Below are positions 1 through 64,000 of a stretch of 64,000 bases of DNA, piece after piece. This DNA is from an uncultured Gammaproteobacteria bacterium (GTDB taxonomy: Bacteria > Patescibacteriota > Patescibacteriia > UBA11705). The position numbers were made by a program, and so were the translations under genes. The DNA lies in the NCBI GenBank assembly GCA_964592195.1, contig CAZQEI010000002.1, positions 77,240 through 141,239 on the forward strand, read 5' to 3'. The notes beneath the pieces are model-generated. The model saw only the letters and a list, made by a program, of their open reading frames with translations. It was not told where the DNA came from and did not search any database. How positions within the stretch are numbered: the stretch's first letter is position 1; each line of letters opens with the position of its first letter.

Positions 1-175
1 TAATATTTACAAAAGTAACGACCACTTCAGCAAGAAACAACAATAGAGCTTGTCGAGCGTGATATTGAGCAAAAGGACTTTCTTTGGCTAAGAGTAACGG
101 AGCTAAACATAAAATTCCCAGGTAACCAACCGCCGCAATCATTTTATGTTCCTTGATATCTTTTTCATCAAACAT
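1..175 (-). CDS. hypothetical membrane protein (partial, 3' end outside window)
   Basis: Minus-strand ORF starting with ATG at 175 and running off the window edge; translation MFDEKDIKEHKMIAAVGYLGILCLAPLLLAKE... is hydrophobic. Confidence 0.3.
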   Translation of the reverse strand, partial: MFDEKDIKEHKMIAAVGYLGILCLAPLLLAKESPFAQYHARQALLLFLAEVVVTFVNI

Positions 176-193
176 ATAGTTTTTAATTATTTA

Positions 194-574
194 TTATTCT
201 AAAGACAAAGCTTCGTAATGAATGAACTTGGGTTCAGCGTTAATTATTTCCACGACTACCACATCAAATTGAATCTCCTTATCCGTATCATTTTCCATTA
301 AATAGTATTCGATCGCAGTATTGATCGCTTGTAATTTGAAAAATGTTACCGCCTCTTCTCCCCAACCCGTGCTGTGGTTAACGCGCGTTTTCACTTCGAC
401 AAATAACAAAGTCTGGTCATTTTCCATGATCAAATCAATTTCACCGCGACGACAACGGAAATTTGCGACCACTGGCTTCCAATTTTTCTTTTCTAAATAC
501 GCTTGCGCCAATTCCTCGCCCCACTTACCTAAACGCTTTTTGTATTTGGTGTTTAACATTAAAAAGACAACCAA
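194..574 (-). CDS. YraN/UPF0102 family endonuclease
   Basis: 126 aa; GEELAQAYLEKKNW...RCRRGEIDLIMENDQTLLFVEVKTR matches the UPF0102 (YraN) consensus. Confidence 0.65.
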   Translation of the reverse strand: MVVFLMLNTKYKKRLGKWGEELAQAYLEKKNWKPVVANFRCRRGEIDLIMENDQTLLFVEVKTRVNHSTGWGEEAVTFFKLQAINTAIEYYLMENDTDKEIQFDVVVVEIINAEPKFIHYEALSLE

Positions 575-801
575 CTGCCAAGAGTGGCATTCAATAAATC
601 ATCCTGCAATCCAGCAACAACAATCGCTCCGAGAATAACTACCAAGACACCAACAATCTTGTAAAAAGTCCAACTACCACTGGTAAAAGTTTTTTCTGCA
701 AACTCAATTGGTCCAATCAAATCTATCGCCCACTGAGTTCGCCAAACGCAAATAAATCCCGCACCCAAAATTAAGAGTCCAATTATAATACGTCCTATCA
801 T
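559..801 (-). CDS. small membrane protein
   Basis: 80 aa with two predicted TM helices; no recognisable motif. Confidence 0.35.
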   Translation of the reverse strand: MIGRIIIGLLILGAGFICVWRTQWAIDLIGPIEFAEKTFTSGSWTFYKIVGVLVVILGAIVVAGLQDDLLNATLGSWLSF

Positions 802-947
802 ATGCCTAAATTATAGCAGATTTATACATCTCTGTTAATTGATTTATCCAGTTGCTTTATTGATTTCTTGCTTTTTTACTAAACTACCCATTGACAAAAT
901 GATCCCAATCTCCTAAACTAATAAATCCCCTAACAACGGAGGAACCC

Positions 948-1202
948 ATGGATAAACAAATCATCTGCGATAAATGTCATCATCCTATGATCATGATCCC
1001 AGGAGATAGTTCGAACAATCAGACCAAGGTATATGGTTGTGAAAATTGTGGGGCTACAAAAAAACTGAACGATGGCATGTTGTGCCAGACACCGAAAGAA
1101 AAGACTGATCCTCAAGATCGAAACATGTATCCGCCAACATTCACCAATAAACCAAATGCCCAAGGATGCCCAGCTCATTCCACTAACAGATATCAATTTT
1201 AA
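948..1202 (+). CDS. zinc-ribbon protein
   Basis: 84 aa with CxxC...CxxC pairs (CDKCHH...CENCG); followed by a terminator. Confidence 0.45.
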   Translation: MDKQIICDKCHHPMIMIPGDSSNNQTKVYGCENCGATKKLNDGMLCQTPKEKTDPQDRNMYPPTFTNKPNAQGCPAHSTNRYQF

Positions 1203-1225
1203 CCTCGGAAAATCCGAGGTTTTTC
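1203..1225 (+). terminator. rho-independent terminator
   Basis: cctcgg-aaaat-ccgagg hairpin followed by a T-run. Confidence 0.7.
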
Positions 1226-1327
1226 AATAAATTTCATCATTGACAAACAGTTAATTTCATGTAATAATATAGCTTAATTTGATCGTTAACAACCCACAGC
1301 GCCCGATGAACGGGTCGAGGAGGTTTC

Positions 1328-2449
1328 ATGATTCAGATTGATCGACGACCGTATGATAGATTGAGTTCCTTGGTAAAATTACTAATTCAACAGGACATTC
1401 TCAGTCGTCAAGCGTTTGCAGTTTGGAAAAAGAAGCAAGTTCCCCTGCTCAGCAACATTTTTCAGTATGAACAGAAGAATGGCATGCCCAGCATTGATCA
1501 ATTGATTAGCCTAGACTTTCATCCCGAGTTGCCATTAATTCTTCTGAACTATTCAACCGTTGCCCACAATACTTTGCATGAATATCCTGAAGGTTGGACT
1601 CCTGTTCTACGTGCTTGTCGCGGTTTGGTGATTGATTTCGATGGTTATGTTGTTGGTCTACCCTTCCTCAAGTTTTTTAACTACCTCGAACATGCAGAGA
1701 CCAAGCTTCTTCCTAATTTGAAGTTCACAGCAACCAAGAAACATGATGGTCACTTGGGAATCATTTTCCAATATCGCGGACAAATGGTACTGACTACTCG
1801 TGGTCGGTTTGCCAGTCCGAGCAGTAAACTGGGAAATGAGATGCTGAAAACTTGCATTAATCAATATTGGAACGTTAATCCTTCGCTTTGTTTGTTGGTA
1901 GAAATGATTCATCCTGACACGCAAGTTTTGACCAATTACTTTGGCAAGGTTAAATTTGTTTTGATCGGTGCCACTGACGCAGAATCTTTTGTTGACTATG
2001 GTGATGATTATGAAACTTTAACTAAGATTGCGATCGCATTTGATATTGAACTGACGGAACAATGGGATGGGTATAATCTCAAAGATCTTATCACATGGAT
2101 GAAAGATCGATCTGTTGATAATCAAGAAGGGTATGTCATCACCTTCAGCAATGGACTGCGTGTCAAAGTCAAGTTTGAAACATACATTGGTAAGATGGTC
2201 GCTGCCAAGCTTTCATACAACTATCTAATGCGACGGTTATTGTCCGGGAATACCAAAAAGATGCTCCTAACTTTACCTGAAGAAATTCATGACACTGCCA
2301 TGCGCATGCTTGGTGAAATTCTCATTCTGCTGTCAACGCCGGGCGAGCCCAAAGACCGCTGGCGTGCATTATACACTCTCGAAGGTGACAATGCCTCCAA
2401 CACTTTCAAAAACACCTGTCGCGAATTTGTAAAAACTTTCAACCATTAA
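1328..2449 (+). CDS. ATP-dependent RNA ligase-like nucleotidyltransferase
   Basis: 373 aa; motif I TKKHDGHLG (KxDG), motif IV QEGYVITF, motif V GLRVKVKFE are in the order expected for the covalent nucleotidyltransferase (Rnl/ligase) family. Confidence 0.5.
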   Translation: MIQIDRRPYDRLSSLVKLLIQQDILSRQAFAVWKKKQVPLLSNIFQYEQKNGMPSIDQLISLDFHPELPLILLNYSTVAHNTLHEYPEGWTPVLRACRGLVIDFDGYVVGLPFLKFFNYLEHAETKLLPNLKFTATKKHDGHLGIIFQYRGQMVLTTRGRFASPSSKLGNEMLKTCINQYWNVNPSLCLLVEMIHPDTQVLTNYFGKVKFVLIGATDAESFVDYGDDYETLTKIAIAFDIELTEQWDGYNLKDLITWMKDRSVDNQEGYVITFSNGLRVKVKFETYIGKMVAAKLSYNYLMRRLLSGNTKKMLLTLPEEIHDTAMRMLGEILILLSTPGEPKDRWRALYTLEGDNASNTFKNTCREFVKTFNH

Positions 2450-2454
2450 AAAAC

Positions 2455-2482
2455 TATCTCCAATCTTGGAGATTTTTTTATT
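2455..2482 (+). terminator. rho-independent terminator
   Basis: tctcca-atct-tggaga hairpin followed by ttttttta. Confidence 0.7.
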
Positions 2483-2701
2483 TTTCATTTTTTCCGTTTC
2501 CCCGGACTACGATCCGGGGTCTCATATTTCAAAATCACCACAACTAATTGAGATCCCCGCATACGCGAGGAAAGAGGTGTGATGATTTTTTCGTTTCCCC
2601 GTACCCCGCGAATTTATTCATTGATCCGAGGTTTAAATAATATATTCCTTCGCCTTTTCTCTTTATTCTCATTATCTCATTTTCTCAAATATAAAAGAGC
2701 A

Positions 2702-3310
2702 TCAATGATGCTCCCATATTACTTTACACTCACCTTCTTCATTAAACCCAATCCCCAATCTCCCCAATCGCTCAACTGCTTCTTCTCTCGTTAAATCTTT
2801 ATCAACAATTGCCACTTGGATTCTCAAACAAATATCAATCTTCCAAGTTTTCGGTACCTTTTTTTCATCCACTCCAGCATAAATTTCCATGGCACGATGC
2901 ATGTAACCATCGCGAATCAAACAAGACAATACCCTGCGAACATCACGACCTTTTTCATGTTCACATTCTCTCATTCGGTATGGATTAAGATCATGTTCAA
3001 TCCACGGATAAATCTTCGGGGTATTCAATTTATTTGCAACATCGATCATCTTTTGGTTTTTGACTTGCTTAGAAAATTTCAAACCAAGTTTATATTCCAT
3101 ATTAGCCAAAACACATTCAAAAAAATCCCGATCATCCACATACTTCATCTTGCAACAAGCCGTTCGATTACTTTTTACCTGACAAAACTTTTCCGGATTA
3201 GACAACGATATTCCTTTTGGCTTTGCCTCAACTGAAGATGACAGAAATACCATCAACAAAAGAATTACTAAGTTGATTTGCATGGCAATCTCCTGGTTGT
3301 TAAGGTTCAA
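2702..3310 (-). CDS. secreted Cys-rich hypothetical protein (paralog A)
   Basis: 202 aa; N-terminal signal-like segment; FCQVKSNRTACCKMKYVDDRDFFECVLANMEY block shared with the neighbouring ORF. Confidence 0.5.
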   Translation of the reverse strand: MNLNNQEIAMQINLVILLLMVFLSSSVEAKPKGISLSNPEKFCQVKSNRTACCKMKYVDDRDFFECVLANMEYKLGLKFSKQVKNQKMIDVANKLNTPKIYPWIEHDLNPYRMRECEHEKGRDVRRVLSCLIRDGYMHRAMEIYAGVDEKKVPKTWKIDICLRIQVAIVDKDLTREEAVERLGRLGIGFNEEGECKVIWEHH

Positions 3311-3375
3311 GTCAATATAATTTTAACTAAATAAAACACTTCCGTCAAAAAAGACGCTGTTGGCGTCTTGATCAT

Positions 3376-3984
3376 TTACTTATTCACACACTCTTCTCTA
3401 TCATTAAAATACACACCATATGGTTTAACTCTTTCATTGGCCTCGACCAAAGACACTCGCTTCGCCACGACCTCCGGCTCCATATAGTGACAAATCATGC
3501 GCTTGAAATCAATCAATTCCAGTCCAACTGGGCGAGATTGAAATACTTCCGCAGCGCGTTTGGTATGACCTTCGTACAGCAGGCACGCTACTTGAACTCT
3601 AGCATCTTTATTATCAACACCTTCACAGCGCCATTGACGATGAGGATTCTTGTCCATTTCTTCCGTCAGATTCCCCATACCCCAGAGCATATTCAATTCA
3701 TCCGCGTAATGCACTCGAGCATCATCACTAGCCATCTTGGCCAAAGTCGAAGCTTCTGAATATTCACGACTAGCAACCAAACAATTAAAGTAATCAACAT
3801 CTGTCTGATAGTCCATACGACAACAAGCTTTTCGTCCTTCATTCAAACCAAGACAAAAATTCTTATACACGTTCATTTCAGTAGTTACTTTCTTATCAAA
3901 TATCATCCAATACGGTTTCTGATCTTCAGCTAGAATAAGAGAGGAATAGCCACAAATCACCAAAATTAACGCTTTTCGGCTCAT
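3376..3984 (-). CDS. secreted Cys-rich hypothetical protein (paralog B)
   Basis: 202 aa, same length and Cys spacing as 2702..3310 (FCLGLNEGRKACCRMDYQTDVDYFNCLVASREY). Confidence 0.5.
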   Translation of the reverse strand: MSRKALILVICGYSSLILAEDQKPYWMIFDKKVTTEMNVYKNFCLGLNEGRKACCRMDYQTDVDYFNCLVASREYSEASTLAKMASDDARVHYADELNMLWGMGNLTEEMDKNPHRQWRCEGVDNKDARVQVACLLYEGHTKRAAEVFQSRPVGLELIDFKRMICHYMEPEVVAKRVSLVEANERVKPYGVYFNDREECVNK

Positions 3985-4080
3985 ATTGCCTCCTTGGAAT
4001 TGTTGTTGTTTGTGAAATTGCCAAAGATCTTTAACTGATTAATATACATTAAATCTTTATTTTTGTCAATGTGCCAATAA

Positions 4081-4674
4081 TTAACGTTTCTTTTCATCTG
4101 CCAAAAAACATTTATCATCATTAAATCTCTCTTTCCATTCCTCCGGATTGCCATAATCAGCAAATTCACTATACCAACCATGATTAAATTTTGGCTTATG
4201 TGCGGCCTTAATTGGACACCAATATCGTTCCGTTCTTCCAGCGATTTCAACGGCGTAGGCAAATAAACCATTTACATAAGTACAATAAACGCAATGCACC
4301 TTTTCAATCCAATTCAAGTAATCCAAGAATTGACGATCATAAACAATAAAATCTCTTCGTTTAACTTTTGGGATGTGATAAAGAGAAAAAGCTACTGCGT
4401 GATACAGTGAAAGAAACACATCCAAAATTAACGCTGGAATTATCATCATGTAAATAAAGGGTAGAGACAAGACATGCCTAATATGTTTTGGAATAACATA
4501 TTTCCAAGCAGGAATTTTAAAACTTTTATTCCTCTTACGAATGGCCTCCAAAAAAACCACCTTCTTACCGGCAAAATAAAAGCCATATTTTTCCGCCATC
4601 TTGTTATACTTTTCAGATAATTGCTTATTCAACGCGGCAATTTTGTCTAACAAATCTTTGATACTTTGGTTCAT
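4081..4674 (-). CDS. hypothetical membrane-associated protein
   Basis: 197 aa ORF with one hydrophobic stretch; no recognisable motif. Confidence 0.4.
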   Translation of the reverse strand: MNQSIKDLLDKIAALNKQLSEKYNKMAEKYGFYFAGKKVVFLEAIRKRNKSFKIPAWKYVIPKHIRHVLSLPFIYMMIIPALILDVFLSLYHAVAFSLYHIPKVKRRDFIVYDRQFLDYLNWIEKVHCVYCTYVNGLFAYAVEIAGRTERYWCPIKAAHKPKFNHGWYSEFADYGNPEEWKERFNDDKCFLADEKKR

Positions 4675-4790
4675 AAAGTTAACTAAGTTTTAATAGTAAC
4701 ATGAGTATAGCATAAATTTATATTTTTTGAAGCCTCTTTTTCAATCAAAAAAGGGTGACACGATCGTCACCCCCCTTTCATATAATTTAT

Positions 4791-5399
4791 TTAATCTCTT
4801 GTCGATCTCTTCTTCACTCTCCAAATTAGGAACATCAGTCCCGAAGTCGACGGCACGGCTCGACCCAGGTAAATCCACGAAAAGATATCGTTGTTCACCC
4901 AGGCTGGATAGACCGCACACAACGTCGCGAGGAGCACCGCTCCCCAGACGACCAGAGACTCAGTGCATTCCTTCGCTTTCAACAGCTTCTTCACCGTAGC
5001 GAAGTAAGCGATCAGGGCAATGCTCTGCACCAAGCCATAGGATATCAAAGCGTCTTTCGTAATCATCCAGAATACCACGATCACGGCGCCAGAAAATAGA
5101 CACCACTTCTGAACAGTATCGAACGCTACATTAAGCGTGTGGTTGCGAATATTGGTTACCAGAACGCCGATCAAGATGGTTGAAATGTTAAAGACACCAG
5201 CCACGACCGCGATATTGGCCGTCCACGACTTGTTCGGGTTTGACCAATACATAATAAAGGACAAAGAGATAACCACGAGCATCAGAATCCAGGTGGCCAA
5301 GACCGGCTTGGTCACGCCATGCCAGGTCAACCACACGTAGTAAAACGCTGAAACGATCATCATGACCACCGTACCCACGACCATGGCGCCGTATAGCAT
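4791..5399 (-). CDS. integral membrane protein (GC-rich gene)
   Basis: 202 aa with about six TM helices; GGAGG RBS 7 nt upstream of the ATG; local GC about 50% versus about 35% genome average. Confidence 0.45.
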   Translation of the reverse strand: MLYGAMVVGTVVMMIVSAFYYVWLTWHGVTKPVLATWILMLVVISLSFIMYWSNPNKSWTANIAVVAGVFNISTILIGVLVTNIRNHTLNVAFDTVQKWCLFSGAVIVVFWMITKDALISYGLVQSIALIAYFATVKKLLKAKECTESLVVWGAVLLATLCAVYPAWVNNDIFSWIYLGRAVPSTSGLMFLIWRVKKRSTRD

Positions 5400-5576
5400 A
5401 TCAGCACCTCCAGTTTGTTAGTGTTTTTTGATGTAACTTACCACACTTTTGCTTGTGAACATACCACTAGATAACCATTATATTATATCAAATTTTAACA
5501 TTTTTGTCAATAGGTGTTTATTCAACGATTTTCACCTTAAAATAAACAAAAACACTGACTCTCGTCAGTATCTTTA

Positions 5577-5663
5577 TGGTGCCCAGGAGAAGACTCGAAC
5601 TTCCATACCCTTGCGGGTGCTACCACCTCAAGGTAGTGCGTCTACCAATTTCGCCACCTGGGC
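5577..5663 (-). tRNA. tRNA-Leu (anticodon GAG)
   Basis: Reverse complement gcccaggtggcgaaattggtagacgcactaccttgaggtggtagcacccgcaagggtatggaagttcgagtcttctcctgggcacca: 7-bp acceptor stem, long variable arm, anticodon loop cuUGAGgu, CCA end. Confidence 0.8.
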
Positions 5664-5704
5664 ATAATCTAATAATCAAATTGTTGCGTCCCCTGCACCA
5701 CATA

Positions 5705-5782
5705 GGGTGAAGGGCCATGAACCCAACGTGGTTCATGGTACCAATTTCGTTAGCCCTGTCGAATGACAGGGCCACCTGGGCA
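5705..5782 (-). pseudogene. degenerate tRNA-Leu 5' fragment interrupted by two hairpin insertions
   Basis: Reverse complement begins tgcccaggtggc...cgaaattggta like the adjacent tRNA-Leu, but carries inserted hairpins ccctgtcattcgacaggg and ccatgaacc-acgttg-ggttcatgg and has no 3' acceptor strand. Confidence 0.55.
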
Positions 5783-5816
5783 GATACGCTTCAAGGCGAC
5801 CTCGAAGCGACTAGAA

Positions 5817-6005
5817 CTATTCTACACTAATTGCTTGAACTGGGCAAGCGTCCTTGGCTTGGTTGATTTTATCCGAATATTGATCGTAAGCGACATCTGG
5901 TTTGACCCCCGCCTTATTATCTCCTTCGAAAACAAACACTTCTTCAGCCATGGCAATGCAAGATCCGCACCCAATGCACTTTTCCTTGTCTACTTTTGGT
6001 AACAT
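5817..6005 (-). CDS. 4Fe-4S ferredoxin
   Basis: 62 aa; CIGCGSC...ACP motif. Confidence 0.65.
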   Translation of the reverse strand: MLPKVDKEKCIGCGSCIAMAEEVFVFEGDNKAGVKPDVAYDQYSDKINQAKDACPVQAISVE

Positions 6006-6009
6006 AGTT

Positions 6010-6798
6010 TTATTTTATATTAATATTCTTTGATTTACCTACAATCACTTTTAACTTTTTGTTGGCTAACTTCACCGCGACAGGTGTTTTGACCACCTTA
6101 TACTCATCTATCATGATCGGTAAGTATTCAAAACTCTTGATTTCAAAATTCACACCTTGAATAACACTATCCACCATGGAGTCGCGATTCTTGGTGAAAT
6201 ATTTTTTCCAGCCTTCAGGTATAATATCACTTTTGAAAACTAAATCCAAGCGTCCATCTTGAGCCGATACTTTGTTCATCAACTCATCCACATTTGACTC
6301 GGCGAAGTTTGAATTGTAAACAGCCACTTGTGAACAACCAGGTCGAGTCATGACACGATAACCTTGATGATTAATTGTTAAACGATCAATGTTTTTATGA
6401 ATTTTTAAATTAGTAAAAAAATAATGTTCCCCTACTTGCCCTAAATCAAATTCGGAGATTATTCTAGCCGCAATCACATCGCAAGCTTTTTCTTCCTGCG
6501 GGATGCCGAGGTTCTCAGCAATTTGATTATCCGGACCAATGGGAATAATTCCCAAAGTTAAACCGTTTTTTGTTGCCACATCTACGGCTTTCAAAAATGT
6601 TTTATCATTACCAACCACAATCACAGTTTTGGTGCCACGCTTGGCTTCATCATTAACGAGAGCTTCAATATTCTTTAGCAACGACAATCTTTCGTGTTTG
6701 CCTTGAATGTCCAAATCCAAAAGACCGGTTTTTATTTTATCCAAAACTTTTTCGTATTTTCTATCGTTCAAAAAGCTGTCGTATAAATAATAATACAT
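6010..6798 (-). CDS. diacylglycerol-kinase-like lipid kinase (DAGK_cat/YegS-like)
   Basis: TKTVIVVGNDKTF...GIIPIGPDNQIAENLGIP resembles the DAGK catalytic-domain consensus (GGDGT / iiPlGTgNdfAr). Confidence 0.45.
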   Translation of the reverse strand: MYYYLYDSFLNDRKYEKVLDKIKTGLLDLDIQGKHERLSLLKNIEALVNDEAKRGTKTVIVVGNDKTFLKAVDVATKNGLTLGIIPIGPDNQIAENLGIPQEEKACDVIAARIISEFDLGQVGEHYFFTNLKIHKNIDRLTINHQGYRVMTRPGCSQVAVYNSNFAESNVDELMNKVSAQDGRLDLVFKSDIIPEGWKKYFTKNRDSMVDSVIQGVNFEIKSFEYLPIMIDEYKVVKTPVAVKLANKKLKVIVGKSKNINIK

Positions 6799-6828
6799 AA
6801 AAACCGTAACCAGTTTTCCCTTTAAAGA

Positions 6829-7236
6829 TTATTGATTCTCAGCTTCAGATTCTAATTCTTTCACTTTTACACCGGAAGAGGCTTCTCCCATAGTGCAACG
6901 ACCATTAAAAGTCGCACCAGCATTTATCACTACTTCACCGGCATTAACGTCGCCAGTCACCTTAGCGGTTTCGGCCAATTCAATTCTACCATTAACTGAA
7001 ATATTACCAACTACTTCGCCACAAATGTAAGCATCCGCTGCTTTCACATCGGCTTTGACCTTAGCTTGAGCACCCACACGTAAACTTTTTTCTGTTTTCA
7101 AACTACCAGAAACTTCCCCCTCAACAACAATGTTACCATTACTGACCAAATCACCTTCGATTTTGATCGTACTGCCGATGATTGTGTCATCGATTTGATT
7201 ACCATTTAATCCCTCCTGATCTTTTGGTCCAAACAT
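6829..7236 (-). CDS. bactofilin
   Basis: 135 aa with repetitive beta-helical pattern (G.I.VEGEV.G.L....L.V...A.V.GDV...) typical of the bactofilin (DUF583) domain. Confidence 0.6.
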   Translation of the reverse strand: MFGPKDQEGLNGNQIDDTIIGSTIKIEGDLVSNGNIVVEGEVSGSLKTEKSLRVGAQAKVKADVKAADAYICGEVVGNISVNGRIELAETAKVTGDVNAGEVVINAGATFNGRCTMGEASSGVKVKELESEAENQ

Positions 7237-7323
7237 ACGAATATTTTTAATTATTGAACTATGTTATATATATTAATCTCTCTTACCTGTTTTGTAAAGG
7301 AATCATGCCTGCAACGCTATCCG

Positions 7324-7356
7324 CTGATCAATGTTCTATGATCAATGTTCAATGAC
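7324..7356. promoter_or_regulatory. tandem TGATCAATG / ATTGATCAAT palindromic repeats upstream of the bactofilin gene
   Basis: gctgatcaatgttctatgatcaatgttcaatgacc; same 9-mer family as the block upstream of rpsL. Confidence 0.5.
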
Positions 7357-7359
7357 CTC

Positions 7360-9075
7360 CTACATTTCACTTAATCCATCGATATTTAACAACTGCAAAC
7401 CTTGCAAAAGCACAGTTTTTGTCTGTTTTACCAAGGCTAACCGAGTGGCACGCAATTTCATTCCCACATTCAAAATCTGTTGCGCATGATAAAAACTATT
7501 AAACAATTGAGCTAAATCAAGCAAATATGTGCACAAGATTGCCGGTTGATATTTTTCTCCACTGTGAACAATAGCTGATTCAAATTGACCTAAATGCTTA
7601 ATCAAATTTTGTTCTTCTTTAGAATTTAACAATGAATAATCTTTCGGCATAAATCCTGACCACCATCCCGCCTTACGTTCCAGTGAATTCAACCGGGCTA
7701 AACAATACAATAAATATGGTCCGCTGGCGCCATCAATGGCTGTGGCTTTTTCCATGTCAAAAACAATTACCGAGTTATTTTCATATTTCAACATGAAGAA
7801 TTTAATGGCTGCCAAAGCAATTTTTTCCGAAACCTCATTCATCTTTTCCTCTGACCAATCTGCATGTCTTTTCTTGGTTTCTACCATGACTTTCGACTTA
7901 ACTGCCTCAATAAAATCTTCCACCGGAACCACGTTACCTTTACGCGAAGCCATAGCTCCATCCGGCAAAGTAACAAAGTCATAACTGACATGAACCTTTT
8001 CTTTATTTTCGTAACCTAGTAAATCTAATAACTTGAAAACTTGTTTTAAATACAACGATTGACGATTATCAACAACATAAATTGATTGGTCTACTCCAAA
8101 TTGGTCAAACTTTTTCTTTCCCAAAGGCAAATCCTTAATTCCATACAAAACATTTCCATCAGATTTAACCAACACTAAAACTTCTAAACCAAGCTCTTTC
8201 AAGTCCGCAATAATCGCTCCTTCACTTTCTTTGATTTGCTGCACCTGTTTTTTATCCATGATCTCTTTCAATAACACGCGGCCCGCTTCTTCTTCTTCAC
8301 TTTCCCAAAACCATTCATCAAACTTTATATTTAATCTTTCGTAAATGTTTAAAAAAGCTTGAAAACTTTGTTCCTTTGAAGATTTCCATAAACCGTAAAA
8401 ATGCGGATCATGTTCTTCAATCTTTTTCTGCACCGCGGAAACTTCAGTCATGGCGTCGGGATTTTCCGCAATCGCATTGACTGCGGCTGTATACATTCTT
8501 CCGAAAAACTTCGCTTCTGATTCACCTTCTTCATGCTTCATTTCAGGATTAAACTTGTCTACATACCACAAACATTTGGCCACATGCACACCGGAGTCGC
8601 CAATATAATTCACAGGAATAACATTATTTCCCAAAGTTCTAAAAATATTCACCAAACTGGCGCCCAAAAAAGCCGTTCGCAAATGTCCCACATGAAACTC
8701 TTTATGCGTGTTGGGTTGAGAAAATTCAATCATCACTTTCTTCCCAGTCGCGGGTAAACAAATCGACTCGGTCAATATTTTTTTATTCCACCAATTTAAA
8801 TCCAAGAAAAAATTCACATACGGACCAATGGCTTTCACTTCTGACCAACAAACATCAGGCGCGCCATTCAGTTTTTCAACAAATTCTTTAGCCAAATCAA
8901 CCGGATTTGCATGCTTGTCTTTGGCCAATTCAAACATCGGCCAGGCCCAATGACCCATTTCAATTTTTGGTGGTTCAGATAAAAGCTTATAGTCAACTTT
9001 AACATCTAAAACCTTTTCTATATCTGAAACTATTTGTAATTTAATTTTTTCCATATTATTTTTTATCACGTTCAT
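7360..9075 (-). CDS. argS: arginine--tRNA ligase
   Basis: 571 aa; class I HIGH region FHVGHLRTAFLG matches the ArgRS signature HVGHLRS; MASRKGN KMSKS-like motif; C-terminus ...LSEM as in ArgRS DALR domains. Confidence 0.85.
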   Translation of the reverse strand: MNVIKNNMEKIKLQIVSDIEKVLDVKVDYKLLSEPPKIEMGHWAWPMFELAKDKHANPVDLAKEFVEKLNGAPDVCWSEVKAIGPYVNFFLDLNWWNKKILTESICLPATGKKVMIEFSQPNTHKEFHVGHLRTAFLGASLVNIFRTLGNNVIPVNYIGDSGVHVAKCLWYVDKFNPEMKHEEGESEAKFFGRMYTAAVNAIAENPDAMTEVSAVQKKIEEHDPHFYGLWKSSKEQSFQAFLNIYERLNIKFDEWFWESEEEEAGRVLLKEIMDKKQVQQIKESEGAIIADLKELGLEVLVLVKSDGNVLYGIKDLPLGKKKFDQFGVDQSIYVVDNRQSLYLKQVFKLLDLLGYENKEKVHVSYDFVTLPDGAMASRKGNVVPVEDFIEAVKSKVMVETKKRHADWSEEKMNEVSEKIALAAIKFFMLKYENNSVIVFDMEKATAIDGASGPYLLYCLARLNSLERKAGWWSGFMPKDYSLLNSKEEQNLIKHLGQFESAIVHSGEKYQPAILCTYLLDLAQLFNSFYHAQQILNVGMKLRATRLALVKQTKTVLLQGLQLLNIDGLSEM

Positions 9076-9559
9076 CTCGCAGACGATCCAACTTTTCCAA
9101 AATACTTTCTTCCTTGGCGAGAATAGTATCTTGTTTATTCAATATTTCATTTTCCATTTCCTCACTTTGTTCAATTTCCATCAATAAATCATCTTCCTCC
9201 CGATCAATTTTACGAGTAATATCTTTTTCCAATTTACGATATTGCACGGTGCTGATCATTGAAATAATTCGAGCAATAAACAACGCCAAGAAAATAAAAG
9301 ACAGAATCAGAGTTAAAAAGCATAATATGCGCCCAGCCATGGTAACAGGATACAATCCAGCCGCGCCACCCATGAAGTAAATACTCTCAATCCCGCGCCA
9401 CGCATCATTCAATGAAGTGATTTGTGGATTGGTTCGATACTCAAAAATATAGAATAACATGTCAGCGATAGCCAACCACATGATAAAAGCAAAAATCAAA
9501 ATGGCTAACAAAATATAACCGCGTCGCCGCACCAATAATTTCTCTTCATGATCATGCAT
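9056..9559 (-). CDS. membrane protein with C-terminal coiled coil
   Basis: 167 aa; two TM segments followed by a charged heptad-rich tail; overlaps the argS start by 20 nt. Confidence 0.4.
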   Translation of the reverse strand: MHDHEEKLLVRRRGYILLAILIFAFIMWLAIADMLFYIFEYRTNPQITSLNDAWRGIESIYFMGGAAGLYPVTMAGRILCFLTLILSFIFLALFIARIISMISTVQYRKLEKDITRKIDREEDDLLMEIEQSEEMENEILNKQDTILAKEESILEKLDRLRDERDKK

Positions 9560-9571
9560 AAATTTTTCTTA

Positions 9572-9657
9572 CCCTCCATAGCCTTGTGCGAAGGAGGGTT
9601 GTCCTCCGTAGCTTTTTTAACCTCCGAAGTTTTAACGAAGGAGGTAGCGAAGGAGGA
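9572..9657. repeat. CCTCC...GGAGG hairpin cluster (family GTCCTCCG-N-CGAAGGAGGAC)
   Basis: ccctccatagccttgtgcgaaggaggg and gtcctccg...gaaggaggat; related copies at 14633..14660 and 16169..16230. Confidence 0.7.
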
Positions 9658-12600
9658 TTATTTTAATTCTTCAAGCTGTCGAGTAAGTACTTGTTGCTTT
9701 TCATTCGCATCAGCCAGTTTTTGTTTTTCTTGAGTAATAATATTTTCCGGTGCGTTTTTCACAAATTCTTCGTTGTTCAACTTTTTATTCAAACTGTTTT
9801 GATAGTTAACCACATTCTCAAGTTCATCCGCCAAACGAACTTTTTCTTGTTCCACATCTACTAATTCAGCCAAAGGAATAAACGCTTCTACCCCAGAAAC
9901 AACTAAGGATGCCGATTGAGCCGGTTTTTCTTCTGCCCAAATTAAATTTTCAACTCGCGCCAAGAATTGAATCATGGTTTGATTATCGCGAATTAAGTTA
10001 CCATCGTTTTTTACCACTAAACTAACCTTTGTAATGGGATCAACATGATAAGCTGAACGCACATTGCGAATACCGGTAACCACTGCTTGCAAACGCGCGA
10101 AGTTAACTAAAGCATCTTCATTTACAAACTTCTTTTCTGCTTTTGGCCATTCAGTCATCATTAAACTTTCTTTTTCATCGAGCAATGCCCAAATTGCCTC
10201 AGTAACAAATGGTAAGAATGGGTGCCACAATGTCACTAAAGTTTTCAGCACATAAAACAAAATTGCTTCTTTATCTTTTTCTACTTTCGCAATTTCCAAA
10301 TACCAATCAGCCAGATCACTCCATGTAAAATTGCGCAAAGTTTCCGCCGCGGCGGAGAAATCATATTGGGCGAAATTATTTTCCACTTGCTTTTTTACTT
10401 CTTCAACACGAGCCAATATCCATTGGTCTGCCAAAGTTTTTGGTTCAACTTTACCTAACTGCTTATCTTCCAAACTAGTAATTATATACCGAGAGATATT
10501 CCACAGTTTGTTAACGAAGTTTCTGGTGCCTTCAATTTTTTCCAGGTAGAAACGAGCATCATTACCAGGAGTATTTCCAACTAGCAAAGACAAACGCAAA
10601 GCATCAGTACCATATTTTTCAATCATTTCAATCGGATCAATACCATTACCCAATGATTTGGAAAATTTTCTACCTTTATCATCACGCAAAATGCCATGAA
10701 TATACACATCTTTAAATGGAATTTCATCTAAAGCATAAGTGGTCATCAAAACCATGCGCGCTAACCAGAAAAATAAAAGTTCATGGCCCATTTGCATCCA
10801 AGTAGTCGGATGATAAGTTTTTAAATCTTTTGTTTTATTCGGCCAGCCTAAAGTTGAGAATGTCCATAAACCTGAACTAAACCAAGTATCAAGAGTATCA
10901 GCATCTTGATAAACATCCGTTGAACCGCAGTGACAAGTCACTGGAGTAGTTTTAACGGTCACGGATTGACCAGGATCAGGGTAAGTAAAAGCGTATATTT
11001 GTTCATTGGTTAAATTTTCTTGGAAACCTTGCACCACGCGCAAAACATCACCATGGGAGAAAACTAAAATTGTTTCACCGGGATGGTTTTTCCCCATTTC
11101 GCGCATGAAATCATAAACTCGATTTCTCAAAGATTCAAACGATTCAATCCCGCGAGGTGAATCCTTTTCCCACATAGAAAAACTGGTTCTGAAATTCACA
11201 AAATCATCATTATCTTTACCTTCAAATTCACCGACACCCACTTCTTTCAAGCGTTCATCAGTATTGACTGGCAAATCAAATCTCTCAGAAAACATTTTCG
11301 CTGATTCTTGCGTTCGTTGTAATGGTGAAGCATAAATGGCGGCAAACTTCGTATCTTTCAATCTAATCATCGCATCTTCAATATTTTGACGACCCTGGGT
11401 AGTTAATGGATTATTATGATTGTTTGGGTCTGCATTTAAAATATTAGTCGTATTACCCACACACTCACCATGACGATGAAAAATAAAAGTGGTTGGTGGT
11501 TGGGCCACGCAAATCTTCTCATTACACTTCTTACAATACCAAACAGGAATACGATGTCCCCACCACACTTGGCGAGAGATACACCAATCATGCAACTTAT
11601 CAATCCAATTCAAATAATTCTTTTCAAAACGTTCTGGAGTAATCTTAATTTTTTCCTTGCCATTCAATCCGGTAGTCACCGCTTCGCGCATTAAATCTTT
11701 TAAAGTTTTATCTTTACCGGGAATTTCTTTATTAACATTCACAAACCATTGCGTCATGGGCAAAGATTCCACAACATCACCAAAACGATCAGAAGTTCCC
11801 ACAGTTTGAGTTATTTCCTCTTCAGAGATTAACAAACCTTGTGCTTGTAATTGTTCCACAACTTTTTCTCTAGCTTGTTCCACGGTTAATCCGGCAAACT
11901 CGCCGAAGGAAGATTCAATTTTCCCTGCCGTATTAATTACTGGAATCAATTCAATGGGATCACCATTGGCTTTTTGTTTTTCATACATTTCAAAATCAAC
12001 CGAACTATGCGCTGGAGTCACACCTAACGCACCGGTACCAAACGCGGGATCAACTCCTTCGTCAGCAATGACTTTCAATTTCAATTTAATATCACCGACA
12101 AAATTTACTTCAAAGGTTTTACCAATATAGTCTTTGTAACGCTCGTCGTTTGGGTTAACTGCCACAGCAGTATCCCCCAACTTGGTTTCTGGTCTAGTTG
12201 TGGCAATGGCAAATGGGAAATCATGACTATATTTAAAAGTCCAAAATTTGGCTTTTCTTTCTAATGATTCCAATTCATCATCACTGCAGGTTGATTGACC
12301 AACTACGGACCAATTCACCACTCGATAACCGCGGTAAATTAAACCATCAGAATACATTCTCTCAAAAATAGTACTAACAGCTAGACTTCTTTCATCGTCA
12401 AAAGTATAGGCTAAACGGCTCCAATCGCAACTGGTACCCATTCTTTTAATTTGAGAAATAATCGTGCTTTTGCTCTTTTCCGCGTAGTCACGAACAACAT
12501 TTAACAATTTTTGTCGGCCTAATTCTTCGCGAGGATGAGCCATACCTTCAGCAATTAAATTCTTTTCAACTCGAGCTTGAGTCGCGACCGCCGCATGATC

Positions 12601-12870
12601 AGTACCGGGTAATAACAAAACTTGTTTACCATTCATCCTTTGGTAACGAGCCATGACATCCATTAAACTATTCTCCAAAGCATGTCCCAAATGCAAAATA
12701 CCGGTCACGTTTGGTGGTGGCATCATGATGGAGAATGGTTCGGCAAACAATTTTTTATGGGTATCAGGGTTGAAATAATCTGATTCTAACCATTTTTTAT
12801 AAATATCGCCTTCGTAATCCGCAGGATTATAGGCAGAAGGTATGTTTTTCATATGGTAATATTTTATCAT
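9658..12870 (-). CDS. valS: valine--tRNA ligase with an inserted histidine-phosphatase-like domain
   Basis: 1070 aa; PPPNVTGILHLGHAL and KFSKSLGN class I motifs, CP1 editing region and C-terminal coiled coil. About 185 extra residues (aa ~460-645) sit between WYCKKCNEKIC and CHCGSTDVYQDADTLDTWFSSGLW and contain RHGE, SPLQRTQESA and SHG motifs. Confidence 0.9.
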   Translation of the reverse strand: MIKYYHMKNIPSAYNPADYEGDIYKKWLESDYFNPDTHKKLFAEPFSIMMPPPNVTGILHLGHALENSLMDVMARYQRMNGKQVLLLPGTDHAAVATQARVEKNLIAEGMAHPREELGRQKLLNVVRDYAEKSKSTIISQIKRMGTSCDWSRLAYTFDDERSLAVSTIFERMYSDGLIYRGYRVVNWSVVGQSTCSDDELESLERKAKFWTFKYSHDFPFAIATTRPETKLGDTAVAVNPNDERYKDYIGKTFEVNFVGDIKLKLKVIADEGVDPAFGTGALGVTPAHSSVDFEMYEKQKANGDPIELIPVINTAGKIESSFGEFAGLTVEQAREKVVEQLQAQGLLISEEEITQTVGTSDRFGDVVESLPMTQWFVNVNKEIPGKDKTLKDLMREAVTTGLNGKEKIKITPERFEKNYLNWIDKLHDWCISRQVWWGHRIPVWYCKKCNEKICVAQPPTTFIFHRHGECVGNTTNILNADPNNHNNPLTTQGRQNIEDAMIRLKDTKFAAIYASPLQRTQESAKMFSERFDLPVNTDERLKEVGVGEFEGKDNDDFVNFRTSFSMWEKDSPRGIESFESLRNRVYDFMREMGKNHPGETILVFSHGDVLRVVQGFQENLTNEQIYAFTYPDPGQSVTVKTTPVTCHCGSTDVYQDADTLDTWFSSGLWTFSTLGWPNKTKDLKTYHPTTWMQMGHELLFFWLARMVLMTTYALDEIPFKDVYIHGILRDDKGRKFSKSLGNGIDPIEMIEKYGTDALRLSLLVGNTPGNDARFYLEKIEGTRNFVNKLWNISRYIITSLEDKQLGKVEPKTLADQWILARVEEVKKQVENNFAQYDFSAAAETLRNFTWSDLADWYLEIAKVEKDKEAILFYVLKTLVTLWHPFLPFVTEAIWALLDEKESLMMTEWPKAEKKFVNEDALVNFARLQAVVTGIRNVRSAYHVDPITKVSLVVKNDGNLIRDNQTMIQFLARVENLIWAEEKPAQSASLVVSGVEAFIPLAELVDVEQEKVRLADELENVVNYQNSLNKKLNNEEFVKNAPENIITQEKQKLADANEKQQVLTRQLEELK

Positions 12871-13018
12871 AATACTATGTCAAATACAACATTTTATGCC
12901 TATTTCAAACAAAAATTGACAACAATTCTTGATTATTGCCTGGTGGATAAATTATTGACAGTTCTCTATAATTTCGGTAACATTACTAATTACCTAGTAA
13001 ATAAAGCAACTCAAACAC

Positions 13019-14152
13019 ATGGCTCTCTCTGACTCACAGCAAATCTACGAAGCGCTCAAGAATTCTCAAAGCGCTCTCATCACTTTCAAAAAAGAACACG
13101 ACGGCGACGCGGTCAGTGCGGGTTTAGCTCTTTCTTTACTATTGAAAAAATTGGATAAAAGTCATGACTTGGTTTGTCATGATTTTGTTATGCCCAAACA
13201 ATTCAACTTTCTTCCTGGAGCAGATCAAGTTAAGCCTCATATTCCAAACTTAAGAAAATTCATTATCAGTCTAAATACAGGTAAAGTTCAGGCTCCAAAA
13301 GTGGACTTCAACCAACTGGAAAACGAACTGCAAATTATCATCGAACCGGAAAAAGGCACTTTCCTACCTCATGACATTTCCATGAGCAATACCAAGTATC
13401 GCCATGATTTGATTATCACTTTATCAACTCCGGACTTGGACGCTTTACACACGGTTTACGATGATCACACTGATTTCTTTTTTAACACTCCAATTTTGAA
13501 TATTGATCATAGTCCGGAAAATGAAAACTATGGACATTACAATTTAGTTAACGTAACAGCTACCTCTGTTTCTGAGTTAGTTTATGATTTAATTGAAAAA
13601 ATTGATTTATCTTTAATCGATGAAAAAATCGCCACCTGTTTATTAACTGGTATGATTGTTAAAACCAAAAGTTTCAAAACCCAACGTGTTACTCCCAAAA
13701 GCTTAAGCATTGCCAGTCAATTAATGGCCATTGGAGCTGACCGTGAATTAATCATTCGCAACTTATATCAAACTCGGTCAGTTAACACCTTGAAACTTTG
13801 GGGACGAACATTACAAAAAATTCAAACCAACCCGGCCAATCAGTTGGCATGGTCTTTCATTACTCTCAATGATTTTCAAGATACTCAAACTCAACCTGAT
13901 GATATTACCGACATTATCGATGAAATGATAACGAACATTCCTTCGATTGAATTGACCTGTTTATTTTATGAAAAATCCGATGGACAGCATTGTTTAATAA
14001 AAAGCGAGGGTAAGCATAACTTACCAGACCTTTTAACTGAATATAAACCAGTCGGCAAACACGACCAAGTCCATATTCATTTAAAGGAAAGTGCACCTAA
14101 CGATTTATTGCAACATTTAGGCCAAATTTTGACCCCGGTCTTCACAAAATAA
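13019..14152 (+). CDS. DHH-family phosphoesterase (NrnA-like)
   Basis: 377 aa; KEHDGDAVSAG (DHH motifs I-II), NIDHS (degenerate DHH), GG-rich DHHA1-like C-terminus. Confidence 0.55.
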   Translation: MALSDSQQIYEALKNSQSALITFKKEHDGDAVSAGLALSLLLKKLDKSHDLVCHDFVMPKQFNFLPGADQVKPHIPNLRKFIISLNTGKVQAPKVDFNQLENELQIIIEPEKGTFLPHDISMSNTKYRHDLIITLSTPDLDALHTVYDDHTDFFFNTPILNIDHSPENENYGHYNLVNVTATSVSELVYDLIEKIDLSLIDEKIATCLLTGMIVKTKSFKTQRVTPKSLSIASQLMAIGADRELIIRNLYQTRSVNTLKLWGRTLQKIQTNPANQLAWSFITLNDFQDTQTQPDDITDIIDEMITNIPSIELTCLFYEKSDGQHCLIKSEGKHNLPDLLTEYKPVGKHDQVHIHLKESAPNDLLQHLGQILTPVFTK

Positions 14153-14217
14153 TAATATTCTGCTATTATATTCACAGGCTATTCAATGCTCTTTCAGTCA
14201 AAACTTTATAACGGGTT

Positions 14218-14249
14218 TACCATGAACCCGAACGCAGTGAGTGGTTCAT
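14218..14249 (+). repeat. CCATGAACC...GGTTCATGG hairpin immediately 5' of tRNA-Ile
   Basis: ccatgaacc-cgaacgcagtgagt-ggttcatgg; the same stem occurs inside the degenerate tRNA-Leu copy (5718..5743). Confidence 0.7.
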
Positions 14250-14326
14250 GGGCCTGTAGCTCAGTTGGTAAGAGCACCACTCTTATAAAGTGGGGGTCCT
14301 GGGTTCGATCCCCAGCAGGCCCACCA
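14250..14326 (+). tRNA. tRNA-Ile (anticodon UAU)
   Basis: gggcctgtagctcagttggtaagagcaccactcttataaagtgggggtcctgggttcgatccccagcaggcccacca; Ile-type acceptor stem gggcctg/caggccc; anticodon loop cuUAUaa; CCA encoded. Confidence 0.75.
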
Positions 14327-14375
14327 CTAAACATAAAATTCGTAGATTTGTAGCAAATTCGTAATTCGTAGTCTT

Positions 14376-14500
14376 GGGCAACTAGCTCAGTTTCCGCCAA
14401 AGGCGGATCAGCCTATGGCTGAGGTTAGAGCGACTCGTTGACGTCGAGTAGGTCAGAGGTTCTGCGCCAAAGGCGCATCAGCCTCCGGCTGAGACTCCTA
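14376..14500 (+). pseudogene. degenerate tRNA-Val copy interrupted by hairpin insertions
   Basis: gggcaactagctcag-[ttccgccaaaggcggatcagcctatggctga]-ggttagagcgactcgttgacgtcgagtaggtca-[...tgcgccaaaggcgcatcagcctccggctgagactcc]; no 3' acceptor strand. Confidence 0.6.
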
Positions 14501-14535
14501 CGTTTTATACATTAATAATTTTATACACAAATTTA

Positions 14536-14612
14536 GGGCAATTAGCTCAGTTGGTTAGAGCGACTCGTTGACGTCGAGTAGGTCAAAAGTTCGAATCTTT
14601 TATTGCCCACCA
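14536..14612 (+). tRNA. tRNA-Val (anticodon GAC)
   Basis: gggcaattagctcagttggttagagcgactcgttgacgtcgagtaggtcaaaagttcgaatcttttattgcccacca; anticodon stem actcg/cgagt, loop uuGACgu. Confidence 0.85.
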
Positions 14613-14660
14613 TTTTTCGCGGAGCGAAAAATGTCCTCCGTAACTTTAGTGAAGGAGGAC
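14613..14660. repeat. twin hairpins atttttcgc-gga-gcgaaaaat and gtcctccg-N14-gaaggaggac after tRNA-Val
   Basis: Perfect inverted repeats; duplicated after the second tRNA-Val locus (16153..16230). Confidence 0.75.
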
Positions 14661-14738
14661 AAAATAAAATTCATGATTTTGTCGTGATTTTTTGTTATCA
14701 AAAAACTCGGCTGATTAACCGAGTATTGTTATTTTATT

Positions 14739-15815
14739 CTAATTCGCCAAATTCTTCGTAATTTCATCGATGATTTCCGTGGCACGCTTCTGGCCAATGC
14801 CAGGAATATCGATCAGATCAAGAACAGACATACCCTTGAGCTCAGCCACGATTTGAAGGCCAATAGTCTTCAACGGATGCAGATGATGACCGGTCAGCTT
14901 GGTGAATTCCGGCAAACGATCGATCGGCAACGAAATCAAACGAGGATCAAACACCACCACTTTCTCATCCCCCACCGCATCCTCTTCACGCACAACCACG
15001 GAAGGTGACTTAAGTCGACGTTCACGCATTGCTTCCCACTCTTCAAGCTTCATAGCTCTCACTTCATGAGTATTCTTATCCGTAATCATGAATTTACCTG
15101 CCTTGATGAGCTCCACCATGGCGACAAAATCAACCTGAAGCAAATTCAAATCCTTCAAATATTGCAAACTAACCAATTCAAGCAACTGCTTAAGAGGAAT
15201 TTCATAAGTAACACCGTCTTGAAGGATAACCATAATTTTACCATAACGAGTAAAACGGTAACGCTTATAAGGATTGGGATCTGCTATCAGTCCGGAAGGA
15301 TGAGCCATCACGAATTCACGCAAAAATTCACGTGCTTCATCGAGCGGCTCTTTGAGCACAGATAGAGCGTCTTGAGCTCGCTGAACCACACGGGCCTTGG
15401 CCACAAAGTTGCGCAGAGAATCTTCACCAATGTCCTTCTCAGCATCACTCAAGGCTTCCAACTGAATATCACGAATTTTCACATTCAATTTGGCCTGCTC
15501 AGACAACAGCTCTTGAAGTCTCAGCTTCCGTTCCAAATCAAGAAATTCACGATTCTTCTTGGCATGAGTCTCAACCAATTTCTTATGCTGTTCAGTCAAC
15601 TTGGCAATCTTCTTCTCAGCAGATTCGCGCTTTTTATCAGGCATACCATCAACCAAGGCATTCTTCGCTTCTTCCAATTCAGAATATTTAGCCTCAATAG
15701 CATCAACCAACTCTTTCAATTTTCCCGCTAATTCATCAACCTTTTGCTTCAACGATTGAGCCATTAGTCCCTCCACTGGTTTTGACCGGTTTATTCCCGG
15801 TCTGTTAATGAACAT
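14739..15815 (-). CDS. coiled-coil protein with C-terminal helix-hairpin-helix motif
   Basis: 358 aa; long charged heptad region; C-terminal IPGIGQKRATEIIDEI (HhH). Local GC about 45%; sits between the two tRNA-Val loci. Confidence 0.45.
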   Translation of the reverse strand: MFINRPGINRSKPVEGLMAQSLKQKVDELAGKLKELVDAIEAKYSELEEAKNALVDGMPDKKRESAEKKIAKLTEQHKKLVETHAKKNREFLDLERKLRLQELLSEQAKLNVKIRDIQLEALSDAEKDIGEDSLRNFVAKARVVQRAQDALSVLKEPLDEAREFLREFVMAHPSGLIADPNPYKRYRFTRYGKIMVILQDGVTYEIPLKQLLELVSLQYLKDLNLLQVDFVAMVELIKAGKFMITDKNTHEVRAMKLEEWEAMRERRLKSPSVVVREEDAVGDEKVVVFDPRLISLPIDRLPEFTKLTGHHLHPLKTIGLQIVAELKGMSVLDLIDIPGIGQKRATEIIDEITKNLAN

Positions 15816-15914
15816 GAATTCATATATTACATCAATATCCCTCTTGTGTCAACTCTTGCATAAACTACATATTTTGATATAATTACAGCGTTGTTTTGTA
15901 ATATTTGCAATTTC

Positions 15915-15991
15915 GGGCAACTAGCTCAGTTGGTTAGAGCGAACGGTTCACGTCCGTTAGGTCAAAGGTTCGAATCCTTTGTTGCCCACCA
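15915..15991 (+). tRNA. tRNA-Val (anticodon CAC)
   Basis: gggcaactagctcagttggttagagcgaacggttcacgtccgttaggtcaaaggttcgaatcctttgttgcccacca; anticodon stem aacgg/ccgtt, loop uuCACgu. Confidence 0.85.
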
Positions 15992-16025
15992 TTTTAAATT
16001 CACTCCAATGTGATTTTTTGTTTAT

Positions 16026-16152
16026 ACAACTAGCTCAGCCCCAAAGGGGCCCCTTCGGGGTTGGTTAGAGCGAACGGTTCACGTCCGTTAGGTCAAAGGT
16101 TCTGCGCCAAAGGCGCATCCGCCTCCGGCGGAGACTCCTTTAGCGCCCACCA
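16026..16152 (+). pseudogene. degenerate tRNA-Val copy with D-loop and T-loop hairpin insertions
   Basis: acaactagctcag-[ccccaaaggggccccttcgggg]-ttggttagagcgaacggttcacgtccgttaggtcaaaggttc-[tgcgccaaaggcgcatccgcctccggcggagactcc]-tttagcgcccacca; the acceptor strands are not complementary. Confidence 0.6.
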
Positions 16153-16230
16153 TTTTTCGCGGAGCGAAAAATGTCCTCCGACTTGTCAACCGAAGCTTTA
16201 GCGAAGATTGAAGCTTCAGCGAAGGAGGAC
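16153..16230. repeat. twin hairpin element (second copy of 14613..14660, longer loop)
   Basis: atttttcgcggagcgaaaaat then gtcctccg...gaagctttagcgaagattgaagcttc...gaaggaggac. Confidence 0.75.
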
Positions 16231-16386
16231 AAACTTATATAACACGATCTTTCGTGTTTTTGTTTTACTTCTTACATTTTTCAATCCCGCATCCTGATCC
16301 CAATACCCATATACCCATTTACCACTCCTGTTTACTTCCCTCCTCATCCTAGGTATAATTAAACATATATTAATCAAAAATATTAT

Positions 16387-17313
16387 ATGCAAGAAGATCC
16401 AAACAAAGTTTCAACGCCAGAAACTATCAAAACTCCAGAACAAGCTCATAATAATAAACAAAAAGATCTACCCGAAAATCATCCTGGTCCAAACACCAGA
16501 GAAGAATTTTATCAAAAAGTAAATAAACTTGAACGCGAATTTCAAACAGCAATTGCCGATAAAAAAATATCACCAGAACTAAAAAAAGAACTTGAATCAA
16601 AACTAAAAGAAGAAATTGCAATGGAAAGAAGATTATATGAAAAAAATCTTACTTTACCAGAAAGAATTAAGGGCAGCTATACTGACGGCATTGACCGAAT
16701 ATTTCATCAATTAAAAACTGACCCAGGTGCCATCGAACGTGTGAAATTTGCTTTATCTCTGATAATAGCTGACACCACCATTGCCCAACACATGGGAGAC
16801 AATACCCAAGATAAGTTATTTGCTGACCTTGATGCTTGCGCTTTATTAAAAGACAAAAACGAATTTACTCAAGCCATGTCAAAAGCACTTGAGCCGCTAA
16901 TCAATTGCAATTTGGCAATTCCCAGACAGTTTGAAGATATCCAGGCAAGGGCTTCAATGACACATTTTATACCCCTCAATGATCGATTATCGTATGGAGT
17001 TGGTGGGCCATATGCTCATTTTCACCTAGCTCCATCATATACCATTCCGAAAGAAGAACTCAGAGAAATGTTTTTAGATGGCATGAAAAAACTAGCAACT
17101 GTTACAAAAGATAATCCCGATATTAAAGTGATAACTGGATCATCCTGGATTGTTGCTACCAAATCTTATAGCGCAATGCTAAAATCCATTGGTTTTGAAA
17201 TTGAAGATGTCTCTGATGAAGAAAAACAAATGTATTTTCCTGACGAAACGAGAGAAGTAAAAAAAGCTGTCATGTCACGCGAAAAATTCATTGAAACCTT
17301 TGATAAAAAATAA
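16387..17313 (+). CDS. hypothetical protein
   Basis: 308 aa; first gene of a tightly packed three-gene + strand operon. Confidence 0.45.
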   Translation: MQEDPNKVSTPETIKTPEQAHNNKQKDLPENHPGPNTREEFYQKVNKLEREFQTAIADKKISPELKKELESKLKEEIAMERRLYEKNLTLPERIKGSYTDGIDRIFHQLKTDPGAIERVKFALSLIIADTTIAQHMGDNTQDKLFADLDACALLKDKNEFTQAMSKALEPLINCNLAIPRQFEDIQARASMTHFIPLNDRLSYGVGGPYAHFHLAPSYTIPKEELREMFLDGMKKLATVTKDNPDIKVITGSSWIVATKSYSAMLKSIGFEIEDVSDEEKQMYFPDETREVKKAVMSREKFIETFDKK

Positions 17314-17314
17314 T

Positions 17315-17530
17315 ATGTGTCTCACCATCCCCGCCCAAATCATCAGCATCAATCAATTCCAAGCTCAAGTCCGCCATGGTCGAGATAATTTTGAATTTAC
17401 TGTTAACATTGCCGCCTTGCCAAATGCCAAAGTTAATGACTGGGTGCTAACCGCTGCTGACTTGGCCGTACAAATTGTTTCACAATCTGAAGCCGAAGAA
17501 ATAATCAAACTTCATCAACATGAAAAATAG
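17315..17530 (+). CDS. HypC/HybG/HupF-family small protein
   Basis: ATG is 1 nt after the upstream stop; starts MCLTIP (HypC N-terminal Cys2 signature MC[LI][AG][IV]P); NDWVLTAADLAVQI resembles HypC GQWVLVHVGFAM; about 71 aa. Confidence 0.5.
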   Translation: MCLTIPAQIISINQFQAQVRHGRDNFEFTVNIAALPNAKVNDWVLTAADLAVQIVSQSEAEEIIKLHQHEK

Positions 17531-18284
17531 CTTCAACAACTCGGGTTTTTCATTATGTTGCCGTTATGCTTTTATGCCCAATAAACTTCGTTACTGCGGC
17601 GGTGATCAATATGAAAAACTTTTAACCTATGGAGCGGCGGATGAAAATGATCCGCTTTTAGCTGATTGGTTAAAAGAATTTGAAACTCTCTACCCATACC
17701 TGCAATTTATTGCCACAGAAAATAAAATTTTGAATCCATTCGAACAATCAGTCGTGGAAGCTTATTGGCTTGGTAACAATTTACTAAATAAAATTGAAAA
17801 AAATAAATTCTATCTTCACCTAGCTGAAAATTTAAAACTAAAAAAAAGATTACCTCCCCAACAATTTGAACGTCTACTCACCAGATTAAATGCGCTGTGC
17901 ATTCCCCATCACAACTTCCATGTTATAAATCTTTGGCTCATGAACCGCGACTTACCTCCCGAAATCTCAATTTCAACCATGGATAATTGTCGTATTAACT
18001 CGGGAAAAATCACTAAAATTGAAAATGATACAATTTCCATAGAAACTGAACAACTAATTTATTCAAATAAAAAAATGGCCTTATCAAAACCACTTATAAA
18101 AAAAATTAATTACTCTATTTCCAATCATCAGTTCATCCATTCTCCGCAAATCAATGACATTATTTCTTTTCACTGGAATTTTGCCTGCGATAAAATCACA
18201 CCAGAACAAGCAAAACATTTGAAATACTTTACTCAGTTGGCAATCAACTCATTTAACCAAACGAACCAAATAATCCCAGGCTAA
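17520..18284 (+). CDS. hypothetical protein
   Basis: 254 aa; overlaps the HypC-like gene by 11 nt; N-terminal Cys cluster CCRYAFMPNKLRYCGG. Confidence 0.45.
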   Translation: MKNSFNNSGFSLCCRYAFMPNKLRYCGGDQYEKLLTYGAADENDPLLADWLKEFETLYPYLQFIATENKILNPFEQSVVEAYWLGNNLLNKIEKNKFYLHLAENLKLKKRLPPQQFERLLTRLNALCIPHHNFHVINLWLMNRDLPPEISISTMDNCRINSGKITKIENDTISIETEQLIYSNKKMALSKPLIKKINYSISNHQFIHSPQINDIISFHWNFACDKITPEQAKHLKYFTQLAINSFNQTNQIIPG

Positions 18285-18989
18285 TAATTCTTTACCAAAA
18301 TTGTACTTAACCCAAGACATTACAAAAGATAAACATTCATCAATCACCACCTTCTTTACTGCCAGATGATCAATGGCTCGCCATTCATCAGCAAACGCAA
18401 TTCGCAACAATCTCAAACAATCGCAAGAGATTGTTTTTTTTTCCACGTCTTCGCGTTGACAGACAATACCATTTTCTTTGAAACCAAAATAAACTTGGTG
18501 CTCTAAATGTTGTCCACAAATAGCACAATTATCTAATCGACTTTCATAACCTAAATATTTTATCAAACGAATCCCAAAAATTAAAACTACTATCTTTTTC
18601 TGATAACTATTTTTAGCTAATTTTAGCCAATTTATTATATCTATTAACCACCCCCAAATTTGTTCATCTTTCTCCGACGCCATTAAACATTTCAATAACA
18701 TATCATTTATTGCCATCATAAAAGGATAATTTTCATCCAAATCCAACTCAAAATTATTTACCAACCTGGCAGTAGCCAAGCGATCCATAAATTTTGATCT
18801 AGCAATCATTGTATCCACCACTCCCCAGCAACTGAGATGTCCAATATTTTTGCTTTTTATTTTTTTGGTTCCAATAGAAACCACATCCACACGACCGAGT
18901 TCCCGAGTCAACAGCGTAAAAAGACTGTCGTTTTCCCGCCAGTCCCTTCTTTGCAATACTATTGCTTCAGTTCGCCAAGTCTTACTCAT
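18249..18989 (-). CDS. recO: DNA repair protein RecO
   Basis: 246 aa; N-terminal OB-fold-like region (EAIVLQRRDWRENDSLFTLLTRELGRV) and C-terminal C4 zinc motif (CAICGQ...CDC). Confidence 0.65.
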   Translation of the reverse strand: MSKTWRTEAIVLQRRDWRENDSLFTLLTRELGRVDVVSIGTKKIKSKNIGHLSCWGVVDTMIARSKFMDRLATARLVNNFELDLDENYPFMMAINDMLLKCLMASEKDEQIWGWLIDIINWLKLAKNSYQKKIVVLIFGIRLIKYLGYESRLDNCAICGQHLEHQVYFGFKENGIVCQREDVEKKTISCDCLRLLRIAFADEWRAIDHLAVKKVVIDECLSFVMSWVKYNFGKELLAWDYLVRLVK

Positions 18990-19387
18990 ATACGATCAAG
19001 ATATGATTGCAAAATTACCGCCGCAGCCACAGAATCATCATCACCTCCGCGAGTATCAGAATATTGTTTTTTTACACTATTAAACATGGAAGTTGAAAAT
19101 CGCTCATCTTCAAAGTGAACTGGCAACCCCAGCCCTTTCAGCTCATCAATAAAATCCGTATACTTTTTATTTTGAGAATCATTCCCTGCCAAACTTTTTG
19201 GTTGCCCAACAACAAAAGCTTCAATATTTTCTTCATTTACTATCTTAACGAGACTGTCAATAACTTTTTCGCTGTCTCCAAATTGTAAAATAATAAAAGG
19301 ACTGGCAACTTTTACTTCGTCACTACCTATAGCAACTCCCACTTTTCTTTCACCCCAATCTATTCCTAAAAACATCATATTATTCAC
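18986..19387 (-). CDS. ruvX: Holliday-junction resolvase-like YqgF/RuvX
   Basis: 133 aa; LGIDWGERKVGVAIGSDE matches the YqgF N-terminal consensus. Confidence 0.8.
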   Translation of the reverse strand: MNNMMFLGIDWGERKVGVAIGSDEVKVASPFIILQFGDSEKVIDSLVKIVNEENIEAFVVGQPKSLAGNDSQNKKYTDFIDELKGLGLPVHFEDERFSTSMFNSVKKQYSDTRGGDDDSVAAAVILQSYLDRI

Positions 19388-20144
19388 CAGTTAAAATAAT
19401 CGTGCCCTTATTTGTAATGGCTAAAGAGTTTTCAAAATGCGCCGATAAGCTTTTGTCTGCTGTTACATACGTCCAATCATCTTCAGCTATTTCCAAAGTA
19501 TAATCACCCATTGTGACCATTGGCTCGCAAGCAATCACCATCCCTTCCTTTAAAATCAGATGATAATGTTTCATCACATAATTTGGTAATTGCGGGTCTT
19601 CATGAATTTCATAACCAACTCCATGACCAACTAAAGACCGGACCACTCCAAACCCATTTTTCTCAATATGATCCTGAGCCAAGCGAGATAAATATTGCCA
19701 ATCCACACCAACCCCAGCATTCTTTTCAATTAAAACTAATGATTCCCTGGTTACATTGATCAAACGTTGAGCTTCTTTATCTATTCTTCCCACGCCCACG
19801 GTAATGGCCATATCAGTGTGTAGACCACCTTTGGCTGGATATTTCATGCCAATATCCAAACCAATGATATCCCCTTCCTGGAGAATCATGTTGGCCTTGG
19901 GGATACCGTGCACCACTTCATCATTCACAGAGGTGCATAATGATGCTGGGTATGGTGGTTCCCCATAGTTTTTAAATGATGGAATACCGCCTGCTTCTAA
20001 TATTAACTTTTCTGCCACTTGATCGAGTTCCAAGGTTGTGACCCCAGGCACGACTAAATCTGCGACGCGATATAAAATTTCGTGCAGACGTTTTCCGCCT
20101 TCACGTAAAATTTGTATTTCCTCTGGACTTTTATATGATATCAT
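19380..20144 (-). CDS. map: methionine aminopeptidase type I
   Basis: 254 aa; KSPEEIQILREGGK...VVHGIP...HGVGYEIHE MAP motifs. Confidence 0.9.
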   Translation of the reverse strand: MISYKSPEEIQILREGGKRLHEILYRVADLVVPGVTTLELDQVAEKLILEAGGIPSFKNYGEPPYPASLCTSVNDEVVHGIPKANMILQEGDIIGLDIGMKYPAKGGLHTDMAITVGVGRIDKEAQRLINVTRESLVLIEKNAGVGVDWQYLSRLAQDHIEKNGFGVVRSLVGHGVGYEIHEDPQLPNYVMKHYHLILKEGMVIACEPMVTMGDYTLEIAEDDWTYVTADKSLSAHFENSLAITNKGTIILTGE

Positions 20145-20791
20145 TTTATTAGTTTAATAATTTCCTTTGTTACTGCCTCAATCGATTGATCAGCATCCAC
20201 AAAAGCAAAATTGATTAGATTATTTTTATTCTGTTTAAAATATTGAATTACAGGCGCAGTTTGTTCGTAATAAATTTTGATACGACGTTTGATTACTGCC
20301 TTCTTAGAATCAGAACGAATATACAATTTCTTACCACATTCATCACAAATACCTTTATGCTTCGGTGGATCAAATTTAACATGATACGTACGGCCACAAG
20401 AACACACTCTACGACCATTAATACGCTCAATAATCTTGTCATCGCTTAAATAAATTTCAATAAAATACACCTTCGCTTTTTCATGGTTAAATAAATGGAA
20501 CAATTTATCTGATTGCTTAAAATTTCTTGGATAACCATCAAATAAATAGTTTGCAGACTGGTCTTTTTTTATTGCTTTAAATACAATGTCATCTACAATA
20601 TTATCAGAAACCATCTTACCAGTTTTGACTAAGTGATTGATCTTCTTACCTAAAGCAGTTTGTTTTTCAATTTCTTGGCGTAAAAACACACCAGGTTGAA
20701 TCAATTTAGCTTTCAATTTTTTCTCTAAAACTTCAGCCTGAGTTCCCTTTCCAGAACCTGGGGGACCAACTAAAATATACGCTCGTTTCAT
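20141..20791 (-). CDS. adk: adenylate kinase
   Basis: P-loop VGPPGSGKGTQA; zinc lid CSCGRTYH...CDECG. Confidence 0.9.
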   Translation of the reverse strand: MKRAYILVGPPGSGKGTQAEVLEKKLKAKLIQPGVFLRQEIEKQTALGKKINHLVKTGKMVSDNIVDDIVFKAIKKDQSANYLFDGYPRNFKQSDKLFHLFNHEKAKVYFIEIYLSDDKIIERINGRRVCSCGRTYHVKFDPPKHKGICDECGKKLYIRSDSKKAVIKRRIKIYYEQTAPVIQYFKQNKNNLINFAFVDADQSIEAVTKEIIKLIK

Positions 20792-20892
20792 AATATTTGT
20801 TTAATTTATGCTATAACTATATCAAATCATCTCCTAATCGTCAAAAAAAGACCTCCTAAACGGAAGTCTCTTTTCTATGTTGAACATTATCT

Positions 20893-22164
20893 TTAAAAGT
20901 TTTCGTAATCACGCATGGACAACTGAGAGTCTACCTGTTTCATGGTTTCAATGACCACACTTACTACGATTAAAATGCTTGTGCCACCGATTGCCATAGA
21001 TTGCATACCTAATCCACCTTGCACCAACAATGGTAGAATTGCAATGATTGCCAAGAACAAAGCGCCCATCAAGGTTATTCTACTAATAGTGTTTTGCAGA
21101 TAATGTGAAGTATGCTCGCCTGGACGAATACCAGGAATAAACGCACCATTTTTTTGCAAATTATCAGCGATTTGTTGTGGATGGAATATCACTGCGGTAT
21201 AGAAGTATGTAAATCCAAATACAAATATAAAGTAAAGAATTCCATGAACCACATTATTTTGAAAAACATTCAAAATCCATTGACCAACGTTCACGATAAA
21301 TTCTGTTTTTGCTCTCACCATGAATTGTGCAATCATGGTTGGAAACATAATAATCGAAATCGCGAAGATAATCGGAATTACACCGGCTTGATTAACGCGT
21401 ATAGGTAAATGAGTATTAGTACCTCCGAACATACGATTGCCACGAACACGCTTGGCATAGGAAACAGGTATATTTCTTTGAGCTTCAGAGATAAGGACCA
21501 CACCCACAATTGTTACAACCGCAATCGCGGCAAACACTAACAACGTAATAATTTGATCCTTGCTAAAATTAATCAAAGTTCTTTGAATCATTTGAGGAAT
21601 ACTAGTAACAATACCCACAAAAATCAATAATGAAGTTCCATTACCCAATTTCTTTTCTGTAATTAATTCACCTAACCACATCAAGAAGATCGTACCAGCT
21701 GTAACCGTCAAAATCATCACAAACATATTAAAAGCAGAAGTGTCTTGGATAATCGGTTGAGAAGAGCGTAATAATAAATTAATCATCGCGTAAGCTTGTA
21801 AGATAGCTAATGGAACAGTTGCCCATCGGGTATATGCATTAACCTTCTTACGACCAGCTTCTTCTTTCATCATTTCTTCCAATTTAGGCACAATCATTGC
21901 CAACAATTGAAAAATAATTGAAGAAGTAATATATGGGGCCACACCAAGCATGACGATGGAAAAATTTTCCATACCGCCGCCAGAAAACAGATTTAATAAA
22001 CCTAAAATTTGGTTAGACGAGAAAAATTGCTTCAAATTTTCAGCATTAACACCAGGTATCGGAATATGGGCCGCAAATCGGAAAACCACCAATAATGCTA
22101 AAATATACAGTAAATTATTTCTAATTTCGCGAACTTTCCAAATTTGTGAAATTTTCTCCCACAT
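20893..22164 (-). CDS. secY: preprotein translocase subunit SecY
   Basis: 423 aa, 10 TM helices, conserved SecY blocks (GGTSLLIFVGI, IPIIFA). Confidence 0.9.
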   Translation of the reverse strand: MWEKISQIWKVREIRNNLLYILALLVVFRFAAHIPIPGVNAENLKQFFSSNQILGLLNLFSGGGMENFSIVMLGVAPYITSSIIFQLLAMIVPKLEEMMKEEAGRKKVNAYTRWATVPLAILQAYAMINLLLRSSQPIIQDTSAFNMFVMILTVTAGTIFLMWLGELITEKKLGNGTSLLIFVGIVTSIPQMIQRTLINFSKDQIITLLVFAAIAVVTIVGVVLISEAQRNIPVSYAKRVRGNRMFGGTNTHLPIRVNQAGVIPIIFAISIIMFPTMIAQFMVRAKTEFIVNVGQWILNVFQNNVVHGILYFIFVFGFTYFYTAVIFHPQQIADNLQKNGAFIPGIRPGEHTSHYLQNTISRITLMGALFLAIIAILPLLVQGGLGMQSMAIGGTSILIVVSVVIETMKQVDSQLSMRDYENF

Positions 22165-22208
22165 GTGTTTGAAATTTTATTTTAAATTAAACCAACACTC
22201 TAATTATA

Positions 22209-22673
22209 TTACTCTTTTTCTTCGGTTTCAACGGCTGGAACAATTACCTTACCCCCAGCTTTTTCAATCAACTCTTTGGCTCCAGCGGTCACGCGGCAAC
22301 CTTCAACAGTCACGGCCACGCTGATTTCACCTCGTTTCAAAATTTTAACTGGGATAGCCAATGTCGCGATTACCATTTTTTCAAACAAAATCACTGGAGT
22401 GACTGTATCCCCGGCTGCAAAAATGTTAAGAGTAGACAAAGACACTTCCTGAATTTCAGATCTTGGTTTATCACCCTTGTATTTAGGAAAATTTGATAAA
22501 TTGTGTTTGAAACCTTTATACTTCAAACCTTTTTTACCACCGGAACGAGAGCGCTGCCCTTTACAGCCACGTCCACTAAAACTACCATGTCCAGTCGCAT
22601 TACCACGACCAACACGAATATGTGTTTTGCGAACCCGAGCATCCGCCTTTAAATTATGTAATCCAAATGCCAT
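22209..22673 (-). CDS. rplO: 50S ribosomal protein L15
   Basis: RVGRGNATGHGSFSGRG motif. Confidence 0.85.
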   Translation of the reverse strand: MAFGLHNLKADARVRKTHIRVGRGNATGHGSFSGRGCKGQRSRSGGKKGLKYKGFKHNLSNFPKYKGDKPRSEIQEVSLSTLNIFAAGDTVTPVILFEKMVIATLAIPVKILKRGEISVAVTVEGCRVTAGAKELIEKAGGKVIVPAVETEEKE

Positions 22674-22692
22674 ATAGTTAATATTATTTCAC

Positions 22693-23349
22693 TTACTTGG
22701 AAGTCTCTACAACTGCAGTTTCGGCTTTCGCTGTAGCAGGCTCTTCAACTTTTTCTTTTACAGGCTTGCTATCGATATTCTTTTTATCAAATGGAGCCTT
22801 TTTATCACTACGAGATCGATCATTTGGTTTGTTTCCCAAAGCAGGCTTTACCAACTTTTGCAATTTTGTTCCACGCACAACAAATTGATCAACCGCTTCC
22901 ACCAAAGCACGTACATTATTAATTTTGTTATTACTACCCAAAATTTTACAAGTAATATTCGGTACGCCAGCTAAATCTAAAACCATACGAATGGCCCCAC
23001 CAGCTTTAATACCAGTACCTTCTGGAGCTGGTTTCAACAAAATTTTAGCTGCCTTTGATTTGATATAAAGTCTGTGAGGAATGGTGTTTTTGACAATCGG
23101 AATTTCAACCATGTTTTTCTTGGCTTGATTAACAGCTTTATTAATGGCAATACTGACATCAGCACCTTTTGCCAAACCAATACCAAACTTGCCAGCTCGA
23201 TCACCAATCGCTACGCAGGCTCGAAAACGCATACGTTTACCACCGGCCATGACACGCGTTACGCGCGCCAAATCAATTACCCGTTGGTCAAATTCTTTTT
23301 CTTGATTGGGTCGTTGAGGCCCTCTTTTCTTTGACTTTGATTTATCCAT
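22693..23349 (-). CDS. rpsE: 30S ribosomal protein S5 (N- and C-terminal extensions)
   Basis: S5 dsRBD and C-terminal domain; followed directly by rplO, so no L30 gene. Confidence 0.85.
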   Translation of the reverse strand: MDKSKSKKRGPQRPNQEKEFDQRVIDLARVTRVMAGGKRMRFRACVAIGDRAGKFGIGLAKGADVSIAINKAVNQAKKNMVEIPIVKNTIPHRLYIKSKAAKILLKPAPEGTGIKAGGAIRMVLDLAGVPNITCKILGSNNKINNVRALVEAVDQFVVRGTKLQKLVKPALGNKPNDRSRSDKKAPFDKKNIDSKPVKEKVEEPATAKAETAVVETSK

Positions 23350-23367
23350 ATTAGTAATTTCTTATAA

Positions 23368-23727
23368 TTAAAACTTTAAGCCACCTTCTCTCATACCCTC
23401 AGCCAATGACTTCACCCGACCGTGATATTTATAGCGACCTCGATCAAAAACAATATCTACAATTTTTACTTCCGCCGCGCGTTGAGCCACCAAGGTGCCC
23501 ACCGCCTTTGAAAGTTCAATTGGCTTCAATTTTTTATCTTTGATTTCTTTAGAATTGGCCGCGACTAAAGTTTTACCAACTGTATCATCGATAATCTGGA
23601 TATTGATATGCTTAGCGCTACGAAAGATCGAAGCTCTAGGTCTTTCGGTGGTACCATAAATCTTGGCCCGAACTCTCGCTCGACGTCTTTCATTTCGTTC
23701 TTTTTGTTGCTTTTGAATATTCGGCAT
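23368..23727 (-). CDS. rplR: 50S ribosomal protein L18
   Basis: 119 aa L18 signature. Confidence 0.85.
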
Positions 23728-23747
23728 ATTATTTTATCAAATTTATA

Positions 23748-24293
23748 TTATTCGGATTTAGTCACAGACTTACCAGCCTTGCGTCGGATGACCTCATCAA
23801 CATATTTAATTCCTTTGCCATTATATGGTTCTGGTTTCTTAATTTTTCGAATATTGGCAGAAACTTGTCCGACTAATTCTTTGTCAATGCCGCTAACACT
23901 GATGATGTTTTTCGCGACTTCGACTTTGATACCTTCGGGTAATGGGAAAATTACTTGGTGAGAGAAACCAACGTTCAGAGTCAACTTATTAGTTCCAGCT
24001 TCAGCCTTGAAACCCACGCCATTAATTTCCAATTTTTTCTCGAATCCAGCCGTTACCCCAATTATCATATTAGCAATTAAATTGCGATACAATCCCCAAA
24101 GCGCGCGTTCTTTTTTATTTACTTCATTTTTTACCGTCACAGTGATTACATTGTCAGCTATAGCCAATTTCACCAAACGATTGATTTCACGACGTAATTC
24201 ACCTTTAGGACCTTTGACAATCAAAAGCAAATCATCCAAGGTGACTTGCACGCCCGCCGGAATTACGATCGGTTGTTTTCCAACTCTAGACAT
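23748..24293 (-). CDS. rplF: 50S ribosomal protein L6
   Basis: 181 aa, two L6 repeats. Confidence 0.85.
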   Translation of the reverse strand: MSRVGKQPIVIPAGVQVTLDDLLLIVKGPKGELRREINRLVKLAIADNVITVTVKNEVNKKERALWGLYRNLIANMIIGVTAGFEKKLEINGVGFKAEAGTNKLTLNVGFSHQVIFPLPEGIKVEVAKNIISVSGIDKELVGQVSANIRKIKKPEPYNGKGIKYVDEVIRRKAGKSVTKSE

Positions 24294-24315
24294 ATAATGT
24301 TAGTATTGATAAATA

Positions 24316-24702
24316 TTAGTATAGTTCACAAATTACTTCTCCGCCGACTTGTTTTTCTTGCGCCTCTTTGCTGGTCAACAAACCTTTGGAAGTTGAAATA
24401 ATAGCTACTCCCAAACCATTAAGGACTTCCGGTAAATTCTTGTGACCAACGTAAATACGACGACCGCCGGTACTGACGCGTTGAATATTCTTGATATGAG
24501 GTGTGCGACCAACGTATTTCAAAGTCAAAATGATGGTGCCTTTATTTTCATCATTCTTCTCGATTTTAGCCAAATACCCTTCGCGTACCATAATTTCCGC
24601 CAACTGTAATTTCAGTTTGGAATATGGGATAGCCACGGTCAATTTCTTGGCCATTTGGGCATTTCGGATTCTTGTTAGCATGTCCGCTATTGGATCTGTC
24701 AT
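24316..24702 (-). CDS. rpsH: 30S ribosomal protein S8
   Basis: MTDPIADMLTRIRNA start typical of S8. Confidence 0.9.
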   Translation of the reverse strand: MTDPIADMLTRIRNAQMAKKLTVAIPYSKLKLQLAEIMVREGYLAKIEKNDENKGTIILTLKYVGRTPHIKNIQRVSTGGRRIYVGHKNLPEVLNGLGVAIISTSKGLLTSKEAQEKQVGGEVICELY

Positions 24703-24743
24703 AAAGTTATTGAATGTTTAATATCCTAAATTTAACAAGTTAT

Positions 24744-24929
24744 TTACCAACTACTGCGGGTCAAACCAGAGATTTCACCTCGTTCCGCCAATTCCCGCAC
24801 GCAAATACGACATAAGTCGAACTTTCGCAAATAACCGTGATTTCGACCACAACGCCAGCAACGGCGCACGATGCGAGTAGAAAACTTAGGCGTTCTTTTT
24901 GATTTTGCAATTCTAGCTTTTGTTGCCAT
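24744..24929 (-). CDS. rpsN: 30S ribosomal protein S14 type Z (zinc-binding)
   Basis: 61 aa, CWRCGR...CRIC. Confidence 0.85.
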
Positions 24930-24947
24930 ATTTAATAAATATTCTTA

Positions 24948-25490
24948 TTAATCTTTCTTAAAAGGAAATCCCAACAATTCCAGTAATGCCAAACCTTCTT
25001 TTTGGCTCTTGGCAGTAGTTCCGATACAGACCTCCAAACCATGAATCTTTTCAATTTCATCCGGACGAATTTCAGGAAACGCCAAATGTTCTTTAAAACC
25101 TAAATTATAATTACCTTGGCGATCAAAAGACTTAGGATCAATACCACGGAAATCTTTGACACGAGGCAAAGTAACTTTAACTAATTTTTCCACAAAGTCC
25201 CACATCCGAGTACCACGTAAAGTCACTTTCATACCAACTACCATACCTTCACGAACTTTAAAGTTAGAAATAGATTTTTTCGCTAAAGTACGAACTGGTT
25301 TTTGACCGGTAATACGTTGAAAATTACTTTCCACCGCTTCCAAAAAGTTAGCATCTTTCGTATTGGCACCAATGCCGATATTAAGAACCACTTGCTTTAA
25401 AGCCGGTACTTGCATAGGATTCTTGTAACTAAAATCAGTCATCAATTGCTTAACTACCTTTTCTTTATAATATTTTTTTAATTCTGACAT
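24948..25490 (-). CDS. rplE: 50S ribosomal protein L5
   Basis: 180 aa L5. Confidence 0.9.
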   Translation of the reverse strand: MSELKKYYKEKVVKQLMTDFSYKNPMQVPALKQVVLNIGIGANTKDANFLEAVESNFQRITGQKPVRTLAKKSISNFKVREGMVVGMKVTLRGTRMWDFVEKLVKVTLPRVKDFRGIDPKSFDRQGNYNLGFKEHLAFPEIRPDEIEKIHGLEVCIGTTAKSQKEGLALLELLGFPFKKD

Positions 25491-25506
25491 ATTTATGTAT
25501 GCTTAA

Positions 25507-25872
25507 TTAATCGATGACTTCTTTACAATGCTTGCAGATACGAACCTTCTTCTGAGATTTCTTATCTGTATCCAGGACTTTAAACCCAACTCGAACTGGA
25601 CGGTTACATTTTGGGCAAACCAACATTACATTGGAAACATTCATTGAACCTGGGAAAGAAATACGTTGTCCTTTTTCACCAGCTTTCTTTGGTTTTAAAT
25701 GTTTGATTCTCAAATTTAAACCTTCAACCACCACTCGATCAGTTGCTTTGATAACTTGTAGAACTTTTCCTTGATTGGTTTTGTCCATCTTTTCACCAGC
25801 AGCAGTTCGCTTCACGCGATCCTTACCAGCCACAATTTGGACTTTATCACCTTTTTTAATTTTAGTAATCAT
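25507..25872 (-). CDS. rplX: 50S ribosomal protein L24 with C-terminal zinc-ribbon extension
   Basis: KOW motif KKGDKVQIVAGKD; extra C-terminal CPKCN...CKHC. Confidence 0.8.
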   Translation of the reverse strand: MITKIKKGDKVQIVAGKDRVKRTAAGEKMDKTNQGKVLQVIKATDRVVVEGLNLRIKHLKPKKAGEKGQRISFPGSMNVSNVMLVCPKCNRPVRVGFKVLDTDKKSQKKVRICKHCKEVID

Positions 25873-25897
25873 ATCTCTGTATAATTTAGGGATTCAA

Positions 25898-26269
25898 TTA
25901 TAAGACTTCTGGCGCCAAAGAAACAATCTTGGTAAAGCCGTGTTTGCGTAATTCACGCGCCACTGGGCCAAACACACGAGTACCCTTTGGTTCCAAAGTT
26001 TTCTTATCAACAATTACGACCGCATTGTCATCAAAACGAATATAAGTACCATTGGCACGACGAGTTTCCTTGTGGGTTCGGACAATCACCGCATGCACCA
26101 CTTCACCTTTTTTCACCGCTGAGTGCGGTTTGGCTTCTTTAATGGAACAAGTGATAATGTCTCCCAATCGGGCATAGCGTTTTTTATAACCACCCAAAAC
26201 CTTGATGCACTGCAATTTGCGGGCACCAGTATTATCGGCTGATTTTAGCATTGTTCGATGTTGAACCAT
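25898..26269 (-). CDS. rplN: 50S ribosomal protein L14
   Basis: 123 aa L14. Confidence 0.9.
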
Positions 26270-26286
26270 ATATCCATTATCTAAAT

Positions 26287-26562
26287 TTATTTAATTTTTT
26301 CGATTATGCGATAACGCTTGTCCCGGCTAATTGGTCGGCATTCTTCAATCACCACTACATCCCCTACTTTATAAAGACTTTGAGGATTATCAGCTTTAAA
26401 CTTTTTGCTGCGTTGTAATTTTTTGCCATAAACCGGATCAGTAATGACTTCTTCAACCTTAACTACCACGGTTTTAACCATCTTATTGCTAACTACCGTG
26501 CCGGTAAAACGACGAAAATTTTTAGTTTTTTGTTCAGTCATATTATTTATCGTTGCGTTCAT
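26287..26562 (-). CDS. rpsQ: 30S ribosomal protein S17
   Basis: 91 aa S17 OB fold. Confidence 0.8.
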
Positions 26563-26734
26563 TGATTATGGTATTGATCCGGGCAATGAGTTTCTTGACT
26601 TGGCGTAACTCTCGAACATTCTTGAGTTGATTGTTCGCCACTTTGAAATTCAAATCTTGAAGTTTGACTGAAGAGTCAACTAACAAATGTTTCAAATCTT
26701 CAATTTTTTTATCTTTTAATTCGCTAAGCTTCAT
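26543..26734 (-). CDS. rpmC: 50S ribosomal protein L29
   Basis: 63 aa helical; position between rplP and rpsQ. Confidence 0.7.
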   Translation of the reverse strand: MKLSELKDKKIEDLKHLLVDSSVKLQDLNFKVANNQLKNVRELRQVKKLIARINTIINERNDK

Positions 26735-26758
26735 ATACCCGAAATTATTTAAATTAAA

Positions 26759-27178
26759 TTATTGTTTTTTCATAATAATCTTCGTCTTGACTGGCAACTT
26801 ATGAGAAGCACGATTTAAAGCTTCTACCGCAATCGCCTGTGGCAAACCGCTGATTTCGAACAACATGGTACCGGGGCAAACATTGGCCACAAAATACTCT
26901 GGCGCACCTTTACCAGAACCCATGGTAAAATGAGTACCCTTGGAAGTAACTGGCTTATCTGGAAAAACTCGAATCCAAATTTTTCCGCCCTTCTTCATAA
27001 AATATACAATCGCCCGACGTGCGGCTTCCAACTGACGAGAGCTGACCCAAGACGCCGACATGGCTTTCAAACCAAACTCACCAAAATCCAAAGTTGTAAT
27101 GGTGGTGGCTGGGGAAATACGGTTTAATCCGCGACCCTTTTGCCATTTGCGATGTTTTACTTTTTTCGGTATTAACAT
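26759..27178 (-). CDS. rplP: 50S ribosomal protein L16
   Basis: 139 aa L16. Confidence 0.9.
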   Translation of the reverse strand: MLIPKKVKHRKWQKGRGLNRISPATTITTLDFGEFGLKAMSASWVSSRQLEAARRAIVYFMKKGGKIWIRVFPDKPVTSKGTHFTMGSGKGAPEYFVANVCPGTMLFEISGLPQAIAVEALNRASHKLPVKTKIIMKKQ

Positions 27179-27200
27179 ATTGTATTATCTAATTACTATT

Positions 27201-27887
27201 TTACTTGTCATTTTTTTCCACACTTTTTTCGTCCTTAACACTACTCTTGAAAACATCACCCTTATAAATCCAAACCTTAATGCCAATCACACCATAAGTG
27301 GTATAAGCACGTTCTTCCGCGTAGTTGATATCAGCACGAATAGTATGTAGTGGTAATTTACCAGAAACTAACATTTCAGAACGAGCAATTTCCGCTCCAT
27401 TCAAACGTCCGCCGATAATCACTTTAATACCTAATGCGCCAGAGCGTTCAACTTTTTGAATGGCTTGCTTCATCGCGCGTCGAAAAGCCACACGTTTTTC
27501 AATATCAAATTTAATCCCTTGAGCAATCAATGCCGCATCCATAGAAGGATTGGTGATTTCTTTTATATTTACATTAACTTTAATGTTCTTGTTTTTTACA
27601 AATGAACGGCTGATTTTCTTTCTCAATTCTTCTACCCCAGCACCACCCTTGCCAATAATTACACCCGGACGAGCAGAATGAATAGTCACGCTAGTATCTT
27701 TTGCTGATCTTTCAATTTCAATTTTAGAAATAGAAGCATCGAGCAACTTTTTACGCAAATATTCTCGAATTAAAACATCTTGCATTAAAATTTCTTTAAA
27801 ATCTTTTTCACGCTTGGCAAACCAACGAGAATCCCAAGTGTTGAGAGCTTTTAAGCGAAATACTATTGGATTGATTTTTTTACCCAT
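27201..27887 (-). CDS. rpsC: 30S ribosomal protein S3
   Basis: KH and C-terminal domains; 228 aa. Confidence 0.9.
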   Translation of the reverse strand: MGKKINPIVFRLKALNTWDSRWFAKREKDFKEILMQDVLIREYLRKKLLDASISKIEIERSAKDTSVTIHSARPGVIIGKGGAGVEELRKKISRSFVKNKNIKVNVNIKEITNPSMDAALIAQGIKFDIEKRVAFRRAMKQAIQKVERSGALGIKVIIGGRLNGAEIARSEMLVSGKLPLHTIRADINYAEERAYTTYGVIGIKVWIYKGDVFKSSVKDEKSVEKNDK

Positions 27888-27893
27888 ATTTTT

Positions 27894-28496
27894 TTAACCT
27901 GATTTTCTTTGAAATATTTTCTTCAAAAAGCCCTTATCTTTCTTGGACTTTCTATCTAAATTTTGTTTATTGCGATGTTTTCCTTGCATACGAACATCAA
28001 TAATCTCTTGGCCCTTTTCATCTGTAAGTGCTTCGGAAACAACCGAATTTTCATCGTTCACTACTTCTCCTACGGTTTCCAAAGCTTCTTGTTTAGGAGC
28101 ACGCTTGGCTTTTTCTACTTTTTCAGCTGATTTACCAACCGTTTTCTTTTCAGCAGAAGTTGGAGTTATTTCATCTAAAATAATAATAACATGAGAAGTT
28201 TTCTTCTTGATCGGAGTCGCGCGACCCATAGCTTTTGGCATCCAGCGTTTCAAAGCAGGACCTTCATTAACTTGAATAGTTTTAATAAATAAATTGTCGC
28301 GTTTAAGCTCAAAATTATTCTCCGCATTGGCCACACCGGAATTAACCGCGGTCAAAATCATACGGGCCGCTTTTTTATTCAAAAACGTTAACTGTTCAAT
28401 CGCTTTCACGACTGGCATTTTACGAATGATACCCGCGATCAAACGCGCTTTACGCGGTGCGGTGCGGATATATTTGGCTTGGACTTTCACTTCCAT
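27894..28496 (-). CDS. rplV: 50S ribosomal protein L22 with ~90-aa Lys/Glu-rich C-terminal extension
   Basis: L22 core in residues 1-110; 200 aa in total. Confidence 0.8.
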   Translation of the reverse strand: MEVKVQAKYIRTAPRKARLIAGIIRKMPVVKAIEQLTFLNKKAARMILTAVNSGVANAENNFELKRDNLFIKTIQVNEGPALKRWMPKAMGRATPIKKKTSHVIIILDEITPTSAEKKTVGKSAEKVEKAKRAPKQEALETVGEVVNDENSVVSEALTDEKGQEIIDVRMQGKHRNKQNLDRKSKKDKGFLKKIFQRKSG

Positions 28497-28525
28497 ATAT
28501 TATTTACATTTTTATAAGAATAACC

Positions 28526-28810
28526 TTATTTCTTACTATCTAAATCTTTTTGCATCTTACCACCATGTTTGATGAACTTACGAGTAAGAGAAAACTCTCC
28601 TAACTTATGACCAACCATATTTTCTACCACACGCACTTCAATATGAGTTTTGCCATTATGCACTCCAAAGATAAAACCAACCATTTCCGGAGTGATCGTG
28701 CATTCACGAGACCAAGTTTTAATTACGGTTTTGTCATTGGCCTTCATTTTAGCGACTTTTTTTAATAATCGCTCATCAACGTAAGGTCCTTTTTTTAAAC
28801 TTCTTGACAT
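28526..28810 (-). CDS. rpsS: 30S ribosomal protein S19
   Basis: 94 aa S19. Confidence 0.9.
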
Positions 28811-28821
28811 ATTCTATAATA

Positions 28822-29652
28822 TTATTTCTTTCTGCGTTGCATTATTAACTTATCGGAATGTTTTTTGCGTCGAGTCTTGACTCCCAAAGCCAATTTTCCC
28901 CATGGGGTTTTTGGCGCTTTCAAACCGATAGGATTGGCACCTTCACCACCACCGTGTGGGTGATCAACAGGATTCATGGCTTTACCACGAACCGTCGGAC
29001 GAATACCCATATGGCGTTTACGACCAGCTTGACCAACCTTAACGTGCATAATTTCCGCGTTGCTGACTTGACCAATAGTGGCCATGCAAATTCTCGGAAT
29101 CATGCGAACTTCAGAAGACGGTAATTTCACTTGAGCATAATCTCCATCAATAACCATCAATTTTGCTTGGGCTCCAGCCGAACGAACCATTTGACCGCCA
29201 CGACCTGGAACTAATTCAATATTATAAATCATGATACCAGCTGGTAAGTTCTCTAAACGAGTGCTGTTACCTGGTTTGATTTCTACTTTATTTTGAGAAG
29301 ACATAACAGCATCACCAACATGTAAATCTGCTGGAGCTATAATGTATCGTTTATCTCCATCTTTATATTGAATCAAAGCAATACGAGCATTACGATTCGG
29401 ATCATATTCGATTGTTTTAACAGTACCCGGAACATCAAATTTATCACGTAAAAAATCAATTAAACGAATAAATCGTTTGTTGCCGCCACCAATATGACGA
29501 ACAGTGATTTTTCCTGTATTATTACGACCGCCAGATTTCTTTTTGATCATAGTCAAAGACTTGACCGGCTTAGTGGAAGTAATATCAGAAAAGTCATCGA
29601 CGCTCATATTGCGACGACCATTGCTTATTGGTTTGTATACTTTGATTCCCAT
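28822..29652 (-). CDS. rplB: 50S ribosomal protein L2
   Basis: 276 aa L2. Confidence 0.9.
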
Positions 29653-29680
29653 AAATGTCTATCTAAGAATATTGAATTTA

Positions 29681-30118
29681 TTAAACACCTTCGTAAATCT
29701 CGATTTTTTCGTTAGCTGGCAAAGTCACAATGGCTTTTTTCCAGGAAACTTGTTGGCCAGCAGTGCGACCACGACGTACAATTTTTCCAATTTTCATGAC
29801 CATATTAACTTTAACAGGATTAACACCATAAACGTTTTTGATCTTCTTTATCACTTCCGATTTCGTTGCATTCATTGGAACAGCAAAGACATATTTGTTT
29901 AATTGCGCCAAATCAGCCGCCTTTTCAGTGATAACCGGGTGCATCAAAACACGAAAAGCGTCTTTATCGGATTTTTTATGACCTTTTGAAGAAGCTTTAA
30001 CAACCTTTTTCTTTTCTTCTGGTTCAACCTTAACGTCAGCGTCAGTTACTTGAGTTGTAGCCGCTTTATTCGCTTCTTGTTCTTCGTCTTGTTTAAATAT
30101 TTTATTGATTAAACCCAT
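29681..30118 (-). CDS. rplW: 50S ribosomal protein L23 with N-terminal charged extension
   Basis: L23 core in the C-terminal 95 aa. Confidence 0.75.
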   Translation of the reverse strand: MGLINKIFKQDEEQEANKAATTQVTDADVKVEPEEKKKVVKASSKGHKKSDKDAFRVLMHPVITEKAADLAQLNKYVFAVPMNATKSEVIKKIKNVYGVNPVKVNMVMKIGKIVRRGRTAGQQVSWKKAIVTLPANEKIEIYEGV

Positions 30119-30129
30119 ATTGATAAATC

Positions 30130-30771
30130 TTATTTCTTCTTGGTCACTAAAACCTTATCCAAAGCCGCTAAAGCCGGCTGAGCAATGACTAAATGTTTAT
30201 ATTTTAATACTGTAGCTACATTCAAGTCCTTGGCGTTAATGGCTTCTACTTTAGGTAAATTTGCCACAGACTTAGCTAATTGAGTATTCATTTTTTCTAC
30301 AACAACCAAAACACTCTTGGTAACATCTAAATTTTTCAACAAGGAAACCAAAGTCTTAGTTTTAAATTCTGCTACTTCTAATTTATCTACTAATTTAATT
30401 TCATTTTCTTGGCAACGGCCAGTTAAAGCCATCAACAAAGCCTTGCGTCTAACTTGTTTATTGATCTTAACTTCGTAATTTCGATCATTGCGAGGACCAA
30501 AAGTCACACCACCACCAACCCATAACGGTGAGCGAATAGAACCGGCACGAGCTCGGCCAGTGCCTTTTTGTCGCCATGGTTTTTTACCACCACCACGAAC
30601 TTCACCACGTGTTTTGGTGTGCGCTAAATTCAAACGAGCAGAAGCTTGCATGGAAATAACCACTTGTTGAATAACCAACGGATTAATTTTCACACCAAAG
30701 ATAGCCGCATTTAAAGCAACTTCTCCAACAGCTTCACCTTTATCATTATAAACTTGTACTTTTTTATCCAT
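30130..30771 (-). CDS. rplD: 50S ribosomal protein L4
   Basis: 213 aa L4. Confidence 0.85.
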   Translation of the reverse strand: MDKKVQVYNDKGEAVGEVALNAAIFGVKINPLVIQQVVISMQASARLNLAHTKTRGEVRGGGKKPWRQKGTGRARAGSIRSPLWVGGGVTFGPRNDRNYEVKINKQVRRKALLMALTGRCQENEIKLVDKLEVAEFKTKTLVSLLKNLDVTKSVLVVVEKMNTQLAKSVANLPKVEAINAKDLNVATVLKYKHLVIAQPALAALDKVLVTKKK

Positions 30772-30776
30772 AAAAT

Positions 30777-31676
30777 TTATTGAGCATTAGTAGATGTTTC
30801 CGTCTTTTCCACCTCAGTGGCAACTGGAGTAACGTCTTCAGGTTTAACTTCTTCAACAGCTTCAGGAGCTTCGACGACCGGAGCTTCTGCAACTTGAGTT
30901 TCCACTACTGGGGTTTCAACTACAGGAGTTTCTTCCACCACAACATTTTCCACAACTGGTGTTTCAACTACTGGAGCTTCTACTTCAATCACTGGTTCAA
31001 CTGCAGCCACAGGTACTTCAACTACTGGTTTTACAATTTCAAAATCACCTAAACCACGAACTTGTAACAAACCGTTACGAGCTCCTGGTACAGCACCTTT
31101 AACATATAAAGCTTCATTATCAACAGCAATAACTTCTAAATTTTGAACAGTGACTTGATCATTCCCCATACGACCGCCCATACGCTTACCTTTAAACACG
31201 CGTTGAGGACCAGTACAACCAATGGAACCAGGCATACGTAATTGATCTTTGTGACCATGGGATTTTTTACCTCCGGCGAATCCGTGACGTTTAACTACAC
31301 CTTGAAAACCGCGACCCTTTGTCACGCCTTCCACATTCACCATATCTCCAGGAGTAAATATCATGGGACTAATTTCATCACCTTCGTTAACTTTTGACCA
31401 AACCGGGTCATTTACCGTAGCCCGAAACTCTCGAACAAAACGGAAATTACCGTGACCAAATTTTTGGAAAACTCCCAAGAGCGGCTTTATCACCTTGGCT
31501 TTTTGGCCAAATCCACATTTAAATGCCACATAACCATCCCGATCTTCAGTCTTTTTTTGCAATACTAAACACGGACCCGCTTGAATCTTGGTAACGGGAA
31601 CAACCGTGCCATCCGCCTTAAAAATCTGCGTCATGGCGATTTTTTTTCCTATAATGAATTTCATAAAATTTTCCAA
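30777..31676 (-). CDS. rplC: 50S ribosomal protein L3 with repetitive C-terminal extension
   Basis: L3 core about 210 aa, then about 90 aa of (E)TPVVE / APVVE repeats. Confidence 0.85.
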   Translation of the reverse strand: MENFMKFIIGKKIAMTQIFKADGTVVPVTKIQAGPCLVLQKKTEDRDGYVAFKCGFGQKAKVIKPLLGVFQKFGHGNFRFVREFRATVNDPVWSKVNEGDEISPMIFTPGDMVNVEGVTKGRGFQGVVKRHGFAGGKKSHGHKDQLRMPGSIGCTGPQRVFKGKRMGGRMGNDQVTVQNLEVIAVDNEALYVKGAVPGARNGLLQVRGLGDFEIVKPVVEVPVAAVEPVIEVEAPVVETPVVENVVVEETPVVETPVVETQVAEAPVVEAPEAVEEVKPEDVTPVATEVEKTETSTNAQ

Positions 31677-31681
31677 AAATA

Positions 31682-31713
31682 AAGAGCTGGACTCAAGCGA
31701 AGCCCAGCTCTTA
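31682..31713 (-). promoter_or_regulatory. stable hairpin between rpsJ and rplC (possible attenuator or terminator)
   Basis: agagctgg-N16-ccagctct; on the minus-strand transcript it is followed by atttttgg. Confidence 0.3.
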
Positions 31714-31839
31714 CTGGCTATATCTTAAGTCTCTTAAGTTAATCTTAGAATAAATCGAACTCTTTTCTCCCCTTTCCATTATTGGCTAATGACACTTCGA
31801 AACCGGTTATCATCAACCGCCAAAAGAAAAGCAATGATT

Positions 31840-32172
31840 TTACATTTTAATTTCCACATCAACACCTGCTGGTAAGTTGAGGTTTTGCAACGCATCAACT
31901 GTTTGAGCGGTAGGATTTAGGATATCAATCAAACGTTTGTGAATGCGCATTTCATATTGATCACGAGCATCCTTGTGGACAAAAGTAGAACTATTAACAG
32001 TTAACTTCTTTTTTTCCACTGGTAACGGAATTGGACCAGCCACTTCCGCCCCTGAACGTTCACTCGCTTCAATAATTGTGCGGCAGGATTGATCAATGAT
32101 CTTGCTATCGTAAGCGCGAATCTTGATTCTAATCCGTTGAACGTCTGATTTTTTTTCTTTCTTATCTGACAT
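31840..32172 (-). CDS. rpsJ: 30S ribosomal protein S10
   Basis: 110 aa S10. Confidence 0.9.
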   Translation of the reverse strand: MSDKKEKKSDVQRIRIKIRAYDSKIIDQSCRTIIEASERSGAEVAGPIPLPVEKKKLTVNSSTFVHKDARDQYEMRIHKRLIDILNPTAQTVDALQNLNLPAGVDVEIKM

Positions 32173-32188
32173 GCGATTGGAAATTAAA

Positions 32189-33382
32189 TTAGTTAACGAT
32201 CTTGCTGACTACACCGGCACCAATCGTCTTGCCACCTTCACGGATAGCGAAACGTTGTTGTTCTTCCAAAGCGACTGGAGTCATCAACTTAACTTTCAAA
32301 CTATTGACGGTATCACCAGGCATAACCATTTCAGTACCTGTAGGTAAAGTCACATCACCAGTAACATCAGTGGTACGGATATAGAATTGTGGTTTGTAAC
32401 CGTTGAAGAATGGCTTATGGCGACCGCCTTCATCTTTTGTCAAAATATAGACTTCGCATTCAAATTCAGAGTGAGGAGTGACGGTTCCCGGTTGAGCCAA
32501 GACTTGGCCACGTTCTACGTCTTCCTTTTTAATACCGCGAATTAACAAACCAGCATTATCACCAGCTTGACCTTCGTTCAAAGTCTTATTAAACATTTCA
32601 ATACCAGTAACTACGGTCTTTTGAGTATCGCGTAAACCGATAAGTTCGACATCATCATTGACATGAACAATACCACGTTCAATTCTACCAGTCACAACAG
32701 TACCACGACCTTCAATAGAGAATACATCTTCAACTGGCATCAAGAAAGGTTTAGCGGTTTCGCGGATAGGTTCTGGAACCTTAGTATCCAAAGCATCTAA
32801 TAAATCTTGAATGGATTTTCCCCAAACTGGATCATTTGGATTTTCCAGAGCCTTCAAAGCTGAACCACGAATAATTGGAGCTTCAGCACCTGGATATTCA
32901 TATTTGGTTAACAAATCACGGCATTCTTCTTCAACCAAATCAATCAATTCTGCTTCTTCAACCATGTCGCATTTATTCAAGAAAACCACAATATAAGGAA
33001 CGCCTACTTGGCGAGCCAAAACAATGTGTTCACGAGTCTGAGGCATAGGACCATCAGTCGCGGCCACCACCAACACAGCACCATCCATCTGAGCAGCACC
33101 AGTGATCATGTTCTTAACATAATCGGCGTGCCCTGGGCAGTCAACGTGTGCATAATGGCGATTAGCAGTTTCATATTCAACGTGAGCAGTGTTAATTGTA
33201 ATACCACGAGCCTTTTCTTCTGGGGCCTTATCGATATCATCAACTGAGAGAGGCTTTGCGCCACCTTTTACTGCTAAATAGTTCAAAATAGCGGCCGTTA
33301 AGGTCGTCTTACCATGGTCAACGTGACCAATTGTACCCACGTTAACATGGGGTTTTGTGCGTTCAAATACTGCTGCTGACAT
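32189..33382 (-). CDS. tuf: elongation factor Tu
   Basis: [19 protein letters not shown] GTPase motifs. Confidence 0.95.
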
Positions 33383-33555
33383 GTTTTTATTCTCCTGAAT
33401 TGCGGCCCTCGTAAGCGCTAAAGCTTGTTTGAGGTTTTAGCCAGCCACAACCAATTATTTATTTTTTAAATTAATATCGGGAATATTATAACAAATTATA
33501 AAAATAATGCAAGAGTGCCTAGAAAATCAGCCAAAAAGGCTAAAATTTGCTGTTT

Positions 33556-33867
33556 TTAATCTACCGGTTCAAGGTAATATTCATCTTCACTTGTTCCAAT
33601 ATTATCGCTTATTTTAGCATTTTCTTGAGACAGATAAGCTACAGAATCCAACTCATCAGATTGACTCATTCGCCACTCGGCAATATCGGCATTAATTTTG
33701 TCAATTAATTCCTCTTCTGTCAACTCTTCAACTTTCTGTTGAGTATCAATTAAAGCTTCAAAATCCTCCACTGGCATCACGACATAGGTTTGATTGTCTT
33801 TTTCAACAAACATTTTCCCCCCTACACGAGATAAAAGTTGAAAGATCCGATCTAAATTGATAGCCAT
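33556..33867 (-). CDS. small acidic hypothetical protein inserted between fusA and tuf
   Basis: 103 aa, pI very acidic; codirectional with and tightly placed after fusA. Confidence 0.4.
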   Translation of the reverse strand: MAINLDRIFQLLSRVGGKMFVEKDNQTYVVMPVEDFEALIDTQQKVEELTEEELIDKINADIAEWRMSQSDELDSVAYLSQENAKISDNIGTSEDEYYLEPVD

Positions 33868-33872
33868 ATAAT

Positions 33873-35948
33873 TTATTTCTTATCACCTTTTATTTTCTCC
33901 ACCAAGCTATTTGGTACTTCATTATATTGAGAAAATTCCATAGAATAACTAGCTCGGCCTTGGGTCAAACTACGAACTGTAGTGGCATAACCAAACATTT
34001 CTGATAAGGGAACTTCAGCATGAATAACCTTAGCTCCAGCACGATCACTCATTTCATTGATCTGACCACGACGAGAACTCAAGTCACCAACCACATCTCC
34101 CATAAATGATTCAGGTGTCACGACTTCAACTTTCATGACTGGTTCCAAAAGTACGAGGTCAGCTTTCTTGGTAGCATCTTGCAAGGCCATAGAAGCCGCA
34201 ATCTTAAACGCTGCTTCAGAAGAATCAACTTCGTGATATGAACCATCAAACACAGTGACTTTAGTATCGATTAATTGATAACCAGCCAACACACCACGAT
34301 CCAAAGCTTCTTTCACACCCTTTTGAATAGCTGGAACATATTCACGTGGCACCACGCCGCCTTTAATTTCATCCACGAATTCAAAACCTTTACCGCGTTC
34401 TTGAGGCTCAACTCGTAACCAACAATGGCCATATTGACCACGACCACCAGATTGACGAATATATTTACCTTCGGCTTCGGCCATTTTCTTGATAGTTTCA
34501 CGATAAGCAACTTGTGGACGACCAGTATTGGCCTCCACGTTAAATTCGCGCTTCATACGATCAACAATAATTTCCAAGTGTAATTCACCCATACCAGCAA
34601 TAATGGTCTGATTAGATTCTTCATCTGTTCTAACACGGAAAGTTGGATCTTCTTCAGACAATTTTTGTAAAGCCACACCCATGCGTTCTTGATCACCCTT
34701 AGTTTTCGGTTCAATAGCAATAGAAATAACTGGCTCTGGGAAGGTAATATTTTCCAAAATAACTTGAAAATCTTCATTACATAAAGTATGACCAGTGAAA
34801 GTACTTTTCAAACCAATGGCAGCCGCGATTTCACCAGCATACACTGCATCCACATCTTCACGATGATTGGCATGCAAACGGACAATACGACCAATACGTT
34901 CTCTTTCTCCAGTAGTGGTATTAACCACATAAGAACCAGATTGCAAAGAACCTTGGTACACGCGGAAAAAGGCTAACTTACCTACGAATGGGTCAGTCGC
35001 GATTTTAAACGCCAAAGCCACAAACGGAGCATCATCGGTTGGTTTTATTTCAATCATTTTCTCCAAATCATTGGCATCGTGCGCTTGTAAAGTAGGAACA
35101 TCTAAAGGTGAAGGTAAATATTCAGTCACCGCATCCAACAATTTTTGAACACCTTTATTTTTTAACGCAGAGCCGCACATAACTGGGACTAATTTATTAT
35201 CAATCACAGCTTGGCGTAAAACGCGTTTCAAATCAGCGACTTCAATTTCTTCAGCCGCTAAATATTTATTCATCAAAACTTCATCGTTTTCAACGATGGC
35301 TTCGATTAACTTTGAACGATATTCTTCTACTAATGCTTTCATGTCTTCTGGTACATCGCTTTCCACCATATCCAAACCTAAATCATCATTATAAACAGTG
35401 GCTTTGCGAGTAAACAAATCGACAATACCCTTGAAAGTTTCAGCCGCGCCGATTGGCAATTGAATGGGATGAGCTCTATGAGCCAAACGATCATGAATTG
35501 TTTTCAAATCAAAATAGAAATCTGCACCCATGCGATCCATTTTATTAACAAAAGCAATACGAGGCACATGATATTTATCCGCTTGGCGCCAAACAGTTTC
35601 TGATTGGGATTCTACACCGGCCACGCCATCAAACACCACCACACCGCCATCCAAAACACGCAAGGAACGTTCTACTTCTGCAGTAAAGTCCACATGCCCT
35701 GGAGTATCAATTAAGTTAATCCGGCAGTTATTCCAAAAGCAGGTAGTGGCCGCGGAGGTAATAGTAATACCGCGTTCGCGTTCTTGTTCCATCCAGTCCA
35801 TAGTGGCTTCACCTTCATGGACTTCACCGATTTTATGTTTTTTGCCAGTATAAAACAAAACACGTTCTGACACAGTGGTTTTACCAGCGTCGATGTGAGC
35901 GATAATGCCGATATTTCTAGTTTGTTCTAGAGTGTATTCACGAGGCAT
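33873..35948 (-). CDS. fusA: elongation factor G
   Basis: 691 aa; [20 protein letters not shown] domains II-V. Confidence 0.95.
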
Positions 35949-36075
35949 AGAGTTATAATTGAGTAACCAGTAACTGGTAACCAGTAACTAGTACAGAGAA
36001 TTATTTATTTTATTATTTTTACTAATGGTTAAAAAACAATGTCACTCGCGAAAGATCGGAGCAACATTATTTTGA

Positions 36076-36570
36076 TTATCGTGCAAAGTGAGCGAAAGCG
36101 CGATTGGCTTCAGCCATACGATGAACATCGGCTTTCTTCTTGATCGCATCACCTTCGTTTTTATAAGCTAAGATAATTTCATCCGCTAATTTGGAACACA
36201 TTGGTCGGCCTTTTTTGTTACGAGCCGCGCCAATTAACCAACGATAGGATAATGCCAATTTGCGTTCACCACGAACTGGGAACGGGACTTGGTAGTTCGC
36301 GCCACCGACACGGCGACCGCGGACTTCGATTTGAGGGGTAATATTTTTGATCGCTTGATCAAAGACGTGCAAAGAAGTGATACCTTCTTCACCTTCGATT
36401 TTCTTGTCTTTGATAGCGGCTTCTATAATATCAAAAGCATCATAAACCACGCCTTGAGCAATGGATTTCTTACCTTGATACATTATATAATTGATAAGTT
36501 TTTCCACTGGAACGCTATTGAAACGAGCGTCAGCTTTGATCTTTCTTTTTGGGGCTTTTTTACCACGCAT
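36076..36570 (-). CDS. rpsG: 30S ribosomal protein S7
   Basis: 164 aa S7. Confidence 0.9.
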   Translation of the reverse strand: MRGKKAPKRKIKADARFNSVPVEKLINYIMYQGKKSIAQGVVYDAFDIIEAAIKDKKIEGEEGITSLHVFDQAIKNITPQIEVRGRRVGGANYQVPFPVRGERKLALSYRWLIGAARNKKGRPMCSKLADEIILAYKNEGDAIKKKADVHRMAEANRAFAHFAR

Positions 36571-36590
36571 ATATTATATTTTGCCTAAAA

Positions 36591-37034
36591 TTACTTAGAT
36601 TTTGGCGCAGCAGCTCCGGCTTTCGGACGCTTCGCTCCATATCGGGAACGGCCTTGACGACGGGCCTCTACCCCTTGAGTATCAAATACACCACGGACGA
36701 TCTGGTAACGAATACCAGGTAAATCTTTGCGGCGACCGCCACGAATCATCACGATGGAGTGTTCTTGTAAATTGTGACCTTCACCCGGAATATAAGCGGT
36801 AACTTCTTGACCATTGCTCAAGCGAACACGAGCGATTTTACGCAAAGCGGAGTTTGGTTTTTTCGGGGTGGTGGTGGTAACTTTTAAACACACGCCACGC
36901 TTAAAAGACGCGCCCTTAGCGAGCGGGTGAGAATGTCGTTTGAGTGAATTTAAGACAGATTGCAAAGCCGGGGTCTTAGATTTGTTTTTCTTTGATTGCC
37001 GACCCTTGCGAACTAATTGATTGATTGTTGGCAT
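36591..37034 (-). CDS. rpsL: 30S ribosomal protein S12
   Basis: 147 aa; S12 core plus a short basic C-terminal tail. Confidence 0.9.
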
Positions 37035-37171
37035 AATACAACAAACACCAGCCAGTGATCAGCCCCTCATTGGCTAATGAGTTTTAATATGAATATTCTT
37101 GATATTCTTCTATTTAATTAAGGTGCTTGCAGTTTATCATGGAGGTAAAAATAAGTCAAGCGGTCAGTGAA

Positions 37172-37308
37172 CATTGATCATTGATCATTGATCACGGAAA
37201 ACAGGAAAAAAACAAAGACTAAATACTTATGTGATTACGGATTACTTACTGTCGAAAAAGAAGACAAACGGTCATTGACCATTGATCATTGATCATGGAT
37301 CATTAATC
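37172..37308. promoter_or_regulatory. two blocks of tandem CATTGATCA (ATTGATCAAT palindrome) repeats upstream of rpsL
   Basis: acattgatcattgatcattgatcacgg (37172..37194) and gtcattgaccattgatcattgatcatggatcattaatcaag (37273..37308), about 80 nt apart. Confidence 0.6.
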
Positions 37309-37331
37309 AAGAAAAAATGAAAAAACTGGAA

Positions 37332-38282
37332 TTAATCCATTCGGACATCAAAACTGCAGGCGAGGCGGCACCCTAACCGCCAAAAATTGCTTCCAGAAGC
37401 CTCAGAGACAAAACTCAGGCGATTAGAATCAAAAGGGGCCCAACCAACACGCGGGATACGAAGACCGAAAAAAGGTCTCACAGAACCGGGCAACCAAGTC
37501 CAACCATTACAATCTAAATGTTTTCCAGTTCTACGATAGTATTCCCTCTGATAGACTAAATACTCTGACTCTGACAAGCCGTACACGCTGTATTTTTTAA
37601 ATATTCCACCTGGTAATTTTAAGTCATCGAGGGATTTTCCCACTGTAGACTTACATAATTCATCTTCTTCCAATTCCTGCAAATCCTTGGTTAATATTAT
37701 TCTAAACCCGATACTTGTATCTACACTGCCTTCGAAGTCACCGTAATTTTTGTAATCAGGACTTCGTTGTGTTCCTGAATAACCTGAGCTCATCAACTTA
37801 TGTAATTTCGCATAGCGTTCATTCTTTGTTCCCGTTATCTTACCGCTCGCATCTTTAATTACTTCTGTCTCACCTACCAAACCTTCGGGAATAATTATCA
37901 TATGATCAAAGCCCAATTCAGTAATCAGTCTTTCCATTTCTTTTTGTTGTTCTTTGGTTATTGTAATCGTATCAGGCAGATTGACCCAATCAACACCTGT
38001 TTTTTGATAAAAGTCTCGATAATGTTCCAAGCGTTCTTTCAAGTTAAATTCAATCTTTCTCCCCTCTTTGGTCTTAGCTGAGACAATCTGAATTTCCGGT
38101 TCTTTAACAACAGAAGAGTATTGTTCAACCAAATTCAATGCGTCCTTCACGTAATCAGGATTATTGGCCATGCCTCGTTTGCCTTTAGATAATTCTCTTA
38201 ATCTATCATTAATATCAACCAAGGCGGCACCTGTTTTGGGATCGCTATTGAAAGTTAAATTTTCATTTAACTCAAATGACAT
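37332..38282 (-). CDS. hypothetical protein
   Basis: 316 aa ORF; no recognisable motif. Confidence 0.4.
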   Translation of the reverse strand: MSFELNENLTFNSDPKTGAALVDINDRLRELSKGKRGMANNPDYVKDALNLVEQYSSVVKEPEIQIVSAKTKEGRKIEFNLKERLEHYRDFYQKTGVDWVNLPDTITITKEQQKEMERLITELGFDHMIIIPEGLVGETEVIKDASGKITGTKNERYAKLHKLMSSGYSGTQRSPDYKNYGDFEGSVDTSIGFRIILTKDLQELEEDELCKSTVGKSLDDLKLPGGIFKKYSVYGLSESEYLVYQREYYRRTGKHLDCNGWTWLPGSVRPFFGLRIPRVGWAPFDSNRLSFVSEASGSNFWRLGCRLACSFDVRMD

Positions 38283-38297
38283 AGTTTATTATTTACC

Positions 38298-38343
38298 AAG
38301 AGATTGCCACGCCCCTCAATTCTTTCGAGGCTCGCAAAAGAGA
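38298..38343 (+). repeat. GAGATTGCCACG-hairpin-CTCGCAAAAGAG element, copy A
   Basis: agagattgccacg-cccctcaattctttcgagg-ctcgcaaaagag; 16 nt upstream of the minus-strand start at 38282. Confidence 0.85.
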
Positions 38344-38367
38344 ATGCTATTTTGACTATCATTTTAA

Positions 38368-39009
38368 CTAAAATATAATACGATAAACAAAATCAATCAC
38401 CCACTGGAACAAGTGGCCGAAGATATTCACACCGGCAAAGTTATCTAGGATTAAAAGGAATAACAGAATAAAAGGTCCTTTGGTTTCTAGGAACAAAGCA
38501 ATGTGACTATATTTTGAAGAATTTAATAAAGCGAACAAGAACTTAGAGCCATCTAATGGTGGTAATGGAATCAGGTTAAAAACCATCAAAATGACGTTGA
38601 TAATAACTAAAATGTGCAAAAACTGAATCAACAAGTTTTCAGCTGGTAATAAACCCTGAAAAACGATTAATCTCAAAGCTAAACCGCCAAGCGTTGCCAA
38701 AATTAAATTGGAAAACGGACCGGCCATGGCGACAAGCACAGAATCTCGGCGATAGTTACCAAAATTGTAGGGGTTAAAAGGCACTGGTTTTCCCCAGCCA
38801 AAGCCGGCAATTAATAGAACTGCCATACCCAAACCGCTGATATGGGATAACGGATTTAAAGTTAATCTTCCCATTGACTTGGCCGTATGGTCGCCAAGCA
38901 AATAGGCGGCTAAAGCATGGGAAAATTCGTGAAAAGTTAAAGCGATCACAATGGCGCAAAGCCAAGCGATAAAAACGAGCGGGTCGGTGAACAAAGTTTG
39001 GATAATCAT
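38368..39009 (-). CDS. membrane zinc metalloprotease (site-2-protease/M50-like)
   Basis: 213 aa polytopic; HEFSHAL (HExxH) in the first TM region. Confidence 0.5.
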   Translation of the reverse strand: MIIQTLFTDPLVFIAWLCAIVIALTFHEFSHALAAYLLGDHTAKSMGRLTLNPLSHISGLGMAVLLIAGFGWGKPVPFNPYNFGNYRRDSVLVAMAGPFSNLILATLGGLALRLIVFQGLLPAENLLIQFLHILVIINVILMVFNLIPLPPLDGSKFLFALLNSSKYSHIALFLETKGPFILLFLLILDNFAGVNIFGHLFQWVIDFVYRIIF

Positions 39010-39055
39010 ATGATAGTTTATAAGTTAATAAGTGAGTAAGTTCTTAAGTAAAAAA

Positions 39056-39087
39056 GTCCCGCTGGGCGGGATCCCGCCTTGCGGGAC
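39056..39087. repeat. TCCCGC/GCGGGA double-hairpin element (copy 1 of 3)
   Basis: gtcccgctgggcgggatcccgccttgcgggac; related copies at 51335..51366 and 60040..60062. Confidence 0.75.
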
Positions 39088-39123
39088 AAAAAAACAAGAA
39101 AACAAAAAAACAAATTTATGAAT

Positions 39124-39163
39124 AGAGATTGCCACGTCCCGTTAGATCGGGACTCGCAAAATA
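39124..39163 (+). repeat. GAGATTGCCACG-hairpin-CTCGCAAAA element, copy B
   Basis: agagattgccacg-tcccgttagatcggga-ctcgcaaaat. Confidence 0.85.
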
Positions 39164-39286
39164 ATTATAATACTTTAGTTAATTATATAACATTTATGAG
39201 GATTTCCCAAATGTGGCGGGGTGGGACTTGATTTTTTTATGAATGGCTGTTATAGTATTAGCACTTAAATTCTAATCATAAATGAT

Positions 39287-39463
39287 ATGAGTCGAAAATG
39301 TGATATTTGCGGACGTGGTCCACAATCCTCCGTTTCGGTCAGCCATTCCAAAATTGCTACCAAACGCGTATTAAACATCAATCTTCACACTAAAAAAATC
39401 GATCAAAAGACTGTCAAAATGTGCAGTGTTTGTTTGAGAACTCGGAATAAAGCTAGTAAATAA
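39287..39463 (+). CDS. rpmB: 50S ribosomal protein L28
   Basis: 58-aa ORF below the ORF-track cutoff: MSRKCDICGRGPQSSVSVSHSKIATKRVLNINLHTKKI... matches the L28 N-terminal consensus (MSR.C...GK.P..GN.VSHA.N.TKR...PNL); C-terminal CSVC. Confidence 0.7.
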   Translation: MSRKCDICGRGPQSSVSVSHSKIATKRVLNINLHTKKIDQKTVKMCSVCLRTRNKASK

Positions 39464-39531
39464 GTTGTTACCGATATACCGATAGTTACTGATTTTACAG
39501 ATTATTACGGATTCATCACAAAAAAATAAAA

Positions 39532-39556
39532 CCCCGCTGGAAGGCGGAGTTTTTTG
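39532..39556 (+). terminator. probable rho-independent terminator after rpmB
   Basis: ccccgct-ggaa-ggcgg stem followed by agtttttt. Confidence 0.45.
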
Positions 39557-39626
39557 TTAACTTAATATTATGAGAGGTTAAATCTTTACATACCGACCAC
39601 TACGTTTACCTGTATTACAAAAATTA

Positions 39627-40115
39627 TTACATGGAGAAATGAAAAAGGTAATTATACATTAACCAAATACCCCAGGCAGACAAAAGCAGTGGCCCAAATA
39701 AAATTAAATTGAAAACATTTAATTCTGATTCTTTATACGATTTATAGAAATAATAAACAGTTACAAACAAGAAGACAAAAACACTTAACAAAATAGGTAA
39801 AATTGCAAATAATCCGGAGGGAAACATTAACATTATCCCAAGTAAAAATACTGGGACAAACAAACCCATTTTCCAGCGCCAGTGTTTATTTTTCTGAGAC
39901 CAATCCTTGTAACTGGCGGTTAATAATATTGGAACACCAAACAACGATAAAATCATTCCGCAAGCAGTAACGGGTAAAGCCCACGACCAATAATAATTTC
40001 CTGGACTCCAGAAGCCATGTTGCGTGGCAGGGAGAAAAATACTTATAAGAAAAATAGAGACTCCGATTAAAAGTGGAGAGAGAACGAGCAAGAGCAATTT
40101 ATTGTTTTGAGACAT
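39627..40115 (-). CDS. integral membrane protein
   Basis: 162 aa, four TM helices. Confidence 0.4.
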   Translation of the reverse strand: MSQNNKLLLLVLSPLLIGVSIFLISIFLPATQHGFWSPGNYYWSWALPVTACGMILSLFGVPILLTASYKDWSQKNKHWRWKMGLFVPVFLLGIMLMFPSGLFAILPILLSVFVFLFVTVYYFYKSYKESELNVFNLILFGPLLLSAWGIWLMYNYLFHFSM

Positions 40116-40120
40116 ATTTA

Positions 40121-40155
40121 AATTACGAATTTACGAATCTGTTACGAATGTGTAC
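40121..40155 (+). repeat. 35-nt direct repeat (left copy) flanking the NTase cassette
   Basis: attacgaatttacgaatctgttacgaatgtgtacg, identical at 41369..41403. Confidence 0.9.
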
Positions 40156-40164
40156 GAATTATCA

Positions 40165-40899
40165 TTATTGATTTAAATATTTTTTCAGTTCATCCACAAA
40201 CAAACTTTCATTATCGATAAAGTTTTCTTTTCTATATTTCAATGCAGTTTGAATTAAATGATCAGAAGATTCTCGCGCCGCGATTTGTTCAAAAGAATGG
40301 GTTGGCAACTCTCCTCTGTTTTCTTGTTGCATGGAAACCAACCAAAAAAATTCTTTAATTAATGTTTTAAAATCAATTTGTTTATTCTCCCATGCAGGAA
40401 TATAACCATTCAGAATAACTTTAATTTCATCTTGAATAGTTTGTTCCAAGTCTCGTTGAGGAAATTCAGCCGGATTCAAAGGCGTGCCATAAATTATTTG
40501 GCATTCATTTAACTTGGCTAACATACGGTCTGGTTTGGCACGCAAATCAGGTTGAATATCGGTAGGCGTAGCCAATTGATTATGTTCAAACTCCCATAAA
40601 GATAAAGGAATGGCCGCCACTGGTTCAATAGCTGAACCATTAAGCGCAAAGACAGCATCTTCATCTTCGTTATTTCTCACAATTGGAACCATATCCACAT
40701 CACTTCCCTCTTTCATTTCACGACGGACAAAACTGCCTTTGATATAAATAGCTATTAAATTTTCTTTCGGGACAGTGGCAATAATTAAATCACGAGCGTG
40801 TTTAACAGCTTCAATGGCTTTTGATTCGATTGGGGTAATATTTTCCCACGATTCCCAAAAGTTAAAATCCGGAATTTGAATTTGTTCAGATTGATTCAT
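40165..40899 (-). CDS. nucleotidyltransferase-domain protein (Pol-beta superfamily; ANT/Lnu-like architecture)
   Basis: 244 aa; IYIKGSFVRREMKEGSDVDMV = GS-x9-[DE]h[DE]h NTase signature, followed by a ~170-aa helical domain as in aminoglycoside/lincosamide nucleotidyltransferases. Confidence 0.55.
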   Translation of the reverse strand: MNQSEQIQIPDFNFWESWENITPIESKAIEAVKHARDLIIATVPKENLIAIYIKGSFVRREMKEGSDVDMVPIVRNNEDEDAVFALNGSAIEPVAAIPLSLWEFEHNQLATPTDIQPDLRAKPDRMLAKLNECQIIYGTPLNPAEFPQRDLEQTIQDEIKVILNGYIPAWENKQIDFKTLIKEFFWLVSMQQENRGELPTHSFEQIAARESSDHLIQTALKYRKENFIDNESLFVDELKKYLNQ

Positions 40900-40940
40900 A
40901 TAAAAATTATTTTAGACAAGTGGCAGCAATATTATAGTTA

Positions 40941-40984
40941 AGAGATTGCCACGGCCCCCGCCAGCGGGGTCCTCGCAAAAGAGT
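40941..40984 (+). repeat. GAGATTGCCACG-hairpin-CTCGCAAAAGAG element, copy C
   Basis: agagattgccacg-gcccccgccagcggggtc-ctcgcaaaagag; stem changed to ccccg/cgggg. Confidence 0.85.
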
Positions 40985-40990
40985 GTATTA

Positions 40991-41365
40991 TTATTTACAA
41001 CGTTCAACCAAGCGCAGAGATTGTTCGGTGGTCATTAGAGGGGTGATTATTTTTTCCAATTCAATTCGTTTATCGTCCGGCAAATTTGCAAGTTTACCAG
41101 TGATAGCCGTCATCACACGTTCAACGATAAAATTGATAGTATTGCGCGTGATAGATTCTTTATCGCGAATTGGTTCATCATTAATCTTAATCTCTGGTAA
41201 TACAGCGATTGAATCAGCCCAATCATCGAGTTGTTGACGATAAGGTTGACGAATTTTGTCGTATTCAATATCAAAAATAAACAACGCCCCGAAAATAACA
41301 TTCATCGTTTCTCGTTCACGACGACGTTGTTCGAGCAATTGTTGGCGGATTGGATCTTCATTCAT
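40991..41365 (-). CDS. hypothetical protein (second gene of the NTase cassette)
   Basis: 124 aa helical ORF; ATG sits just inside the right direct repeat. Confidence 0.35.
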   Translation of the reverse strand: MNEDPIRQQLLEQRRRERETMNVIFGALFIFDIEYDKIRQPYRQQLDDWADSIAVLPEIKINDEPIRDKESITRNTINFIVERVMTAITGKLANLPDDKRIELEKIITPLMTTEQSLRLVERCK

Positions 41366-41368
41366 ATA

Positions 41369-41403
41369 ATTACGAATTTACGAATCTGTTACGAATGTGT
41401 ACG
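41369..41403 (+). repeat. 35-nt direct repeat (right copy) flanking the NTase cassette
   Basis: Identical to 40121..40155. Confidence 0.9.
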
Positions 41404-41463
41404 CCATATCATTCGATATGGCTGTCATGTCGAATGACATGACGAATTATTAATGTGGAATAA

Positions 41464-42264
41464 TTATTTATTAACAATGGTTTGTCGTTTATTTTTAATG
41501 TGATGATAAACAAACCAAGTGCCGGCGATCAACAATAGGACGGCAACGGTGATGGTGAAATATTCGGTATAATGACGAACCGTGGCCCAATTTTTTCCAA
41601 GGATCCAACCAAGGTAAGTTAAAAACGAATTCCACAGAGTTGCGCCAATTAAAGTATAAACAATAAATTTACTTAACTTCATTTTCCCCATACCAGCAGG
41701 CAAAGAAATCAAATGACGAACAATAGGGATGAAACGGCTTATAAAAATAGTTCGCTCCCCTCTTCGAGCAAACCAATGTTCAGTTTTTTGTAAATCTGTG
41801 GCATCCAACAAAAAGTATTTCCCAAATTTATTTACAAAGCGATGGCCGCCGTAATAACCAATATAATAGGAAAATAAGGAACCGATAATGCTTCCTATTG
41901 AGCTAAATAATATTACCAGCCAAACATTTAAGTTACCCTGAACAGCAAGAAATCCGGCGAAGGGCATGACTAATTCTGACGGCACAGGAAAGATCATGCT
42001 TTCCATTATCATTAACAATAAAACTCCTGGGTAACCAAGGTATTCAATAATGCTTGAGATTAATTGACCGGCGTGAGTAAGAGATTGGATAAGGAGGGAA
42101 AGCCAGTTGGGGGGTAAGAAATAAAAAAAGAAAACAAGAAAGCAAAAAAGCAAGGCAACACCTGTAAGAGGAACTGATTTTCGCGTAGGACGAGGCCAAA
42201 CGCGCCATGGACCACTAGGTCGTTGGCGAAAAAAAGAAATAAATGAGTTTAGATGTTTTTTCAT
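41464..42264 (-). CDS. DedA/SNARE-associated family membrane protein
   Basis: 266 aa; LLLMIMESMIFPVPSELVMPFAGF matches the DedA core motif. Confidence 0.6.
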   Translation of the reverse strand: MKKHLNSFISFFRQRPSGPWRVWPRPTRKSVPLTGVALLFCFLVFFFYFLPPNWLSLLIQSLTHAGQLISSIIEYLGYPGVLLLMIMESMIFPVPSELVMPFAGFLAVQGNLNVWLVILFSSIGSIIGSLFSYYIGYYGGHRFVNKFGKYFLLDATDLQKTEHWFARRGERTIFISRFIPIVRHLISLPAGMGKMKLSKFIVYTLIGATLWNSFLTYLGWILGKNWATVRHYTEYFTITVAVLLLIAGTWFVYHHIKNKRQTIVNK

Positions 42265-42330
42265 TTGATTAATATGTTTAAGTGACTAGTGAATAGTGAC
42301 TAGTGACCAGGAACTAGTACATGGAATTTA

Positions 42331-42834
42331 TTATTTAATTAAATCGGCAACGAAATATTTGGTTAGTAAATTCCAGGCGAAGTTGGAGTGGATGGCGGCA
42401 AAGACGGCGGAACTTTCTCCTCCGCAATAATCATAAATTTTTTGCTTTCCACCCGGATGGTTACCAATATAGGTTGTCACATTATAAACTTTGCTGTTTA
42501 CAATTAAATAACAATCATTGGGTGAATTGTGCGCTGAAACTTGCGCTGCAGTTAATCCCGCGGCTGGTGCTGGTGTATTTACGACTGGATTAGGTTTATT
42601 AACTGGAGTATTTACAACTGGCGCTGGTTTATTAGTTGGAGTATTAACTGCAGCGACTGGTTTATTGACCGGCGAGTTAACTGGCTTAGTTGGTTGATTG
42701 ACGACTGAATTATTCACTGGTGGATTATTAAGTGAGATTGACGTTGGATTCAAGTTAACGCCAAAACCCACACCGATCAAACCAGCAACAATGACTAAAA
42801 AGATAACTAACACGAGCCAAGTAATTTTTTTCAT
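42331..42834 (-). CDS. secreted or membrane-anchored cytochrome b5-like heme-binding protein with Pro-rich linker
   Basis: 167 aa; N-terminal TM/signal; PVNKP/NTP repeats; C-terminal YNVTTYIGNHPGGKQKIYDYCGGESSAVFAAIH matches the cyt b5 HPGG heme-binding motif. Confidence 0.5.
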   Translation of the reverse strand: MKKITWLVLVIFLVIVAGLIGVGFGVNLNPTSISLNNPPVNNSVVNQPTKPVNSPVNKPVAAVNTPTNKPAPVVNTPVNKPNPVVNTPAPAAGLTAAQVSAHNSPNDCYLIVNSKVYNVTTYIGNHPGGKQKIYDYCGGESSAVFAAIHSNFAWNLLTKYFVADLIK

Positions 42835-44690
42835 ATTAATTCTTGTTGTATAGCTACTAATTTATTATAATATTTTTTTATTCTATTATATTTCTCAAAA
42901 ATATTCCCTGTTTCCGTACTTATAGGATCATCAGATCTGATAAGGTCATTTCTACCATTTAATGCCAATTCATATTTAAGACCAAGAGCTTTTCCATACA
43001 AATCATCATACTGCTCATTTACTCTGGCGGCCTTAACGCACACTTTTTTTATTATCTCCAATCGTTTATCTATCGGTAAAGTATAAAAATCCTCATGACG
43101 ACAATAAACTTTTAATAATTTAGTAAAGTCATCTTCAGTTATTTTATGCCCAAGAGAAAGGTGTAAATAACCATCCTGCATTTCTTGCATTTGCTGTATG
43201 GTTGACACCCAATTTCTTAATTGAGCAGATATCTCTGAAAAATTGTCCGAGAAATCCAATGGTAAAATTAGGTTTTTAATTATAATCGGAGAAAATCTTC
43301 GATTAACTACTTCTTGAATTTTAGCAAAAACCTCTTTGTCTATTTCTATCGGCAAGATTTTTATTTTTTCTCTATCCTCCACTCTCGACGCATGAACAAA
43401 AGATTGATTATCTTCAAAGCCCAATTGAACTAACCCATCAAAAATCGCCTGCAATTCATCCAATATCACAATAATCGGTTCCATTCTCAAATAATTACTA
43501 CTTAAACTTCTTTCTAAATATGCTTCAAGCTCCACAACCTGAAAGGGCGATACATAATCCTCCGCTTTTTGATGTACTATTTCCGGGTTTCTAATTAATG
43601 ACAACAAAACAGATACCGGAATTACTTTTGTATTCTTAAATAACCACCACCACTCAAAATCTTCAGAAAAAATCCGGTTTTCATCAAACTCTTCTTTCGA
43701 TGTATCAATTAACTTTAATCGGTCAGATAAATCAGCCAAATTTTCACTCACAGAAATAATCGGCCACAAGGTTTTGGCAGGAACATCAAAATATTTCAGT
43801 CTCAATAGCTCATTCATCACTTGTCGCCAGTCAGGACTATAATGCTCCCGAAAAATTTTATCTGGATCAAACATTTTATCGCTAAAAATCCCTCCCGGAT
43901 TAAGGCAATATTCCCCATGCTTGGCATATGCCGCTAACTCATCCAAGGCTCTCCAGTCGCGCATTTTCCGACCAACCACATAACGTGAGTAAAACAAATG
44001 TTGAAGTTCATGATCAACCACGTCTTGACCAACGCCAGCTTTAATAAACCCAAGCTTCCGATTAAAAACAAATAATCGCTTATCCCAACCTTCGTGCATT
44101 ACCATTACAGGTGTTTTATGTGCCAAACCTACAGTAGTTGAATTGGCAATTTCATCATACGGAGATAAAGTTTGATAATCTTCATCTCGCAAACATTCCA
44201 CAATTACAAAAGGTGGTCGATCAGCATGAAAAATATAATCCTTGGGGTCTTTGCTAATTACCGGCAAAAATCTTAAAAAACTCTTTTGCAAAATATCGTC
44301 GTCTTTTAATAATTTCCACGGCTCCGGCGATTGATCAACCACATAATCTCCAGTAGCTGAAGCGCGCATAAATTCTTCACTGGATGTATACAAAACTCTA
44401 ATGGCTTCAATTTCATCACCAACATCTGAGATCCAATCATTCACTCCCGCCTCTATCCAACTCTTTTGCATCTCACTCGCCTTGGCTCCCAATTTTCGAG
44501 CCTCAGTTAAAATTCTTGCAACTATTTCCGGCTGTCCCAAATTAGGATTTTCCCATAAAACTTTTTCCGCCACTTCCAAAAGCACCTCCATAGTTTGGCG
44601 ATGATATTCTTTTTTTATTTCCGGTTGACTCTTTTCCCTAGCAATCTGAGCCGGATCTTTTTCTTTAATTAATGGTCGTAACTCAAACAT
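42831..44690 (-). CDS. HExxH-motif protein (putative gluzincin-like metallopeptidase), paralog 2
   Basis: 619 aa; VDHELQHLFYSRY...DELAAYA; collinear similarity to 44697..46589 throughout; 4-nt overlap with the downstream gene. Confidence 0.5.
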   Translation of the reverse strand: MFELRPLIKEKDPAQIAREKSQPEIKKEYHRQTMEVLLEVAEKVLWENPNLGQPEIVARILTEARKLGAKASEMQKSWIEAGVNDWISDVGDEIEAIRVLYTSSEEFMRASATGDYVVDQSPEPWKLLKDDDILQKSFLRFLPVISKDPKDYIFHADRPPFVIVECLRDEDYQTLSPYDEIANSTTVGLAHKTPVMVMHEGWDKRLFVFNRKLGFIKAGVGQDVVDHELQHLFYSRYVVGRKMRDWRALDELAAYAKHGEYCLNPGGIFSDKMFDPDKIFREHYSPDWRQVMNELLRLKYFDVPAKTLWPIISVSENLADLSDRLKLIDTSKEEFDENRIFSEDFEWWWLFKNTKVIPVSVLLSLIRNPEIVHQKAEDYVSPFQVVELEAYLERSLSSNYLRMEPIIVILDELQAIFDGLVQLGFEDNQSFVHASRVEDREKIKILPIEIDKEVFAKIQEVVNRRFSPIIIKNLILPLDFSDNFSEISAQLRNWVSTIQQMQEMQDGYLHLSLGHKITEDDFTKLLKVYCRHEDFYTLPIDKRLEIIKKVCVKAARVNEQYDDLYGKALGLKYELALNGRNDLIRSDDPISTETGNIFEKYNRIKKYYNKLVAIQQELI

Positions 44691-44696
44691 ATTAAA

Positions 44697-46589
44697 TCAT
44701 TCTTTTGCATTTACAAGTGCCTCTTTCATTTTATCGCGAAGAGCCACGAGCATTTCAATACTCTTATAAATATTTATATTTAAATACTTTGAAAGCTGTA
44801 AATCACCCTGATCCCAAGGTTTCCCCAAAGATACCAGCTCAGATTGCACCGTACCAAGTTCGCTCAATAAATCCTTTCGCTCATCCATCATTTTCAAAGT
44901 TTTTTCAGTAAGCTCTTTTACAATGGAAGCCCTTTTCTCTAATGTCAAATTTACGAAATCATCACCGCCGCAATATGTTTTCAACAAAGCATTAAGATAC
45001 TCAAGCTCAATATCTTGATTGTCACGTAACCAAGTGAATTTATTTTCCATACTGTCTATCGCCTTCAATTGCGATTCCAAGGATCGCAAGAAAAGAACCA
45101 CAGAATGGAAATCTCCGGAAAAATTTTTCTCTATGTCTAACGATCCCAAAGCACCACAACTAAAATTTTGATTTACCATTTTTTGCAATTTTTCAATAAT
45201 ATCAGGATAAATATTAATAAAAAAACCACCAGTCTTAGCTTTTAAACTCAAATCATTTTCATCTTTATATCCAAGTTCCGTCAAACCCTGAAAAACACCC
45301 TGTAAATCGCTAAGCATCAAGATAATAGGATCTAAATAACGATTGGCACTCTTTAAACATTTCTCCAAGTACGGATTTAATTCATTGGATTGGAAGTAAG
45401 TCATAGCGGCTGAGGCGGCAAAACCCAAACTAGCTGGTGTCGCTTTTTTCTTCACATCCGGTGAAAGCTCGGCATGATGTTTAAAAAACCAAGGCCAATC
45501 AATATCCCCTTTTTTTATCCGACTAGAATCAAAATTATCTGGATCAACCTTTACTTTCTGTAAACGAAATTTTAAATCCGCCAAATTTAAGCTGGTTGAA
45601 ATTATTGGCCAAAGAGACTTCGCTGGGACTTCATGATATTGCAATCGCAACAATTCATCTCGAACCTCTCTCCAATATTCATCATATCGATGCTTAAATA
45701 TCGCCTCGTCATCAAGACGGACATTACTAAAAACGCTATCTGGTTTTATACAATACTCACCCCCTTTAGCATACGCCGCTAATTCATCAATAGCACGAAC
45801 ATGAAAATATTTACGAGGTGCAACATATCGATTATAAAAAAGATGTTGCAATTCGTGATCACGCACCGATCTATCAACCCCACCCCGAATAACACCAATT
45901 TTACCAACAAAGGCTTCCAATCTAGGATCCAAGGGTTGATCCATATTAACAGGACGCAATTTTTGAGAATTGATAAACGCTAAACCATTGCTACTATGAC
46001 GACTTGAGGCAGATTCATCATAGGGAGACAACGCTTGATAATCTTTTATATTAAAGCATTCAATAATAATAAAAGGTGGACGATTCACATGAAAACGAAA
46101 ATCCCGACGATTACTACTTTCCACAGGTAATAAGGCCAATAAACTTTCTTTTAAATCTCGATCATCTTCTAATAACTTCCAAGGCGAATCATTATTATCT
46201 AGCGCTTTAACTCTAGAAGGACGAGAACTATTCTCATATAAAGCACGGATGGCATCAATCTCTTTCCCTATATCTAAAGTCCATTCATCCACCGATTCTT
46301 CCACCCACCGACGTTGAGTCTCACTAGCGTGAGCGCCAAATTCCCTAGCAGAGGATAAAATTTTATCCACTAATTCTGGACGACCAAGATTGGGGTTTTT
46401 CCACAATACTTTTTCAGCTTCACGCAAAATAATTTCCATTGCCTGAATATGGTATTCTCGTTTAATGCCTATGTCATTCTTTTGTCTAGCCACCAGCTCT
46501 GCGCTTTTATTTGGTTGTATTAATGGGTGTAAGGTTTCAAACATATTAAAAATTAAATTCTTCTGAATGAATATTCTTGCGATTGACAC
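44697..46589 (-). CDS. HExxH-motif protein (putative gluzincin-like metallopeptidase), paralog 1
   Basis: 630 aa; RDHELQHLFYNRY...DELAAYA; shared blocks EAEKVLW.NPNLG.PE, RPPF[VI]I[VI]EC, YAK.GEYC. Confidence 0.5.
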   Translation of the reverse strand: MSIARIFIQKNLIFNMFETLHPLIQPNKSAELVARQKNDIGIKREYHIQAMEIILREAEKVLWKNPNLGRPELVDKILSSAREFGAHASETQRRWVEESVDEWTLDIGKEIDAIRALYENSSRPSRVKALDNNDSPWKLLEDDRDLKESLLALLPVESSNRRDFRFHVNRPPFIIIECFNIKDYQALSPYDESASSRHSSNGLAFINSQKLRPVNMDQPLDPRLEAFVGKIGVIRGGVDRSVRDHELQHLFYNRYVAPRKYFHVRAIDELAAYAKGGEYCIKPDSVFSNVRLDDEAIFKHRYDEYWREVRDELLRLQYHEVPAKSLWPIISTSLNLADLKFRLQKVKVDPDNFDSSRIKKGDIDWPWFFKHHAELSPDVKKKATPASLGFAASAAMTYFQSNELNPYLEKCLKSANRYLDPIILMLSDLQGVFQGLTELGYKDENDLSLKAKTGGFFINIYPDIIEKLQKMVNQNFSCGALGSLDIEKNFSGDFHSVVLFLRSLESQLKAIDSMENKFTWLRDNQDIELEYLNALLKTYCGGDDFVNLTLEKRASIVKELTEKTLKMMDERKDLLSELGTVQSELVSLGKPWDQGDLQLSKYLNINIYKSIEMLVALRDKMKEALVNAKE

Positions 46590-47826
46590 CGAGAGTAATT
46601 AATTCCTTGGTCAAGCTGGTAATCATTCTCGGCGGGGCACAGATATAAATTTGTTTTTTGATAATCGGTTCAGAAATTTTTGCAATCACTTCCGCTTCTA
46701 AACGACAATTTTGGTCAGAGTAGAAAGTCATCATCCGAACTCCCGGAGCAAAGGACTCCAACAATTCCCGATAAACTAATTGGGTTTTATTTTTGGCGCT
46801 ATAATACAAATCAATATCACCGGCTTTGGGTTTCAAAGCTTTGAGACGACTAACAAAGGGAGTAATTCCAATACCGCCAGCTATCCAAATTTGATTATGA
46901 ACATCATCATTATTTGGAAAAAATTGACCAAATTGACCGTCAACCGTCACCATTGAACCGATTAATTCATTATCAATTTTACCAGTATAATCTCCCAAGT
47001 TTTTTATTGTTAATGTTAAAAACTTTTCATTGGGACTGGAAGAAATAGAAAAGGGATGACTTTCACGACTGATTTTTTTATTTTTAATTTTAATAAACAC
47101 ATATTGACCGGCTTGAAAATTCATAGCATCTCCTACGGGTAACATTTTCACCTCAACAATATTATCAACCAACTTCACCACTTCATCAATCTTGTAAATA
47201 AATTTCTTTCTAAATGGATTATTTAACAATGTGTGATAAATAAATAATATTAAAGCTACAAAAATAATAGTTAAAATGTAAACACGCAGGGGCCAGAAAC
47301 GAGAAACATCGCTGGCAATTAACCAAATATGCAAACCAGCCAAGAAGAATGCCAAACCCATAAACTTGTGCGTCCATTTCCACCAATGGTAACGAGGTTT
47401 CAAATACAAGGTTAAAACAATTAAAATGATCAATAAGGTTAGAGCGAAGATGCCCCAATTAATTGACCAGACATCACCCGGCAATAAAAAGCCAGCCACG
47501 GCGGAGAGAACATTCCCGGTGTATTTTGGGATTAATAATAACGGATGGCACAATAAAAGAATGAAACCGACTTGACCTAGATTGTTATGTTGTGCGTAAA
47601 CACGATTTAAACCGGCGTAAAGTTTATCAAATATTTTTAATCGCGCGCTTAAAATCAAACTTAACGCAAATAAAACTGTACCGACCAAACCGCAGATTTG
47701 TCCGAAGTTGGCCAGAGTGGTAGTTAAATTACTAAAGCGAGCAACCGGAGCTGGGGCAAAGAACCACAAAATAACTGGAATAATTAACAATATAAGTATG
47801 GTAAGGTTAATTTTATTTTTGTTCAT
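46546..47826 (-). CDS. NOX/ferric-reductase-family flavocytochrome (bis-heme TM domain + FAD/NAD(P)-binding domain)
   Basis: 426 aa; His pairs AQH...CHP and WTH...GLH 13-14 residues apart in TM helices; HPFSISS FAD motif; GGIGITP NAD(P)H motif; C-terminal CAPPRM; overlaps the next gene by 44 nt. Confidence 0.6.
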   Translation of the reverse strand: MNKNKINLTILILLIIPVILWFFAPAPVARFSNLTTTLANFGQICGLVGTVLFALSLILSARLKIFDKLYAGLNRVYAQHNNLGQVGFILLLCHPLLLIPKYTGNVLSAVAGFLLPGDVWSINWGIFALTLLIILIVLTLYLKPRYHWWKWTHKFMGLAFFLAGLHIWLIASDVSRFWPLRVYILTIIFVALILFIYHTLLNNPFRKKFIYKIDEVVKLVDNIVEVKMLPVGDAMNFQAGQYVFIKIKNKKISRESHPFSISSSPNEKFLTLTIKNLGDYTGKIDNELIGSMVTVDGQFGQFFPNNDDVHNQIWIAGGIGITPFVSRLKALKPKAGDIDLYYSAKNKTQLVYRELLESFAPGVRMMTFYSDQNCRLEAEVIAKISEPIIKKQIYICAPPRMITSLTKELITLGVNRKNIHSEEFNF

Positions 47827-47846
47827 AATTGAAAAAGGTAAGCTTT

Positions 47847-47893
47847 AGAGATTGCTTCGTCACCCCGCTAAGCGTGGTTCCTCGCAAATGAGG
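47847..47893 (+). repeat. GAGATTGC-hairpin-CTCGCAAATGAG element, copy D (divergent)
   Basis: agagattgcttcgtcaccccgctaagcgtggttcctcgcaaatgagg; 20 nt upstream of the NOX-like gene start. Confidence 0.7.
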
Positions 47894-48006
47894 GAATGTT
47901 ATCCTATTAATATACAATTTACTGATGATGAATATTTCCCCGGGATCAAATTCAGGGTATTGACAGCATCGCTGTCAACTACGGGATGGGTGGGGTGGGA
48001 AATATG

Positions 48007-48354
48007 TTAAATTAATTTTATTTTGATACCTAAAACTCCGTATTTTTGTTCTTCTTCTGTGGAATAGAATTGGTGCAATAAATCAAGTAAAGCCTGTTTG
48101 TCGTTGTTTTCAGCACCAAAAGTGGACAAGGGGAAATCCGCAATCAAATCATTAAAATTCTGATAGCGCAAAAGTCCAGTGACTTCGACGGATAATTTTT
48201 CCGTTAACTCAGGCATACAGGTAAACTCAATAGTATCGCCAAGGTTAATTAACTGACGTTTTTCATCGAATAAACGGAGTTCGATGGTTTTCGTGCCTCT
48301 TTTGATCGCGATGAATGGGGCGGATTGTAGTTTCATTTCATGATGCATAGACAT
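48007..48354 (-). CDS. ASCH-domain protein
   Basis: 115 aa; FIAIKRGTKTIELRLFDEKRQLINLGDTIEF matches the ASCH beta-barrel consensus. Confidence 0.5.
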   Translation of the reverse strand: MSMHHEMKLQSAPFIAIKRGTKTIELRLFDEKRQLINLGDTIEFTCMPELTEKLSVEVTGLLRYQNFNDLIADFPLSTFGAENNDKQALLDLLHQFYSTEEEQKYGVLGIKIKLI

Positions 48355-48393
48355 TGACCCAGCTGCTCGCGAGCGGTTGGGTTGACCAACGAT

Positions 48394-48426
48394 AAAATAT
48401 TGCGCATTACTGCGGTAAATGTTATT
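48394..48426 (+). repeat. 33-nt direct repeat (left copy)
   Basis: aaaatattgcgcattactgcggtaaatgttat; identical copy at 49061..49093. Confidence 0.9.
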
Positions 48427-49075
48427 TAGCTGAAACTTTTAACGAAGCATGATCAGGATCAATTTCAAATTTTACATTTCCTGTTTCTAATGCTTTTTTC
48501 ACTGAATCCAACATTGCCAACTCATCTTGAGCTTGTTTTCTATATCTTTCCAAAGAATCTTCATATCTTTCCGGATTCGCTTGCATATCTCTCAAAGTGT
48601 TTTCTCGTGTCGCTCGCATATAGGCCTCAACTGTCCGCGCCACCGCTTTCTTCTCATCAACAGTCACTCCTTGCCATAAATCCTGACTTGTTTTTTGTTG
48701 CTCATCTTTGGCAGGTAAAAAACGGTACAATTTGGGACGGAGAGGCTGGACGCTATATCTAATCCGAGAAGAAATAGTTGAATCTAATTTTTTCGGAATT
48801 ATATTTATATCGATCCAAATACCATAAAATTTATTTGCGCCCATTAACCCGGTAAATTCAACTTTTTCATAAGCGTCAATACTCTCAATAGCATGCCCGC
48901 TATGTTCTATAATCTTCGCCAAGACACCACTACCTTTTAACATAAGAAAAATAATACCTGCCGCACGGTTACATTTTTCTTCCTCCGTGGCCTGCGATTC
49001 TAAGCCTTGGCCTAAATTTTTAAAAACATTATAAAAACTCTGGACTGGATTCTTCATAATAAAAATATTGCGCAT
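48422..49075 (-). CDS. hypothetical protein
   Basis: 217 aa; exactly bracketed by 33-nt direct repeats; the annotated ATG lies inside the right repeat. Confidence 0.4.
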   Translation of the reverse strand: MRNIFIMKNPVQSFYNVFKNLGQGLESQATEEEKCNRAAGIIFLMLKGSGVLAKIIEHSGHAIESIDAYEKVEFTGLMGANKFYGIWIDINIIPKKLDSTISSRIRYSVQPLRPKLYRFLPAKDEQQKTSQDLWQGVTVDEKKAVARTVEAYMRATRENTLRDMQANPERYEDSLERYRKQAQDELAMLDSVKKALETGNVKFEIDPDHASLKVSAK

Positions 49076-49093
49076 TACTGCGGTAAATGTTAT
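49061..49093 (+). repeat. 33-nt direct repeat (right copy)
   Basis: Identical to 48394..48426. Confidence 0.9.
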
Positions 49094-49311
49094 GATTTTT
49101 TTATCAACAGTAACCTTTCAAAATATTTTTCACCGAAATTTCCAAATTTTAACTGCAAATTGTCAAAATTTCGTCAGTTTATAACCAATAAACCTCCTCA
49201 ATTTTTACAATTTTCGTTTAGAAAATTTTTAAATCTCGCTGTAATAAACATTTTAAAAGCTTCCTGTTATATTATACAGGAAAATAAACAAAATCGGAAA
49301 TCTAACGAATT

Positions 49312-51360
49312 ATGGAATTTAAGCTAAAATCTGATTACAAACCAGCTGGGGATCAACCAAAAGCGATTGATCAACTGATTTTTGGTTTGGGAAAGAAGCA
49401 ACGGCATCAAACTTTGTTGGGCGTCACCGGTTCAGGCAAGACGTTTACAATTGCAAATGTAATTAACAAAGTGCAAGAACCAACGCTAGTCATTGCCCAC
49501 AATAAAACGCTGGCTGCTCAGTTATGTAATGAATTTCGTGAATTCTTCCCAGAAAATGCGGTCGAATATTTTGTTAGTTACTATGACTATTATCAACCCG
49601 AAGCTTATATTCCTTCTTCCGATACTTACATTGAAAAAGAATCACAAATTAACGAAGAGATTGATCGACTGCGCCATGCCTGCACACAGTCTTTACTTTC
49701 ACGAAAAGATGTAATTGTTGTAGCGTCAGTTTCCGCGATTTACAATCTTGGTTCACCTCGGGAATATGAAAGCGTACTATTACACTTTGAGCAAAATCAA
49801 AAAATCGATCGGCGCGAAATGTTAGAAAAATTGGTAGCCATGCAATTCAATCGAACGAACAGTGACTTGTTACGTGGCACTTTTCGATTAACCGGCCAAA
49901 TATTGGAAGTGATGCCAGTAAATGAAGAAACCATTTTCCGATTTGAAATTGCAGAAAAAATTGTTAGTATTGAAAAAATCGATCCAGTTAGTCGCAATGT
50001 CATTACCACTGTTCACGATGTCTGGTTATTCCCAGCTAAACATTATGTTTTAAATCCCGACGTACGTGATCGTGCGTTTGAAAAAATCAAAGGAGAATTG
50101 GATGAGCGTTTAGTAGAATTCAACAAAGAAGGTAAATTGCTGGAAGCTGAAAGATTAAGCCGCAGAACACGATATGATTTGGAGATGATTAAAAATGTAG
50201 GCTTTTGCAGTGGCATTGAAAACTATTCTTTATATTTTGAAGAACGAGAACGCGGCACTCCCCCATTTACATTATTAGATTACTTCAAAGAGTGTTCTCC
50301 GGATTTTTTAACTGTGGTCGATGAATCGCACGTGACATTACCGCAAATTCGCGGCATGTATTTTGGTGACCGCTCAAGAAAAGATACTTTAGTGGAACAT
50401 GGTTTTCGTTTACCGAGCGCCAAAGATAATCGACCGTTAACCTTTGACGAATTCCACGAACGAGTTAACCAAATGATTTTTGTTTCTGCCACACCAGCTG
50501 ATTTAGAATACAAAATTTCCGATCAAATCGTAGAACAAATCGTTCGTCCAACTGGATTAATTGACCCAGAAGTAATTATTAAACCAGTAACAGCAGATCA
50601 AAATAGTCCATCCCAAATTGATGATTTAATGGATCGCATTCATGATCGTGTTGAGAAAAATGAACGTTGTCTGGTTACAACATTAACTAAAAAGATGGCC
50701 GAGGATTTAACTGATTATTTAAAAAAGAAAAACATCAAAGTCAGTTATTTGCATAGCGACATTGATACGCTGGAAAGAATTCAAATCATCACCGATCTTC
50801 GTAAAGGAGAAATCGAAGTCATCGTCGGGGTTAATTTACTGCGTGAAGGTTTAGACATGCCTGAAGTTTCGTTAGTGGCTATTCTCGACGGTGACAAAGA
50901 AGGTTTCTTGAGAAATGATACTAGCTTGATTCAAACCATCGGACGCGCGGCGCGTAATGCGAACGGACAAGTATTAATTTACGCTGATAGAATTACTGAT
51001 TCAATCAAACGTGCACTAGAAGAAACCAATCGTCGTAGAATTATTCAATTACAATATAATAAAGATCACGGGATAACGCCGAAGACGATTGAGAAAGCGA
51101 TTAAGAATATTCTTGAGGAATTTGGGCTGACTGCTGGGAAGAATAAAGAAAGAAAGCAAGAAAACAAGAAAACAAATAACGCATTGAAAATTGAATTAGA
51201 AGTGGACAAGAGACCGGTGGCGGAAATTATTAAAGAAAAAGAAAAGCAGATGAAAGAGGCGGCGAAGGCGTTGGAGTTTGAGTTGGCGGCACTGTTGAGG
51301 GATGAGTTGCGGGAGTTGAAGAATAAGAAAGCAAGTCCCGCAAAACGGGATCCCGCCTAG
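49312..51360 (+). CDS. uvrB: excinuclease ABC subunit B
   Basis: 682 aa; GVTGSGKT Walker A, helicase motifs, beta-hairpin, C-terminal UVR domain; the last 9 codons lie within a repeat element. Confidence 0.95.
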   Translation: MEFKLKSDYKPAGDQPKAIDQLIFGLGKKQRHQTLLGVTGSGKTFTIANVINKVQEPTLVIAHNKTLAAQLCNEFREFFPENAVEYFVSYYDYYQPEAYIPSSDTYIEKESQINEEIDRLRHACTQSLLSRKDVIVVASVSAIYNLGSPREYESVLLHFEQNQKIDRREMLEKLVAMQFNRTNSDLLRGTFRLTGQILEVMPVNEETIFRFEIAEKIVSIEKIDPVSRNVITTVHDVWLFPAKHYVLNPDVRDRAFEKIKGELDERLVEFNKEGKLLEAERLSRRTRYDLEMIKNVGFCSGIENYSLYFEERERGTPPFTLLDYFKECSPDFLTVVDESHVTLPQIRGMYFGDRSRKDTLVEHGFRLPSAKDNRPLTFDEFHERVNQMIFVSATPADLEYKISDQIVEQIVRPTGLIDPEVIIKPVTADQNSPSQIDDLMDRIHDRVEKNERCLVTTLTKKMAEDLTDYLKKKNIKVSYLHSDIDTLERIQIITDLRKGEIEVIVGVNLLREGLDMPEVSLVAILDGDKEGFLRNDTSLIQTIGRAARNANGQVLIYADRITDSIKRALEETNRRRIIQLQYNKDHGITPKTIEKAIKNILEEFGLTAGKNKERKQENKKTNNALKIELEVDKRPVAEIIKEKEKQMKEAAKALEFELAALLRDELRELKNKKASPAKRDPA

Positions 51361-51366
51361 CGGGAA
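51335..51366. repeat. TCCCG/CGGGA double-hairpin element (copy 2), forming the uvrB C-terminus and stop
   Basis: gtcccgcaaaacgggatcccgcctagcggga encodes ...SPAKRDPA*. Confidence 0.8.
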
Positions 51367-51529
51367 AAGCAATAAAGCAAAAAACAATTCCATACTACGG
51401 AAAAGATGGATTGGAATTAAGAATTAGGAATTAAGGGGAAAAGGATTAGCGACTAGGGACTAGGAATTAGGTATGAGGTATGTTGGATGAGGTACTGGCG
51501 GCTAGGGGCATGGGATGATTGACTTAATT

Positions 51530-51570
51530 GAGATTGCCACGTCCCGATAAATCGGGACTCGCAAAAGAGG
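51530..51570 (+). repeat. GAGATTGCCACG-hairpin-CTCGCAAAAGAG element, copy E
   Basis: gagattgccacg-tcccgataaatcggga-ctcgcaaaagagg; followed by TTGACA-17-TAAGAT. Confidence 0.85.
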
Positions 51571-51660
51571 TAGTCTAAAAAATTGACAAAGACGGTGGAA
51601 TTAAATAAGATAAAGCCAAGTTCTTTAGCAACCAATAACCACAAACCAAAGGAGATCTTC

Positions 51661-52230
51661 ATGAGTGATGAAGGAAAACAAGAAAAACATACATTATCCA
51701 TTGCCCAAATATTTCAGTTCGAAGGTGCTTCTCGATTGAAAAATCCAAGATCAAATAAACAAGAAGCGGCTAACGTGTTGAAAATTGGGAAAGAAATCAA
51801 GCGACGCCAACGATTGGCGGAAAAGATTTCTAAACGAATTGAAAGAATGACCAGATCGCTACGCAATGAATTGTTCGAAGTGCAACAAGATATTGCCAAG
51901 TTGAATCAGCTTCAAATGTTAGCCACGAAAAAAACGTTCGCGACTTTTAAGGAACTACTCGAAGCTTGTTTCCCGGAGCATACGATCGTTCAAGATGGCG
52001 CAAGCTACTACGCCGATGAAGTAAAGCCAGAAAATTTTATTGCCAAGGATGAAAAAAATTACTTCATGAATTTCACTTATCACTACTGTCCGCATTGCGG
52101 TTATGTAGTGGGAGCGGCGAGGGAACAAAAGTTTGATGATATCGAATTACTGTCCGGCAGTGCTGGAAAACATTATTTTTGCAGTTTGTGTGATAGACAA
52201 ATTCACACTGAGACGTTTGTTCAAAGTTAA
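51661..52230 (+). CDS. hypothetical protein with C-terminal zinc ribbon
   Basis: AAGGAG RBS 7 nt before the ATG at 51661 (the ORF track opens earlier at 51583); basic coiled-coil region; CPHCG...CSLC. Confidence 0.45.
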   Translation: MSDEGKQEKHTLSIAQIFQFEGASRLKNPRSNKQEAANVLKIGKEIKRRQRLAEKISKRIERMTRSLRNELFEVQQDIAKLNQLQMLATKKTFATFKELLEACFPEHTIVQDGASYYADEVKPENFIAKDEKNYFMNFTYHYCPHCGYVVGAAREQKFDDIELLSGSAGKHYFCSLCDRQIHTETFVQS

Positions 52231-52237
52231 AAAATAA

Positions 52238-52263
52238 TTCTAGGGGAAAACCCTAGTTTTTTA
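52238..52263 (+). terminator. rho-independent terminator
   Basis: ctagggg-aaaa-ccctag hairpin followed by ttttttatt. Confidence 0.8.
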
Positions 52264-52413
52264 TTACCAATATACTGATTAATTACCCCGAAGGTGGCCA
52301 TTTGGGACTGATTTTACACCTGCCGACAGGCAAGGATTGTTCCGGATATTTAAAATTAAATTAATACAGAACTGCAAAAAAACAAAAAACAGGAGTAATA
52401 TCCTGTTGTTTAA

Positions 52414-52992
52414 TTATACCGGGAACCACTGATTCATCTTGCGAGCAATAGCGCACAAATTTTGTAAGACAACTTCTTTCTCGTTGATCAATTGGAATCT
52501 GATTTTGTAATCACCTTCTTCGATCAGCTCACCACCTTCGATTAATGGCACTGCAAATCGTCTTAAATAATTCATATCACCGCAAAACCGACGATGATAA
52601 TTAATGACTTTCGGACTCTCAGTCAAGCTCATTAATTCTATAGATACATTGATAGTCAGTGTATGTATCAGTTTTCTCTCATCTGTTTCAGCCTTCACTT
52701 CAACAATAATTATTTTGCCCAGCAAATCAACATAGTCGGTATATTGCTGGCATCCAAGATCTTCGGCCGAATAAATAGCGGGAAAACCAAATTCGTTATC
52801 ACACAAATAACGTTTATCGAAATCTTGAAGAGTGTAAAAACCCAAATGTCCGACTACAAATCGCTGTTCAAAAAATTTTACCAATTCAGCGACATCAACC
52901 GGACAATAATGTTCGTGGGAAATACAAACATTTTCATCCTCAAATGTCATGTCGCACTTATTACAGAGGTGGACGACCTTTTTATTGGGCAT
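52414..52992 (-). CDS. hypothetical protein with N-terminal zinc-finger-like motif
   Basis: 192 aa; CNKCDMTFEDENVCISHEHYC. Confidence 0.4.
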   Translation of the reverse strand: MPNKKVVHLCNKCDMTFEDENVCISHEHYCPVDVAELVKFFEQRFVVGHLGFYTLQDFDKRYLCDNEFGFPAIYSAEDLGCQQYTDYVDLLGKIIIVEVKAETDERKLIHTLTINVSIELMSLTESPKVINYHRRFCGDMNYLRRFAVPLIEGGELIEEGDYKIRFQLINEKEVVLQNLCAIARKMNQWFPV

Positions 52993-53115
52993 GGTTTATG
53001 TCCTTTGTTAATGAGCAAGGGTATCTTATAGTTAAAAAAACAAAAAAGCAAGAAAACAAGAAAGCAAAAAAATAAAAAAACAATACAGGGCTACCGATGC
53101 TACTGATATTTATTT

Positions 53116-53154
53116 GAGATTGCCACGTCCCGCTTTGCGGGACTCGCAAAAGAG
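53116..53154 (+). repeat. GAGATTGCCACG-hairpin-CTCGCAAAAGAG element, copy F
   Basis: gagattgccacg-tcccgctttgcggga-ctcgcaaaagag. Confidence 0.85.
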
Positions 53155-53219
53155 TGAAAATAGGAAAATACACCCCTTGGAATAATAAAAAAAATCCCGA
53201 GATTATCGGGATGATTTAA

Positions 53220-54026
53220 TTAGAGCAATTGATGGGACAAAGGAACGTAGGTAAGAACGAGGAAACAGTTGGTCATTTTGAATTCTTCATTGGAGAAAAT
53301 GTTGGGATTATCAATCAATGCTTGATTGGTTTCGTTTCGGAAGTGATGTTCGTCAGCATAAATATCATGAGCCACGATCTTTTTCCAATTGTCATTGATT
53401 AAAGTATTGGCCATAACACTAAACACTCGAGCAAAAGATTCAACCTTATCACCCAGACTCTCTTCAATCATTTGTTCAAGGTTGCCTGAGGCAACCTCAA
53501 ACTTTGCTTCCAAAGCAATATCCACTCCCCTATTTTCAATCACAATTCTACCCAGAGAAACGTTGCAATTGAAACTGGAAGACAACGAAATCGTTTCGGA
53601 AATCAAGTTTTGATCAACAATAGTACCTTCTTCATACAAATAGACCAATCGTTTATGCGAATCGATAATACCAACTCGAGTCTTGTTTTCATCTTCGAAC
53701 TTCAATGCCACTAACTTATAAGTACACCCAATGAGAAACATGGCTGTAAACACTACGGCAACAACACTGATTATGATAAAGACAGACGAGGACGCAAAGG
53801 CAAAAAATGAAATATATCTGGACAACCTCAAGATTAAGACAATAACCCATACCAGGATGACCCAGACTATCAGTTTTGGCATATACTTCTCAAATATATT
53901 CCCCGCATGAGTGGAACGAGAAAGCTGAGTATATATTTCAGCCGCTTTAACTTCCGTCACCGGTTCATAACTTCCGATAGCTACGATGGTATCAGGCATG
54001 CGAGCCTCCTTTTTCCTGTGATTCAA
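53220..54026 (-). CDS. membrane protein (two TM helices plus C-terminal soluble domain)
   Basis: 268 aa; overlaps the upstream gene by 35 nt. Confidence 0.4.
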   Translation of the reverse strand: MNHRKKEARMPDTIVAIGSYEPVTEVKAAEIYTQLSRSTHAGNIFEKYMPKLIVWVILVWVIVLILRLSRYISFFAFASSSVFIIISVVAVVFTAMFLIGCTYKLVALKFEDENKTRVGIIDSHKRLVYLYEEGTIVDQNLISETISLSSSFNCNVSLGRIVIENRGVDIALEAKFEVASGNLEQMIEESLGDKVESFARVFSVMANTLINDNWKKIVAHDIYADEHHFRNETNQALIDNPNIFSNEEFKMTNCFLVLTYVPLSHQLL

Positions 54027-54714
54027 TTTTCTTCAAAGTGAGAACCATCCCCTTCTGACTCAGACATTCGAAAATGCGACGGCTCAGATTGTTCTGCTTA
54101 TCGAAATATTCCTGGTCAAAATTAGCCGACTTCACTCTCTCCACCGATAATGAGTGAATGGCTTTCATGTCCGCCAACAGATCATCGGGAAAGAATCCTT
54201 CAGTATTCTTCAGATGATTAAAATCATACAAGTGATTAAAAACCGAATACATAATTGAAGTAATCAGATGTTCCTGGCTTTCAACATTAGCACGAATTAC
54301 ATCAGTAGCATTTGCCATTCTACACGGGATAATTGGTACCTGAATTTTCTGACCCGGCTCAAACAAACAGGCGGGAATAATCTGACCCAAGAACAAATGT
54401 TTATCTTGCAACTGACTCAAAAAACCCAGAATTGCTTCATGAAGCTCTGCTTCACTCGGATATCTAATTAACTGAATAAATAGATCACACATTCCGCTAT
54501 GAGGATCGCTAGGATAAGTTTTGTAGCCAATAGTTCCCACTTGATCGCCATCAGCATCGACAACAATCGCGCGATGATTCTTTTCCCGGTCATAATCATG
54601 CATGTCTGCCAGAGCAAACCAATCCAAGGCATCGAATGGGATACCTGCGAGCTCAAATAGTGTTAACCCATTTTTTTCAATGACTTTGATCTCGACATGA
54701 CCAAGGTCGGGCAT
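53992..54714 (-). CDS. hypothetical protein
   Basis: 240 aa; AGGAGA RBS upstream; no recognisable motif. Confidence 0.4.
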   Translation of the reverse strand: MPDLGHVEIKVIEKNGLTLFELAGIPFDALDWFALADMHDYDREKNHRAIVVDADGDQVGTIGYKTYPSDPHSGMCDLFIQLIRYPSEAELHEAILGFLSQLQDKHLFLGQIIPACLFEPGQKIQVPIIPCRMANATDVIRANVESQEHLITSIMYSVFNHLYDFNHLKNTEGFFPDDLLADMKAIHSLSVERVKSANFDQEYFDKQNNLSRRIFECLSQKGMVLTLKKIESQEKGGSHA

Positions 54715-54771
54715 GGGGGTCTCCTGTTGATGGGTTTTGGTAACTGGGTGCTGGAAGCGAGAGAAAGAAAG

Positions 54772-54801
54772 CCCGCCAGAGGCGGATCAGCCTCCGGCTG
54801 A
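54772..54801. repeat. 30-nt double-hairpin element (CGCC-aga-GGCG + CAGCC-tcc-GGCTG), copy 4
   Basis: cccgccagaggcggatcagcctccggctga; other copies at 14394..14422, 14463..14492 and 16103..16132 (the tRNA-embedded ones). Confidence 0.8.
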
Positions 54802-54928
54802 CAAGAAAACAAATAACTGATTGTCAAAGGACTGATGAATTTAACATATTTGATAGGGAAAGTCAAAAAGAAATAGCGAACAGCGATTAGCGGTAAGCGC
54901 ATAGGGTTGAAAACTAGCAAGGATAGCA

Positions 54929-54975
54929 GTGTCGCCCTTCGAGGGTTTGCTCATCGCAAACCACCTCAGGGTGAC
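54929..54975. promoter_or_regulatory. long imperfect palindrome ending 9 nt before a TTGACA-17-TAATAT promoter
   Basis: tgtcgcccttcgagggtttg-ctcatcgc-caaaccacctcagggtgaca; second copy at 56963..57014. Confidence 0.65.
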
Positions 54976-54984
54976 ATTATATAA

Positions 54985-55013
54985 TTGACAATAAGGCAAA
55001 GGTATATTAATAT
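54985..55013 (+). promoter_or_regulatory. sigma-70-like promoter (TTGACA-17-TAATAT)
   Basis: attgaca-ataaggcaaaggtatat-taatat upstream of 55082..55963. Confidence 0.5.
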
Positions 55014-55081
55014 GCAATATTGCCTGTAAATTGACAAATGAACCAACAACAACAACGCCGTGAAGGCGTGGAGGAGGTCGC

Positions 55082-55963
55082 ATGAGTCCACGATTTGCGA
55101 TTACGACGGACGTACACTTGGATCGAGAGGTTATTGATGTTTTGACGACCAAACCTGAAGAGGTGTCATTTGAAACACTTTTGGCTAAGGCGAATGAAGT
55201 ACTGACCAGTTTATTGAAGAGTCATGCGTTCAAAGAATATCTCAAAACTTGTGAAAAAGGGCAACAATCTAATGATGTGAATTTATTTCTCGATGGTTGG
55301 GGAAATAGAATGGTGATTCGTGATGACCAAATACAAATCTTTAAAGCTGGGAAAATTTTACCACTGAAGACAGAGGCAGATCTTATCGATTTTGAAGACA
55401 CCGCTGATCTACTCATTGCCTTGCGACAACTGCAAACAGTCAGTACCTTTATTCGACGTGTTCAATTTTGTGGCCATGGCGTATTAAACATGAGGATGGT
55501 TGAAAGTTGGAAAAAGGAAATGTTTAGGAATGGTGAGATTCGGATTGCCGGAGTTAGTATGAACACTAGTAGTGTTAACAATGTATCTCATGAACTAATG
55601 CACCGATTGCATAAAATGCAGTTCACGCCCAGCATGGCGAGTTATAATACTATTTCCATTGATGACCAACATTCGCTACTTAATTTCGTCAAATACGCTG
55701 AGGATAAAAATATTCCCTACTTAGTAATCTTTGACCTGTGGCCGAGCGATGCCTTGGCTATCAATATGTTGTTCAATCGTTTTTCTGATTCGCAACGAAG
55801 ACATGTTTTTGCATTGTATCACCTCACTAAAGAGACGGTAAAGCAAGATGGTTATGACCCGGAGCTGGTAAACAAGGTTAACATCGACGATCTCGTTGGT
55901 TGGGATAATAATCATTTGTTGGGTCTGGTGGAAGAAATGAACCCCGAAAAGCAGGAGGGTTAA
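55082..55963 (+). CDS. hypothetical protein with HExxH-like motif (paralog 1 of a tandem pair)
   Basis: 293 aa; GGAGGAGG RBS; VSHELMHRLH; N-terminal TTDVHLDREVIDVL and central KANEVL blocks shared with the next ORF. Confidence 0.45.
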   Translation: MSPRFAITTDVHLDREVIDVLTTKPEEVSFETLLAKANEVLTSLLKSHAFKEYLKTCEKGQQSNDVNLFLDGWGNRMVIRDDQIQIFKAGKILPLKTEADLIDFEDTADLLIALRQLQTVSTFIRRVQFCGHGVLNMRMVESWKKEMFRNGEIRIAGVSMNTSSVNNVSHELMHRLHKMQFTPSMASYNTISIDDQHSLLNFVKYAEDKNIPYLVIFDLWPSDALAINMLFNRFSDSQRRHVFALYHLTKETVKQDGYDPELVNKVNIDDLVGWDNNHLLGLVEEMNPEKQEG

Positions 55964-56857
55964 ATGAGCCGACCGAAAATTCAACAAACAACTGATGTTG
56001 TGATCGACAATGTTTTGCGAGAAATTCTTTTTCCGAAAAAGCAAAACAGAGAACCGCAATCATTACTACGTCTATGGTTTAAGGCAAATGAAGTTTTTGG
56101 AAAACTAACAAACAGCAAATTTTTCGTTCAAATCCTGGAAAATTGTCGACAATCTCTAGAATCTGATGACATAAGAATTTGTTTGGAAGAACCATACGGT
56201 GTAAATATTACTATCAAAAATACTTTGGAATTGATCCATTGGCCTGAATTGACTTGTCCGTTTATTACAATTACGGATCTTTCAACGATTAAAGAGTTTG
56301 AACACATTGATTCCCTATGTAAGCTTCTGGAGCAATGGCAAACAACTGAAAGTTTCTTCAGATATTTCTGCAATATGTTCATTCCCAGAATTGATTTTAC
56401 TGAAGATGATATGTTGAATGAAGCGATAGTCAATGGGGTAATTCATGTGATTACTATTTACCCTAAAGAGGAAAGCCCTCAAATTAAATCTAGAGTTTGG
56501 GAATTGATTGATAGGCTTAAGGCATTGCAATTCAAGGTTTTTGATCGGGGAATCTTTACCTCAGTTTCCACACCGGAAGTTTTCAAAGCTTTTGTTAACG
56601 AGATTAAAGCAGCAGGACATAATTATATAATCGTTTTTGACACAACGCCGTCTGGCGCGAAGGAACTCAATCCGTATTGCAATGCCCTCGAGGAAGCTAA
56701 GGATATTCTCCATATGATTTGTCACTGGGGAGATAAAGAGCCAAACCGAAACTGTGGCTATCCTAAATGGTTAGTGACTGGTCCGGATCTCAAAAAGATT
56801 CTCTTTATGAATGATTTTGAATATAGTCTGTTCATTGAAGATATGGACAAACCGTAA
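55964..56857 (+). CDS. hypothetical protein (paralog 2, no HExxH)
   Basis: 297 aa; ATG follows the upstream stop with no intergenic gap; TTDVVIDNVLREIL, KANEVF, YIIVFDTTPSGA correspond to blocks in paralog 1. Confidence 0.45.
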   Translation: MSRPKIQQTTDVVIDNVLREILFPKKQNREPQSLLRLWFKANEVFGKLTNSKFFVQILENCRQSLESDDIRICLEEPYGVNITIKNTLELIHWPELTCPFITITDLSTIKEFEHIDSLCKLLEQWQTTESFFRYFCNMFIPRIDFTEDDMLNEAIVNGVIHVITIYPKEESPQIKSRVWELIDRLKALQFKVFDRGIFTSVSTPEVFKAFVNEIKAAGHNYIIVFDTTPSGAKELNPYCNALEEAKDILHMICHWGDKEPNRNCGYPKWLVTGPDLKKILFMNDFEYSLFIEDMDKP

Positions 56858-56962
56858 AAATTTAACAGCTGGAAATCGGCTGTTTTTTCATTACGGATAT
56901 ACGGATTTGTTACCGATATTACCGATTTTACTGATTACTGAGGTGGGAGCGATGGATGGGAT

Positions 56963-57014
56963 TGTCGCCCCTCGAGGGTTTTGTCCTTTGGTCAAAACCA
57001 CCTCGGGGTGACAA
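56963..57014. promoter_or_regulatory. long imperfect palindrome (second copy) ending 8 nt before a TTGACA-17-TAAATT promoter
   Basis: ttgtcgcccctcgagggttttg-tcctttggt-caaaaccacctcggggtgacaa; both arms carry the same extra T relative to copy 1. Confidence 0.65.
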
Positions 57015-57022
57015 TTTGCGCA

Positions 57023-57051
57023 TTGACAAAAATGGCAAAATTGGATAAATT
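57023..57051 (+). promoter_or_regulatory. sigma-70-like promoter (TTGACA-17-TAAATT)
   Basis: ttgaca-aaaatggcaaaattgga-taaatt upstream of the HAD gene. Confidence 0.5.
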
Positions 57052-57095
57052 AATTATTACAAACTGTTCTTTCAATCCAACAAAAAGGAGAGAGG

Positions 57096-57920
57096 ATGCG
57101 TAAAAGCGACGCGATAAAGCTGGTGGTTTCTGATTTGGATGGAACGATGGTGGGTGATGGGTTTCCTTTGGAAGCGAACATTGCAGAGCTGTACAGGTTG
57201 AAAAATCTGGGAATCAAAACTACCATTGCCACCGGTCGTCCCTTCCCTATCGCGATAAAAGCGTTCAACACTGATTGTCTCACTGGCCCGTTAATTCTGG
57301 ATAATGGAGCACTGATTACTGAACTGGATGGTCAACCAATTTACTACAAAGTGGTGCCGCAACAAACGATTGACTATGTTTTGTCAGTTGCCAATCATCC
57401 GCTAGTTGGGATTGTGGCGTTTGTGCCATTGGACGGGAATCATACTATTCATCAATATGTGGCTGATCGCGATGAAGCGAAAAGAATGAATGAACTTTAC
57501 CATTGGGCGGAAAGAGTCACTACTTATGATTTGAATCAATTGCGTGTTTGGTTAACGACTATGCGAACCAGTAAAGTGGTGGTGGTTTTGCCGAAGCATT
57601 TCCCTGAATTACCAACTCCCCCTGATTCAATTTGCCACTGCAATAGTTTGTTCGGAACGACGAGATGCTATGACATCATGGCTGGAGAAGTTGACAAGGG
57701 TCAAGCAGTCATGAGAATTACAAGTCTCTTGCATTTGGAATTATCTAATGTTGCAGTAATTGGAAATGATCCGAATGACCGTGGCATGTTCAAATTGCCC
57801 CAAGTCAAAAAGATTTTTGTTCGTGGTAGTGCGAATGTGGTGGATGATTTGATGAAGATGGCGGATATTGTAGTTAACCCGATGGAGTTGCCTTACTTGT
57901 TGAGACACCTAAGTCATTGA
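57096..57920 (+). CDS. HAD-superfamily hydrolase, Cof-like (subfamily IIB) phosphatase
   Basis: 274 aa; motif I VSDLDGTM, motif IV VIGNDPNDRGMF, cap domain of about 100 aa. Confidence 0.65.
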   Translation: MRKSDAIKLVVSDLDGTMVGDGFPLEANIAELYRLKNLGIKTTIATGRPFPIAIKAFNTDCLTGPLILDNGALITELDGQPIYYKVVPQQTIDYVLSVANHPLVGIVAFVPLDGNHTIHQYVADRDEAKRMNELYHWAERVTTYDLNQLRVWLTTMRTSKVVVVLPKHFPELPTPPDSICHCNSLFGTTRCYDIMAGEVDKGQAVMRITSLLHLELSNVAVIGNDPNDRGMFKLPQVKKIFVRGSANVVDDLMKMADIVVNPMELPYLLRHLSH

Positions 57921-58132
57921 TCAATCGTTGAAATGAAATTCTAAGCACTAAATCCCAAATTCTAAAGTTGGAATATTATTTAAAAAAAACGAAAGCTCAA
58001 AGAACAAAAAACCATCAAACGATGGTCTTTTTATTTATGCAAAAATTTATGATACTAGATCCACCACTGATCAATTACTATTCTTTTCTGGGTCTGGGGT
58101 GAAAGGAATGGATAGGATGGTTTTTAAACAAT

Positions 58133-58534
58133 TTAATTGATCGCTTTCATGGTGTATTGGGCAGTGATTTTTTGGAGTCGGTCGAGATGTTCGTTTTCCA
58201 AATTTTCCAAGGTGGAATAGAAAGATTCGTAGATAACAGTTTTTTGTTTAATATCAAACGGGTCAATTTTACGTAAACTTTTTTGTAATGCTTCATCAGC
58301 CTGAGCTTTGCGATCTTCGATTTCATTTTCCAATTTAACAATTTCATTATCAAAAGCAAGAACCAAATCATTGTATTGTTCACCGCGACGAGAAAGTTCG
58401 TCGGCCAACAGTTCATCAAAACGATGATAAAACTCATCAGTTTCTCCGACACTATTCAACAAACCGACTAATTCAATTTTATCCTTATCATTAAGAAAAG
58501 ATGATTGTATAAGTGTAATTAATTCGTTATTCAT
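58133..58534 (-). CDS. hypothetical coiled-coil protein
   Basis: Start moved to the MNNELIT Met at 58534, 4 nt after the upstream stop; the ORF-track start at 58627 would overlap the upstream gene by 89 nt. Confidence 0.35.
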   Translation of the reverse strand: MNNELITLIQSSFLNDKDKIELVGLLNSVGETDEFYHRFDELLADELSRRGEQYNDLVLAFDNEIVKLENEIEDRKAQADEALQKSLRKIDPFDIKQKTVIYESFYSTLENLENEHLDRLQKITAQYTMKAIN

Positions 58535-58538
58535 ATAA

Positions 58539-59441
58539 TTATCTTTTAGCTGGGTGATGAGTAATTTTACTGTTAGCTCGACGGGATTGAGCCGCATGGT
58601 ATCCACTGGCAGGAATATCATACACAACTAATTTCCCAGCCTTCCAGGCTATCAAACCTAAATATTTAGCAATTCCAGTTGCTACATTTCCAATTAACTT
58701 AAATGGTCTTAATGTATTAAACTGTTTTATTAAATCAATTGGTCCTTTCCAAAAAGTATGTGACAATAAATCCCAACCACTGGTTTTAATATTTTCAACA
58801 GCTGAACTACTCAACTTCATTCTTTCAATTCCCTTTTCATGACATTTCATCAAGTCCGTATATTGCATAATCTTTTGCATATCAGCGGCGATTTCAGGAT
58901 GAGTAGTTAAAATAGTTGGGATGTCGTCTCCATTCGCACTCATTTCTGTTTGCAAACGACCAACTATTTCTTGCATATTAGCAACATCTTGAGAGATTTC
59001 ACTAACTCGCATGTCTAATCGATGAGATTTTTTTGATGATTTATCGAAATCAGGAAACTTATCTCCCATCATGGATTGCATATCTTTTTTCACCCCTGAT
59101 CGATATTTATCATCAATGGTCGGCGGAACAAATGGCCTAAAATCATAACTTAAATGCGGATCATTCTCAAGTCCTTTGACATTATTCTTCCCCATTAATA
59201 ACACTTCTAAATCAACCCTAGTTTGTTTCCACCCCTCCGCCTTCGGACCAAAATATCGTCTAGGCAAATGACCTAAGTCTTCCATAAAAACTCTTTTACC
59301 AGCCTCATCTTCATTTATTCTTAATCTGCGAATATGTTCTTTTTGACGTTTTTCAAAAGAAGCTACTCTGGGAGTAAAAATAGACTTAGCCGCATTAGAA
59401 GCCACTTCACCTACTTTATCTAAAAATCCACCTGGAGCCAT
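58539..59441 (-). CDS. hypothetical protein
   Basis: 300 aa; no recognisable motif. Confidence 0.4.
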   Translation of the reverse strand: MAPGGFLDKVGEVASNAAKSIFTPRVASFEKRQKEHIRRLRINEDEAGKRVFMEDLGHLPRRYFGPKAEGWKQTRVDLEVLLMGKNNVKGLENDPHLSYDFRPFVPPTIDDKYRSGVKKDMQSMMGDKFPDFDKSSKKSHRLDMRVSEISQDVANMQEIVGRLQTEMSANGDDIPTILTTHPEIAADMQKIMQYTDLMKCHEKGIERMKLSSSAVENIKTSGWDLLSHTFWKGPIDLIKQFNTLRPFKLIGNVATGIAKYLGLIAWKAGKLVVYDIPASGYHAAQSRRANSKITHHPAKR

Positions 59442-59620
59442 ATTTTTGTATATTAACTATATTTATATTATAACACAATTTTAAGAATAAAGCAAGATTA
59501 GCGATTAAACTTTAGAGAGTTGGAATTATGAATTAAGAATTAAGGGATTAACAACTAAATATCACTGACGATATTATACCATATTTTGATAAAATAAAAA
59601 AATTGCGCAGAATTACGCAA

Positions 59621-59908
59621 TTATTGATAGTCAATTTTCCATTCGAAAACACCTTGGTAGGTGGCGCGCTGGATACACAGTGGGTTAATTGAAAAACCTC
59701 TTTTTACCAAAGCATTCACAATAGCTCCAGCTAAAGTGGCAGATACTCCCCTTTTATAAGCGCAAAAAACCATTCGTTCTTCTAAGGCAGTTAATTCCAA
59801 ACGAACACAACATTCATCATTTTCCAGTAACTGTCTAGTAATTTTTTCTCCAATGTCTACGGTACTTAAATTCAGTAATTTCAACGGGCGACCGTTTAGG
59901 ATGGCCAT
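59621..59908 (-). CDS. hypothetical small protein
   Basis: 95 aa. Confidence 0.35.
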   Translation of the reverse strand: MAILNGRPLKLLNLSTVDIGEKITRQLLENDECCVRLELTALEERMVFCAYKRGVSATLAGAIVNALVKRGFSINPLCIQRATYQGVFEWKIDYQ

Positions 59909-60039
59909 TCTGTTCTCCTTAGGGTTGTAGTTGAATTACTGATCTACGGATTACTACGGATACTACAGATAAGACATCAAATAAATGAACTAATACGAAT
60001 ATATTAGATTATTATAGCGAGATAAGCAAGTTCCGCAGA

Positions 60040-60062
60040 GACGGGATCCCGCCTAGCGGGAA
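60040..60062. repeat. TCCCGC-cta-GCGGGA hairpin element (copy 3, truncated)
   Basis: gacgggatcccgcctagcgggaa. Confidence 0.7.
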
Positions 60063-60114
60063 AAGCGAGATCAGCGAGATAAGTATTGAATATTATTAAA
60101 ATAAAAAATTATTA

Positions 60115-60143
60115 TCAAAAAAGTCCCCAGCGATATGGGGACA
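60115..60143 (-). terminator. rho-independent terminator (gtcccc-N8-ggggac with T-run on the minus strand)
   Basis: aaaaaagtccccagcgatatggggac; the same hairpin recurs at 61145..61172 and 63001..63025. Confidence 0.7.
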
Positions 60144-60172
60144 GTCTTTCATTTTTAATAAGTCGTATTCAA

Positions 60173-60976
60173 CTAGTTATCTTCACGTTTCTCCAAACCC
60201 TGGATCCTGCCTGTAGGTCGGAAACCACCGCGAAGATCTTCAGACGGTCCTAGATGGTAGCATTTAGGTTCATCTTCACACTCTTCGTTGAGTTCATTCC
60301 AAATCATCTTACCGCGACAGCGACACTCCGCTTTCTTGGTGTCCCAAGTAGCACCTGGGCAACGAGGTTCACACAATTCCCGAGATGTCGACCACTTGGT
60401 AGACGGATCTTTGCAACGAGATTCACACATCAATGATTTCCCGTTAAAAATCTCACTTTGCAAACACTTCGCCGGCCTCGAATAGTCAGCCTTCTTCAAG
60501 TCGATCAGTTCCTGAACAGACAAACAAAGCTTGTATTCAGAGGAAAAGACCTTTCCCTGTTCGCACTCGCAAGAATTGGTCGTCTCTACATATTGCTGCG
60601 CTGCCGGACAAATCTCGTGGCACTTATCATGTTGCCAAGTAAAACCTGCTTTACAAACAGAAACGCAAGATTTGGTTCCCGAATCCCACTTCTTACCTTC
60701 AGTAGAATGGCACAGAGGAATACAAAGATTTACATTATCCTGCATCATATCTGGCCTAAATCCCTCACGACATGTCGGCCGACATTGACCGCTGGAACCG
60801 TGATAAGAATCATTATAAGCATAGTATGTCTGACCTTCAGGACACTTTCTGAGAGATGCACGATAGTCTGAATTCATCTTATTCAGCTCATCCACCACGG
60901 ATCTATCATAGTAATAACCACCAGCGCACTGGCTCATGACCATGAGAGAGACGATCAGGACAAGGTGACGTAGCAT
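60173..60976 (-). CDS. secreted Cys-rich protein (EGF/furin-like Cys repeats), GC-rich gene
   Basis: 267 aa; signal peptide MLRHLVLIVSLMVMSQCAG; more than 30 Cys in C-x-x-G-x-x-[WY]-like repeats; AAGGAGG RBS; local GC about 50%. Confidence 0.55.
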   Translation of the reverse strand: MLRHLVLIVSLMVMSQCAGGYYYDRSVVDELNKMNSDYRASLRKCPEGQTYYAYNDSYHGSSGQCRPTCREGFRPDMMQDNVNLCIPLCHSTEGKKWDSGTKSCVSVCKAGFTWQHDKCHEICPAAQQYVETTNSCECEQGKVFSSEYKLCLSVQELIDLKKADYSRPAKCLQSEIFNGKSLMCESRCKDPSTKWSTSRELCEPRCPGATWDTKKAECRCRGKMIWNELNEECEDEPKCYHLGPSEDLRGGFRPTGRIQGLEKREDN

Positions 60977-61079
60977 GGGGACCTCCTTGGCCGTCAGGCC
61001 GTCAGTTGGGGATGTGCCGAGCCTGAGAAACGGAAAACATCACTAAAACACGTTAAATTTTCAAGTTACAAGACACATA

Positions 61080-61108
61080 ATTATAGCACATACTTATAAT
61101 AAAGTCAA
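61080..61108 (-). promoter_or_regulatory. consensus sigma-70 promoter TTGACT-17-TGTGCTATAAT
   Basis: Minus strand reads ttgact-ttattataagtatgtgc-tataat; lies within a ~100-nt cassette repeated at 62888..62990. Confidence 0.7.
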
Positions 61109-61144
61109 TCATTTTGTATAATATTTTGCTTATTTTAAATGTAA

Positions 61145-61172
61145 ACAAAAAAGTCCCCAGCGATATGGGGAC
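61145..61172 (-). terminator. rho-independent terminator (same hairpin family)
   Basis: aaaaaagtccccagcgatatggggac downstream of 61221..62285. Confidence 0.7.
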
Positions 61173-61220
61173 TCCCTTTCAAGGTAGTTAAACAATTAAG
61201 AACAGGATCAGAACGACAAG

Positions 61221-62285
61221 CTACTTCGGGACACAGGTGTCGGTAGCGTCGTCGTACTTGCCGTTCGGGCAGGGCGGTTCTTCATGAGAGCACAGCTCGT
61301 AGACCGCGATGCCCTGGTCCTCTTCGACCTGGCAGAGGAACTCGCGGATACAGCTGGTCGAAAACCGAGCAACACGACACATCGCGAGTCCACCATCTTC
61401 CGTCAGATTGAAAGAGATACTACGGTACCCCTCCCAAACCGGGAAATCCCACCTAGTGACGAAATCCGTCTGGTTGTCGTAGGTCAGCTTCAGCTTCTTC
61501 CCTCCGAGGAACGCCCACACGGTGCGACCGTTCACGACCACGAACTTGTAGGCGCTGAGGCCGTTCATGTTCGGCCAAGCCTCATAGGACGGGCTGGCCG
61601 CGTTCGCGAACGCCGTGACCGTCGGGTGGGAGGTGTCGAGCCTCCTGAGGTTCTTGATGTACCGGAAGCCCTCGACGTCCTCGTCGCAGACCTTGTAGAT
61701 CTGGACGGAGTTGTCCCACATGCGGCTGACGGCGCACAAATCGGTGTTCATCGCGCCGAACGAACCGTGGAACCGGCCCTTGAAGTTCTTCTGGTACGAG
61801 AACTTCAGGTTGTGCTCATCGATTACCTCGGGGTTGGACTCCTTGAGGGAAGGATCAACGGAGTTGTAGGACGCGGTCCAGATGACCACGTCGGACAAGC
61901 CCTTGAACACCGGCAAGTAGGCCCTGCCGCCCTCTTGTTCATCATCGTAGAACCTGGCCTTGACCCCCTTGCTGGGGAGGTAGACCCAGAGCTCTTCGCC
62001 GTTCACGAGGACGAACTGGTAGTCGGCGATGTCGAGCGACTCGGTCCAGACCTTGTAGTAGACTTCCTTCGCGATCAGGAAGTCACCGACCTTGGGGTAC
62101 TTCTGGTACCGGCAGTCGTCGAGGCCGGGCCACGAGTCGGTGTCGCCGCAGAAGCCGTCATGGTCCGGATCGGACTGGCCTTCCTGGCAGATGCCGAGCA
62201 TGCACAGACCGGCGGTGGCGACGGACGGGAACGAGAGCGCCACGAGCGCGAGCACCAGAGCCGAGAACAGGGAGCGACGCAGCAT
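61221..62285 (-). CDS. secreted protein with internal duplicated module, high-GC gene
   Basis: Start set at MLRRSLFSALVLALVALSFPSVATA (signal peptide), preceded by ggccAAGGAGGtcccc identical to the RBS context of 60173..60976; two copies of an IYKVCDEDVEGFRY / AVYELC module; GC about 60%. Confidence 0.55.
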   Translation of the reverse strand: MLRRSLFSALVLALVALSFPSVATAGLCMLGICQEGQSDPDHDGFCGDTDSWPGLDDCRYQKYPKVGDFLIAKEVYYKVWTESLDIADYQFVLVNGEELWVYLPSKGVKARFYDDEQEGGRAYLPVFKGLSDVVIWTASYNSVDPSLKESNPEVIDEHNLKFSYQKNFKGRFHGSFGAMNTDLCAVSRMWDNSVQIYKVCDEDVEGFRYIKNLRRLDTSHPTVTAFANAASPSYEAWPNMNGLSAYKFVVVNGRTVWAFLGGKKLKLTYDNQTDFVTRWDFPVWEGYRSISFNLTEDGGLAMCRVARFSTSCIREFLCQVEEDQGIAVYELCSHEEPPCPNGKYDDATDTCVPK

Positions 62286-62361
62286 GGGGACCTCCTTGGC
62301 CACAAAGGCCGTGTGTGGGGACACCAGCAACCACTAAATTGATTACTGGAATAATTCACAC

Positions 62362-62829
62362 TTAGAATTCCTGACACACAAAGCAACCTCGATCCTCATT
62401 CTTTGTTTTATACATGCGACAACCAAGACGAGGTGTATTCAATAATCGATAGCTTTCATCCGCAATCTGCTGATGCCAGGGTTTACGAAAATGTTCATTC
62501 ACGTCGTAAACATATTGTTCTTGTTCTTTCGAACTGCAAACAACAGAAAACTGCTTACCAGATATATTTCTCCATTTGGTAAAAGCCCCATTTGCATGAC
62601 TGACTCCATATTCTTCAACTGCGGCATAAAAAATATTATAATCACGATCATCCTCAAGGGTGCCCCAACAATCAGCTACCAAGTCAGCCAGGGCTTCTGA
62701 CATAACATGATCACGCTGGATATCCAGAGCATCATATTCCGATGGGGAATTACAGGCCTGATTGCTATTTTCCAGTGGAGCAGAACAACCCAGAAGAAGA
62801 ACGAACAGCACCAACCATGACAATCGCAT
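62362..62829 (-). CDS. putative lipoprotein
   Basis: Start at MRLSWLVLFVLLLGCSAP (lipobox LLGC) with AAGGAGG RBS; 155 aa; directly upstream of 61221..62285. Confidence 0.45.
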   Translation of the reverse strand: MRLSWLVLFVLLLGCSAPLENSNQACNSPSEYDALDIQRDHVMSEALADLVADCWGTLEDDRDYNIFYAAVEEYGVSHANGAFTKWRNISGKQFSVVCSSKEQEQYVYDVNEHFRKPWHQQIADESYRLLNTPRLGCRMYKTKNEDRGCFVCQEF

Positions 62830-62931
62830 GTTGACCTCCTTAGCCTGATGGCTAGAGTTGAGTAGGTTTAGGATCCTAGAGAACAAAAATGTCACTAAAA
62901 CACGTTAAATTTTCAAGTTACAAGACACATA

Positions 62932-62960
62932 ATTATAGCACATACTTATAATAAAGTCAA
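62932..62960 (-). promoter_or_regulatory. consensus sigma-70 promoter TTGACT-17-TGTGCTATAAT (second copy)
   Basis: Identical to the promoter at 61080..61108. Confidence 0.7.
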
Positions 62961-63000
62961 TCACTCCGTACTAAATTTTGCTTATTTTAAACAATAATTT

Positions 63001-63025
63001 AAAAAGTCCCCAGAGATACGGGGAC
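63001..63025 (-). terminator. rho-independent terminator (gtcccca-gagatac-ggggac)
   Basis: Third copy of the hairpin terminator, downstream of 63074..63681. Confidence 0.65.
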
Positions 63026-63073
63026 TTCCTTTCAATGTAGTTTATCAATTACGAACAGGAGAGGGACGGCGAG

Positions 63074-63681
63074 CTACTTCGTCTCGGGGGGAGGAAGCGG
63101 CTCGTCGTAGCACTCGACCGGCAGGGACGCGTAGTACTCGAAGACCTTGAGATCCTCCTGGCAGACCTCGTAGATCTCGACACCTTCGCGACTGGCGACC
63201 GAACACATCTGGAGGTTGGTCTGCCCGATCTCCGATCGACCGCAGTTGTGGGTCTTGCGGTAGGTCATGAGGACCTTGCCAGGCTCGGGGTTGAACTCGA
63301 TGGTATTGACCCCGACGAAGACCGGGAGCACGAAGATCGTCTCGTCTGCCCGCCTCTGGTCGACCGGGATCACGAACGACATGAGGCCCACGTTGAACCA
63401 CATGCGCTCGCCGCCGTCGGTGACGACGAGGTTGAGCTCGCCGAGTCGCCGGTTGATCTCGTCGTTGCCCTTGGGCCACTCGCCCTTGGCGGAGATCTGG
63501 AACAGGCACACGATGTCACCGGCCTCACAAGCCGGGGGGAGAGAGATCTCTCCTTTCGGCCCGATGATGGCCAGCCCCCCACACTTGGCGGCGGGGGTGA
63601 AGGCCACCCACACCGTCACGAACAGTGCCGCGAGCATCGCACCCAGGGTCAGAGCCTTTTCCTTGCGCGAATAGATCTTCA
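63074..63681 (-). CDS. secreted or membrane-anchored protein, paralog of the C-terminal module of 61221..62285, high-GC gene
   Basis: Start at MKIYSRKEK with cgAAGGAGGattgg RBS; N-terminal TM/signal LTLGAMLAALFVTVWVAF; C-terminal IYEVCQEDLKVFEY matches IYKVCDEDVEGFRY; GC about 60%. Confidence 0.5.
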
Positions 63682-63834
63682 TCCAATCCTCCTTCGTCCA
63701 GCGACCAAACGCCAGACATTGCGCACCATCTCGAACCAGAACCAGCACTGCCTGAGAACCAGAGCGCGATGCGATCCCAGCCGAAGCCGGGAGTTATGGA
63801 TTTATTGACGTAAAAGATCAATTACTAACCGTTC

Positions 63835-63863
63835 ATTATAGCATGTTTTATAATAAATGTCAA
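63835..63863 (-). promoter_or_regulatory. sigma-70 promoter TTGACA-17-TGCTATAAT (third copy, diverged cassette)
   Basis: Minus strand reads ttgaca-tttattataaaacatgc-tataat. Confidence 0.6.
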
Positions 63864-63920
63864 TGGGTAAAAATGGCAAAATGGCTTATTTTAGATAAAA
63901 ACAAAATATTATACTCACTC

Positions 63921-63958
63921 AGAGATTGCCGCGCCCCGATGCGGGGCTCGCAAAATAG
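63921..63958 (+). repeat. GAGATTGCCGCG-hairpin-CTCGCAAAA element, copy G
   Basis: agagattgccgcg-ccccgatgcgggg-ctcgcaaaatagg; stem switched to ccccg/cgggg. Confidence 0.85.
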
Positions 63959-64000
63959 GTAGCATTTTTCAGCCGACTGCCAACCTTCGCTGAAGCTTCG

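Follow-up and report, generated by a model that had tools for sequence, protein, structure and literature searches.

A patescibacterial NOX-cytochrome b5 gene pair split by two orphan HExxH genes

SpNOX of Streptococcus pneumoniae (PDB 8qq7, 8qta and 8qt6; PMC11031084, PMC11564096, PMC5676040) has the same architecture and length as the NOX-like protein described here. Both proteins have six transmembrane segments, two bis-His hemes and an FAD/NAD(P)H dehydrogenase domain, and neither has regulatory domains. In a 2024 structural study (PMC11564096), the physiological acceptor of SpNOX is treated as disputed. The outer heme is described as highly exposed and cytochrome c as reduced directly; it is concluded there that bacterial NOX homologs may have a physiological acceptor other than O2, and 'a potential protein acceptor' is proposed. 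The same study draws an analogy between SpNOX and MsrQ-MsrP. MsrQ is an FRD-type di-heme membrane protein whose exposed outer heme delivers electrons to an extracytoplasmic partner encoded next to it, the logic suggested here for NOX and b5. However, MsrQ has no dehydrogenase domain such as that of the present NOX and receives its electrons from quinol or Fre; the partner that it reduces is a molybdoenzyme in place of a b5.

The colocalization of pFre (PF01794) and cytochrome b5 (PF00173) genes in CPR was reported in a 2021 preprint (bioRxiv 10.1101/2021.11.17.468889), and the NOX-b5 pairing in CPR is thus already known. In these operons the two domains are encoded within 10 kb, and all products are membrane-associated. 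The ancestral state proposed in the preprint contains a two-component system and additional b5-like genes (cytb5MY, CBLA/CBLB). The present locus is of the same kind, but differs in several respects. The preprint focuses on the Tyr-ligated cytb5MY, whereas the b5 here is of the classical bis-His HPGG type; no kinase, response regulator or second b5 was found among the Pfam-scanned neighbors; and, unlike in the CPR operons, two unrelated genes lie between NOX and b5. This last feature, the known pair divided by two orphan HExxH genes, was not found at any of the other NOX loci sampled.

Cytochrome b558 of Ectothiorhodospira vacuolata (1cxy) is a further relevant protein, an extracytoplasmic bacterial b5. 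It is soluble, and no physiological partner of it is known. Both axial His residues and the surrounding motifs of 1cxy align with the b5 of this locus. The latter differs in having an N-terminal anchor and a Pro-rich linker, and a candidate donor gene is adjacent in its relatives.

The locus lies on the minus strand of the window, by which we mean the whole stretch of 64,000 nucleotides analysed. Its features are as follows.

47827..48006, minus strand: upstream intergenic region of 180 nt, likely the promoter region of the unit.
46546..47826, minus strand: SpNOX-type NOX/ferric-reductase flavocytochrome of 426 aa.
44697..46544, minus strand: HExxH paralog A, 615 aa, probable start ATG at 46544 and not GTG at 46589.
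45843..45857: HExxH of paralog A (H230, E231, H234), with the third-ligand candidate E254 at 45783..45785.
42831..44690, minus strand: HExxH paralog B, 619 aa.
43998..44012: HExxH of paralog B (H227, E228, H231), with D250-E251 at 43938..43943.
42331..42834, minus strand: probable membrane-anchored cytochrome b5 (PF00173), 167 aa, with an N-terminal hydrophobic anchor at about residues 1-31, a Pro/Asn/Val-rich linker and the b5 domain at residues 95-165.
42457..42459 and 42388..42390: codons of the candidate heme ligands H126 and H149 of b5.
41464..42264, minus strand: DedA/VTT-family membrane protein, 66 nt downstream of b5 and outside the conserved pair.

The four open reading frames of the original prediction (46546..47826, 44697..46589, 42831..44690 and 42331..42834) are all present. 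Of the junctions given there, the 6-nt gap and the 4-nt overlap stand, the former between paralogs A and B (TGA-TTTAAT-ATG) and the latter between paralog B and b5 (ATGA). The 44-nt overlap of NOX with paralog A does not, as it depends on the GTG start of the longest open reading frame (630 aa). The alignment of the paralogs and a 615-aa product in public collections place the start of paralog A at ATG 46544, so that the junction reads TAA-T-ATG with a gap of 1 nt. A distance of 3.7 kb separates the NOX and b5 genes, which share a strand. Genes of this genome are often closely packed; among 34 same-strand junctions in the 18-49 kb part of the window, eight are 10 nt or shorter. Despite this common tight spacing, three such junctions in succession argue for co-transcription.

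The DedA gene after b5 was also correctly called, with a VTT_dom match in Pfam (1.2e-25); the protein is UptA-like, below the NCBIfam cut-off. At three other NOX-b5 loci the genes downstream of b5 vary. The other window neighbors recognized by Pfam are ASCH, a nucleotidyltransferase and an M50-like protein, besides hypotheticals.

A perfect inverted repeat of 8 bp, TTGACAGC-GAT-GCTGTCAA, lies at 47960..47978 in the upstream intergenic region. A scan for promoters and terminators gave no enrichment over shuffles. A riboswitch in the leader was considered and rejected, as no Rfam match was found and the fold was not significant (z = -1.65).

The first gene encodes, to judge from its sequence, an SpNOX-type protein with a six-transmembrane, two-b-heme ferric reductase domain and a cytosolic FAD/NAD(P)H dehydrogenase domain. 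The former scores 35.7 bits with PF01794 (Ferric_reduct; cut-off 28), and the latter matches PF08022 (FAD_binding_8) with 48.6 bits and PF00175 (NAD_binding_1) with 34.1 bits. Six hydrophobic segments appear in the hydropathy profile. The protein aligns with SpNOX (8qq7/8qta) over its full length (phmmer, residues 44-409, E 1.1e-33), although the overall sequence similarity is low. Four His residues, H80, H94, H153 and H166, do not vary among 24 NOX homologs, and the pairs H80/H94 and H153/H166 align with His-bearing positions of SpNOX, whose heme ligands are given as H69/H83/H129/H142 in PMC11564096. HPFS and GGIGITPF are likewise aligned with SpNOX, and HPFS, GGIGITP and CAPPRM are conserved in the family. 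The hallmarks of the NOX/FRE family named in the original prediction are therefore borne out. More than 500 NOX homologs were found, mostly in Patescibacteria, with the closest in Buchananbacteria, Komeilibacteria, Paceibacteria and Gracilibacteria.

The fourth gene encodes a cytochrome b5 with a predicted N-terminal anchor, and its external location would follow from this topology. The domain (residues 95-165) matches PF00173 with 68.2 bits against a cut-off of 23.7 (E 6.4e-19). It has 52 b5-family matches in the PDB, the best being 1cxy (3e-12). The original prediction named an HPGG heme motif in this protein and was to be refuted if the heme-ligating His pair were lacking; both His are present, as H126 and H149, and in the alignment they fall on the ligand positions of 1cxy and of flavocytochrome b2. 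Both are retained in 12 of 12 aligned b5 domains encoded next to other NOX genes. The hydropathy profile contains one N-terminal hydrophobic segment, which follows Lys-Lys, and all the partner b5 proteins begin with a charged and then a hydrophobic N-terminus. This segment could alternatively be a cleaved signal peptide.

Patescibacteria are in general not known to synthesize heme, which counts against the heme loading assumed for NOX and b5.

The genomic context of NOX was sampled at about 85 loci. At 18 distinct loci other than the present one, only 3-146 nt (3-38 nt at 15 of them) separate the end of NOX from the start of b5, with nothing between. Where the NOX is at least 40% identical to ours, b5 directly follows it in nine of ten informative loci. 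A dedicated, translationally coupled b5 gene partner is thus present in most close orthologs, a difference from SpNOX, as is the source, a Patescibacterium; a term search of two SpNOX papers found no mention of such a partner. The preprint reported the pair only in CPR (10.1101/2021.11.17.468889), whereas here it also occurs in five loci of 61-70% G+C. No b5 neighbor was found at two proteobacterial NOX loci. The predicted path from NAD(P)H through NOX to an extracellular b5 gains support from this conserved NOX-then-b5 coupling. The electron transfer itself would rest on gene order and on the analogy with the reduction of cytochrome c by SpNOX.

The two HExxH proteins share 41% identity over 588 aa. 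They are mutually closest (50% identity in the core versus at most 39% to other members) and their starts have the common context TTTAATATGTTTGA, which together point to a duplication. Neither contains a transmembrane or other hydrophobic segment or a signal peptide by hydropathy. They belong, on the evidence of their sequences, to an orphan family that is very rare: 1.84 billion proteins contain just 15 representatives of it. A word-indexed homolog search, run with paralog B and with a 13-sequence profile, recovered no protein beyond the two of the window. Significant E values were not reached with any Pfam, NCBIfam, PHROG or PADLOC family; one family member reaches only E 0.044 with Peptidase_M78. 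No match was found by PDB sequence search with the family profile or the core profile, and Foldseek against the PDB gave no significant zincin match.

H227, E228, H231, D250 and E251 (numbering of paralog B) are invariant in 13 sequences of 17-41% identity, and HExxH-x19-E is invariant in the family. In an AF2 model, H227, E228, H231 and E251 lie on helices 222-237 and 246-257, after a small sheet. The placement of HExxH on one helix and of a candidate third-ligand Glu on the next is the trait of gluzincins, which were compared as thermolysin-like HExxH plus Glu enzymes, the M30 lugdulysin 7bb8, M49 DPP III, M9, M1 and M34. By sequence, the HExxH proteins match none of the described peptidase families. 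The original prediction had seen in them a paralogous, cytoplasmic-looking pair with a gluzincin-like HExxH...E signature and with no recognised family, a description that these results support.

HExxH homologs elsewhere typically have 16S rRNA before them and trmD after them, an order seen in several lineages, or lie next to other housekeeping genes. For six homologs with informative contexts, no NOX or b5 neighbor was present. Conversely, an HExxH homolog is absent from 85 of 85 NOX loci examined. In GCA_040961635.1 the NOX-b5 pair and an HExxH gene are on different contigs. TrmD, KH and S16 genes, sought as a trace of the ancestral HExxH context, are absent from the window. Thus the gene order is not conserved. 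The placing of the HExxH pair in the same module as NOX and b5 fails on this point, and the recurrence of all four genes in relatives was not found, the recurring unit being NOX with b5; as a conserved module the four-gene set is refuted.

Tandem HExxH pairs are found in two lineages, the present one and L020. It was also considered whether a downstream gene might supply the C-terminal domain missing from distant family members. This idea was rejected; the gene downstream in L020 is a second full member of the family, and that in L018 is unrelated.

We consider it rather probable that two unrelated things share one transcription unit here, an electron-export pair of NOX and b5 and an insertion of HExxH genes. 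The NOX-like protein would take electrons from cytosolic NAD(P)H via FAD, and pass them to the inner and then the outer b heme. From there they would reach the heme of the b5 domain, tethered outside the membrane by its N-terminal anchor and flexible Pro-rich linker. From b5 the electrons may go on to O2, Fe(III), another protein or some other acceptor outside the cell. For a Patescibacterium that does not respire, the benefit could be NAD(P)+ regeneration or O2 consumption. In this lineage alone, a tandemly duplicated gene of an apparently Patescibacteria-specific family would have come to sit between NOX and b5. Its ancestral site was presumably that between the 16S rRNA gene and trmD, probably with no conserved tie to redox genes. 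The products would be soluble proteins of about 620 aa, each with a conserved N-terminal core predicted to be a gluzincin-like metal hydrolase, followed by a long helical C-terminal domain. In the site predicted for paralog B, H227, H231 and E251 would be metal ligands and E228 the general base.

The hydrolase part of this proposal has a competitor, in which the HExxH proteins are helical scaffold or structural proteins and not enzymes, with HExxH...E structural or metal-independent. The long helices that make up more than half of the AF2 model, and the lack of a significant zincin match by Foldseek or sequence, are in line with it. We regard this alternative as unlikely.

It is very improbable that the four genes act as one module, in which the HExxH proteins would be accessory metalloenzymes of NOX-b5 for maturation, heme or iron handling, or regulation. 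Spacings of 1 nt, 6 nt and -4 nt imply that the genes are co-transcribed and translationally coupled, and the insertion was retained with neither flanking gene disrupted, both as this reading expects. Against it stand the 18 loci with an uninterrupted pair, the 85 NOX loci without an HExxH homolog, the housekeeping neighbors of the homologs and the unlinked genes of GCA_040961635.1, together with the close packing common in the genome. Through their translational coupling with NOX and b5, the HExxH genes may be co-expressed with them and so may have been functionally recruited to some extent in this lineage, which tells against the two-part explanation that we prefer.

An arrival of the pair by horizontal transfer, carried by a mobile element or phage, or as a secreted effector or toxin against a host cell, would suit an extremely rare and patchy family with tandem pairs in two lineages and the interruption of an otherwise conserved two-gene unit, but has little to recommend it, since relatives are absent from IMG/VR viral contigs, phage records and plasmids, PHROGs and PADLOC are negative, the chromosomal synteny of 16S rRNA, HExxH and trmD is kept in several lineages, the G+C content resembles that of the surroundings, no integrase or transposase is among the Pfam-matched flanking genes, and the proteins have no signal peptide or transmembrane segment. 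On the negative results with PHROGs, PADLOC, viral contigs, phage records and plasmids, a phage, plasmid or defence origin was rejected.

An extended reading, which we hold to be improbable, has two parts. In the first, the tethered b5 is the long-sought physiological protein acceptor of SpNOX-type bacterial enzymes, which would then be classed as NAD(P)H:cytochrome-b5 transmembrane reductases and not as oxidases; the NOX-b5 pairing would extend past CPR to high-G+C bacteria with a b558-like (1cxy-type) b5. In the second, the HExxH proteins are a new zinc-hydrolase family, limited to a few Patescibacteria lineages and recruited here into the NOX-b5 operon for a redox-linked role, for example in heme-protein turnover or maturation. 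As a caution, a common function should not be concluded from close operon packing alone where genomes are streamlined.

The HExxH family may be a new zincin family with no described relatives and an invariant metal-site signature. The b5 coupled to NOX in 18 loci names a concrete candidate for the protein acceptor of bacterial NOX. To our knowledge Patescibacteria have no respiratory chains, and the NOX-b5 pair is one of few candidate routes for electron exit in these organisms.

The genes for a NOX-like flavocytochrome and a cytochrome b5 are the outer members of a four-gene unit on the minus strand, and two paralogous HExxH genes lie between them. All four open reading frames of the original prediction were found as described, with a single correction at the first junction; its interpretation is supported in part.

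46546..47826, minus strand: NOX-like gene (Ferric_reduct, FAD_binding_8 and NAD_binding_1 matches)
44697..46544, minus strand: HExxH paralog A, 615 residues
42831..44690, minus strand: HExxH paralog B, 619 residues
42331..42834, minus strand: b5 gene (Cyt-b5, 68 bits against a cut-off of 23.7)

The longest open reading frame of paralog A encodes 630 residues from GTG 46589, from which a 44-nt overlap with the NOX-like gene had been predicted. However, the alignment of paralogs A and B opens at MFETL/MFELR, the product of paralog A in public collections (P0002) has 615 residues, and the junction with the NOX-like gene reads ...TTT TAA T ATG TTT GAA. Because of these three observations the start is placed at ATG 46544. 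Therefore 1 nt separates the NOX-like gene from paralog A, and there is no overlap. The other two junctions were predicted correctly, with a 6-nt spacer between A and B (TGA TTTAAT ATG) and a 4-nt overlap of the paralog B stop with the b5 start codon (ATGA). The context TTTAATATGTTTGA is common to both HExxH start codons, which fits a tandem duplication taking in a few bases before the start.

Close packing is common in this genome, since 8 of the 34 same-strand junctions at 18–49 kb of the window are 10 nt or shorter. Despite this, three consecutive tight junctions indicate, as far as gene spacing can tell, one transcription unit. It is limited by a 180-nt spacer upstream and a 66-nt spacer ahead of the DedA gene. 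The upstream spacer contains an inverted repeat.

47960-47978: perfect 8-bp inverted repeat, TTGACAGC-GAT-GCTGTCAA, in the 180-nt spacer that precedes the NOX-like gene

The repeat could act as an operator, or it could be the hairpin that terminates the upstream ASCH gene; no T-run accompanies it, and the upstream region neither matched Rfam nor gave a significant fold as a whole. The spacer between the b5 and DedA genes (42265-42330) has three ACTAGT palindromes and CACTAGTCACT repeated twice, which may be a regulator binding site.

The unit belongs to a long series of some 35 consecutive minus-strand genes (18249-49075) and lies just upstream of a putative ribosomal-protein block, with uvrB divergent at 49312. 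That block of ribosomal-protein and translation-factor genes appears to occupy about 20–37 kb, judged only from the sizes and order of the open reading frames. At 14250-14326 is a tRNA-Ile gene with anticodon UAU, an uncommon bacterial means of reading AUA; two tRNA-Val genes are nearby. The G+C content is about 50% at 60000-64000 and about 37% in the rest of the window. Four open reading frames in this block have no Pfam match.

60173..60976, minus strand: open reading frame
61221..62330, minus strand: open reading frame
62362..62895, minus strand: open reading frame
63074..63748, minus strand: open reading frame

At least 60173..60976 is Cys-rich, several have a hydrophobic, signal-peptide-like N-terminus, and 61221..62330 and 63074..63748 look paralogous, with a common Y[KE]VC[DQ]ED..F.Y motif. 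Such a block may be a foreign island, or else an assembly chimera formed where the contig ends.

The NOX-like protein aligns over residues 44–409 with the structures 8qq7, 8qta and 8qt6 of SpNOX, the Streptococcus pneumoniae NADPH oxidase (E 1e-33), and has six hydrophobic segments. H80, H94, H153 and H166 are invariant among 24 homologs and align with His-bearing positions of SpNOX, whose heme ligands are given as H69/H83/H129/H142 in PMC11564096. On every sequence-level count the protein belongs to the SpNOX-type bacterial NOX/FRD (ferric-reductase domain) family. Homologs are abundant in Patescibacteria, with more than 500 matches and a top non-self identity of 52%.

Among solved structures the b5 protein comes closest to a bacterial protein, Ectothiorhodospira vacuolata cytochrome b558 (1cxy, E 3e-12), and its two axial histidines, H126 of HPGG and H149 of IHS, align with that structure. 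A single N-terminal hydrophobic segment after Lys-Lys is followed by a Pro/Asn/Val-rich linker. By its sequence the gene 4 product is a classical bis-His cytochrome b5.

A survey of the pairing of these two genes took in 85 loci with a NOX gene, drawn from genomes and metagenomes. In 18 distinct loci the b5 gene begins 3–146 nt after the NOX gene (3–38 nt in 15 of them), and these 18 include 9 of the 10 informative loci whose NOX shares 40% identity or more with that of the window. All partner b5 proteins in the 18 loci show, in sequence, a charged-then-hydrophobic N-terminal anchor, and both b5 histidines are kept in 12 of 12 aligned partner domains. With the b5 gene directly after NOX in so many loci, we infer, as originally proposed, electron export by the NOX-b5 pair. 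The b5-type partner differs between loci, as two arrangements illustrate: in locus L008 (1190-8017), where FMN_red and cupredoxin genes are neighbours, NOX has both a 646-residue Cyt-b5/Big_7 protein encoded upstream and an anchored b5 encoded downstream, whereas in L029 (2349-3240) NOX is followed by one 297-residue protein with two tandem b5 domains.

Colocalisation of the two genes in CPR bacteria is already known, because it was described for pFre/PF01794 and cytochrome b5 genes in a preprint (bioRxiv 10.1101/2021.11.17.468889). PF01794 was found there in 1427 of 7645 CPR genomes, and in 185 of the 1427 a PF00173 gene was no more than 10 kb away; the authors suggested a membrane complex and saw no such pairing outside CPR. 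A text-term look-up in FRD-superfamily and SpNOX papers met no b5 partner. Five metagenomic loci of 61–70% G+C (L060, L067, L068, L086 and L094), probably not CPR, extend the pairing past what the preprint reported. Each has a full NOX-like gene and, 3–38 nt later, a gene for an anchored Cyt-b5 protein of 120–135 residues. A b558-like HP[TAS]xP motif, as in 1cxy, is present in four of the five b5 proteins, and L086 has HPGD. These loci also suggest that Ectothiorhodospira b558 may have a NOX-type donor.

The HExxH proteins had been placed in the same module as NOX and b5. This does not hold: no HExxH homolog occurs in the 85 NOX-bearing loci, and the homologs lie in unrelated places. Nor is the four-gene set a conserved module, the b5 gene following NOX directly in the 18 loci. 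The usual context, in several Patescibacteria lineages (L011-L016, L101, L009), is a divergent 16S rRNA gene, a long-subfamily HExxH gene and a convergent trmD, beside KH-domain, S16, PRPP synthase and polA genes. Three family members, P0123, P0125 and P0124 (by annotation a Candidatus Falkowbacteria hypothetical protein), occupy this position between divergent 16S rRNA and convergent trmD genes, adjoined by KH/S16 ribosome-biogenesis genes and polA. P0130 is flanked by a radical-SAM tRNA-modification gene and thrS, and P0134 comes after a PDZ protein. In GCA_040961635.1 the NOX-b5 genes (L008) and the HExxH genes (L020) are on separate contigs. The HExxH gene of L101 (1670-3615), also facing a 16S rRNA gene, is split into three consecutive open reading frames (87, 203 and 344 residues); either the gene is a pseudogene or the breaks come from frameshift errors, the metagenome contig being of low coverage. 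Co-transcription of the HExxH genes with NOX and b5 in the window is real, yet best read as genome compaction, not shared function.

The cores of A and B are 50% identical, and neither exceeds 39% with any other member; they are mutual nearest relatives. Most simply, a single family member would have entered the space between NOX and b5 in this lineage and duplicated there; duplication first, followed by transposition of the pair, is equally possible. Nothing points to a mobile element: the pair shows no compositional anomaly, and searches gave no viral, phage or plasmid relatives. Tandem paralogs are present both in the window and in a second lineage, at L020 (8001-11510; 661 and 444 residues, with a 51-residue coiled-coil gene between), which hints at a heteromeric function. 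The 51-residue protein matches the C-terminus of the product of a 99-codon gene just upstream of P0130 (L018 7696-7995; 37% over 43 residues, E 1e-5) and may be a small partner of a distant HExxH subfamily.

Paralogs A and B are 41% identical across 588 residues, have no hydrophobic segment by hydropathy, and find no sequence match in Pfam, NCBIfam, PHROGs, PADLOC or PDB. Among 5.8 billion proteins, a word-indexed search found these two and no others. Exhaustive HMMER with a two-sequence profile against 1.84 billion cluster representatives returned 15 proteins, 13 of them new, three of which are fragments of one gene. Invariant in the 13-sequence alignment (17–41% identity; paralog B numbering) are P124, L139, H227, E228, H231, D250, E251 and A254, essentially the HExxH and DE(L/F/M)xAY motifs, with the Glu 20 residues past the second His. 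The AlphaFold2 model from this alignment is confident (pLDDT 84.6, pTM 0.81). It runs from an N-terminal helical segment through four short strands (152–217), a helix with HExxH (222–237) and a helix with DE (246–257) to a long helical C-terminal half, an order that in the model is the gluzincin arrangement. Foldseek of the model against PDB gave no match, and the fold comparison is only weakly supportive of a gluzincin-like reading. A gluzincin-like metal hydrolase is thus the most likely mechanism, at or slightly short of an even chance, and membership in that group is a prediction. The proteins would then be cytoplasmic zinc-dependent hydrolases with ligands H227, H231 and E251 and base E228, and the helical C-terminal half would serve oligomerisation or substrate selection.

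What is new here is a NOX-b5 pair interrupted by two genes, a rare HExxH family with its usual 16S-trmD context, and NOX-then-b5 pairs at high G+C with b5 proteins resembling the Ectothiorhodospira b558 type. By homology with SpNOX, electrons in the pair would leave cytosolic NAD(P)H and travel by way of FAD and two hemes until they reach the outer face, where the tethered b5 heme domain would take the electron and hand it on. Such a path fits published observations on SpNOX. According to PMC11564096, its outer heme is unusually exposed, it reduces cytochrome c directly and at a higher rate than O2 or Fe(III), its physiological acceptor may not be O2, and the analogy of MsrQ-MsrP is given for "a potential protein acceptor" that it may have. 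For a fermentative organism that lacks a respiratory chain, the NOX-b5 pair could be a means to regenerate NAD(P)+, to scavenge O2 or to reduce Fe(III).

Follow-up and report, generated by a model that had tools for sequence, protein, structure and literature searches.

A chromosomal islet of three putative, strongly promoted units encoding predicted exported proteins, with GC-rich genes in an AT-rich genome

Four genes and their predicted products

The islet of interest spans 3.8 kb of a bacterial chromosome of low GC and lies near the right end of the window, i.e. the whole stretch of 64,000 nucleotides that was analysed. It carries four genes, g1 to g4, all of which (4/4) are intact ORFs on the minus strand. 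The first-pass annotation had listed the same four, though g4 starts at 63682 and not at 63681. The flanking genes encode UvrB, a HAD hydrolase and orphans. Directly to the left of the islet lies a native double-hairpin repeat (60030..60066, no strand assigned), of which 60041-60066 is 100% identical to 51345-51370, while the right edge is formed by a native intergenic repeat (63921..63958, also unstranded; GAGATTGCC[AG]CG-hairpin-CTCGCAAAA) with further copies at 39121, 40938, 51526 and 53112.

The g1 gene (60173..60976, minus strand; GC 0.46, GC3 0.45) encodes a 267 aa protein that displays an N-terminal signal-like segment and 22 regularly spaced cysteines in a repeated C-x1-3-C-x10-15 pattern. 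This pattern had been read as EGF/furin-like; the spacing is regular, yet no EGF or furin model matches, and the assignment is not supported, with 0 Pfam/NCBIfam matches at E<=0.01. The sole profile listed for g1 was DUF5874, with an E of 0.012 that is under its cut-off, the PDB sequence search gave no match, the homologue search recovered only g1 itself and the predicted structure model (pLDDT 42) is too low for use. The g2 gene (61221..62285, minus strand; GC 0.60, GC3 0.86) encodes a 354 aa protein with an AxA-type (Sec-type) signal peptide and two tandem copies of a ~140-aa Cys-containing beta domain, and g4 (63074..63682, minus strand; GC 0.63, GC3 0.88) a 202 aa protein with an N-terminal signal/anchor segment and a single copy of the same type of domain. 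The module previously noticed in both products thus extends across the whole ~140-aa domain (E ~3e-6, ~28% identity between g2 and g4), while the N- and C-terminal halves of g2 match each other with an E of 4e-9. Finally, g3 (62362..62829, minus strand; GC 0.42, GC3 0.34) encodes a 155 aa lipoprotein candidate with 7 Cys. Its N terminus, MRLSWLVLFVLLLGC-SAP, has a signal peptide ending in a lipobox of the form L-[ASL]-[GA]-C, with LLGC read from the sequence at residues 12-15 and Cys15 as its cysteine. An exact second copy of g3 lies on a 711-bp contig of GCA_041443045.1.

As proposed earlier, the four products look like signal-peptide or lipobox proteins exported across the membrane, g2 by its signal peptide, g3 by LLGC, and g1 and g4 by hydrophobic N-terminal segments read directly in their translations. 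These four Cys-containing proteins would cross the membrane via Sec, g3 as a lipoprotein and g1, g2 and g4 in secreted or anchored form. Their most likely role is that of binding proteins, secreted or at the surface, which contact a partner or host. Across 5.8 billion clusters and 1.84 billion representatives, the only credible relative of g1, g2 or g4 was a single g2 homologue (P0009/L001, hereafter L001; 73% aa identity), which comes from a different run and sample; g4 has no homologue outside the islet. In no sampled lineage are g1, g2 and g4 ordinary conserved proteins. The ~140-aa domain is found elsewhere only in L001 among ~1.8 billion representatives and is a new domain family of predicted exported proteins. 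Comparison of g2 with L001 gave a dN of 0.19, a dS of ~0.55-0.6 and an omega of ~0.33 with 12/12 Cys conserved, values which argue that the genes are real; relative to L001, g2 is evolving under purifying selection. In a set of 15 billion sequences, the EF-Tu of the source organism has 0 cluster mates at the 90% identity level, and the g1 to g4 proteins are candidate partner or host contact factors of an unsampled lineage.

Predicted transcription units and a duplicated expression module

The genes are arranged in three predicted transcription units, P-g4-T, P-g3-g2-T and P-g1-T, whose promoters and terminators were assigned as matches to consensus. Each unit begins directly after the terminator of the preceding unit, has a leader of ~100-145 nt and closes with an intrinsic terminator. 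Homologous AT-rich parts recur in the units: the terminator, an upstream box that is conserved, a promoter of the extended -10 type that is close to perfect and, adjoining AAGGAGG, a hairpin in the leader. Promoter copy 1 and its box (61080..61137, minus strand) comprise a -35 element TTGACT at 61103-61108, a 17-nt spacer, TGC-TATAAT with the -10 at 61080-61085, and the conserved upstream box TAAAATAAGC at 61128-61137. The g3 leader and copy 2 (62830..62989, minus strand) include the promoter at 62932-62960, the upstream box at 62980-62989 and the Shine-Dalgarno (SD) sequence at 62835-62841. The g4 leader and copy 3 (63683..63893, minus strand) consist of a GC-rich leader of ~145 nt, in which an 8-bp hairpin adjoins the SD at 63688-63694, and, at 63835-63863, the diverged third promoter that had been noticed before (TTGACA-17-TGC-TATAAT, 12/12), with its box at 63884-63893. 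These promoters, all with TG and a 17-nt spacer, are the top sigma-70 matches of the last 12 kb (12/12, 11/12 and 11/12), and a search of the whole window returned only 9 sites scoring at least 11/12, 3 of them in the islet. The expression signals had been called native in style, which is true of their AT-richness and not of their strength, as near-consensus promoters are rare in the window and mostly located upstream of compositionally odd genes.

Downstream of the promoters, AAGGAGG precedes all four genes (4/4), and the context ggccaaggaggtccccATGct is identical in two of them, g1 and g2, as first reported. In the g1 leader (60977..61072, minus strand; ~96 nt, the proximal ~50 nt GC-rich), the hairpin GGCC-TGAC-GGCC (60989-61000) abuts the SD AAGGAGG (60982-60988); in the g3-g2 spacer (62286..62361, minus strand), the hairpin GGCC-N5-GGCC (62298-62310) abuts the SD at 62291-62297; and the g3 leader hairpin AGCC-ATCA-GGCT (62842-62853) is a compensatory variant of both. 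Between the g3-g2 spacer and the proximal part of the L001 leader there is homology (52/76), and no promoter or terminator was found within the spacer. Hairpins placed next to a strong SD are known as 5' stabilisers or insulators in ompA-type leaders and in the Bacillus STAB-SD. The hairpins studied here resemble these in ending 0-1 nt before a perfect AAGGAGG in 5/5 leaders and in the compensatory change from GGCC/GGCC to AGCC/GGCT, but differ in that the stems are of 4 bp in 4/5 leaders and whole-leader folding energies are no better than those of shuffles.

The GTCCCC-N8-GGGGAC terminator, noted earlier as common to all units, was found after g1, g2 and g4 and not after g3, so that g3 and g2 look co-transcribed; with the T-run, 3 such hairpins are observed versus 0 expected by chance. 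T1 (60113..60142, minus strand; z -3.8) follows g1 and reads GTCCCCATATCGCTGGGGAC then TTTTTT. T2 and its 3'UTR element (61147..61220, minus strand) comprise the terminator at 61147-61178, with a 13-bp stem and an A/U extension, and a conserved element of ~40 nt downstream of g2 (61179-61220) that is common to g4 and L001. T3 and the 3'UTR element belonging to g4 occupy 63001..63073 (minus strand), with T3 at 63001-63030. Such a design should yield high, read-through-proof expression. The combination of terminator, upstream box, consensus promoter, hairpin and perfect RBS amounts to a compact natural expression module, which could serve lineages without genetic tools.

The near-identical repeat of about 100 nt already noted measures 106 nt (61034-61139 versus 62886-62991, 92% identity), and homology extends beyond it, across the terminator and the 3'UTR, as far as the final codons of both genes, g2 and g4 (61133-61228 versus 62986-63081, 79%), taking in the last 8 coding nt. 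Amplification, as originally suggested, is seen both in the g2/g4 genes and in the expression module. A unit composed of domain gene, 3'UTR, terminator, promoter and leader would have been duplicated to give g4 and g2, the domain would then have doubled inside g2, and the promoter-leader-SD-start module would have been reused upstream of g1, where the 26 nt covering SD, ATG and first codons show 96% identity with the g2 counterpart. The flanks of g2 and g4 are 79-92% identical and far more alike than the coding parts, so that flank homology cannot date the divergence of the ORFs. When the four proteins were searched against the window by tblastn, only g2 and g4 themselves were recovered and no other paralogous fragments.

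Morons are independent transcription units inserted in prophages, each with a promoter and a terminator of its own and differing in composition from its neighbours (PMC3594210), and the islet units share with them, at the sequence level, an own promoter and factor-independent terminator, predicted autonomous expression, small predicted exported or membrane products and, in g2 and g4, a deviating composition. It is improbable, even so, that the units are moron-type cargo of a prophage or other mobile element rather than proper chromosomal genes. Another unit of the same style, x4791, lies elsewhere in the window, which would suit such cargo; against this, PHROG (10 proteins), Pfam and NCBIfam gave 0 phage or mobility matches in the islet or its neighbours, phage records and viral contigs were without match, and the bracketing repeats recur elsewhere in the chromosome. 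Unlike morons, the islet has no detected phage context in the window up to 64000, its units share one homologous, tandemly duplicated promoter/terminator module, 2/4 genes are not compositionally deviant, and the deviation, apparently a stable one, is toward high GC where the genome itself is low in GC.

Composition of the genes and its apparent stability

A background of 70 other ORFs has a GC of 0.39±0.03 and a GC3 of 0.35±0.07, and EF-Tu and ribosomal protein genes of the same genome a GC3 near 0.3. A GC of 50-65% with G/C-rich third positions had been ascribed to the four genes; it holds for g2 and g4 and not for g1 and g3. Likewise, GC and codon usage deviate strongly in g2 and g4 (codon-usage z -8.0 and -8.9), weakly in g1 (z -2.2) and not in g3, which is native-like (z -0.6).

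Along the islet GC swings abruptly between 20% and 69% over 100 nt, GC skew being small and not marked. Such swings could point to an assembly artefact in which an AT-rich contig was fused with GC-rich reads from a different organism. This reading is close to refuted: there are three rounds of alternation between AT-rich module and GC-rich ORF, with RBS, start codon and terminator falling exactly on the boundaries; an independent Logan assembly from another run is 100% identical over 58668-60443 (1776 bp) and spans the left junction; and L001, from a third dataset, shows the same AT/GC/AT mosaic on one contig. The first-pass annotation had likewise argued against a chimera. L001 indeed shares the design, with an AT-rich promoter, a GGCC hairpin and AAGGAGG, a GC-rich ORF (GC3 0.864) and an identical terminator.

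The same annotation had suggested recent acquisition, possibly from a high-GC bacterium or a eukaryote, and amplification with native-style expression signals; on this view the genes would now be drifting toward the AT content of the host. In favour of this proposal, g2 and g4 deviate extremely in GC3 and codon usage, and their codon choice (GTC, GGC, ACC, CTC/CTG, AAG, GAG) resembles that of high-GC bacteria; the GC-rich leaders could have come along with the genes, and the occurrence of g3 in a very large assembly, there on a small contig, hints at a host-associated organism. However, 0 donors or other homologues were found in the clusters and representatives searched, and the amino acid composition of g2 and g4 (R/(R+K) 0.45; fraction of G+A+R+P 0.23-0.27) is unlike that of a high-GC proteome. 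No integrase, tRNA target or direct-repeat border was seen in the islet or its left flank, the window ending at the right border. In addition, the AT-rich flanks are common to g2 and g4 although identity between the two is only ~28%, which argues that the mosaic is old.

We also compared g2 with L001 at synonymous sites. GC3 is equal in the two genes (0.862 and 0.864), and 42/115 shared four-fold sites differ, with 22 C/G differences, 13 transitions and 7 other transversions; the rate of difference is 0.14-0.17 at two-fold versus 0.365 at four-fold sites. Under an amelioration model in which a GC-rich ancestor decays under the four-fold composition of the source genome, C/G differences should make up <=0.20 of the total, while 0.52 was observed (P<=4e-6, for this one gene pair). 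In native genes of an AT-rich ortholog pair of similar divergence (L010/L017), the C/G share is 8%. Differences between S and W occur at ~17% of four-fold sites and could represent early decay; nevertheless, the dominance of C/G differences together with equal GC3 rejects, for this gene pair, simple ongoing decay toward AT from a single origin in place. It follows that the high GC was either kept up in place or built up ahead of a transfer. Recent acquisition is thus unlikely in our view. The GC-richness of g2 and g4 looks old and stable, not freshly imported: their composition and that of their leaders is foreign to the genome and, by the substitution pattern, appears to be evolving at a GC-rich equilibrium. 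The g2 copies compared may also be paralogues whose divergence took place in a GC-rich donor, ahead of the transfer.

A probably old islet and a possible gene class

Altogether, we consider with moderate confidence that the locus is genuine and forms a chromosomal islet made up of three units, which would be insulated and strongly promoted, encode exported proteins and combine duplicated modules with a stable GC-richness. The origin that we favour is foreign DNA of some age, or else a family specific to the lineage, with its GC held by transcript selection or biased gene conversion. Acquired genomic islands, as in the amelioration model of Lawrence and Ochman, are blocks of atypical GC3 and codon usage carrying accessory surface or secreted proteins. 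The islet is likewise such a local block with predicted surface or secreted products. It differs in that no donor was found (only the relative P0009, with the same AT-rich flanks), that no mobility genes, tRNA or direct-repeat border were seen inside or in the left flank, and that the substitution pattern is not that of amelioration; moreover, DNA of foreign appearance occurs only in ORFs and proximal leaders, alternating with AT-rich regulatory modules. With regard to presence or absence of the islet among close relatives, a metagenome scan with the neighbouring gene as query gave no match. The Borrelia vls locus is a GC-rich surface-lipoprotein locus in a genome of ~28% GC. Similarly, islet genes for predicted surface-exposed proteins keep a much higher GC than their AT-rich genome, but the islet lacks a promoterless silent cassette array, a marked GC skew and other paralogous fragments in the window.

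Should the high GC be maintained in place, the composition of individual genes in a small AT-rich genome would be shaped by something other than genome-wide mutation bias, for example transcript selection or a strong bias of gene conversion, and atypical GC would then be an unreliable sign of recent transfer in such organisms. We know of no force by which a few genes would keep a GC3 of 0.87 when EF-Tu and ribosomal protein genes remain near 0.3. Tentatively, and as a possibility that we rate below even, reduced AT-rich genomes may contain a distinct class of strongly promoted small orphan genes for exported or membrane proteins, whose transcribed region is actively held GC-rich. In such a class GC3 would reach ~0.87 versus ~0.25-0.35 in the rest of the genome, and the mosaic, carried by a portable terminator-promoter-leader module, would outlast both the divergence of g2 from g4 and the separation from the organism that carries L001. 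We also compared loci from candidate-phyla MAGs that had been fetched by promoter sequence only. A GC-raised ORF downstream of the promoter was seen in 0/6 Firmicutes loci. In the candidate-phyla loci, GC3 of the downstream ORF versus the other ORFs was 0.86 versus 0.38 in L009, 0.44-0.45 versus 0.23-0.24 in L010/L017, 0.54 versus 0.25 in L021 and 0.48 versus 0.23 in L022.

Expression modules of the island

The island (60100-63958) is a duplicated self-contained module, predicted to drive high expression and wired to predicted exported orphan proteins. All four ORFs of the first-pass annotation are present on the minus strand, namely g1 (60173-60976, 267 aa), g2 (61221-62285, 354 aa), g3 (62362-62829, 155 aa) and g4 (63074-63682, 202 aa), the boundary of the last having been placed one base short at 63681. 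Along the direction of transcription they are arranged as P3-leader-g4-T3, P2-leader-g3-g2-T2 and P1-leader-g1-T1, where P1-P3 are promoter copies and T1-T3 terminators, while neither a promoter nor a terminator was found in the g3-g2 spacer. The promoters were expected to be near-perfect consensus sites and they are: each displays TTGACA or TTGACT, a 17-nt spacer and TGC-TATAAT, and together they are the top three sigma-70 matches within the last 12 kb and three of the nine sites scoring at least 11/12 across the whole 64 kb. The proposed duplication of an AT-rich cassette is borne out as well, with P1 and P2 lying within two copies of a 106-nt repeat at 92% identity. Leftward in gene orientation, the homology takes in the terminator, a 3'UTR element of ~40 nt and the final 8 coding bases of both g2 and g4, so that the full repeated unit covers 61034-61228 and 62886-63081; P3 resembles the other copies in the promoter itself and in an upstream box, TAAAATAAGC.

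The common terminator noted earlier, GTCCCC-N8-GGGGAC followed by a T-run, is present three times, against a chance expectation of zero, and T1-T3 fold far better than shuffled sequences. Likewise, the AAGGAGG ribosome-binding site precedes all four genes, and in every leader a small hairpin ends beside it (GGCC-N4/5-GGCC for g1 and g2, AGCC-N4-GGCT for g3, an 8-bp stem for g4). The g3 hairpin differs from those of g1 and g2 by a two-sided compensatory change; the folding energies of the whole leaders are no better than those of shuffles. To the right of the island (63960-64000) the GC content rises again to ~50-58%; this stretch may belong to the 3' end of another minus-strand gene truncated by the window edge, in which case the island would continue beyond it.

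The argument that the island is not a chimeric assembly was upheld by three observations. A 1776-bp Logan contig from run SRR12261223 (L024), 100% identical to 58668-60443, runs from the native flank through T1 into the 3' part of g1; on either side the island is bordered by repeats of which further copies exist in the window (60041-60066 and 63921-63958); and the AT/GC/AT mosaic recurs on L001, a Logan contig of 1303 bp that comes from a third dataset (SRR22387796). Altogether, most of the first-pass observation holds and lies well beyond chance, and the architecture is akin to kinds already known. The closest architectural match is the phage moron, which carries its own promoter and terminator and has a GC content unlike that of its neighbours (PMC3594210); the island units each have a predicted promoter and terminator, and the GC deviation is seen for g2 and g4, weakly for g1 and not for g3. 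In contrast to a moron, no phage context was found for the island in phage records, PHROGs or viral contigs. With a classical acquired island it shares an atypical composition, but no donor, mobility genes or amelioration signature were found at the island. The likeness to the vls locus of Borrelia goes no further than the idea of a surface-protein locus that is GC-rich within an AT-rich genome; the island has neither silent cassettes nor marked GC skew.

The encoded proteins and the one relative of g2

Read in translation, g2 starts with a textbook signal peptide (MLRRSLFSALVLALVALSFPSVATA-G) and g3 has a canonical lipobox, LLGC, while in g1 and g4 a hydrophobic segment comes after a positively charged N-terminus. 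The proteins contain 22 (g1), 12 (g2), 7 (g3) and 7 (g4) cysteines. The module said to be common to the second and fourth proteins proved to be a ~140-aa domain, present in two copies in g2 (N-half versus C-half, E 4e-9) and in one copy in g4 (E ~3e-6). The EGF/furin-like repeats ascribed to g1 were not recovered: its cysteines follow a regular C-x1-3-C-x10-15 spacing, yet no EGF, furin or other profile matched. Searches of all four proteins against Pfam, NCBIfam, PHROGs and PDB sequences returned nothing.

A search of 5.8 billion clusters gave g2 a single homologue, P0009, at 73% identity, whereas g4 has none and g1 matched only itself. P0009 was also the sole accepted match when the domain profile was run against 1.84 billion representatives; two further matches were rejected, one as a junk tandem-repeat translation (P0010) and the other as a giant Big_9 (Ig-repeat) adhesin in which only a 45-aa stretch matched, repeatedly (P0011). 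The same profile found nothing in viral contigs. Exact-protein lookups gave no record for g1, g2 or the 300-aa neighbour, and a search of metagenome contigs gave no relatives of the neighbour protein. For g3 such a record exists solely on a 711-bp contig of GCA_041443045.1, where the exact g3 is followed, after the same 76 nt as in the window (62286-62361), by the beginning of a g2-like ORF, a hint that a second copy or a strain variant exists and that the source is host-associated or metagenomic. Literature searches by accession (GCA_041443045, SRR22387796, SRR12261223) returned no papers. At the nucleotide level, a search for near-identical stretches of 50000-64000 in phage records, the terminator pattern against metagenome and viral contigs, and the promoter-leader pattern against viral contigs all yielded nothing.

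P0009 is encoded on L001 by an ORF with a GC3 of 0.864. Upstream of it stands ATTGACTTTATTATAAAAACATGCTATAAT, then a leader ending in GGCC-TTAC-GGCC-AAGGAGG, and on its 3' side are the same 3'UTR element and an identical terminator as for g2. The promoter is directly upstream of the g2 homologue on L001, unlike in the window, where g3 lies between the promoter-proximal and the g2-proximal leader. Between g2 and P0009 all 12 cysteines are conserved, with dN 0.19, dS about 0.55-0.6 and omega about 0.33; g2 is a real gene under purifying selection.

Composition and substitution pattern of the GC-rich genes

The four genes had been described as GC-rich with G/C-rich third positions. When compared to the 70 other ORFs of the window (GC 0.388±0.033, GC3 0.349±0.070), this description fits g2 (GC 0.60, GC3 0.86, codon-usage z -8.0) and g4 (0.63, 0.88, -8.9), applies weakly to g1 (0.46, 0.45, -2.2) and fails for g3 (0.42, 0.34, -0.6). 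At 100-nt resolution, the regulatory modules are at 20-30% GC versus 55-69% for g2, g4 and their proximal leaders. Two of the predicted exported orphan proteins have a very GC-rich coding sequence kept in an AT-rich genome. The amino-acid make-up of g2 and g4 is within about one SD of native proteins, with R/(R+K) of 0.45-0.46 and a G+A+R+P fraction of 0.23-0.27, and is unlike that of a 65% GC proteome.

Whether the GC-richness is actively maintained is a question that could prove interesting, and the g2/P0009 pair bears on it. Of the 115 four-fold sites whose amino acid is unchanged between the two, 42 differ (22 C/G, 11 C/T, 2 A/G and 7 other transversions). Two-fold sites, at which every synonymous change is a swap between G/C and A/T, differ at only 0.14-0.17 versus 0.365 for four-fold sites. 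We modelled decay with HKY, starting from an all-G/C ancestor, with the four-fold composition of this genome (A 0.22, C 0.18, G 0.18, T 0.42) and with the divergence set to that observed. With kappa from 1 to 4 the predicted C/G share is at most 0.20, while the observed share is 0.52 (P 3e-11 to 4e-6 under the decay model). As a yardstick, the native genes of L010 and L017, an AT-rich ortholog pair fetched by chance with a four-fold divergence of ~0.33, have 16 C/G changes among 199 differences (8%). The g2/P0009 spectrum is near the expectation of a stationary process at the present composition, and therefore most of the synonymous divergence arose under a GC-favouring regime. The excess of C/G changes over the model, together with the lack of a donor in the databases, speaks against the recent import from a eukaryote or a high-GC bacterium that had been put forward.

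Two readings of this regime were weighed. High GC may be maintained in place through selection at the transcript level or biased gene conversion; with a single gene pair to go on, we only lean to this explanation, at somewhat below even chances. Against it, no known force acts in this way, EF-Tu and ribosomal protein genes here have a GC3 near 0.3, and the similarity of the g2 and g4 flanks shows that such flanks can stay alike or be homogenised separately from the ORFs. Alternatively, the copies could have split inside a GC-rich donor before transfer, as paralogues or separate imports. We consider this less likely, with the rest of the probability assigned to neither. Against it, the databases hold no donor, the amino-acid composition of g2 and g4 is not of a GC type, and AT-rich 3'UTR, terminator and promoter flanks are common to g2, g4 and L001 despite an identity of only ~28% between g2 and g4.

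Similar units, genomic setting and intergenic repeats

A fifth unit of the same style, self-contained and with its own terminator, lies at 4745-5540 (minus strand). Its promoter scores 12/12 and carries TG (at 5510); after a leader of ~60 nt comes the gene for a multi-pass membrane orphan of 202 aa (4791-5399, minus strand; GC 0.50, GC3 0.68, codon z -5.4). A degenerate promoter pattern run against a genome collection returned 22 generic consensus promoters from other low-GC genomes, with no true copies of the module and without the window's own genome. Five candidate-phyla MAG loci (L009, L010, L017, L021, L022) were fetched solely for a near-perfect promoter, and in each the first ORF past it encodes a small orphan, a membrane protein or lipoprotein, whose GC3 is raised: 0.86 in L009 (4454-5600; mean of other ORFs 0.38), 0.44-0.45 in L010 and L017 (0.23-0.24), 0.54 in L021 (0.25) and 0.48 in L022 (3637-4300; 0.23). 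None of six Firmicutes loci had a raised GC3 in the downstream ORF. In L009, the leader and first codons (N-terminus) are duplicated before two successive GC-rich ORFs, comparable to g1 and g2. This small survey, not designed as a test, suggests that promoter-linked raised GC3 may be general. A tblastx comparison of the window with the fetched loci was uninformative.

The window GC is ~37-40% up to 60 kb and 45-56% over the last 4 kb. It encodes an S10/spc ribosomal protein cluster with SecY, EF-G and EF-Tu, in addition to ArgRS, ValRS, UvrB and four tRNA genes, including tRNA-Ile(UAU). The lineage is poorly sampled, since EF-Tu, SecY, EF-G and UvrB each lack a cluster mate at 90% identity. 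L30 is absent between S5 and L15; from this, the tRNA-Ile(UAU) and the many orphan genes, it is only a guess that the organism is candidate-phyla-like. ValRS (9658-12870, minus strand) has a complete histidine-phosphatase domain (His_Phos_1) inserted at residues 463-633, within the catalytic domain. Beside the true tRNA-Val(GAC) and tRNA-Val(CAC) genes are two tRNA-Val-derived elements (14376-14500 and 16022-16150), each a copy of the adjoining tRNA with ~20-30-nt hairpin inserts in the D-loop and T-loop (for example CGCCAAAGGCG + CAGCCTNNGGCTG), the second with the 3' terminus ...GCGCCCACCA; neither ARAGORN nor Rfam called them. Two genes at 2702-3310 and 3376-3984 (both minus strand) appear to be tandem paralogues; their ~200-aa products bear signal peptides, share the Cys motifs CCKMKY/CCRMDY ... 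FEC/FNC and have no Pfam match, and their composition is native.

Several intergenic repeats were also observed. The family GAGATTGCC[AG]CG-hairpin-CTCGCAAAA has five members (39121-39161, 40938-40978, 51526-51566, 53112-53152, 63921-63958) in which the flanks are kept and the hairpin stems vary compensatorily between copies; it has no match in Rfam. Another repeat, a double hairpin (GTCCCGC..GGGATCCCGCCTAGCGGGA), occupies gaps between convergent or successive genes at 39045-39108, 51324-51387 and 60030-60066, with 60041-60066 being 100% identical over 26 nt to 51345-51370, 8.7 kb apart. Finally, 8-nt-periodic repeats form several families, AAGAAAGC/AAGAAAAC, TACGAATN/TACGGATN and TGATCATT, found at 42112-42160, 51134-51190 and 53026-53090; at 40121-40166, 41368-41413, 56889-56934 and ~59930-59970; and at 7325-7357, 37147-37194 and 37255-37302. 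They often separate the start codon of a native gene from a -10-like box; most of these native genes have no recognisable -35.
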